From contig NZ_CP064923.1 of the NCBI RefSeq assembly GCF_018336915.1, positions 4,380,001 to 4,412,000 on the forward strand: 32,000 bases of DNA, given 5' to 3'. Shown piece by piece: positions 1 to 32,000 of this stretch (position 1 is its first letter; each line of letters starts with the position of its first letter). A program made the translations under genes and the position numbers. The stretch is from Acaryochloris marina S15 (GTDB lineage Bacteria > Cyanobacteriota > Cyanobacteriia > Thermosynechococcales > Thermosynechococcaceae). The notes under the pieces were generated by a model, which saw only the letters and a list, made by a program, of their open reading frames with translations, searched no databases and was not told the origin of the DNA.

Positions 1-1
1 G

Positions 2-3000
2 TTTCAAGACTTAGATAGTATTCACATCATTTCTCATGGTAGCCAAGGAACAGTCCAACTAGGCAACACAGCTTTAACTCAAAACAACCTCAATACTTAC
101 ACCAATGACCTTGAAATCTGGGGCGAGGCTCTAGCAGACCATGGCGATCTATTGTTTTATGGCTGCAACATTAGCGCTGGTGATGACTTAACCTTCCTGC
201 AAGAGATCAGTACCATCACAGAATCAGATGTTGCTGCCTCAAATGACTTAACGGGTCAAGGGGGAGATTGGTTCTTAGAATCAAGCGTGGGATTGGTAGA
301 AACGACCGTAGCTCTGAGCAGTGCTGGCCAAGTCGCTTATCAAGGAACGCTAGCAACAATTGGTGAAAGTGGCAGGATAGACAATCTCAATCATCAATGG
401 ACTCAGATTACACTCCAAGAAACCTATACAAATCCCGTCGTCATTGCTGGACCACCCTCCTTTAATGGGCCTGATCCTTCAACCGTTCGGATCCGAAATG
501 TAGCCAATAACAGTTTCGAGATTCGCATTGACGAGTGGGAATACCTCGATGAACGACATACCACCGAGTCCCTGGGTTATCTGGTTGTAGAGGAAGGCAC
601 ACATACCCTAGCGGATGGTACCGTCCTCCAGGCTGGGAGCAGCCAGAGCAATAACAACTGGGATTCGATTGATTTTTCTACTGCATTCAATGACACGCCA
701 TTACTATTTGCCCAAACGACTAGCGAAAATGAAGCTGCCGCCGTGGCAGAGCGGCTCAGGAATGTTTCGACCACTGGCTTTGATTTAAGGTTGCAAGAGG
801 AAGAAGCTGCGGATCAAACCCATGCTGTGGAAGCAGTGGATTGGATTGCGATCGCACCCGGTAGCGGCACCTTTAGCAGTGTCCCCTTCATTGCCAATCA
901 AATCTCAAGTAATCATCAAGATTCCACTGCCAGCTTTGATAACGTCTTTAGCGGCAATGATATACCCGTATTTCTAGCTCAATCCAACACCAACAATGGT
1001 GGCGATCCTTTTTCGATTCGTTATCGGACCCTAGACACGACCGGCACCACCCTCTTTTTAGAAGAGGAGCAATCGAGGGAGAGGGAAACTCAGCACGTCT
1101 TTGAAGAGGTCGCTTATTTAGCACTGGGCACTGGATTGTTAGAGGTTCCAGACCCTGTTGTGGAGACCTTTTCCTTAGCTGATACTAATAATCCCATCCT
1201 GGTTAATGAATCGGCTGGCGTTGTCACCATCACAGCCATTCGTTCAGGATCAGCCCTAGCTCCAGCCACCCTTGAGTACACCACCAATGAAGTGGGTAGT
1301 TCAGACACAGCCTTAGCCGACGTAGATTTCATCACTCCCACCTTAAACGGGCGCAGCAATACAGGTGAAATTACTTTTGGCATTGGTGAAACGGTGAAGA
1401 CGTTTACGATCCCCATCATTGATGACGCCCTATTGGAGGGGAACGAAATCTTCTCCGTCGGCATCCAAAACCCCAGCAACGGTGGCTTGGGAGCACCCCG
1501 CACCACCCTGGTTACAATCATTGATGATGATGCAGCTTCCACGTTATCCGTCACGGATACTGCCATTAGCGTGGAAGAAGGAACCGCAACTGCCTCGATC
1601 ACGGTTCAACGGAGCGGCAATAGTTCTAGCACAGCATCCGTTGATTTCAGTACCCGTAACGGCACAGCAGTTGCTGGCGAAGACTATAGGGCAACATCCG
1701 GCACCCTAAACTTTGCCGTCGGCCAAACCACCCAAACCTTGACTATTCCTATCCTCAATGATGTCTTTGTCGAAGGAGACGAGACATTTTCCGTTACCTT
1801 AACTAACCCAAACGGTGGAGCTCTCGGGAATAACATTACCAATATCACCATTCTTGATAATGACTTGGCCTTGGGCAACCTCAATCGCACGACAGCAGTT
1901 TCAGGACTAACACAACCCACCACTCTCGATTGGACACCTGATGGTCGCTATCTGTTGGTTGCTCAAAAGGATGGAGTTGTTCAGGTCATTGATAATGGCG
2001 TGCTCCAATCCACCCCCTTAGTCGATCTATCCAGCCAGGTGAATGACACACGAGATCGCGGCTTACTAGGACTAGCCATTCATCCAGATTTTCCTAATTT
2101 ACCCTATGTCTATTTACTCTATACCTACGATCCACCCGAGACCATTGGCAATACAGGCTTAGCTGCTCCAGATGCCAATGGCAATCGCCCCTCGCGGATG
2201 GTGCGGCTCACGGTCGATCCCACCACAATGGTTGCAGATCCCAATAGCTTAGTTGTCTTAGCTGGCACCAACAGTACCTGGGCCAACACCAGTCAGCCCG
2301 ATAGCAACAGTACGGGCAATCTCTCTATCTCCCCCTCTGGGATTGTCAATGGCACCACCATTACCGCTCCCTCTAGCCAAATTGATCTCGGTAGCCAAGA
2401 TAATGACCCGAATCGTCCAGGGACTCAAAATCAAAATATTCGGGATTACCTAGCCACCGATAGTGAATCCCATTCCATTGGTGACTTAGAATTTGGCCCC
2501 GACGGGTATTTGTATCTCAGCAATGGAGACGGCACCTCCTATAACTTCGTCGATCCTCGTGGGGTTCGAGTCCAGGACATCAACAATCTTTCCGGTAAAG
2601 TGCTCCGCATCGATCCCCTCACAGGTCAAGGGATTTCCACCAATCCCTTCTTTAATGGTGATGCCAACAGCAATCAATCCAAAGTGTTTTATTCAGGACT
2701 CCGTAACCCTTACCGCTTTACCTTTGATCCAGTGACAAACTTACCTGTGATCGGTGATGTGGGCTGGACCCAGTGGGAAGAAATTAATACTGGAATCGCC
2801 GGTTCTAATTTTGGTTGGCCTTACCTAGAAGGCCCCAATCCAACCGGTGGCTATCAAGACTTGTCCCCAGCCATCTCCTTCTACAACAATGGAAATCGAA
2901 ATGATCCTGGAGATGCAGCAGCCATTTTTCCCCTCCTATCCCAGAGTCATGGAGCACCGGATAATGCCAACGCCATTACCGTCGGAGATTTTTACAATAG

Positions 3001-3880
3001 CAATACGCTAATGTTCGGGGATGTCAACAACGGCACCCTCTATGCAGCAACCTTCGATAATAATCGTCAAATTTCGAATGTTCAAGTCTTTGACTCTAAT
3101 ATTCCTTTTGTGGTGGACATGAAGATGGGGCCGGATGGTCGGCTCTATGGCGTAGATCTCGTCTCTGGAGAAATTCTGAAGTGGGAACCTGTTAATCTCA
3201 TCCAATCCCCACAGCCCAATTTATCGGCATCCTTCAATAATTTTGCTAACGTATCTTCCCTCAATCTCAATGGCAGTGCATCAGGAACCAATAGCCGACT
3301 CCGTTTAACACCTGCCAGTAGCAACCGGGCTGGGAGTGCCTTTTTCAATCAGGCCTTTCAGGTAGATGGTAATACTAGCTTCTCAAGCCAGTTCCAGTTC
3401 CAAATTACGGGAGGCCAGGGTACAACTGGTGCTGACGGTTTTAGCTTAGTACTGCAAAATAGCCCTACAGGGAGCAATGCCCTGGGCGGCATTGGTGGTG
3501 GCCTCGGCTATGGAGGCATAACCAATAGTATCGCCATCGAGTTTGATACATTCAATAACGGCGCCATGGAACTCAATAGCAACCATTTATCAATCTTGAG
3601 CAATGGTAGTACCAACAATCCGTTGGCCTCAGTTAATGCTCCCTTTGATCTAAATAGTGGCAATCCTCTCACCGCTTGGGTGAACTATAACGGCACAACC
3701 AATCTCTTACAGGTCTATTTATCCAACACTAATGTCCAACCTGCTGATGCAGTATTATCCACCAACATTGATCTCGCTGGGGCCTTGGGAAATCAAGCTT
3801 TTATCGGATTTACGGCCGGTACCGGCGGACTAGTAAACAGTCATGAGATTCTCAACTGGTCTTTTAACAGTATCGTCTAA
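2..3880 (+). CDS. Large modular secreted or surface protein, 5'-truncated by the window edge. Domain order: DUF4347-like segment, 3x uncharacterised ~75-aa module, 2x Calx-beta, PQQ-type glucose/sorbosone-dehydrogenase-like beta-propeller, C-terminal L-type (legume/ConA-like) lectin domain
   Basis: Frame 2 is open from nt 2 (FQDLDSIHIISHGSQGTVQLGNTAL...), upstream of the TTG at 152 used by the ORF track, so the true start lies outside the window. Calx-beta signatures: GEITFGIGETVKTFTIPIIDDALLEGNEIF and GEDYRATSGTLNFAVGQTTQTLTIPILNDVFVEGDETF. Propeller signatures: LDWTPDGRYLLVAQKDGVVQVID, DRGLLGLAIHPDF, GDLEFGPDGYLYLSNGDG, GLRNPYRFTFDP. Lectin signatures: GADGFSLVLQN, IAIEFDTFNN, AWVNYNG, AFIGFTAGTGG. 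Stop TAA at 3878-3880. Confidence 0.85.
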   Translation, partial: FQDLDSIHIISHGSQGTVQLGNTALTQNNLNTYTNDLEIWGEALADHGDLLFYGCNISAGDDLTFLQEISTITESDVAASNDLTGQGGDWFLESSVGLVETTVALSSAGQVAYQGTLATIGESGRIDNLNHQWTQITLQETYTNPVVIAGPPSFNGPDPSTVRIRNVANNSFEIRIDEWEYLDERHTTESLGYLVVEEGTHTLADGTVLQAGSSQSNNNWDSIDFSTAFNDTPLLFAQTTSENEAAAVAERLRNVSTTGFDLRLQEEEAADQTHAVEAVDWIAIAPGSGTFSSVPFIANQISSNHQDSTASFDNVFSGNDIPVFLAQSNTNNGGDPFSIRYRTLDTTGTTLFLEEEQSRERETQHVFEEVAYLALGTGLLEVPDPVVETFSLADTNNPILVNESAGVVTITAIRSGSALAPATLEYTTNEVGSSDTALADVDFITPTLNGRSNTGEITFGIGETVKTFTIPIIDDALLEGNEIFSVGIQNPSNGGLGAPRTTLVTIIDDDAASTLSVTDTAISVEEGTATASITVQRSGNSSSTASVDFSTRNGTAVAGEDYRATSGTLNFAVGQTTQTLTIPILNDVFVEGDETFSVTLTNPNGGALGNNITNITILDNDLALGNLNRTTAVSGLTQPTTLDWTPDGRYLLVAQKDGVVQVIDNGVLQSTPLVDLSSQVNDTRDRGLLGLAIHPDFPNLPYVYLLYTYDPPETIGNTGLAAPDANGNRPSRMVRLTVDPTTMVADPNSLVVLAGTNSTWANTSQPDSNSTGNLSISPSGIVNGTTITAPSSQIDLGSQDNDPNRPGTQNQNIRDYLATDSESHSIGDLEFGPDGYLYLSNGDGTSYNFVDPRGVRVQDINNLSGKVLRIDPLTGQGISTNPFFNGDANSNQSKVFYSGLRNPYRFTFDPVTNLPVIGDVGWTQWEEINTGIAGSNFGWPYLEGPNPTGGYQDLSPAISFYNNGNRNDPGDAAAIFPLLSQSHGAPDNANAITVGDFYNSNTLMFGDVNNGTLYAATFDNNRQISNVQVFDSNIPFVVDMKMGPDGRLYGVDLVSGEILKWEPVNLIQSPQPNLSASFNNFANVSSLNLNGSASGTNSRLRLTPASSNRAGSAFFNQAFQVDGNTSFSSQFQFQITGGQGTTGADGFSLVLQNSPTGSNALGGIGGGLGYGGITNSIAIEFDTFNNGAMELNSNHLSILSNGSTNNPLASVNAPFDLNSGNPLTAWVNYNGTTNLLQVYLSNTNVQPADAVLSTNIDLAGALGNQAFIGFTAGTGGLVNSHEILNWSFNSIV
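371..1132 (+). repeat. Three tandem copies of a diverged ~75-aa protein module inside the giant CDS (about 371-601, 644-859 and 899-1132)
   Basis: Shared pattern across copies: NPVVIAGPPSFNGPDPSTVRIRNVANNSFEIRIDEWEYLDERHTTESLGYLVVEEG; TPLLFAQTTSENEAAAVAERLRNVSTTGFDLRLQEEEAADQTHAVEAVDWIAIAPG; IPVFLAQSNTNNGGDPFSIRYRTLDTTGTTLFLEEEQSRERETQHVFEEVAYLALG. The repeat is visible at protein level only, and I cannot name the family. Confidence 0.6.
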
Positions 3881-3884
3881 CCTT

Positions 3885-5168
3885 CTAGTGATGGCGGCGT
3901 CGAGCAATGTCCTGAAAACACTGAATATATTGTGTATGCCCTTCAGGAAAAACCACATTCAGCGTCAATGGATCTGCTGTATCTCGATCGTCGCCAGGCC
4001 CCGTTACGACTCGATGGAGTGAGTTGGCCCCTGACTGAGAATCAGATATTCTCTCTAGCTGCAAAGCCTTACGGTTTTTGACCTCGCCGCCACTGCTGTC
4101 AACATAAATCACGATATTATGAGTATCAAATTCCTGACCCAGAGCTTGAATGAGGTGTAAGAAGTTGCGATCGCTTCCCCCTCGTTGAAACCGCAATTCT
4201 CCATTCTCTTCAACCGCCTTGCTGGTGACCGTATCACCCACCCCAATTAGGGTTGGCATGTGAACTGGGTCAAATTTCTCTTTGACTAAATCTACCAGGG
4301 CAGCATGAGATTGTGGAGCTTGACGAGCATTGAAGTCTGGGCCCAAAGGGTACTGTCCGGTTCGTTGGTGATAATAGCGATTCAAAATCGCCAACACCCC
4401 CGCCTCTTTAATGCCGCCTTGCAACATAAATTGAAAATCTGTTGTCCCCGCATCTTCAGCAGTCGCAGGTTGCAAAATTTCATTCCCCTGAGCATCTTTC
4501 CCCAGATTGGGTGCGTAATGCACAAAAAAAGATTTTCCCAGTCCCTGGACTTCTGCCTGTTGCAGTAGCTCTGCTGTCAGCACCTGCATCTCTTGCTGAA
4601 GCTGAGCATAAATCTCAATTTTGTCAGCCAGCAGATCATAAAAGACGTTTAAATTTGCCGTGGGTGAAACGGGATTGTCTAATACGGCTGCCTCGATACA
4701 GGCTGGAATGTTGGGATCATTCTCAGACTGACGTTGAAAAAACTGGTGCAAACGCTGACTAATTTGCTTAGGTACCGCCGCCAAAAAGTCCAATTCCTGG
4801 GAACTAACCCCTGGATGGGACACGGTACCAAATCGATCTTGCCATTGCACGCCTCCGGCTGCGAGACCGGGTAAGTAGAGGCCCTCTTGAGCCACTGTTC
4901 CCGCATCAAATGTCTTCTCAACAATGCGATTGACCCCGCGGTTGCCAATATGTTCGCCATTGGTGAGGACATAAAAATGTCCATCCAGGTGGCGAGCCGC
5001 TCGGACATACGCTGGATCAAGGGTTCGGGTCAGCGGATTTTTCACCAGCCCCATGCACACCCCATCTAAATCTTGAATGATTAACAGATTATTTTGCCGT
5101 TGGCAAAGGTCTATCAAAGCGCCGTGGTCTAGTGACCAGGTTTGCTTAGACAAAGATGGGTTAGTCAT
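3885..5168 (-). CDS. stpA: Glucosylglycerol-phosphate phosphatase (StpA/GgpP family, HAD-like)
   Basis: 427-aa ORF with ATG start. N-terminal LLIIQDLDGVCM (DxDGV nucleophile motif), then FYVLTNGEH, EGLYLPGLAAGGVQWQDRFG, TTDFQFMLQGGIKEAGVLAILNRYYHQRTGQYPLG and GVGDTVTS. These strings match my recollection of Synechocystis StpA nearly residue for residue. The size also fits (~420 aa). Confidence 0.75.
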   Translation of the reverse strand: MTNPSLSKQTWSLDHGALIDLCQRQNNLLIIQDLDGVCMGLVKNPLTRTLDPAYVRAARHLDGHFYVLTNGEHIGNRGVNRIVEKTFDAGTVAQEGLYLPGLAAGGVQWQDRFGTVSHPGVSSQELDFLAAVPKQISQRLHQFFQRQSENDPNIPACIEAAVLDNPVSPTANLNVFYDLLADKIEIYAQLQQEMQVLTAELLQQAEVQGLGKSFFVHYAPNLGKDAQGNEILQPATAEDAGTTDFQFMLQGGIKEAGVLAILNRYYHQRTGQYPLGPDFNARQAPQSHAALVDLVKEKFDPVHMPTLIGVGDTVTSKAVEENGELRFQRGGSDRNFLHLIQALGQEFDTHNIVIYVDSSGGEVKNRKALQLERISDSQSGANSLHRVVTGPGDDRDTADPLTLNVVFPEGHTQYIQCFQDIARRRHH

Positions 5169-5219
5169 GATGGGTGGATAGAGAGATTAAAACGGCTGAA
5201 AGCTTTTTGACTGTTGCCG

Positions 5220-6833
5220 TTAAGCCGTTTTAGCTGGAATTTGCTCCGGTTTGGGAGATTCTTCTGCAGGCTTGACCACAACCCGAGGATGATTTTCCAA
5301 ATGCACAGCTAACTGCGACTCAATTTCCTCCCGGACAATTTGTCGATATTCCATAAAGTGTTCAATAAAAGCAGATGCCGACAGATATCGCGTGAATACT
5401 TGTGGATTCTTTAGGAGAATCCGGAACAAGTTAATCCAGAATTTCCAGCGGGTCTCACGAACCACCCCTTGCCGCCAAGCCAGGGTAGACAAGGCTCGAA
5501 TATCAATCCAACTCACCTTTAGAGAACTTTTACCCGAACCCCCATATTTGGGACGGATCTTCATACTCATAAAATGACGGTAGGTCCGATCCAAATACTT
5601 CACCGGATCATAAATATTGCAGAAGGCTTCTACATATTCATTGGCAATTTCATCAATGGGACGAGTGGGAACATAGTTCATCAATGAGGTTTGATTGCCG
5701 GTTCCTTCTTGGCCTTGGATCAGGCGACCTTCTTTTTCTAGGCGATGCCACAGGGCGGTATTAGGCAAAGCTTGCAACATACTGAATAGGGCAATGGGAA
5801 TATTGGTCTTTTCGACGAAACGGGTAATGCGATCGCCCGCTCCTTTCTTTTCTCCATCAAAACCAATAATGAACCCGGCCATGATCCGTAGCCCTTTCTC
5901 AGACATGGTATCGATGGATTCGCTGAGGGAGTCCCGGGTATTCTGGAACTTCTTGGTTACCTTTAAGCTGTCTTCATCCGGGGTTTCAATCCCCAAGAAC
6001 ACACTATTAAAGTTGCACTCAATCATCAGATCCATCAACTCTTCATCCTGAGCTAAATCAACGGATGCCTCAGTTGCAAAGCTAAAGGGATAATCTTTCT
6101 CAGCCATCCAATCCCGCAGCTCGGTGAGCAGCAGTTTCACATTGCGCTTATTGCCAATGAAGTTGTCATCAACCATAAACACGTTGCCACGCCACCCCAG
6201 CTCACACAACCGATCAAGTTCACCGATCAGTTGCTCAGGAGTTTTGGTTCTAGGCTTGCGACCATAGAGAACAATAATGTCGCAAAATTCACATTGAAAC
6301 GGGCATCCCCGAGAAAACTGCACCGACATATTGTCGTAAGCAGGAAATTTCAGCAGGTCAAAGCGAGGAATGGGCGTATCGGTAACGGCAGGTTTTTCCG
6401 TCGCTCGGTAGATGCCGCTCTCATCTCCACGTTCTATGGCTTCAATGAACATGGGCAGGGTCAGTTCCCCTTCGTCCAAGATCAAGTAGTCCGCACCTAC
6501 GGCCTGCAAATCTTGAGGGACAGACGTGGCAAAAGGTCCACCCACCGCAACTTTCTTGCCGCGGCGATGGGACTCTTCCACGAGGCCCACCATATCTTCT
6601 TTCTGCACAATCATGCCGGATAGAATCACCATCTCAGCCCAGTCCCAGTCTGACTCAGGCACGGCTTCAATATTGCGGTCAATTAGCCGAAACTCCCATT
6701 CTTGGGGCAGAATTGCGGCTACCGTCACTAACCCCAGGGGTGGCAATAATGCTTTTTTGTCAACTAAGGACAAGGTTTTCTCAAATGACCAAAAACTTTT
6801 TGGAAAGAGGGGGTATATCAGTAAAACTCTCAT
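5220..6833 (-). CDS. B12-binding-domain radical SAM protein (BchE-like orphan class with a DUF4070-type C-terminal region), function unknown
   Basis: 537-aa ORF with ATG start and AGGAG about 15 nt upstream. N-terminal Rossmann-like B12-binding region (MRVLLIYPLFP...LGLVTVAAILP...VILSGMIVQ...KVAVGGPFAT). Radical SAM cluster motif FSRGCPFQCEFCDI (CxxxCxxC). Long C-terminal extension. Confidence 0.8.
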   Translation of the reverse strand: MRVLLIYPLFPKSFWSFEKTLSLVDKKALLPPLGLVTVAAILPQEWEFRLIDRNIEAVPESDWDWAEMVILSGMIVQKEDMVGLVEESHRRGKKVAVGGPFATSVPQDLQAVGADYLILDEGELTLPMFIEAIERGDESGIYRATEKPAVTDTPIPRFDLLKFPAYDNMSVQFSRGCPFQCEFCDIIVLYGRKPRTKTPEQLIGELDRLCELGWRGNVFMVDDNFIGNKRNVKLLLTELRDWMAEKDYPFSFATEASVDLAQDEELMDLMIECNFNSVFLGIETPDEDSLKVTKKFQNTRDSLSESIDTMSEKGLRIMAGFIIGFDGEKKGAGDRITRFVEKTNIPIALFSMLQALPNTALWHRLEKEGRLIQGQEGTGNQTSLMNYVPTRPIDEIANEYVEAFCNIYDPVKYLDRTYRHFMSMKIRPKYGGSGKSSLKVSWIDIRALSTLAWRQGVVRETRWKFWINLFRILLKNPQVFTRYLSASAFIEHFMEYRQIVREEIESQLAVHLENHPRVVVKPAEESPKPEQIPAKTA

Positions 6834-6983
6834 AGAGTGGTCACATCTCCTAAGTCCAAATACAAAGAATCTTAACGCTTATTTGTCTTTTGTGCTGAGA
6901 GTAGATTTAACCTTAGGCATTGACTAAATTTAATCCTAATTTCTCAGGTTTGTCGGGTGCATTGTCAATTTTGTCAACTAGGG

Positions 6984-7535
6984 TTATGCCTTTAAACCCA
7001 ACTGTCTACGCACCCATGTCGCCCCCATAAATAGTAACGGTGTCACAATTGCTCCTGTTAGCACCAAATGGAGAGGAAAGTGAAAATAGAAAAACCATAG
7101 GATCAGCACTCCATAGGTGGAATCCATATGATCAATGACATAGAAAAGTTTGTTGTTTTCATCCCCAGGGGGAATCTCCAACCGTCGTTTCACGAAGGAA
7201 TTGGGTAACTCGGATAGGTTAAAAATAAAGCCAACTAACAATCCATATTCGAGAAAATTAAAGTTGGAGAGTTGAATCTGCAGACCTGAGTTTGAGAAAA
7301 ATTGAGCCTCAAAGACCTGCAGAAAAAAGGTACTAACAACACAGGTTAATGGTAAGCTAATCAATCCTCTCCAGCGTTTATTAGCGCCAAACCATTGGGT
7401 CTGGATCGGTATATTTACAAGTTCAAAAGGTTTCGTCTTCCAAAGAAACGCCTCTAAAACTCCAGCTAGGAATAGCCCAACCCCAAGCCATAAAATATTT
7501 AAAGCATCTTGGGCAAAGTGAGTCCAGAAAAGCAT
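6984..7535 (-). CDS. CarS-family (CDP-archaeol synthase-like, DUF46) polytopic membrane protein. Putative CTP-dependent lipid-phosphate cytidylyltransferase or CTP-dependent lipid kinase
   Basis: 183 aa and strongly hydrophobic with several predicted TM segments. It contains the two motifs I associate with the CarS family: FGANKRWRG (compare GDGKTWRG) and NSFVKRRLEIPPGD...VIDHMDS (compare GSFIKRRxGxxRG...DQLD). ATG start at 7533-7535 (minus strand). Confidence 0.65.
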   Translation of the reverse strand: MLFWTHFAQDALNILWLGVGLFLAGVLEAFLWKTKPFELVNIPIQTQWFGANKRWRGLISLPLTCVVSTFFLQVFEAQFFSNSGLQIQLSNFNFLEYGLLVGFIFNLSELPNSFVKRRLEIPPGDENNKLFYVIDHMDSTYGVLILWFFYFHFPLHLVLTGAIVTPLLFMGATWVRRQLGLKA

Positions 7536-8938
7536 TGTTTTCGCAACAGATTAAATTGGATATTGTCTTCGAGGAACAACTCTTTTTCGTCAGCGACTCC
7601 GAACCAGCCGTTGACAATATTCAGGCCAGGGGTTGGTTGACGACCTCTAGTTTGTCCTGGTTCCATGCTGGCCTGCGGCAAACGTTAGCCTTTGATGATG
7701 TAGTCGGCGTCAGGCCCACTGATAAGCAATATCCTCAAGGGCTCGTCGGATTTATTCTATGTGCCTATCCCGCTCCTAGGACTGTACCCCAACGCCGACA
7801 GTTACGGGAATATGAGTTTGTCTGTGCCACAGAGCAGATGCGATCTCAGTGGATTAACGTCATTCGCCAAGCGTTACAGAGCGACCCCATTCAACCCCAG
7901 CAAGCCGTCAAGCCCCGTCACCTCAAAGTCTTAGTCAATCCCAAGGGTGGACGACGACAGGCCAAACAAGTCTTTCAATCAACTCAGGCCATTTTAGAAG
8001 ATGCCCATTGCCAGGTGAGCATTTTGGAAACCCAGGGGGGAGATCGGACCATCCAGGCTGTCCGGGACTTCGACCTATCGACAATAGATGGATTTATTGT
8101 TGTTGGGGGTGATGGCACCGTTTTTGAATTGATCAATGGACTGATGACCCATGCTGATGCGGAGGTTGCGATCGCAAAACCCATCGGCATCATCCCAGCT
8201 GGTACAGGCAACGGTCTAGGAAAGACCATTCTCGACCTATCCCAAGAAACCTACGATCCGAGTAATGCCGCCTTTATCATCGCCAAAGGCAAGTACCAAC
8301 CCATTAACCTGGGTGTCGTCAAACAGGATGGCAAACAGTACTACAGCATCCTCTCCCTCGCCTGGGCCTTGATTAGTGATATCGACATTAAGTCCAATAA
8401 GCTCCGTTTCCTCAAATTCCTCGGGTCCTTGCGCAGTGATGTCTATGCATTTCTCAGCATCTTGGCCCTCCGTAGTTATCAAGGCCGGATTTCCTTTTTG
8501 CCAGCCCCAGACTGGCAGCCTAGCCCTGATGCCCCTCAGCAAACGCCCCTATCCGAGCCGCAGCCAGTAGAAATAGAGAATTCTCCATCCTCAGATTGGC
8601 AAGTTCTCGAAGGAGAATTTATTGCCCTTTGGGTGATGAACGTCGCTTGGGCCACCCATAGCGTTTTGGCAGCTCCTCATGCCCGATTAGCAGATGGCTA
8701 TATGGATGTCTTAATCATTCGTAAAGGAATTACCCGCTGGCGTTTACTGACAGCATTTCTGAAGATTGCCACCGGAGAACATATCCTCATTCCAGAGATG
8801 GAATACTACAAGGTGCGCTGTCTCCACCTAGAACCTCTGAGCTCTGAAGGCTTACTTGCCGTTGACGGAGAACAAATCAATTACCGCTCCGTCGAAATGA
8901 ATGTTTTGGCAAACCATGCTCAAGTTTTTTGCCGTTAA
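7535..8938 (+). CDS. Lipid kinase of the DAGK_cat superfamily with sphingosine/LCB-kinase-type C1-C5 motifs and an N-terminal ~110-aa extension
   Basis: C1 LKVLVNPKGGRRQAKQVF; C2 IVVGGDGTVFELINGL; C3 PIGIIPAGTGNGLGKTI; C4 SLAWALISDIDIKSNKLRFLKFLGSLRSD; ADGYMDVLIIRKGITRWRLLTAFLKIATGEH; C5 LLAVDGEQI. The start is uncertain. The track start at 7535 is a TTG that overlaps the start codon of the divergent gene, the next in-frame TTG is at 7556, and there is no ATG until far downstream. Confidence 0.75.
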   Translation: MFSQQIKLDIVFEEQLFFVSDSEPAVDNIQARGWLTTSSLSWFHAGLRQTLAFDDVVGVRPTDKQYPQGLVGFILCAYPAPRTVPQRRQLREYEFVCATEQMRSQWINVIRQALQSDPIQPQQAVKPRHLKVLVNPKGGRRQAKQVFQSTQAILEDAHCQVSILETQGGDRTIQAVRDFDLSTIDGFIVVGGDGTVFELINGLMTHADAEVAIAKPIGIIPAGTGNGLGKTILDLSQETYDPSNAAFIIAKGKYQPINLGVVKQDGKQYYSILSLAWALISDIDIKSNKLRFLKFLGSLRSDVYAFLSILALRSYQGRISFLPAPDWQPSPDAPQQTPLSEPQPVEIENSPSSDWQVLEGEFIALWVMNVAWATHSVLAAPHARLADGYMDVLIIRKGITRWRLLTAFLKIATGEHILIPEMEYYKVRCLHLEPLSSEGLLAVDGEQINYRSVEMNVLANHAQVFCR

Positions 8939-9045
8939 TCTGAGGGCTAACGAGCCGATGTATACTCTTCCCCAACTGCCCGAGCGGAGCTAGGGCTGAG
9001 AACATCCCTGCATACCGGAGATTCAGCGGAGTCATTATCCTCAAT

Positions 9046-11286
9046 ATGAAGTCTATTACCCTATCGACTGGGGTTTTCGTTGCCATCATGGGTTTGAGTC
9101 TGCCAACCCATGCCGAAACCGCCCCCTTCTCAGATCCACTCCTAACCCCTACTTCATGTGACGAATGCCATCTCAACCCAGCAGGTCTCAAAAGTACCAA
9201 CTTCAGTTTTAGCCAAAGTCCGACAGCCCAGATCAAGCAGACCTCCAGCAGCTTGAATCTATCCAGTTCAAGCCAGAGCACTCGCCAAGTTAGTTTTCAA
9301 TCGACTGCTGCTCAACCGGAAAATCTTGATCCAGCTAGTCCTTCAAATGCGAGTTCAGACACTACAGCCACCGGAACACTATCCTCACCTCCTCCCCATG
9401 CAAAACAATCATTGCCGCCTCATCCAACGACCTTATTTCCACAGCAGGCACTCATCTCTCAGGCCACAACTCACCAGGATGTCACCCCTCCTCTCCCCAT
9501 CTCCACTCGTGCAGCAGATCTAGCCCAGGTCGATTCAGTTCCTCCAGCCGTAGCTGAAACCGAAAGTAACACTGAAGATAGCGAAGAAACGCCAGCGCCT
9601 CGTTTTAGCCCCTTAGCTAACCAACAATTTCAGCAACCCACCGCGATTCACCTTCCCAAAGGGGCAGTGGCCCTTAGCCTTTATAATCGACTCTTCTTTT
9701 TACCTGGTACTGAAGCCGCTAGCGGTACAGCAGCCTACCCCAACTTTGGAGTCACTTGGGGTGTCACCGATAGTACAGAGCTGGATTTAACCCTGCAGGT
9801 CGTTGATACGGGCACTCCAGACCGCCTGGGTCCCTTTGGTGTAGTCAGACGGGTCAACAACCGAGATTTAACGGTATCCGTCAAACAACGCCTGTGGGAT
9901 AACCCTGACAATACTTTGGCCTTCAGCGGTTCCTTTTCATTGGCAGTGCCCCTGACCAAACGCACCTTTGAATTTAATCCAGGAAGGATTGAGCAAGAGA
10001 ATAAAAGCTTAATTCCAGCACTCCAGTTTCCTTTTACTGCCACCGTTAACGAGCGTTGGCAATTTACCCTTTCACCCACCATTGCCTTCTTCCCCGATAG
10101 CAATGCCGTCTTTATCCCCCGTCCACCCCTCGCAAATCCAGGTTCCTTTGGCACAACCTTGGGGTTAAGTGGGGCAATTTCCTATCAAGTCCACCCTCGG
10201 ATCACCCTCTGGGGTGATGCGTTTGTGCCCTTTACCGGCAACAACAGTTTTAATCGGGATACAGGTCTACCCGCCAAATCTATTGCTTACAATGCGGGGC
10301 TACGGTATTTCCTCAATCCCAGCTTGGGGCTTGATATCTTTGCTACCAATACCTTTGGCAGCAAAGGGCCATTGGCCCTGACTGCCGATCGGGACTTAAC
10401 GGCTTTGGGGTTGAGAGTCATTTCTTTACCCAGCCTCTTTGCCTCCAACCGCCGGATTGCCGATAGCTTCAATCGTGAGCAGGATGGCCAAGATTCACCC
10501 AACACAACCGATGGCCTGGCCTTTTTTGATGGCGGGACGGTGCCCAGTCAGCGTTTTCTCTTCCATTTACAAGGCGGTGGTCAAGGAATTCAGACGGCCC
10601 TACGTTATGGGATCGTCAAAGACTTAGAACTCTTTGCCTATTTGGATTACATCTCTGGTGAGGTGGACGAATCAGAGCAAGGCTTTGGTGTAAAACTACG
10701 ATTGCTTAACCAGGAAGAAGCAGCGCCTTTCACAGCCAGTGCCGCAGTAACAGTGGGACTCACCAACAATATCTTCGACAACTTTGACAACAACAACCGT
10801 AACGGTCAATTCCGACTAGGGGCCCCCAAAGACTTCCCTCTGATCTTTCAGACCGACAGTCCCGAAGGCAGGCGCTTTGTGGTGACCCTATCCTTACCCT
10901 TGCATTACAAAGTTAATGATCAACTAGCCTTTTGGTTTACCCCCACGGCAGGATTTGTCCAGCGAGATGGTCTAGAGCTGGGAGGCTTTAACGTAGGCGG
11001 CTCCGTTGAGGTCATTCAAGACTTCAGCCTGGTTGGCGAATTGGGAGCAAATTTCTTGGGTGAGGGTAATGCCTTTATCGGCAATACCCTAGCCGATCGC
11101 ATCCCCTGGTCCGTGGCCGTGCGCTGGAATCCCAGAAAAATCATAGGGGGTGATGAATCGGGCAAGAACCAACCCAATGTTGAATTCTTTGTCACCAATC
11201 GTGTGGGCTCATCTACCTGGCATCAGCTCAGAGTCCGTGATCAAAATGAAATCACAGTTGGTGCAGGCATTTCTATTCCTTTTTAA
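9046..11286 (+). CDS. Putative outer-membrane protein: signal peptide, ~170-aa S/T/P-rich low-complexity region, then two tandem beta-barrel-like modules
   Basis: ATG start. N-terminus MKSITLSTGVFVAIMGLSLPTHA-ET looks like a Sec signal peptide. The rest shows alternating hydrophobic beta-strand patterning, and the C-terminus GAGISIPF ends in Phe, the typical OMP terminal signature. The first module ends similarly (LGLRVISLPSLF). I recognise no named family. Confidence 0.55.
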   Translation: MKSITLSTGVFVAIMGLSLPTHAETAPFSDPLLTPTSCDECHLNPAGLKSTNFSFSQSPTAQIKQTSSSLNLSSSSQSTRQVSFQSTAAQPENLDPASPSNASSDTTATGTLSSPPPHAKQSLPPHPTTLFPQQALISQATTHQDVTPPLPISTRAADLAQVDSVPPAVAETESNTEDSEETPAPRFSPLANQQFQQPTAIHLPKGAVALSLYNRLFFLPGTEAASGTAAYPNFGVTWGVTDSTELDLTLQVVDTGTPDRLGPFGVVRRVNNRDLTVSVKQRLWDNPDNTLAFSGSFSLAVPLTKRTFEFNPGRIEQENKSLIPALQFPFTATVNERWQFTLSPTIAFFPDSNAVFIPRPPLANPGSFGTTLGLSGAISYQVHPRITLWGDAFVPFTGNNSFNRDTGLPAKSIAYNAGLRYFLNPSLGLDIFATNTFGSKGPLALTADRDLTALGLRVISLPSLFASNRRIADSFNREQDGQDSPNTTDGLAFFDGGTVPSQRFLFHLQGGGQGIQTALRYGIVKDLELFAYLDYISGEVDESEQGFGVKLRLLNQEEAAPFTASAAVTVGLTNNIFDNFDNNNRNGQFRLGAPKDFPLIFQTDSPEGRRFVVTLSLPLHYKVNDQLAFWFTPTAGFVQRDGLELGGFNVGGSVEVIQDFSLVGELGANFLGEGNAFIGNTLADRIPWSVAVRWNPRKIIGGDESGKNQPNVEFFVTNRVGSSTWHQLRVRDQNEITVGAGISIPF

Positions 11287-11382
11287 GGGGTTAATGCCAG
11301 GTTCTTGACCATAGCGGTGATTTTGATTTTTCGTCTATAGGCATGTTAGGGTCGCTGTTGCCTGAGTTTACGGGAAATAGCT

Positions 11383-12033
11383 ATGCCCAACCCTTCCACA
11401 CCTGTTCAGGATTCTGCCGAAATTCATGACGAGACACCTATCACAGTCCCCCTGTCTCCGCTAGATAGAATGGTGCAGTTTTTCACGATTAAGCTAGCCA
11501 GATCTTTAGCTCGCTTTACCTGGATTACCCCCAATCGAGTCACCTGGGTATCTGCAGGGATTGGTGGTCCCCTCACAGGATGGCTGATTATTCAGGAGCA
11601 GCTTTGGCTCGCAACTGCATTAGTGGTGGTGAGTGGTCTTATGGATGGATTGGATGGGGACATTGCCCGGGAGCGCAATCTCACCTCAATCGAAGGCGGT
11701 ATTTTAGACAGCGTTTTAGATCGCTACGTCGATTTTTTCCTGATTGCAGCGCTAATTTTGGTGAACCCCACTGAATATTTACTGGTGGGATTATTCGCCC
11801 TGCTGGGGACCACCATGGTTCCCTACATTCGGGCCAGAAGTGAGGTCGCAGGCAAAAGTTCTATTGCCAGTATTGGGAGCCGAGCGACTCGAATCGTATT
11901 GATTATTTTGGGATTGCTCACCCAACAGCTCTTTATTTTGCTAATTGCATTAGCCGTTATTTCCAATATTGCCGCAGTTCACCGCTTTTGGTTCTCGCTT
12001 ATCCCCGTCAAGGACCAGCCAACTCCTTCTTAA
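11383..12033 (+). CDS. CDP-alcohol phosphatidyltransferase family protein (AIPS/DIPPS-like small membrane enzyme), substrate unknown
   Basis: Complete family motif DGx2ARx8Gx3Dx3D is present in MDGLDGDIARERNLTSIEGGILDSVLDRYVD. ITPNRVT lies upstream. 216 aa with multiple TM segments and an ATG start. Confidence 0.85.
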   Translation: MPNPSTPVQDSAEIHDETPITVPLSPLDRMVQFFTIKLARSLARFTWITPNRVTWVSAGIGGPLTGWLIIQEQLWLATALVVVSGLMDGLDGDIARERNLTSIEGGILDSVLDRYVDFFLIAALILVNPTEYLLVGLFALLGTTMVPYIRARSEVAGKSSIASIGSRATRIVLIILGLLTQQLFILLIALAVISNIAAVHRFWFSLIPVKDQPTPS

Positions 12034-12125
12034 ACTGCCTGTTCTTAAGAGATACAAACTCGCTATAGTGATTACCTAATGCATGCTTTGCTTCCATGCT
12101 GTCAGGTAGTCAGAAGGCAGACCCA

Positions 12126-13001
12126 ATGGCGAATACAGAAATACGAGAACGCTTACCGGAATGGCTACGCCGCCCAATTGGCAAGGCAAGTGAGCTGTCC
12201 ACCGTGCAGCAAATTGTCAAACGCCATAATATCCACACCATTTGTGAAGAGGGCCGATGTCCCAATCGGGGCGAATGCTATGCCCAAAAGACAGCCACAT
12301 TTTTATTAATGGGGCCAGTCTGTACCAGAGCCTGTTCGTTTTGCCAGGTTGATAAGGGACATGCGCCCCAACCCTTAGATGAGCAAGAACCACAAAAGGT
12401 TGCTGATTCTGTGCAGCTACTAGGGCTGAAGTATGTGGTGCTGACCTCCGTTGCCAGAGATGATTTGCCAGATCAAGGGGCAGGATGGTTCGCCGCGACC
12501 ATGGCGGCAATTCGGGCAGTTAGCCCCAATACCGATATTGAAGTTTTAACCCCTGATTTTCGGGGCGATCGCAATCTGATCGCCACCGTCGTTGACGCCC
12601 ACCCCGTTTGCTATAACCACAATCTGGAAACGGTTCGGCGTCTCCAAGGGCCCGTGCGACGAGGGGCAAAATATGAGCGATCGCTAAAGGTTCTGGCCAC
12701 CGTTAAGGAACTTGCACCTAAAAATGATGTCATACCTATTATTGCCACCAAATCAGGTCTGATGCTGGGATTGGGCGAAACAGAAGCTGAAATCATTGAA
12801 ACAATGGAAGACTTAAGGGCAGTGGGATGCGATCGCATCACTCTGGGCCAATATATGCGCCCGTCCCTCAACCATCTCCCGGTCCAGAAATACTGGCACC
12901 CCGAGGAGTTTGATCGCCTAGATGAGATTGCTCGCTCTCTCGGGTTTAGTCACGTTCGTTCTGGTCCTTTAGTCAGAAGTTCATATCATGCTGGAGAGTA
13001 A
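12126..13001 (+). CDS. lipA: Lipoyl synthase
   Basis: Auxiliary cluster motif [12 protein letters not shown] (Cx4Cx5C) and radical SAM motif CTRACSFC. C-terminal RSSYHA. I prefer the ATG at 12126 ([17 protein letters not shown]) over the ATG at 12096 used by the ORF track, but either is possible. Confidence 0.9.
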
Positions 13002-13213
13002 GACCTTGAACTTCACAAAAACTTCATACTAGATCTTGATTACTAGCCTAGTAAATATTCACCACTTCAGACCTAATCATGCTTCCACAGATAGGTTAAA
13101 CATTATTTGCTAAATAGAGGGAAATTGAGTCTAACCATGCTTTCACCTTTTAAAAAGCAAGATTACAATTCTGGGCTCATCAAAATAGTGCTGCGAATTA
13201 AATCAGGTGTGCA

Positions 13214-13750
13214 ATGTTGAAAAAATATCATCCTGGCCAAAGACGCTTTAAAACCCTCTGGTGTGGATTGGTACTGAGTACAACGTTCTTCATCAGCAGT
13301 TGTGCCCCAACGCAAGACAAACCTCAAATTCCCTTTAAATCAGTTACAACCCTTGGAAGACTATCTGTCGGTACAACCTTACCTGCCAGAAGCGCCATGA
13401 TTGCCCATCAAAACGGTCGGAATAAACTGGGGAACCGTAAATTTCTAGTTCATCTCTTACATTCAGAACTGCCACCCGTCTGCACCAATGATGAATGTGG
13501 TGTTTTTGGTCCCATTGCAAATATCAAAGGGGCAGATCTCTATGGAGGAGGCGACTTGAAGTTAGCTGATCAGTTCTACGGTATTTTCTCCACTGAGAAC
13601 GAAGCCTTTCGGCAAGAATCACAAAATTATGGGGTTTTGATTATTTCAGATCAACAAGCCAAAATTCGGGCTATTTACCAACATGTAGACCTACCGGATG
13701 TAGAAACTATCCTGCAAGACTCGGAGGCTATTTTCGCCCAGGCTGACTGA
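13214..13750 (+). CDS. Hypothetical lipoprotein, possibly thioredoxin-fold (TlpA/peroxiredoxin-like)
   Basis: Lipobox-like FFISSC after a basic-hydrophobic leader. Internal FLVHLLHSELPPVCTNDECG (Cx4C) and a late VLIISDQQAKIRAIY strand resemble redoxin-fold proteins. The assignment is weak. Confidence 0.45.
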   Translation: MLKKYHPGQRRFKTLWCGLVLSTTFFISSCAPTQDKPQIPFKSVTTLGRLSVGTTLPARSAMIAHQNGRNKLGNRKFLVHLLHSELPPVCTNDECGVFGPIANIKGADLYGGGDLKLADQFYGIFSTENEAFRQESQNYGVLIISDQQAKIRAIYQHVDLPDVETILQDSEAIFAQAD

Positions 13751-13808
13751 ATTTCAGATCATGAGATAGGATCACGGAGTATTCTTTCTCGACATTGATC
13801 TACTCTGC

Positions 13809-15131
13809 ATGGCCAATCAGCCCTCCGTCGCCGTTGCTCATCTCGGCTGTGAAAAAAATCGCGTTGACACTGAACATATGTTGGGGCTGCTGGTAGAAGC
13901 TGGCTATCCCGTCGATAGCGACGAAGCCTTTGCCGATTACGTGATCGTCAACACCTGTAGCTTTATTCAGGCCGCTAGGGAAGAATCTGTACGCACCCTG
14001 GTTGAACTCGCTGAAGCCAACAAAAAAATTGTAATTACGGGCTGCATGGCTCAGCATTTCCAAGAGGAATTGCTCGAAGAGCTTCCCGAAGCTGTTGCTC
14101 TGGTAGGCACTGGCGACTACCACAAAATCGTGGATGTGATTCAGCGGGCCGAAGCGGGAGAGCGTGTCAAAGAAGTCTCTCCTGAACCAACCTATATTGC
14201 AGACGAAACCGTCCCTCGGTATCGCACGACAACTGAAGGGACTGCCTATGTGCGCATCGCCGAAGGCTGTGACTATGGCTGTGCCTTTTGCATCATTCCC
14301 CATTTGCGGGGCAAACAGCGTTCACGCTCCATTGAGTCCATCGTGGCTGAAGCCCAACAGTTGGCAGCCGAAGGCGTGAAAGAGCTGATTTTAATTTCCC
14401 AAATTACCACCAACTATGGCATCGATATCTACGGTAAACCCCAGCTCGCCCAGCTCCTCAGAGCCCTAGGTGAAGTGGATGTGCCTTGGATTCGCATGCA
14501 TTACGCCTATCCCACGGGCCTAACCCCAGAGGTGATGGCGGCGATTCAAGACACCGATAACGTTTTGCCTTATCTGGACTTGCCCCTACAACATTCCCAT
14601 CCGGAAGTATTGCGAGCCATGAATCGTCCTTGGCAGGGTCAAGTCAACGATCAGATTATTGAGAAGATCAAATCCACCTTGCCTGATGCTGTTCTCCGCA
14701 CCACATTTATCGTGGGATTTCCAGGAGAAACAGATGCCCACTTTGAGCATCTCTGTGAGTTTGTTCAACGCCATGAATTTGATCATGTAGGCGTGTTTAC
14801 CTTCTCGCAAGAAGAAGGCACCCCCGCTTTTGACTTACCCAATCAGCTGCCCCAAGAGGTGATGGATACGCGACGCGATCGCTTAATGGCATTGCAACAA
14901 CCCATCTCCTGGCAACAAAACCAGCAAGAAGTGGGTAAAACCGTACCCATCTTAATTGAGCAAGAACATGCTGGCTCGGGTCAACTCATTGGTCGTTCCG
15001 CTCGCTTTTCCGCTGATGTAGATGGCCTCGTCTATATCAATCCAGGTGATAATCCCCCTCGCCTAGGAACCTTAACGACTGTCCACATCACCGATGCAGA
15101 TGCCTATGACTTACATGGACAGATCATTTGA
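13809..15131 (+). CDS. rimO: Ribosomal protein S12 methylthiotransferase (MiaB-family radical SAM with TRAM domain)
   Basis: N-terminal MTTase cysteines (HLGCEKN, NTCSF, TGCMAQ), radical SAM motif [10 protein letters not shown], and a C-terminal TRAM-like region. The N-terminus is RimO-like ([16 protein letters not shown]). The synteny with a downstream crhR-like helicase matches Synechocystis. Confidence 0.85.
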
Positions 15132-15163
15132 ACGAGCTGTAATCAAGATTTGAGTGTTTATCG

Positions 15164-15202
15164 ATGACATTTGGCTAGGTATTCAGTCCAACCAAATGTC
15201 AT
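15164..15202 (+). promoter_or_regulatory. Perfect 11-bp-stem hairpin in the rimO-helicase spacer (ATGACATTTGG, 17-nt loop, CCAAATGTCAT), followed by a TATAAT hexamer at 15215-15220
   Basis: Read directly from the sequence. There is no T-tract after the stem, so it is not a classical terminator. It may be a processing or stability element, or lie next to an internal promoter. Confidence 0.4.
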
Positions 15203-15477
15203 GATTACTTGACTTATAATGCTTTTTGTTACACTTTGTTGCAGAATAGAAACAATAGGGCGATCATAGTCCTGTTTAGTATCGCCAACTTATATCCGTT
15301 GGCACCCTACTGCCCTCTCTTGTTCAACCACTCCACCTGAGTGGTGTTAGACCGCTTAACTTCATACTTTTTAACGAGCAGACACTGATAGTCATGATTC
15401 AGATGCTGTGGTGATTGCTCGGTAGACGTTTATCTGCACGAGCGGCAGTAGCCTGTATTAACCCTCTAGGAGAGTTC

Positions 15478-16872
15478 ATGACCCTTACGTTTAGTCAACT
15501 TGGTCTTTCACAAACTCGTGTTGATTGTTTAGAAGCGCTTGGTTTTTCCACACCCACCCAAATTCAAGCAGAAGCTATTCCCCATCTGCTGGCCGGTCGC
15601 GACATCATTGGCCAAGCCCAAACTGGAACTGGTAAAACAGCCGCCTTCTCTCTCCCTATCCTAGAGCAGCTGGATCCCACCATAAAAGCACCTCAAGCTC
15701 TGATTTTGACTCCGACAAGGGAGTTAGCCGTTCAAGTTAGCGAAGCCGTTTACCAATTCAAAGCAGATGGCGCACTGCGAGTCGTCGCTATCTACGGTGG
15801 CCAGTCCATTGACCGACAGATCTCACAACTGCGTCGTGGCGCTCAGCTGATTGTCGGTACCCCTGGTCGAGTTTTAGACTTACTTAGCCGTGGTGAAATC
15901 GTTCTGGACCAACTCAGCTGGTTCGTCCTAGACGAAGCGGACGAAATGCTCAATATGGGCTTTATTCCCGATGTCAGAAAAATTCTGGAGCGGGTTCCTG
16001 GTAATCGCAAAACAGCATTTTTCTCCGCCACAATGGCCCCAGAGATTTACAAGCTCTCGAAGCAGTTCCTAAATGATCCCGTCACCGTTACCGTTGAGCA
16101 ACCGAAGGCTGCACCGACCCGGATTAACCAGGTGGCTTATCGAATTCCTCGCACATGGGCGCGATCAACGGTCTTACAAGCTGTTCTGGAACTAGAAGAT
16201 CCTGAATCAGCCATTATTTTCGTCCGCACCCGCCGGGAAGCCGCAACCCTAACCCAACAGCTGCAAACTGCAGGCTACAGTGCCGATGAATATCATGGTG
16301 ACTTAAGCCAAAGTCAGCGAGAGCGATTGCTGGACCGGTTCCGTCAGCGACGTATACGCTGGGTGGTTGCCACCGATATTGCTGCCCGAGGATTACACGT
16401 TGACGATCTGAGCCACGTGATCAACTATGAGCCACCCGATAGTGTAGAAAGTTACGTGCACCGGATCGGTCGAACCGGACGTGCAGGTAATGAAGGCACC
16501 GCCATTTCCTTGGTTCATGCCCTCGATCGCTGGAAGCTTCATGAAATTGAGAAGCATATCCGTCAAGACATTCCCACGCTACCCACTCCAACCCGCTCAG
16601 CCATTGAAGGACGCCGGTTAGAGAAGCTGACTGAAGAGTTGCATAGTATTCTGACTGGGGAACGATTGGCTTCTTTCTTGCCCACCGTTTCGCAACTGAG
16701 CGAAGACTACGATACTCAAACCATTGCTGCAGCTGCACTACAAATGGCATTCGACCGCTATCCTGCTATCACAGCGAACTTGGATGATTGGTCTTCTAAA
16801 AATGGAGGACGTAGTCGGAAATCAAAGCCCGTTATTAATAAGCGTCGGAGCTCTATTTCTGCATCTACTTAA
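15478..16872 (+). CDS. crhR: DEAD-box ATP-dependent RNA helicase (CrhR-like)
   Basis: Q motif GFSTPTQIQ, motif I AQTGTGKTAAF, Ia PTRELA, II DEAD, III SAT, VI HRIGRTGRAG. I prefer the ATG at 15478, preceded by AGGAG (taggagagttcATG), over the TTG at 15415 used by the track. Confidence 0.9.
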   Translation: MTLTFSQLGLSQTRVDCLEALGFSTPTQIQAEAIPHLLAGRDIIGQAQTGTGKTAAFSLPILEQLDPTIKAPQALILTPTRELAVQVSEAVYQFKADGALRVVAIYGGQSIDRQISQLRRGAQLIVGTPGRVLDLLSRGEIVLDQLSWFVLDEADEMLNMGFIPDVRKILERVPGNRKTAFFSATMAPEIYKLSKQFLNDPVTVTVEQPKAAPTRINQVAYRIPRTWARSTVLQAVLELEDPESAIIFVRTRREAATLTQQLQTAGYSADEYHGDLSQSQRERLLDRFRQRRIRWVVATDIAARGLHVDDLSHVINYEPPDSVESYVHRIGRTGRAGNEGTAISLVHALDRWKLHEIEKHIRQDIPTLPTPTRSAIEGRRLEKLTEELHSILTGERLASFLPTVSQLSEDYDTQTIAAAALQMAFDRYPAITANLDDWSSKNGGRSRKSKPVINKRRSSISAST

Positions 16873-16890
16873 GACTGACTTAAGGCCTTA

Positions 16891-16927
16891 AAAACGGGGT
16901 GTGAGCTGTAAGCTCACACCCCGTTTT
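16891..16927. terminator. Bidirectional rho-independent terminator between the convergent helicase and PBP genes
   Basis: AAAACGGGGTGTGAGCT gta AGCTCACACCCCGTTTT forms a perfect 17-bp inverted repeat. It has an A-run on one side and a T-run on the other, so it can terminate transcription from both strands. Confidence 0.8.
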
Positions 16928-16948
16928 AGTAATCAACCCGATCCAGAT

Positions 16949-19300
16949 TTAATCTGAAACCTCATTTTCAGCAGGTTCTACTGCGGGTTCTTTTTGTCTC
17001 GGCATTGGCAAATTCTTCAGCTGTTTAGGCTTAACAGGTTTAGCCACAATGCTTCCCTTCCGGCCCGTCAGTTTCGGCAAGGAGGGAAAGGGTTGAGAGG
17101 GAATATCCTTGGCAGCCTGTTTCATAAATTTCCCCCAAGTGGCCGCAGCAGTCGTACTGGTGCCGGTTGTGGGATAGTTATCGTCATTTCCCAACCAGAC
17201 TCCCGTCACTAGTTGCGGAACATAGCCAATAAACCATAAATCTCGATTATGTTCAGAGGTGCCCGTTTTACCCGCGACTGGACGACCAATACGAGCGGGT
17301 TTCCCAGTGCCCGATGTCACCACCTGCTGCAACATCCAAGTCATAATGGCCGACGATGATGAATCAAGCACGCGCTGCTTGGTCGTTTTATTTTGAAACA
17401 GGACCTTACCCTGACGATTGCGAATCGAACGAATCCCATAGGGCTGGTTTCGATAGCCTTGAGCGGCAAGGGTGCCATAGGCACGAGTCAATTCCAGTAA
17501 GCTAACTTCATTCGCCCCTAAAGCGGTGGAATAATAGGGTTTTAAGGGAGATTGAATCCCCAACTCCCGGGCCAGTTTAATCGTGGGTTCAAAACCAACC
17601 GCCATAAACACTCGCACCGCAGGGATATTAGCAGACTTGGTAAGAGCCTGGTGCATGGATATCCAGCCCTTATAGGTATGGCCATAGTTATTAGGCTGAT
17701 AGCCGTCCACAATAAAGGGGGCGTCTTGAAAACCATCATGGGGGGAGAATCCTGATGCGATCGCAGCCGTGTATACAAACGCTTTGAAGGTAGACCCAGG
17801 CTGCCGTCGGGATTGGGTCACCCGGTTAAATTGAGATTGTTCAAATTCATTGCCACCCACCATCGTCTTGATTTCACCATTGCGGGGATCAAGGGACACC
17901 AAGGCCGCCTGATCAAAGCGCTGGGAATAGCCATCGTGGTACACCACATCTTTGATGGTTGAAGCAGCTGCTTTTTGCCACTTCAAGTTTAGGGTCGTTT
18001 CAATTTCTAATCCCCCCTGTTTCAGCACTTCCTCCGACAAAAGTTCCGGCAACTGCTGCTGAAGATAAGCCGTAAAGTACGGACTTTGGTCTTGGGCATT
18101 GGGTGGCACTTTAGGATTTAAAACAATGGAACTTTTCTTGGCTTTTGCTGCCATGTCAGGTGTAATCGCCTCAGCCCGAACCATCCTTTCCAGAACTAAG
18201 TTACGTCGTTCCTTTGCCACTTTGGGATTACTTAAGGGAGAGTACAAGCTCGGAGCTGCAGGCAATCCTGCCAGGGTCGCACTTTCCTGCAAATTGAGCT
18301 GATTTAAAGACTTGCCAAAATAAACCCAAGCGGCATCAGCTACCCCATAAGCCCCGCTCCCTAAATACACCTGATTGAGGTAGCGCTCTAAAATCTGGGT
18401 CTTAGAGAGTTTATCTTCAATCTTTTGGGATAAACGGGCTTCTTTCAACTTCCGCAAAATCGAGCGTTCTTGATTGAGATAAGTCATCCGGGCCAGCTGC
18501 TGGGTAATCGTGCTCCCCCCCTCCGCTAGCTCTCCTGACAGCACATTGGTCACCATAGCCCGTAAAATGCCTTGGCCATCAATGCCATCATGGTCAAAAA
18601 ACCGTCGATCTTCTGTGGCAATAAAGGCCTGCTGCAATTGCCGAGGAATTTGATTGATACTGACCGTTTTGCGACTAGCAGGTCCATCTTGAAAAAGGAT
18701 GGAACCATCTGCAGATTTCAGAGTGGTTGTTCCGGCACGAACCTGGGTTTCTATTTCCATATGGGTCGTATCCGGCAGGTTTAGCTCCAGAGCAACCCAT
18801 CCCCCTGCACAAGCGACACCGGTTACGCCTAGCAACATTCCTAGGCGTCTTAACGGCCGCCATCGAGACGAGGTTGAGCGACGGACAACTTTCTTGGAGT
18901 GCTGACGAACAGGTACCGGCTCTACAGAAGAAGGGACTACTAATGCCCCCGCTAATTCTTGACTTGATTGTTTAAAATCTGGGCTAGATGCAGTAATTCG
19001 ACGCGGACTATCTTTACGTCGGTTTGATTTTTGGCGGAGTGCTTGTTTTCTTTGCTTTTCTTGCTGTTTCTGCTGGCGCCGTTTATCTTTTAGCTTTTTA
19101 CGGAGACTATCAGTCGACTCGGGTATCGGATCCAGATTTAGTGCTCGATCTTTGGCTTTGCCCAGTTTGGAAGGAAGGACTTGTGAAGATCGTGGATCAA
19201 CAGAAGGACGAATTTCAGAAATTTGTTTAGCCACGAAACGCCCCTCTTGATTGAAAAAAATACTGATTGGCTCTGCTCTATGCTCACCAGATCCTTGCAA
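16949..19300 (-). CDS. Class A penicillin-binding protein (bifunctional glycosyltransferase/transpeptidase, PBP1A-type) with a long basic cytoplasmic N-terminal extension
   Basis: GT51 motifs ATEDRRFFDHDGID, GGSTITQQLAR and RKLKEARLSQKIE. Transpeptidase motifs STFK, SAN and KTGT. TM segment LGMLLGVTGVACAGGWVALEL. The start is uncertain: TTG at 19300, or GTG at 19234. Confidence 0.9.
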   Translation of the reverse strand: MQGSGEHRAEPISIFFNQEGRFVAKQISEIRPSVDPRSSQVLPSKLGKAKDRALNLDPIPESTDSLRKKLKDKRRQQKQQEKQRKQALRQKSNRRKDSPRRITASSPDFKQSSQELAGALVVPSSVEPVPVRQHSKKVVRRSTSSRWRPLRRLGMLLGVTGVACAGGWVALELNLPDTTHMEIETQVRAGTTTLKSADGSILFQDGPASRKTVSINQIPRQLQQAFIATEDRRFFDHDGIDGQGILRAMVTNVLSGELAEGGSTITQQLARMTYLNQERSILRKLKEARLSQKIEDKLSKTQILERYLNQVYLGSGAYGVADAAWVYFGKSLNQLNLQESATLAGLPAAPSLYSPLSNPKVAKERRNLVLERMVRAEAITPDMAAKAKKSSIVLNPKVPPNAQDQSPYFTAYLQQQLPELLSEEVLKQGGLEIETTLNLKWQKAAASTIKDVVYHDGYSQRFDQAALVSLDPRNGEIKTMVGGNEFEQSQFNRVTQSRRQPGSTFKAFVYTAAIASGFSPHDGFQDAPFIVDGYQPNNYGHTYKGWISMHQALTKSANIPAVRVFMAVGFEPTIKLARELGIQSPLKPYYSTALGANEVSLLELTRAYGTLAAQGYRNQPYGIRSIRNRQGKVLFQNKTTKQRVLDSSSSAIMTWMLQQVVTSGTGKPARIGRPVAGKTGTSEHNRDLWFIGYVPQLVTGVWLGNDDNYPTTGTSTTAAATWGKFMKQAAKDIPSQPFPSLPKLTGRKGSIVAKPVKPKQLKNLPMPRQKEPAVEPAENEVSD

Positions 19301-19529
19301 CTTGGGACTTAATTTAACGCAATGTCTCTAAATAATCTATGTTCTGGATAAAAATTCAACAAAAATCTTTGTTTTGACAGGACATTAGTAGCAGTAAACC
19401 ACACTTAAATCCCACCCATAAAGCACCCCCACTCTAGAAATTGCCTGGCTGTCCTATGCCACAATCAACTCGAGCAGATGTAAAGGGCTTAGCCCTATAT
19501 CCCTCTTTCTTTCCTTATCCCTGGCACAG

Positions 19530-20282
19530 ATGAAACACATTTTGAAGCAAATCGGGGGTGCGATCGCATTTTATAGCTGTATTCCACTCCCCCCGAACTG
19601 GCCCTTAGAATTTGAACGAATTGCGCGTTGGGCCCCTTGGGTCGGTTTGCTCTTAGGAGTGGGCATCGGTACCATCGACTATAGTCTTGCCTTAGGGCAG
19701 ATGCCCGTCCTAACTCGCAGTGCTCTAGTCGTCGCCCTCTGGATAGGCATCACCGGCGGCCTCCATCTGGATGGCGTCATGGATACCGCTGATGGCCTCG
19801 CTGTCATGGAGCCCGAACGGCGTCTCGCCGTCATGTCCGATAGTCGCACTGGGGCCTTTGGGGCCATGGCTGGCACCCTAGTGATTCTCCTCAAGGTCTG
19901 CGCCTTAAGTAATCTCTCGATTCCTCACCTGCCCGCCCTAGTGACGACCCTAGTCTGGGGACGAATCGCTCAGGTTATGGCCATTGCCGCCTACCCTTAT
20001 CTCAAACCCGAGGGTAACAATGCCTTCCACACCAATGCTTTTCAAGGCATGGGGGATCTATGGCCTAGCGCAATGGGTTTATTCATCATCACCGTCTGCC
20101 AATATTACGGGTTTCCCTTTGCATGGCAATCCGTTTTGGGGGGTATCCTAATGGGAATCAGCCTATCCCTCGGCATCAGCTACTGGTTTTATTACCAATT
20201 TAAAGGGATGACTGGTGATGTTTACGGTGCCATCGTAGAATGGACAGAAGCATTAGTCCTATGCTGCTTGACACTGATTTAA
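19530..20282 (+). CDS. cobS: Adenosylcobinamide-GDP ribazoletransferase (cobalamin synthase)
   Basis: 250-aa polytopic membrane protein with the family signature GGLHLDGVMDTADG and an ATG start. Confidence 0.85.
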   Translation: MKHILKQIGGAIAFYSCIPLPPNWPLEFERIARWAPWVGLLLGVGIGTIDYSLALGQMPVLTRSALVVALWIGITGGLHLDGVMDTADGLAVMEPERRLAVMSDSRTGAFGAMAGTLVILLKVCALSNLSIPHLPALVTTLVWGRIAQVMAIAAYPYLKPEGNNAFHTNAFQGMGDLWPSAMGLFIITVCQYYGFPFAWQSVLGGILMGISLSLGISYWFYYQFKGMTGDVYGAIVEWTEALVLCCLTLI

Positions 20283-20758
20283 TCAGTCCCCCTTGTCAAA
20301 ATCCCATAGGCCAGCGTGAGCATAACCGAGACTCCACGCTATAATGCTTCTCAACAGGAGCTATCTCGACTTCGGTACGGCTAGATTTTTCATGTTCAAG
20401 CTTTTTTTAAGAAGTGATGCATGCTGAATCTACCAGGCTGTAAACCTACCGTTGACGCGAGGATAACCCGGTCAGTATTTACACCAACTTAAGGTTCAAT
20501 CCTGTCGGTCTCGCCAGGCTCTTTGTAAAGATTCTTGCCACTTTTATTCGTGAAATAGCCAGAATCACTCTACCCTTGCGAGAAGATCTAAGATCTTTCC
20601 ATTTTTGGGTAACAAATCTACGATTAGTTTCCAATATTAATTCAGTTTCCCTTCCACACATCTTGAACGTCCAAGCCCCACAATCTCTTTTGTTATTACG
20701 AGTTAAGCCCAGACATGAAACGTGTTGTCTGCTGGCTCAGTTTCTTTGAGGAATTTGA
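20283..20758 (+). promoter_or_regulatory. Long upstream region and putative 5' leader of rne. Perfect TATAAT at 20340-20345, SD GAGGA just before the ATG
   Basis: 476 bp with no convincing ORF. TATAAT was read directly. If it is used, the leader would be about 400 nt. U-rich tracts are present (for example ctttttttaa at 20401). Long autoregulatory rne leaders are known in bacteria, including cyanobacteria. Confidence 0.4.
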
Positions 20759-22852
20759 ATGCCCAAGCAAATTATCATTGCCGAGCAGCATCGGATCGCT
20801 GCTGTATTTTCAGAAGATCAAATCCAAGAACTCATCGTTGCCACTGGCAGTCATCAGGTAGGAGACATCTACCTAGGTATCGTTGAGAATGTATTACCTG
20901 GCATTGATGCTGCCTTTGTCAATATTGGCGATGCTGAACGCAATGGATTTATTCATGTCAGCGACTTGGGTCCAGTGCGCTTAAAGCGCAACTCTGGTGC
21001 GATTACTGAACTGTTAACGCCCCAACAAAAAGTATTAGTCCAAATCATGAAGGAGCCAACAGGGACTAAAGGTCCAAGGCTCACGGGAAATGTATCTTTA
21101 CCGGGTCGCTACCTGGTCCTCATGCCCTCAGGGCGGGGGGTCAACCTATCCCGCCGCATTCGCATAGAAGACGAACGAAGTCGCTTACGCGCCCTCGGCA
21201 TATTAATTAAGCCTGCAGGTATGGGCTTGTTGGTCCGTACTGAAGCCGAAGGTGTTGCCGAAGAAGCCATCATTGAAGACTTGGAACTCTTACAACGGCA
21301 GTGGGAAAGTGTCCAGCAGCAAGCCGCTTCGACGCGAGCCCCTGCACTGCTAGATCGGGATACAGACTTTATCCAAAGAGTCCTCCGAGACGTTTACAGC
21401 AATAATGTCAATCGGATTGTGGTGGATTCTACCCCAGGTCTCAAACGGGTCAAACAGCACCTGGTGAACTGGAACAATACCAACAAGTTACCCCAAGGGG
21501 TATTGGTCGATCAGCATCGTGAGTCCACCTCCATCCTGGAGTATTTCCGCGTCAACGCGGCTATCCGAGAAGCCTTAAAACCAAGGGTTGACCTACCTTC
21601 TGGTGGATATATCATTATTGAGAAAACAGAAGCCCTCACCGTTGTTGACGTCAACTCCGGCTCTTTCACTCGCTCCGCCACAGCTCGAGAAACGGTATTG
21701 TGGACCAACTGTGAGGCTGCCACTGAAATCGCTCGTCAGCTGCGGTTACGGAATATCGCCGGCGTCATTATCATTGACTTCATTGATATGGACTCTCGCC
21801 GCGATCAACTACAAGTCCTAGAGCAGTTTAATAAAGCCTTAAAAGCAGACAAAGCTCGCCCCCAAATTGCCCAGCTGACCGAATTAGGCTTAGTCGAACT
21901 GACTCGCAAACGGCAAGGACAAAATATTTACGAGCTATTTGGCACCCCCTGTCCCGCCTGTGGGGGGCTTGGAAATCTGGTCCATCTCCCAGGTGAAGCT
22001 GCACCAACCGTGGGTGAGGTGGAACGATCTGAGACCACTAAACCTACCCCCATCAGTACATCCGGTATACCCTTACCAGGCATCTCGGCCAACTTAAATG
22101 ATCAGATCCATCTCGATCCATCGGATGACCTGCAAGAACTTGATTTAACGAACCATCCCAGCTATCAAGAACGAGGCAACCGCCGACGTCGACGCCGTTC
22201 TCGGTTAGGAGATAATCTTTCTCGGGAATCCATCAGCCCTCGTTTAGTTCGCAATGGTTCTACCTCGGATTCTAAACCAGTCGTCAAAAACACCAGCGAC
22301 ACCAATGGTTCAGACGCAAGCAAAAGCGAGGGAAATGAAAGCTCGGAACGCTCGGAACGCTCGGAACGATCTCGAAGCCGCTCCAGCACTCGTCAACGTC
22401 AAGACACACCGCCAGAAGTCATCTCCGTGACGATGACCTCCGAAGAGCAGGATATCTACGCTTTTATGGGTATTTCGCCTGTAGTCTTGTTCCCAGGCGA
22501 GATCAAAAAGCCCAAATCAGCCATTGTAGAAATCCTCGCACCAGGGGATAACCCAGCACCAGCTGCTACTGAAACAGCAGCCATCAAAGTGGTCACTGAA
22601 ACAGCAGCCATCAAAGTAGTCAACAAAGCAATCGCTGCCACCCAAGACGAAAAAGAAGAGCTAGACGAAGTTGAAACTGCCCCCCCCGCCAAAGCTGAAG
22701 TGGCTAAAATCGAACCGGTATTAGTCGCCACGCCTGAACCAGCTGAAGAAAAGCCAGCTGAACCCGCTCAGACGTCTACTCGCCGCCGTCGTCGCCGATC
22801 TTCAGCTCCATCAGCCAAACAGCTTTCGTTAGACCCCAATGAAGATTCTTGA
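20759..22852 (+). CDS. rne: Ribonuclease E (compact cyanobacterial RNase E/G type) with a disordered C-terminal region
   Basis: S1 domain GDIYLGIVENVLPGIDAAFVNIG. Catalytic core VVDVNSGSF and IIIDFIDM. Zn-link CPACGGLG. C-terminal Arg-rich segments NRRRRRRSR (22181-22198 for the six Arg codons) and RRRRRRSSA (22781-22807). Confidence 0.92.
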   Translation: MPKQIIIAEQHRIAAVFSEDQIQELIVATGSHQVGDIYLGIVENVLPGIDAAFVNIGDAERNGFIHVSDLGPVRLKRNSGAITELLTPQQKVLVQIMKEPTGTKGPRLTGNVSLPGRYLVLMPSGRGVNLSRRIRIEDERSRLRALGILIKPAGMGLLVRTEAEGVAEEAIIEDLELLQRQWESVQQQAASTRAPALLDRDTDFIQRVLRDVYSNNVNRIVVDSTPGLKRVKQHLVNWNNTNKLPQGVLVDQHRESTSILEYFRVNAAIREALKPRVDLPSGGYIIIEKTEALTVVDVNSGSFTRSATARETVLWTNCEAATEIARQLRLRNIAGVIIIDFIDMDSRRDQLQVLEQFNKALKADKARPQIAQLTELGLVELTRKRQGQNIYELFGTPCPACGGLGNLVHLPGEAAPTVGEVERSETTKPTPISTSGIPLPGISANLNDQIHLDPSDDLQELDLTNHPSYQERGNRRRRRRSRLGDNLSRESISPRLVRNGSTSDSKPVVKNTSDTNGSDASKSEGNESSERSERSERSRSRSSTRQRQDTPPEVISVTMTSEEQDIYAFMGISPVVLFPGEIKKPKSAIVEILAPGDNPAPAATETAAIKVVTETAAIKVVNKAIAATQDEKEELDEVETAPPAKAEVAKIEPVLVATPEPAEEKPAEPAQTSTRRRRRRSSAPSAKQLSLDPNEDS
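22341..22367 (+). repeat. 3 x 9-bp perfect tandem repeat (GCTCGGAAC) encoding SERSERSER within rne
   Basis: Read directly: gctcggaac gctcggaac gctcggaac. Confidence 0.9.
22568..22621 (+). repeat. 2 x 27-bp tandem duplication within rne encoding TETAAIKVV twice
   Basis: actgaaacagcagccatcaaagtGgtc and actgaaacagcagccatcaaagtAgtc differ at one silent position. Confidence 0.9.
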
Positions 22853-22876
22853 TTACTGGTTAATCGAGATGCAGTC

Positions 22877-23677
22877 TTATAAATACTGCCTAAACAGCTG
22901 TTGAACTTGCTGCCAAGCCTGAGCTGCTGCTTCAGGCTGATAGCTGGCTCGCTGATCACAGAAAAAACCATGGTTGGCAGGGTAAGTAAACACTTGATGA
23001 CGAATTTGGTGTGCTTGCAGTTCAGCTTTAATTTGCTCTACATCTATGGATGGAATCAAAGCATCTTGAGTGCCAAAAAAAGCATAGAGAACGCCTTGAA
23101 TTTGAGGGGTTAGTGCTACAGTCGGCACTCCCCCTCCCGGCGTCATCGTTGCGATGCCTGCTCCATAGAAGGAAGCTGTTGCCTGAATATCTGGCAACGT
23201 CGCAGCTAAATAGGCCACATGCCCACCAAAACAAAAACCAATGGCACCAAAGGATGATTTCACCGGTTCTTGTTGTTGTAGGTAGGTCAACGTAGCTCGG
23301 ATATCACTTAACAAGTCAGCTGCGGTTGTTTGATTCTTATAAGTTCTTCCGAGTTCTAAATCAGCAGGACTATACCCCACCTCAAATCCTGGAGCCTGTC
23401 GTTGGTAAAGTGCAGGGGCAATCGCCACATAGCCAAGCTGGGCAATCCGATCCGTGACAGATCGAATATGATCATTAACCCCAAAAACTTCTTGAAAGAC
23501 CACAATACCTGGCCAGATGCCTGACTCAAGGGGTTTGGCTAAGTAGGCATCGATGGAGATATCTCCATTATTAATGGTCACCGATTTAGTCTGAATCTCT
23601 ACCACAGCAATCTTTTTCCCAGGGATTACGCCATGTCTAGTGTCTCGAAACATCTGGGGTTTGGGAAGGGATTTCAC
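22877..23677 (-). CDS. Dienelactone hydrolase family protein (alpha/beta hydrolase)
   Basis: Nucleophile motif GAIGFCFGGHVAY (GxCxGG) and an N-terminal GIVVFQEVFGVNDHIR segment typical of DLH. The track start is a GTG at 23677, with an alternative ATG at 23653. Confidence 0.8.
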   Translation of the reverse strand: MKSLPKPQMFRDTRHGVIPGKKIAVVEIQTKSVTINNGDISIDAYLAKPLESGIWPGIVVFQEVFGVNDHIRSVTDRIAQLGYVAIAPALYQRQAPGFEVGYSPADLELGRTYKNQTTAADLLSDIRATLTYLQQQEPVKSSFGAIGFCFGGHVAYLAATLPDIQATASFYGAGIATMTPGGGVPTVALTPQIQGVLYAFFGTQDALIPSIDVEQIKAELQAHQIRHQVFTYPANHGFFCDQRASYQPEAAAQAWQQVQQLFRQYL

Positions 23678-23795
23678 GATTCAAGTCACAGATTTGGCAA
23701 CCGACTCGTCTCCAAAATAACTAATTTAAGTCTGTCAATCCTTCTCTTCAGCTCATATGATAGAGGGATTGCTGCTTTCACTTTGCCCTTGGCCT

Positions 23796-24812
23796 ATGAT
23801 GGTCCAGTTTAAAATTCAGCCGGATAGTGAAATCCCGGCCTCAACGCAGTTATTTAACCAAGTCTGCTTTGCGATCGCATCTCGGCAGTTCGCCCCTGGT
23901 TACCGGCTACCCAGTACACGACAGCTGGCAATGCAAACGGGGCTTCATCGCAATACGATCAGCAAAGTCTATGAACGACTTGAAAACGCTGGCTTTGTAG
24001 AAGCCCAAGTGGGGTCTGGAATTTATGTTCGAGCCTTAGGCCAAGAATCCTTACCGATCACGGAAGAAGAAACGGCCACGCCTGTCCCCGAACTCATTGA
24101 GCAAAGTTTAGACGGCTTCCTCCAGCGCGGCTACACCCTCAAACAGGTGGAAGAACTATTCCTCAATGCCATCACAGAACGTCTGCGTGCCAGTACCCGC
24201 GTGATCGTTACCGTCCCTAAACATGACTGGGGGGCAGGTGAAATTACGGTACAAGAGCTCCAGCAAGCCTTATCCATCACCATTCAGTTAGTGGCCCTAG
24301 AAGAGCTATCCACAGACTTAAAAACCCGTAAAGCAGCCACGGTACTGGCTGTTCGCTATTTTGCCACCCAAGCCGAAGAAATTTTGGCTGAAGTGCAGGC
24401 TAAACATAAAGACCCCAAAGCCTTTCGCATTATCCCCATCGATATTTATGACTACTCCGACGAATTAGAGCTGATTAAAGCCCTGCCCGAAGGCAGTCGG
24501 CTGGGGTTAGTCAGTCTCAGCCCTGGTACATTAGGGGTCGCTGAAGTCATGATTTATAGCCTTCGTGGTGAAGATATTTACGTCATGAGTGCGGAGTGTA
24601 AGGATACCTATAAACTGAATGCCGTTATCCGCCATGCTCAGACCATTATTTGTGATCAAGCCAGTTTTGATATCTTAAAAGCCGCAGTCATTGCAGCAGA
24701 ACCTGATTTAATTCGTCTCCCCAAGTTAGTTTGCTGCCGTAATTACATCGATCCACAATCCATTGAGTTATTACAGCGAGAATTAGGCATCGAAGATCCC
24801 TCCGACTCTTAA
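23796..24812 (+). CDS. GntR-family transcriptional regulator with a non-canonical C-terminal domain (possibly PlmA subfamily)
   Basis: Winged-HTH region YRLPSTRQLAMQTGLHRNTISKVYERLENAGFVEAQVGSGIYV. The ~250-aa C-terminal domain does not resemble FadR/HutC/MocR types that I recognise. PlmA is the cyanobacteria-restricted GntR subfamily. I prefer the start at tandem ATGs 23796/23799 over 23757. Confidence 0.75.
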   Translation: MMVQFKIQPDSEIPASTQLFNQVCFAIASRQFAPGYRLPSTRQLAMQTGLHRNTISKVYERLENAGFVEAQVGSGIYVRALGQESLPITEEETATPVPELIEQSLDGFLQRGYTLKQVEELFLNAITERLRASTRVIVTVPKHDWGAGEITVQELQQALSITIQLVALEELSTDLKTRKAATVLAVRYFATQAEEILAEVQAKHKDPKAFRIIPIDIYDYSDELELIKALPEGSRLGLVSLSPGTLGVAEVMIYSLRGEDIYVMSAECKDTYKLNAVIRHAQTIICDQASFDILKAAVIAAEPDLIRLPKLVCCRNYIDPQSIELLQRELGIEDPSDS

Positions 24813-25058
24813 ATTCCTAGTCACCATCATTCCATTGCTGTAGTCTATATTTTTCCTGGGCCAAGGGATAAGCGCCATTGTCAAAGTCTCCTCTCCTAGT
24901 CTTTTCACTGGGACGCTTAAGACCCACCAGTTAGAGTCGCAAAGACTTAGGATAAGGATGTAAAGGGTTCTGTAGTAGTGAGTTAGAGTTGGCGAAAATC
25001 GCTAGACTAAACCCAATCCCAAGAAGCAACCCACATTCTGCATTACGAGAAACAAACC

Positions 25059-26318
25059 ATGAACGTCAGCCTCAGTCTGGCCCTAAACGATGACCATCTT
25101 GACGCCTCTCAAGGAACGCAACAACGTCAATTATCCATTGCTGTTTCTGCCATTCACGAGACGGGATTAAACGATGGCACTCGCAACGCGCCGTTGAACC
25201 TCTGTTTGATTTTGGATCACAGTGGATCCATGACTGGCCGCCCGTTAGCGACGGTCAAAGAAGCAGCTCAAAGCTTGATCGATCGACTCAATCCTGGCGA
25301 TCACATTGCCGTAGTAGCCTTTGATCACCATGCCAAAGTCTTGATTCCCAACCAACTGGTGGAAGACCCGGAACAAATTAAAGCCCTGATCCAACGTCTT
25401 GAGCCCAAAGGGGGCACAGCCATTGATGATGGTATGAAGTTAGGGATTGAAGAGTTAGCAGTCGGTAAACAAGGCACTATTTCTCAAGCCTTTCTGCTCA
25501 CAGATGGTGAGAATGAACATGGCGATAATCAGCGCTGTCAACAGTTTGCCGAGTTAGCAGCAGGGTACAACATTACCCTCAATACCCTAGGCTTTGGTAG
25601 TCATTGGAATGAAGATGTATTAGAAGGTATCGCGGATTCAGGGGGGGGAAGCCTCTCCTTCATCGAAAAGCCCGAAAATGCCGTTACTGTTTTCAATAAC
25701 CTATTTACCCGTATTGAGACCGTCAGCTTGACGAATGCTCATTTTTTAATTTCTCTAAGCCCTGGCGTCCGGTTGGCTAATCTCAAACCTGTGGCCCAGG
25801 TTACTCCGGAAACCGTAGAGCTACCGATTACAGAAGAAGGCGATTTAGCCATTATTCGGATCGGAGATCTGATGACCCAGATGCAGCGGACAGTACTGGC
25901 CAATCTTTATATTGATCAGCTCTCTCCTGGTCGACAGACCATTGCCACCCTTCAAGTCCGCTATGACAATCCTGCTTTGGAACAAACGGATCTGCTTTCC
26001 GAAAAAATCCCGGTTGAGATTGCGGTAACGGAGAGTTATCAACCCTCTTCGAACCCTAAAGTTCAAAAAAACATCCTGGCTTTAGCTAAATATCGTCAGA
26101 CACAAATTGCAGAAACGAAACTGCAGGAAGGCGACCGCGCAGGCGCAGCAACTATGCTGCAAATGGCTGCAAATACCGCCTTACAAATGGGGGATGAAAA
26201 TGCTGCCACGATCTTACAAGGCAGCGCTACTCGGCTACAGGAAGGGGAAGAGCTGTCGGACAGCGATCGCAAAAAAACTCGCATCGTGTCCAAAACAACC
26301 TTACAAGCCCCTTCCTAA
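25059..26318 (+). CDS. Cytoplasmic von Willebrand factor A (VWA) domain protein
   Basis: MIDAS motif LILDHSGSM (DxSxS), GGTAI and LLTDGENE. There is no signal peptide or TM segment. The C-terminus carries short A/Q-rich helical repeats (AATMLQMAANTALQMGDENAATILQGSATRLQEG). Confidence 0.8.
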   Translation: MNVSLSLALNDDHLDASQGTQQRQLSIAVSAIHETGLNDGTRNAPLNLCLILDHSGSMTGRPLATVKEAAQSLIDRLNPGDHIAVVAFDHHAKVLIPNQLVEDPEQIKALIQRLEPKGGTAIDDGMKLGIEELAVGKQGTISQAFLLTDGENEHGDNQRCQQFAELAAGYNITLNTLGFGSHWNEDVLEGIADSGGGSLSFIEKPENAVTVFNNLFTRIETVSLTNAHFLISLSPGVRLANLKPVAQVTPETVELPITEEGDLAIIRIGDLMTQMQRTVLANLYIDQLSPGRQTIATLQVRYDNPALEQTDLLSEKIPVEIAVTESYQPSSNPKVQKNILALAKYRQTQIAETKLQEGDRAGAATMLQMAANTALQMGDENAATILQGSATRLQEGEELSDSDRKKTRIVSKTTLQAPS

Positions 26319-26384
26319 CCGGTAGGCCCGAGCTATGTTCTATCCAACTGCCACGCTGCTCACTTCATTCATCCAACAGCACCT

Positions 26385-27890
26385 ATGACTGGCTTACTTT
26401 TTTTGGCCGCTTTTGTAATTCTCGGAGTCGGCTATCAACGCGCCCGTCCCATGGGGCAAATCGGCGTTTTAGCTTGGCTACAATCTCTGGTCCTCATGGG
26501 ACCATGGCTCCTCATGTTTGGTCTGCTCAGTTTAGGGATTACTCTCAACCTAGCGAGCGTTCTTTTGATGGTAATCCTGTCCATTAGCCTCTACATCACC
26601 TTAGGCAGGCGGTTACGCTATTTAGCCAATCAAGACTCCCAGCAGGTCCCCCCCCCAACCTCACCAGACATCTCTCCCATAGAAGCTACCTCCGCACCAA
26701 GCTCAGATAATCCTGTTACCGATAGCAAAGCCTCTTCTTCCACTCCCCCTGAAATCCCCCCAACAACGATTGCCCCACCTCCCATTTCAGCGGAAGATCT
26801 CAAATCAATCCAGGGCATCTTTGGCATTGACACTTTTTTTGCCACAGAAACCATTCCCTATCAAGATGGGGTCATCATTCAGGGCAATCTAAGAGGAGAT
26901 GTACCCACAGTTCATAGCGAGTTAACCCAGCAGCTCGAATCAAGATTGCCGGAGCAATATCGCTTATTTCTGGTCGAGAATACTGACGAAAAACCCATTG
27001 TTATTGTCTTACCACGACGCAACGACCCGAAAGTAGGTGGGTGGACCCAAAAGCTGTTTGCAACGATTCTCAGTTTAGCCACCATTGGCTCTTGCCTCAT
27101 TACAGGTGCTTTTTTATTGTCCTTCAACCTCATCGAACAACCCGAGCGATTATCGGAAGCACTCCCCATCGGCTTAGGTTTAGTAGGAGTATTAGTCGCC
27201 CATGAAGTTGGTCATCAAGTGAGTGCCCAGCGATATCAGGTGCGACTAAGCTGGCCCTTCCCCTTTCCAGCCCTGCAAATTGGTTCTTTTGGCGTCTTTA
27301 ATCGGTTTGAATCTCTACTTCCTAATCGCCAAAGCTTATTTGATATTGCCTTTTCTGGACCGGCAGCCGGGGGTTTGTTTTCACTCACATTACTCATTTT
27401 GGGATTAATTTTGTCCCCGTCCAGCCCCATTTTACCCCTCGATATTTCGTTTCTTAGAGGGTCGATTTTTGTAGGGACGTTAGCACGTCTGTTCTTGGGA
27501 GATACCTTGCAAGTCTCCAGCATACTGGTTCATCCTTTAGTCGGTGTAGGCTGGCTTGGCCTGGTGATCACGGCCCTTAACTTAATGCCTGCTGGCTCTC
27601 TTGATGGAGGACGGATTATTCAAGCCATCTATGGGCGAAAAATTGCGCGTTTAAGTACTTGGATTACCCTAGTCATATTGGCCCTCATTGCCATCGCCAA
27701 TCCCATTGCCTTGTATTGGGCCATCATCATTTTGCTCCTACAGCGAGATTTAGAACGTCCCAGCCTTAATGAACTCACAGAACCTGACGATACCCGAGCG
27801 GCTTTAGGGTTAGCTGCTTTATTCATCATGGTGGCCATCCTCTTGCCGCTTTCTCCGAGTTTAGCGACTCGTATTGGCATCGGCGTCTAA
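26385..27890 (+). CDS. Site-2 protease family (M50) intramembrane zinc metalloprotease, EGY-like
   Basis: HEVGH (HExxH) within a TM segment and NLMPAGSLDGGR (NxxPxxxLDG). It is polytopic, with an N-terminal TM pair followed by a P/S-rich linker. Confidence 0.85.
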   Translation: MTGLLFLAAFVILGVGYQRARPMGQIGVLAWLQSLVLMGPWLLMFGLLSLGITLNLASVLLMVILSISLYITLGRRLRYLANQDSQQVPPPTSPDISPIEATSAPSSDNPVTDSKASSSTPPEIPPTTIAPPPISAEDLKSIQGIFGIDTFFATETIPYQDGVIIQGNLRGDVPTVHSELTQQLESRLPEQYRLFLVENTDEKPIVIVLPRRNDPKVGGWTQKLFATILSLATIGSCLITGAFLLSFNLIEQPERLSEALPIGLGLVGVLVAHEVGHQVSAQRYQVRLSWPFPFPALQIGSFGVFNRFESLLPNRQSLFDIAFSGPAAGGLFSLTLLILGLILSPSSPILPLDISFLRGSIFVGTLARLFLGDTLQVSSILVHPLVGVGWLGLVITALNLMPAGSLDGGRIIQAIYGRKIARLSTWITLVILALIAIANPIALYWAIIILLLQRDLERPSLNELTEPDDTRAALGLAALFIMVAILLPLSPSLATRIGIGV

Positions 27891-28070
27891 CACACCACGC
27901 CTAACTGCAGCACAGCAATGCGGGTCAATTTGGTAGACAAGGCAAACGGATATCGGGTCAACTCATGCTATATGGGTTGGCCTGAGTTGAGACATATTAA
28001 CGACGATGAATGGCTCAACTAGTATCAAGCATTCCCTCGCTATACCAAGGTTCGAAATGAATCTCCCGTA

Positions 28071-28622
28071 ATGACGCTTCCCAAGGCCAACAAGGTCATT
28101 CTTGTAGTACTGCTCAGTAGTTTATGGTTACTCCCTGCGTTGGGTCAGAGTCAGACCCCCCAGACCTCGTTACAGCAAGCCAAGCAGGAGCTGAAGGCAG
28201 GGCAATATAATCAAGCTGAAACTCATCTACATCAGATCGTGCAAGAACAACCTCAGTCGGCCGAGGCCTTTTTCAATTTAGGGCTAAGCTTACATCTACA
28301 ACTGGAATTGGACGAAGCAATAAAAACCTATGAAAAGGCTATCCAGCTTGATCCTACTTACGACCAACCCTATACCAATATGGGGTTGGCGTTAATTGAA
28401 GCCAATCAATTGGATGAAGCCAGTATCGTTTTCAAGCAAATCTTGTCTTTACCAGATCGTCCAGAACAACCCGCTAGCATCCACACCTTAGCCCACTACA
28501 ATTTGGCAATTATTCTCAAACGGCAGGACAAGCTAGATGCTGCACGACAAGAAGTTCAGGCAGCTCTAGCCATCACGCCTAGTTTTGCTCAAGCTCAAAC
28601 GCTCCAACAAATGCTGAATTGA
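28071..28622 (+). CDS. Secreted TPR-repeat protein
   Basis: Signal-like N-terminus VILVVLLSSLWLLPALGQS. TPR-type repeats: AEAFFNLGLSLHLQLELDEAIKTYEKAIQLDP and PYTNMGLALIEANQLDEA. Confidence 0.7.
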   Translation: MTLPKANKVILVVLLSSLWLLPALGQSQTPQTSLQQAKQELKAGQYNQAETHLHQIVQEQPQSAEAFFNLGLSLHLQLELDEAIKTYEKAIQLDPTYDQPYTNMGLALIEANQLDEASIVFKQILSLPDRPEQPASIHTLAHYNLAIILKRQDKLDAARQEVQAALAITPSFAQAQTLQQMLN

Positions 28623-28633
28623 AACCCTAGCCT

Positions 28634-30187
28634 TTATTTGCCCTTGGACAAGATATAGCCAACGGTACGATTTTCAGGTTTGAAGGTCAAGTCCGCAATT
28701 CGTTGAACATCTTCTGGAGTCACGGATTCAATCTTTTCTAGTTCACTGAACAGATTGCGCCAATCCCCGGTTTTGACTTCGTACTCTGTCAATAACCTTG
28801 CCATCCCACTATTCGAATCTAGCGATCGCAATAGACTAGCCCGAGCCTGGGTTTTCAGACGATCCAAGTCTTGGGTATCTACCAATTCTGTCTTCAGTTT
28901 TGCCAACTCAGCATTCAAAGAAGTGGCGACTTCATCGACCGTATGTCCGGGTGCCGTTAACGCGTAGAACAACATCAGGTTCGGATACTTATCTCCAGGA
29001 AAACCACTAAACCCTTCTGCACTCAAGGCAATCTTTTGCGATTCTACTAAAGACTTATAGAGTCGAGACGTACGGCCATCACTCAGCAAGCTAGCAATCA
29101 ATTCATAGATGGCATGATCCGGATCGCTAATGGCAGGGCAATGATAGCCTTCTAAATACCAAGGCTGGGATTTTAACTCCAGGGTCACGGATTTTGTTTT
29201 CTGTTGTGGGGGTTCCACCTCAGTGACTTGAGGGGGCTGTGATCGCGACTTGAAACGGCCAAAATAAGTTTTCGCCAGCTTCTTCACTTCTTTGGGGTTC
29301 ACATCCCCCACAATGGCAATGGTTAAATTACCAGGACCATAGTAGGTATCAAAGAAGTCTTGGACATTCTGACGGGTTAAATTGCGAAGATCTTTCTCAT
29401 AACCAATCACCGGCTGCAGATAAGGGTGGACATCAAAAGCTTCTCCTAAGAAGACTTCGACCATTTTGCCAATGGGCGAATTATCGGTGCGTAACCGCCG
29501 TTCTTCCAAAATGACTTCTTTCTCTTTATAGAATTCCCTCAGAACAGGCTCTAAAAAACGTTCTGATTCCAAAGACATCCAAAGTTCTAGCTTATTGGCA
29601 GGCAAGCTATAGAAATAGCGGGTCGCATCTGAGGAGGTTGTGGCATTGAGGCCCACGCCCCCTTCTTGGTTGATGATTTGGCCCATTTCGTTTTGCTTCA
29701 CCAGTTCCCCTGCTTTCTTGGAGACTTCAGTGAATTCTTGGGTCAGTGTTTGAACCGCTTGCTCATCTTTTTTAGCCTTTGCCGCTTGGATTTGGTCAAA
29801 TAGCTTATCTTGCTGTTCTAAGAGCGGCTTTTCAGACTCATAGTCTGTTGCACCAATCCGGCGAGTGCCTTTGAATGCTAAATGCTCCAGATAATGTGCA
29901 ACCCCAGTTTGTCCCATCGGTTCATCAGAACCGCCTACATCTGCATAGGTATGAAGCGCAACAACGGGCGCTTGATGTCTTTCTAAAACAATAAATTTCA
30001 GTCCATTTTTCAGCCGAAATGTCGTTACCTTATCCTTGACTCGATCCAGATAGGGTTGGATAGATTGACCCGCTTCTGCTGGAGGGGGTTTTGGGGTTGC
30101 CGCCCCAACCGGTTGACCATAAAGAGCGAGGCTAACAAAGGCAGCCAGCAGCAACAAAGCAATTTTTTGTAATCTAGACAACCGCAT
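28634..30187 (-). CDS. M16 (pitrilysin/insulinase) family zinc peptidase, secreted
   Basis: Inverted zinc motif HYLEHLAFKG (HxxEH). Signal peptide MRLSRLQKIALLLLAAFVSLALYG. Two-domain length (517 aa). Confidence 0.85.
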   Translation of the reverse strand: MRLSRLQKIALLLLAAFVSLALYGQPVGAATPKPPPAEAGQSIQPYLDRVKDKVTTFRLKNGLKFIVLERHQAPVVALHTYADVGGSDEPMGQTGVAHYLEHLAFKGTRRIGATDYESEKPLLEQQDKLFDQIQAAKAKKDEQAVQTLTQEFTEVSKKAGELVKQNEMGQIINQEGGVGLNATTSSDATRYFYSLPANKLELWMSLESERFLEPVLREFYKEKEVILEERRLRTDNSPIGKMVEVFLGEAFDVHPYLQPVIGYEKDLRNLTRQNVQDFFDTYYGPGNLTIAIVGDVNPKEVKKLAKTYFGRFKSRSQPPQVTEVEPPQQKTKSVTLELKSQPWYLEGYHCPAISDPDHAIYELIASLLSDGRTSRLYKSLVESQKIALSAEGFSGFPGDKYPNLMLFYALTAPGHTVDEVATSLNAELAKLKTELVDTQDLDRLKTQARASLLRSLDSNSGMARLLTEYEVKTGDWRNLFSELEKIESVTPEDVQRIADLTFKPENRTVGYILSKGK

Positions 30188-30209
30188 TCTCCTTGTAATG
30201 ATGTCGGAG

Positions 30210-31841
30210 TTACTGAGTTTTCTCCAGAATCGGATTCATCCCGTGACGTTGGATCAGTTGCATTCTATCTTGTGCTTCTCGCACAGAAGCAAAAGACCCT
30301 ACTTGCATCACGGATCGCCCACGATAAGAAGATCGAAAGGCACCGGGAACCAACCCCTTAAGTTTACTTTTTTGACGGGAATTAAAGGCTGATACCACGA
30401 TTCGATATCGAGGTCCTAAAGCAATCGATGACGAGGGCGGTGCAGGGGGCAATCCTGCCCGGAGATGATAAATATCGGACCCTTTATCTGCGCGCCCCAT
30501 TGGAATCCTAGACCCCGGCACGGGTAATACACCTACCCTAGCAGGCACGGTTCGCAAGGCGAGGCGGCGACGACTATCTTTGATGACTTCAGGTTTCAAA
30601 CCATTTCGCTTCATCAGTTTGACCATGCGATCCAGTTTAGAGCGATTGTCAAACAACCCCACTTGCATCACAGATCGCCCCTTATAAGACGATCGAAAGG
30701 CATCGGGGACAAGAGACTTAATTTTAGATTTTTGTTTGGTATTCCGAGGCTTAACGACAACCCGATACAGCGTATTAGATTGGCGTGCAGCCGATTTAAA
30801 CCGGCGTCTACGATCGGCTACCGGGGAAGGAACAGGAATATCTACGCCGCGACTGGCAATCGAAGAAGGAGGGACTGCAGAAATTCTAGATCGCTCATTT
30901 TCAATAATCTCTGGCTTCAAGTCATTGCGCTTCAACAGTTTTACGATGCTATCGACTTTGGAACGGCTATTAAACAAGCCGACCTGCATCACCGAGCGAC
31001 CTTGGTATGCGGATCGAAAAGCATCTGGCACTAATGATTTGATACGAGTCTTTTGCCCGCTATTGCCAGGTTCCACCACAACTCGATAGAGAAACCCTGA
31101 ACTGGGCACTGATGCAGACTGGGAGGGCACGGGTATGTCAACTACTTTTGCAGAGGAAGGCGGCACAATCGGCTCCCTTCTCGCAGATGACCGTGGAGGC
31201 GATAAGCGCCGTCCGGCAAACACAGCGGGCTGTGCTTGCTCAGTATTGAGATAAACATGGCCTAGGGTTTTGCCATTGTAGGTGCGTTTGGCAAAATTCC
31301 AGCCAGAATTCAAGTGAATTTTGAGCAGTCCAGAACTCATGCCCCGGGTTCTACCAATAACCATTGGCTCCCCTAACCGGCGAGAGCTGGGCATCCCTAG
31401 CAACAGCAGCTCATTACCTTGTTTTTGTAGAGTGAGTTGATAATCTAGCCCTAGATCTTTACCTGCCTGACGGATAGAGTAACCATTGCTATCGGTGCTA
31501 CGGCCACAAATCCCTGTAAAGTCGAACTTGAGCAATAGAGGCTCAATTTCTGTGGGGCTCGCTCCATGCTCTTTCCAACATTTTTTACTGCTAGAAATTT
31601 GTTCCAGAACCAGCAAATTGTAGTAACCCCGATCTCGGGGAACCGCAACTGCAATAAATTTATTTTGGGGGACCGCTGTTTGCCCAAAAGTAGCGGCCAA
31701 AAAGGTTTGAGGGCTGCGTTTACTCTCTAATAGGTCTGGGTTTGTGGCGGGTATTCCATTTGCGATCGCAGGTAAGGCCGTCGCCAATGGAATGGCAGCA
31801 GCGGCAAATGCCGTCAACCTATGAAGAGATAAATAATGCAT
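30210..31841 (-). CDS. Secreted protein with a cyanobacterial N-terminal domain (DUF3747-like) followed by three SPOR (peptidoglycan-binding) domains
   Basis: Signal peptide LTAFAAAAIPLATALPAIA. Three ~64-aa copies of YR(V/I)VV...K..LVP(D/G)AFRS.Y.GRSVMQVG.F..R...D....L...G..P, matching the SPOR pattern. The stop lies 22 nt upstream of the M16 peptidase start on the same strand. Confidence 0.8.
   Translation of the reverse strand: MHYLSLHRLTAFAAAAIPLATALPAIANGIPATNPDLLESKRSPQTFLAATFGQTAVPQNKFIAVAVPRDRGYYNLLVLEQISSSKKCWKEHGASPTEIEPLLLKFDFTGICGRSTDSNGYSIRQAGKDLGLDYQLTLQKQGNELLLLGMPSSRRLGEPMVIGRTRGMSSGLLKIHLNSGWNFAKRTYNGKTLGHVYLNTEQAQPAVFAGRRLSPPRSSARREPIVPPSSAKVVDIPVPSQSASVPSSGFLYRVVVEPGNSGQKTRIKSLVPDAFRSAYQGRSVMQVGLFNSRSKVDSIVKLLKRNDLKPEIIENERSRISAVPPSSIASRGVDIPVPSPVADRRRRFKSAARQSNTLYRVVVKPRNTKQKSKIKSLVPDAFRSSYKGRSVMQVGLFDNRSKLDRMVKLMKRNGLKPEVIKDSRRRLALRTVPARVGVLPVPGSRIPMGRADKGSDIYHLRAGLPPAPPSSSIALGPRYRIVVSAFNSRQKSKLKGLVPGAFRSSYRGRSVMQVGSFASVREAQDRMQLIQRHGMNPILEKTQ
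30219..31091 (-). repeat. Three dispersed in-gene DNA and protein repeats encoding the SPOR domains (30219-30410, 30579-30770, 30903-31091)
   Basis: Similarity is visible at DNA level, for example cttgcatcacggatcgcccacgataagaagatcgaaaggcac, cttgcatcacagatcgccccttataagacgatcgaaaggcat and cctgcatcaccgagcgaccttggtatgcggatcgaaaagcat. Confidence 0.85.
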
Positions 31842-32000
31842 GGGGTTGTCTCCAGCGCCCTGATTGATGACGATGAATGCTCTATAAGTATTATTCCCAA
31901 ACTAAAAAAAGAAATCCGTCAGATCCAGGTTGAAGCTTGAGTTTTACAAGATTAACTTAAACCTATGGATTTTGAAGTGGATTTTTTGTTCTCGGTTATA

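Follow-up and report, generated by a model that had tools for sequence, protein, structure and literature searches.

Organization of the locus

Two divergent gene sets meet at nt 7535 within a 32,000-nt stretch of Acaryochloris marina S15 (the window), and the first-pass annotation read their six genes as one pathway of lipid activation and head-group assembly, which raises the question of which of these genes belong together and what they might produce. The six ORFs at 3885-12033, their strands, their intergenic gaps (51 and 150 nt in the minus-strand set, 107 and 96 nt in the plus-strand set) and the meeting point were confirmed by ORF calls, and the assigned domain families by Pfam/NCBIfam profiles. 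The start codons of KIN and CarS-like lie 0-20 nt apart. A seventh gene, LipA, follows 62 nt after CDPOH and was absent from the earlier set.

3885-5168, minus strand: StpA, predicted glucosylglycerol-phosphate phosphatase, 427 aa
5220-6833, minus strand: rSAM, HpnP-like B12-binding radical SAM protein, 537 aa
6984-7535, minus strand: CarS-like, putative CTP:lipid-phosphate cytidylyltransferase, 183 aa
7556-8938, plus strand: KIN, predicted SphK/CERK-like lipid kinase, 460 aa in the public gene call (alternative TTG start at 7535, 467 aa)
9046-11286, plus strand: OMP, putative outer-membrane protein, 746 aa
11383-12033, plus strand: CDPOH, predicted CDP-alcohol transferase, 216 aa
12096-13001, plus strand: LipA

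As detailed below, KIN, CarS-like and CDPOH appear to constitute a conserved and apparently undescribed cyanobacterial three-gene module, and we assign a probability of roughly 0.55 to the reading that the window holds a lipid head-group module of the inositol-phosphate type made of these three genes, with StpA and OMP excluded.

Conservation of the gene neighborhood

The neighborhood analysis comprised 54 species-level genome loci harboring the CarS-like subfamily, six from Acaryochloris and 48 from other organisms. KIN was the immediate divergent neighbor of CarS-like in 16 of the 54, namely in all six Acaryochloris loci and in 10 of the 48 others (Leptolyngbyaceae, two Oscillatoria, Lyngbya, Limnospira, Oscillatoriales, Pseudanabaenales, Jaaginema, Xenococcaceae and an uncultured cyanobacterium), the flanks of these 10 being otherwise unrelated. 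A CDP-alcohol transferase was located beside the pair in six of these 10 loci, as well as in a metagenomic locus; it was of the window type in L025, L035 and L045 and of a second type in L011, L049 and L050. The window-type gene adjoins KIN in L035 and L045, lies near it in L025, and adjoins both KIN and MIPS in L059/L060, where CarS-like is followed consecutively by KIN-CDPOH-MIPS-SDR. Unlinked KIN homologs share genomes with CarS-like in LEGE 10410, CCALA 161, W. agarophytonicola and three MAGs. Among distant relatives of CarS-like, fusions with CDP-OH_P_transf were found in both domain orders, together with a triple fusion of AMP-binding, CDP-OH_P_transf and CarS-like domains, and in Desulfobacterales FAAL is fused to the CDP-OH/CarS-like pair.

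One Acaryochloris MAG (L055) presents what resembles a natural dissection of the locus: KIN has lost aa ~126-366 and with them its catalytic domain, CarS-like carries a frameshift and only a 23-aa remnant of CDPOH is left, while OMP (83% identity), rSAM (90%) and LipA (92%) are intact. The lesions thus hit exactly KIN, CarS-like and CDPOH; since L055 is a MAG, an assembly error is still conceivable. The succession of kinase, CTP-dependent enzyme and CDP-alcohol transferase suggested in the first-pass annotation fits these neighborhoods, the domain fusions and the triple lesion, and the adjacency of the three genes lies far beyond chance.

The neighborhood conservation of CarS-like extended to KIN and CDPOH but not to StpA and OMP, and only loosely to rSAM. 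StpA was adjacent in four of the six Acaryochloris loci and OMP was present in all six, and neither accompanied CarS-like in any of the 48 others, so that the adjacency of both is restricted to the genus. StpA matched Salt_tol_Pase (607 bits) and passed the TIGR02399 glucosylglycerol 3-phosphatase equivalog (527 bits, cut-off 365), and both ggpP and ggpS for osmolyte synthesis have been reported in all 37 A. marina strains studied (PMC8949462). By these profiles StpA is GgpP, a neighbor outside the module, and its proposed role as head-group phosphatase is not sustained. OMP yielded no Pfam, NCBIfam or PDB sequence match; its N-terminus resembles a signal peptide, and an S/T/P/Q-rich linker of ~180 aa accompanies two β-rich halves, each ending in Phe. 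The similarity between these halves, on which the description as a tandem barrel would depend, is weak (hhalign E 0.015, probability 3%, collinear). We regard OMP as a putative outer-membrane protein specific to Acaryochloris, its gene being an insertion between KIN and CDPOH, outside the module.

The rSAM protein combines B12-binding, Radical_SAM and DUF4070 domains (Pfam), every NCBIfam match lying far below its cut-off, and shares 41% identity with A. thomasi HpnP across 236 aa. Only two of the 48 non-Acaryochloris loci (L026 and L049) have its orthologs at a distance of about 3 kb or less from CarS-like. A. marina has been recorded with SHC, and with HpnP as 'ND' (PMC10697835 supplement). 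Probably co-transcribed with CarS-like in the window, rSAM appears to be an uncharacterized HpnP-like protein, possibly accessory to the module at most, and its weak link and its intactness in L055 weigh against the pathway membership first proposed.

Sequence and structural features of the core proteins

KIN begins with a PH-like N-terminal domain (aa 1-107), after which come DAGK_cat and YegS_C (Pfam, NCBIfam), and in the AF2 model (pLDDT 79) the N-terminus forms seven strands and a C-terminal helix. The SphK-like assignment was borne out, human SphK1 being the best PDB match both by sequence (E 2e-49; 172 bits versus 52 bits for DgkB/YegS) and by fold (E 2e-29 and TMt 0.8, versus about 1e-18 for DgkB/YegS). 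The GGDG motif and the Asp equivalent to SphK1 D178 are invariant across 25 KIN homologs; in SphK1 this Asp contacts the amino alcohol of sphingosine. On these sequence and model comparisons, KIN is predicted to be an SphK/CERK-type lipid kinase and a core gene of the module.

CarS-like is a five-helix membrane protein (AF2 pLDDT 80) scoring 41 bits against PF01864 (cut-off 22). Its top PDB fold match was ApCarS 5GUF (probability 0.94, TM 0.47/0.53, E 0.34), with CdsA 4Q2E ranking below, and a PDB sequence search gave no match. Its relation to true CarS is remote, as indicated by the failed CarS equivalog NF003114 (35 bits, cut-off 148) and a fold TM of only about 0.5. The motifs NSFxKRRLxIPPG and DHxDS are invariant, and we regard CarS-like, whose subfamily is narrow and cyanobacterial, as a putative CTP:lipid-phosphate cytidylyltransferase and a second core gene.

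CDPOH (PF01066, CDP-OH_P_transf) found its best NCBIfam match in archaetidylinositol-phosphate synthase (AIPS; 116 bits, below the cut-off of 180), followed by lower scores against the PIPS model (73 bits, cut-off 170), NF052561 (PIPSynBT1523, 58 bits) and the PgsA model (17 bits, cut-off 109). Its PDB sequence matches comprised the DIP-phosphate synthase DIPPS 4MND (best), AF2299 and the Mtb/Rs PIPS, in agreement with the AIPS/DIPPS-like character first assigned. The signature D88xxD91G92xxA95R96...G105xxxD109xxxD113 is invariant, as are the RxxR motif R167/R170, which aligns with Mtb R152/R155, and R201; the roles of the inositol-phosphate-binding residues used for this comparison are those of PMC4634129. 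These features identify CDPOH, the third core gene, as a predicted class I CDP-alcohol phosphotransferase of the AIPS/PIPS/DIPPS type with myo-inositol 1-phosphate as its likely acceptor. Of the 48 non-Acaryochloris loci, 22 have MIPS in the vicinity of CarS-like, and in L061/L062 MIPS is found close to a CDPOH relative of 43% identity. The head group is probably inositol phosphate rather than glycerol phosphate, and the earlier analogy with the DAG-to-PG route is probably wrong, given the PgsA score, the retained arginines and the neighbors of the relatives, which point to inositol phosphate and partly to sphingoid-base chemistry.

Proposed pathway and lipid identity

The domain families, the catalytic motifs and the genomic linkage of KIN, CarS-like and CDPOH are observed directly, and from them we infer each reaction and which lipid is used. 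KIN would phosphorylate a membrane lipid alcohol at its primary hydroxyl, after which CarS-like would transfer CMP from CTP onto the lipid phosphate, giving a CDP-lipid distinct from the CdsA product, and CDPOH would pass the lipid phosphate to myo-inositol 1-phosphate. In relatives, a phosphatase and GT4/WecG glycosyltransferases may complete an inositol-phosphoryl glycolipid. The lipid would most likely be a sphingoid base or ceramide, in which case the intermediate would be a 'CDP-ceramide'; the literature searched contained no description of a CDP-ceramide or CDP-sphingoid intermediate.

Such a lipid is plausible from the closeness of KIN to SphK1 and from the neighborhoods of relatives, more tentatively so for Acaryochloris. 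An alpha-oxoamine synthase (AOS) occurs with FAAL and ACP in five loci and reaches the cut-off of no Spt or BioF model, and a conserved SDR, found in five loci and in L059/L060, has 3-ketodihydrosphingosine reductase TSC10 as its best PDB match among 445 SDRs, with a lead of only 3 bits. The most common neighbor of CarS-like is FAAL (29/48 loci). The window showed neither MIPS nor a sphingoid-base gene, and MIPS, AOS, KDSR-like SDR, FAAL and GT4 were all absent within +/-10 kb of the Acaryochloris loci and from the best plasmid matches.

Alternative explanations

Production of ordinary DAG-based phosphatidylinositol by a DAG kinase, an alternative CDP-DAG synthase and a PIP synthase, with the product perhaps mannosylated like actinobacterial PIMs, appears unlikely. 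It would accommodate the DAGK_cat domain of KIN, the resemblance of CDPOH to PIPS, the GT4 and MIPS neighbors (as in PIM synthesis), the absence of sphingoid-base genes near the Acaryochloris and most Pleurocapsales loci, and the PlsC-type acyltransferases fused to some distant CarS-like relatives, which hint at glycerolipid substrates; however, KIN resembles SphK1 far more than DgkB/YegS, and AOS and KDSR-like genes lie inside the clusters in 5-7 loci. Cyanobacteria possess CdsA for PG synthesis, so that a PIP synthase alone would suffice for DAG-based PI, and a dedicated kinase together with a dedicated CTP transferase argues for a lipid phosphate outside the reach of CdsA. A Synechocystis Cds is cited in PMC7018664. 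The same three-enzyme logic could also act on another lipid alcohol, such as an isoprenoid or ether lipid, a hopanoid-derived polyol, a long-chain diol or a fatty alcohol, which we hold to be quite improbable. In its favor, the substrate of characterized CarS enzymes is an isoprenoid ether lipid (PMC7018664). In L014, L035, L045 and L050, CrtE, a GGPP synthase equivalog, is encoded at a distance of 2-8 kb from CarS-like; the HpnP-like rSAM adjoins CarS-like in Acaryochloris, L026 and L049, and FAAL is both frequent and, in Desulfobacterales, part of a fusion. Nevertheless, CrtE has a housekeeping role, the conserved neighbors showed no genes resembling GGGP or DGGGP synthases, and the SphK1-type Asp is kept in KIN.

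The six-gene pathway modeled on DgkA-CdsA-PgsA-Pgp, with StpA as head-group phosphatase, rSAM as tail modifier and OMP localizing the product, appears very improbable despite the tight packing, the need of such a route for a phosphatase, the ability of StpA to cleave phosphate off a glycerol-3-P moiety and the methylation of lipids by HpnP-type rSAMs (PMC10697835), for it conflicts with the restriction of StpA and OMP to Acaryochloris, the osmolyte assignment of StpA, the persistence of OMP and rSAM in L055 after core loss and the lack of PgsA-likeness in CDPOH. Hardly more credible is accidental adjacency without common function, or a CDPOH producing a soluble DIPPS-like inositol-phosphodiester osmolyte unrelated to KIN and CarS-like. 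The dispersal of the three genes in many genomes, the 4MND match, the nearby osmolyte gene stpA and a 43%-identical CDPOH relative whose CDP-inositol-type cluster also contains an NTP-transferase and a HAD would agree with it; against it stand the recurrent KIN/CarS-like adjacency in more than 10 unrelated contexts, the fusions and the triple lesion, very unlikely by chance, and the window-type CDPOH, which is accompanied by no cytosolic inositol-phosphate cytidylyltransferase in the window or L059/L060.

Comparison with known systems

With regard to the three-gene inositol-phosphate module, the archaeal archaetidylinositol route (CarS, AIPS and MIPS) has the same enzyme families in the same order, including an AIPS-like transferase with the inositol-phosphate-binding arginines, and archaeal/bacterial-type MIPS neighbors occur in the cyanobacterial relatives. 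Here, however, the host is bacterial, CarS-like stays far below the CarS equivalog cut-off, GGGPS/DGGGPS genes are lacking, the lipid phosphate apparently derives from an SphK-like kinase instead of prenylation of glycerol-1-P, and the cyanobacterial neighbors are FAAL, AOS and KDSR-like rather than isoprenoid ether-lipid genes. The actinobacterial PI/PIM pathway (CdsA, PgsA1 PIP synthase, phosphatase, PimA GT4) shares the inositol 1-phosphate acceptor, the CDP-AP signature, RxxR and TM6 Arg conserved in CDPOH, a phosphatase step without an assigned enzyme (PMC4634129) and GT4 glycosyltransferases, found near the loci of cyanobacterial relatives; it differs in that the donor here is probably not CdsA-made CDP-DAG, a dedicated kinase and CarS-like being present, and in the sub-threshold PIPS score of CDPOH. 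The classical DgkA-CdsA-PgsA-Pgp route to PG corresponds in its formal chemistry of kinase, cytidylyltransferase, CDP-alcohol transferase and phosphatase, whereas all enzyme families differ, the head group is probably inositol-P and not glycerol-3-P, and the phosphatase suggested, StpA, is an osmolyte enzyme.

Inositol phosphorylceramide synthesis in eukaryotes and Bacteroides resembles the module in its possible product class, an inositol-phosphoryl sphingolipid, and in employing MIPS and a PIPS-like enzyme, to whose Bacteroides model (NF052561) CDPOH has the similarity given above. As Heaver et al. reportedly described in 2022 for Bacteroides, PI donates inositol phosphate to a ceramide that is not activated, and PI is likewise the donor to non-activated ceramide for fungal AUR1; in the cyanobacterial module, CDP activation would fall on the lipid, and no gene of the IPC-synthase type was observed. 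In the ceramide phosphoglycerate pathway of Caulobacter, for which we know of no CTP activation or CDP-alcohol transferase and whose head group differs, the DAGK_cat-type ceramide kinase CpgB makes a sphingolipid 1-phosphate as the first head-group step, much as KIN is proposed to initiate head-group assembly here.

Locus Layout and Conservation of the Gene Neighborhood

The six open reading frames (ORFs) that the first-pass annotation had united in a single pathway of lipid activation and head-group attachment were found precisely at the positions assigned to them, separated by intergenic gaps of 51, 150, 107, and 96 nt, and searches against Pfam and NCBIfam confirmed their domain assignments. 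The point from which the two gene sets diverge was likewise confirmed from the ORFs as nt 7535. A TTG at 7535 is a possible start for the kinase gene, for which the public gene call is 7556.

3885..5168, minus strand, StpA-type phosphatase (StpA)
5220..6833, minus strand, HpnP-like B12-binding radical SAM protein (rSAM)
6984..7535, minus strand, CarS-like protein
7556..8938, plus strand, SphK-like lipid kinase (KIN)
9046..11286, plus strand, putative outer-membrane protein (OMP)
11383..12033, plus strand, CDP-alcohol transferase (CDPOH)

The gene encoding LipA follows CDPOH after 62 nt on the same strand, and no lipid-related gene was detected in the remainder of the window, which encodes RimO, a DEAD helicase, a PBP, CobS, and RNase E/G, among others. 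A promoter and terminator scan of positions 3700-13300 returned fewer matches than were obtained in shuffled sequence and is therefore uninformative on operon structure.

The conservation of this arrangement was examined in 54 species-level genome loci harboring the same CarS-like subfamily, 48 of them outside Acaryochloris, by mapping the window proteins and clustering all neighboring ORFs; the housekeeping neighbors CarB, FolD, TsaD, Usp, SMC-like, and PIN were discounted. The complete six-gene order was restricted to Acaryochloris. Elsewhere, KIN was the immediate divergent neighbor of the CarS-like gene in 10/48 loci, spread over Leptolyngbyaceae, Oscillatoria, Lyngbya, Limnospira, Pseudanabaenales, Jaaginema, and Xenococcaceae with otherwise unrelated flanks, and in six of those ten a CDP-alcohol transferase adjoined the pair. 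This transferase was of the window type in L025, L035, and L045 and of a second type, for which the best model is likewise AIPS, in L011, L049, and L050. The metagenomic contig L059/L060 presents the same genes as a compact cassette, with the CarS-like gene on one side and KIN, CDPOH, an inositol-3-phosphate synthase (MIPS), and a KDSR-like SDR on the other. In Pleurocapsales the genes are unlinked, KIN homologs with 40-46% identity occurring in the same named genomes as the CarS-like protein, and the neighbors of KIN or CDPOH homologs in L056, L057, L058, L063, and L065-L070 were unrelated; therefore, the genes of the module are often dispersed. The neighborhood conservation expected for the whole set was hence recovered in part: KIN, the CarS-like gene, and CDPOH recur together, StpA and OMP accompany the CarS-like gene in none of the 48 loci outside Acaryochloris, and rSAM lies within ~3 kb of it in two (Waterburya L026 and Pseudanabaenales L049).

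Some loci displayed individual peculiarities. In L025 (6091-8202), the CDP-alcohol transferase and KIN are separated by two near-identical ORFs of ~310 aa that resemble a mobile element. In Arthrospira platensis PCC 7345, the CarS-like gene was found on two scaffolds (L039 and L041), where very large ORFs border it each time and a kinase gene is absent from the vicinity, and the related Limnospira locus L045 carries the CDPOH-KIN-CarS-like trio.

Domain Fusions and a Natural Lesion

Searched by HMM against 1.84 billion representatives, the cyanobacterial CarS-like subfamily proved to be narrow: 6 clusters were recovered at E<=1e-30, compared with 788 relatives at E<=1e-3. Ten proteins from the next group of relatives were checked by Pfam; five of them contained a CDP-OH_P_transf domain, and the fusions joined the CarS-like and CDP-OH_P_transf domains in both orders or combined AMP-binding, CDP-OH_P_transf, and CarS-like domains in one chain. 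The latter proteins measure ~930-947 aa, and one comes from a Desulfobacterales MAG; the fused relatives include P0351, P0356, P0359, P0378, P0391, P0395, and P0404, with PlsC-type acyltransferases among the partners. These fusions suggest a wider bacterial system extending beyond cyanobacteria.

An independent line of evidence came from L055 (Acaryochloris sp. IP29b_bin.137), in which the region of about 6900-10550 bears lesions in KIN, the CarS-like gene, and CDPOH: residues ~126-366 of KIN, corresponding to the catalytic domain, are gone, the CarS-like gene is frameshifted, and CDPOH is reduced to a 23-residue remnant. OMP, rSAM, and LipA are full-length in the same locus, with 83-92% identity. 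These lesions were read from a MAG, the assembly of which needs checking. Together, the conserved neighborhood, the fusions, and the triple lesion of L055 show KIN, the CarS-like protein, and CDPOH to be, in all probability, one functional unit, and the neighborhood counts along with the intact genes in L055 show that OMP and rSAM are probably independent of it.

Sequence and Structural Features of the Kinase

In Pfam, KIN matched PF00781 (DAGK_cat) with 87.8 bits and PF19279 with 41.2 bits. The residues of its GGDG (G184, G185, D186, and G187) and NPxxG (N128 and P129) motifs were invariant across 25 homologs, as was the Asp aligned with the sphingosine-contacting Asp of SphK1. Human SphK1 was matched with 172 bits (E 2e-49) in the PDB sequence search, against 52 bits (E 4.5e-13) for DgkB, and the fold comparison followed the same trend, with E 2e-29, TMt 0.8, and 31% identity for SphK1 and about 1e-18 and 21% for DgkB/YegS. 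KIN is far nearer to eukaryotic SphK than to the bacterial DgkB/YegS in sequence and modeled fold alike. The N-terminal residues 1-107 form seven strands and a C-terminal helix in the AF2 model (pLDDT ~90), which looks PH-like; an N-terminal PH domain is the known architecture of ceramide kinase. The CERK_C model gave 18.5 bits with KIN, below its cut-off of 33.5.

The CarS-like Protein as a Probable Distinct Bacterial Branch

The CarS-like protein, 95% identical to its counterpart in strain MBIC11017, matched PF01864 over aa 47-182 with 41.2 bits (cut-off 22), and scored 35.4 bits, below the cut-off of 148, with NF003114, the equivalog model for CDP-2,3-bis-(O-geranylgeranyl)-sn-glycerol synthase. 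Its profile matched none of the PDB sequences even at E<=10, leaving no detectable similarity to the solved ApCarS. The AF2 model (pLDDT 80) consists of five long helices, and ApCarS (5GUF) was the top and sole credible match in the fold search, although a weak one (probability 0.94, TM 0.47/0.53, E 0.34). Conserved basic and acidic residues form the motifs NSFxKRR...PPG...DHxDS, which we take to be the counterpart of the CdsA/CarS signature; the cytidylyltransferase activity is putative. Because the protein fell short of the equivalog cut-off, sequence similarity to ApCarS was lacking, and the fold match was weak, we assign it to a probable separate bacterial lineage within the CarS-like superfamily and do not regard it as a CDP-archaeol synthase. 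The Pfam family is shared with archaeal CarS, whereas the company of ether-lipid genes is absent, neither GGGPS nor DGGGPS being found among the conserved neighbors in the 54 loci.

A housekeeping GGPP synthase, CrtE, scoring above the equivalog cut-off, lies 2-8 kb from the CarS-like gene in four species of different orders (L014:16663-17589, L035:12262-13209, L045:12242-13189, and L050:3957-4907). This proximity may reflect either inherited gene order or a connection to isoprenoids.

The CDP-alcohol Transferase and the Head Group

CDPOH is 100% identical to an A. marina protein in NCBI. The class I signature D1xxD2G1xxAR...G2xxxD3xxxD4 is complete in CDPOH, and D88, D91, G92, A95, R96, G105, D109, and D113 were invariant across 19 family members. 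Also invariant were R170, which is the second Arg of the conserved RxxR and aligns with R155 of the Mtb PIPS, and R201 of the last helix, which aligns with an Arg of AF2299 and is the putative equivalent of Mtb R195. In the Mtb enzyme, the phosphate group of the inositol phosphate is bound by R155 and R195, two residues that eukaryotic PI synthases lack (Clarke et al., PMC4634129). Unlike the lipid-acceptor enzymes compared in that study, CDPOH, with 216 residues, is devoid of extra C-terminal helices. The best NCBIfam model was that of archaetidylinositol-phosphate synthase (AIPS) with 116.5 bits (cut-off 180), and PIPS gave 73.1 bits (cut-off 170), both below threshold. The analogy to PgsA drawn in the first-pass annotation found no counterpart in the scores, CDPOH reaching 16.9 bits with TIGR00560 against a cut-off of 109.1.

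The identity of the head group was addressed through the neighboring genes. MIPS of the archaeal/bacterial type was found near the CarS-like gene in 22/48 loci, mostly of Pleurocapsales with the addition of L023 and L050, and directly after window-type CDPOH in L059/L060; none was found in the 32-kb window. Glycosyltransferases of the GT4 and WecG types, a GNAT, and a fatty-acyl-AMP ligase not fused to other domains (FAAL; 29/48 loci) make up the rest of the Pleurocapsales cluster. Because MIPS is conserved near the CarS-like gene and stands beside CDPOH in L059/L060, inositol phosphate is the candidate head group with the best support, in place of the glycerol phosphate implied by the analogy to the PG route.

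Additional inositol-related arrangements were observed. A separate cluster in L061/L062 (6423-11946) comprises MIPS, a 538-aa protein of no family, a GDPD, a CDP-alcohol transferase that is 43% identical to CDPOH, an NTP-transferase, and a HAD protein, and looks like a CDP-inositol-type route. MIPS also adjoins a CDP-alcohol transferase in the plasmid match H17 (Sphingomonas parapaucimobilis NZ_CP155750). In L023 (1941-4604) and the equivalent region of L050 (Oscillatoria and Jaaginema, respectively), genes for a Stealth-family phosphotransferase and a LicD-family protein lie between GT4 and SDR, which suggests further decoration of the product with phospho-sugar or phosphocholine.

Candidate Lipid Substrates

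The clusters of L011, L023, L025, L038, and L050 encode an alpha-oxoamine synthase (AOS), either alone or as a FAAL-ACP-AOS fusion, together with ACP, an acyl-CoA-dehydrogenase-like protein, a desaturase, and a fatty-acid hydroxylase. A conserved SDR is present in L023, L025, L038, L050, and L051, with an ortholog of 57-63% identity in L059/L060; of 445 PDB SDRs, the one it matched best, by a small margin, was the 3-ketodihydrosphingosine reductase TSC10. The presence of AOS, SDR, and the associated cluster genes, in combination with the SphK-like KIN, suggests that the lipid substrate is probably a sphingoid base or ceramide. Phosphatidic acid (PA) is already activated by CdsA, and for this reason a dedicated kinase and CTP transferase would make little sense for it. 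Certain observations call for caution with the sphingoid reading: fusions to PlsC-type acyltransferases occur in some of the distant CarS-like relatives, CrtE is found near the CarS-like gene in the four loci listed, and AOS scores under the cut-offs of all Spt and BioF models. None of the accessory genes (AOS, SDR, MIPS, GT4, and FAAL) was found near the Acaryochloris locus, and the top matches of tblastn searches of MIPS and AOS against the PLSDB plasmids included neither a MIPS of cyanobacterial type nor a record from Acaryochloris. In the A. marina KEGG-module supplement of PMC8949462, the only mention is that of a sphingosine-kinase block. In the plasmid match H1 (Planktothrix agardhii NZ_LR882937), an AOS domain of 60% identity forms part of a gene that bears the annotation type I PKS.

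A Proposed Route to Inositol-Phosphoryl Lipids

With the families, motifs, and genomic coupling of KIN, the CarS-like protein, and CDPOH established, KIN would phosphorylate a lipid alcohol, the CarS-like protein would turn the lipid phosphate into a CDP-lipid, CDPOH would couple the CDP-lipid to inositol 1-phosphate, and the product would be dephosphorylated and, in the relatives, glycosylated. The initial pathway idea stands for these three genes with a corrected head group and was abandoned for StpA and OMP. In its most specific form, which we put tentatively at a probability of about 0.3, the CarS-like protein of some cyanobacteria, including A. marina, would use CTP to convert the 1-phosphate of a ceramide or sphingoid base into CDP-ceramide or a CDP-sphingoid, to which the AIPS-like transferase would add inositol 1-phosphate, yielding inositol-phosphoryl (glyco)sphingolipids by an archaeal-style route without phosphatidylinositol.

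The logic of a CDP-activated lipid and a CDP-alcohol transferase is classical; the combination of enzymes and the probable substrate are new. In our full-text literature search, neither CDP-ceramide nor CDP-sphingosine nor a related term was mentioned in any paper, no description of such a route was encountered, and no paper tied CarS-like proteins to bacterial sphingolipids; the known complex sphingolipids of cyanobacteria amount to two compounds (PMC8895605). Should the proposed chemistry be true, the CDP-activated lipids of membranes would gain a third type besides CDP-DAG and CDP-archaeol, inositol-phosphoryl lipids, possibly sphingolipids, would be made bypassing phosphatidylinositol, and a role would be provided for the bacterial CarS-like proteins now annotated as CDP-archaeol synthase through homology alone. 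The genetic basis of complex cyanobacterial sphingolipids would also become testable. The compact five-gene cassette of L059 is fit for heterologous expression, and the L055 lineage could be used as a natural knock-out in comparative lipidomics.

StpA, rSAM, and OMP

StpA exceeded the equivalog cut-off of TIGR02399 (526.8 bits against 365.5) and matched PF09506 in full length with 607 bits, and by score it is a true glucosylglycerol phosphate (GG-P) phosphatase. Both ggpP and ggpS were reported in all 37 A. marina strains studied, for osmolyte synthesis (PMC8949462); no ggpS was found in the window. Its assignment to the lipid pathway gained no supporting evidence, module conservation being absent, and the notion of a PIP-type phosphatase was rejected on the same absence of conservation and the equivalog-level score.

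The architecture of rSAM, consisting of B12-binding, radical SAM, and DUF4070 domains, is that of HpnP (PMC10697835). In the supplementary table of the same study, the entries for A. marina MBIC11017 and S15 include SHC (squalene-hopene cyclase) but give HpnP as 'ND', and many cyanobacteria carry an uncharacterized HpnP-like paralog. Because of this 'ND' entry and an identity of only 41% to the A. thomasi HpnP (clade HpnP), HpnP proper was rejected and rSAM is regarded as an uncharacterized HpnP-like protein, plausibly a lipid methylase. The CobS gene (cobalamin-5-phosphate synthase; 19530-20282, plus strand) lies 12.7 kb from that of rSAM, probably by coincidence.

OMP matched no family, and its PDB sequence search was empty. 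Its N-terminus resembles a signal peptide, a linker of S/T/P/Q residues varies between sequences, and two beta-rich halves are conserved, each with a terminal Phe; self-BLAST detected no internal repeat, and the hhalign comparison of the halves was suggestive only. Its absence beside the CarS-like gene elsewhere and its full length in L055 argue against the membership in the pathway formerly assigned to it.

Positions 152-3880 (plus strand) encode a probably secreted protein of 1242 aa, for which the public gene call gives 1348 aa. Its domains are of the Calx-beta, glucose/sorbosone dehydrogenase-like, and legume-lectin types, and the adjacency of its gene to stpA is conserved in Acaryochloris.
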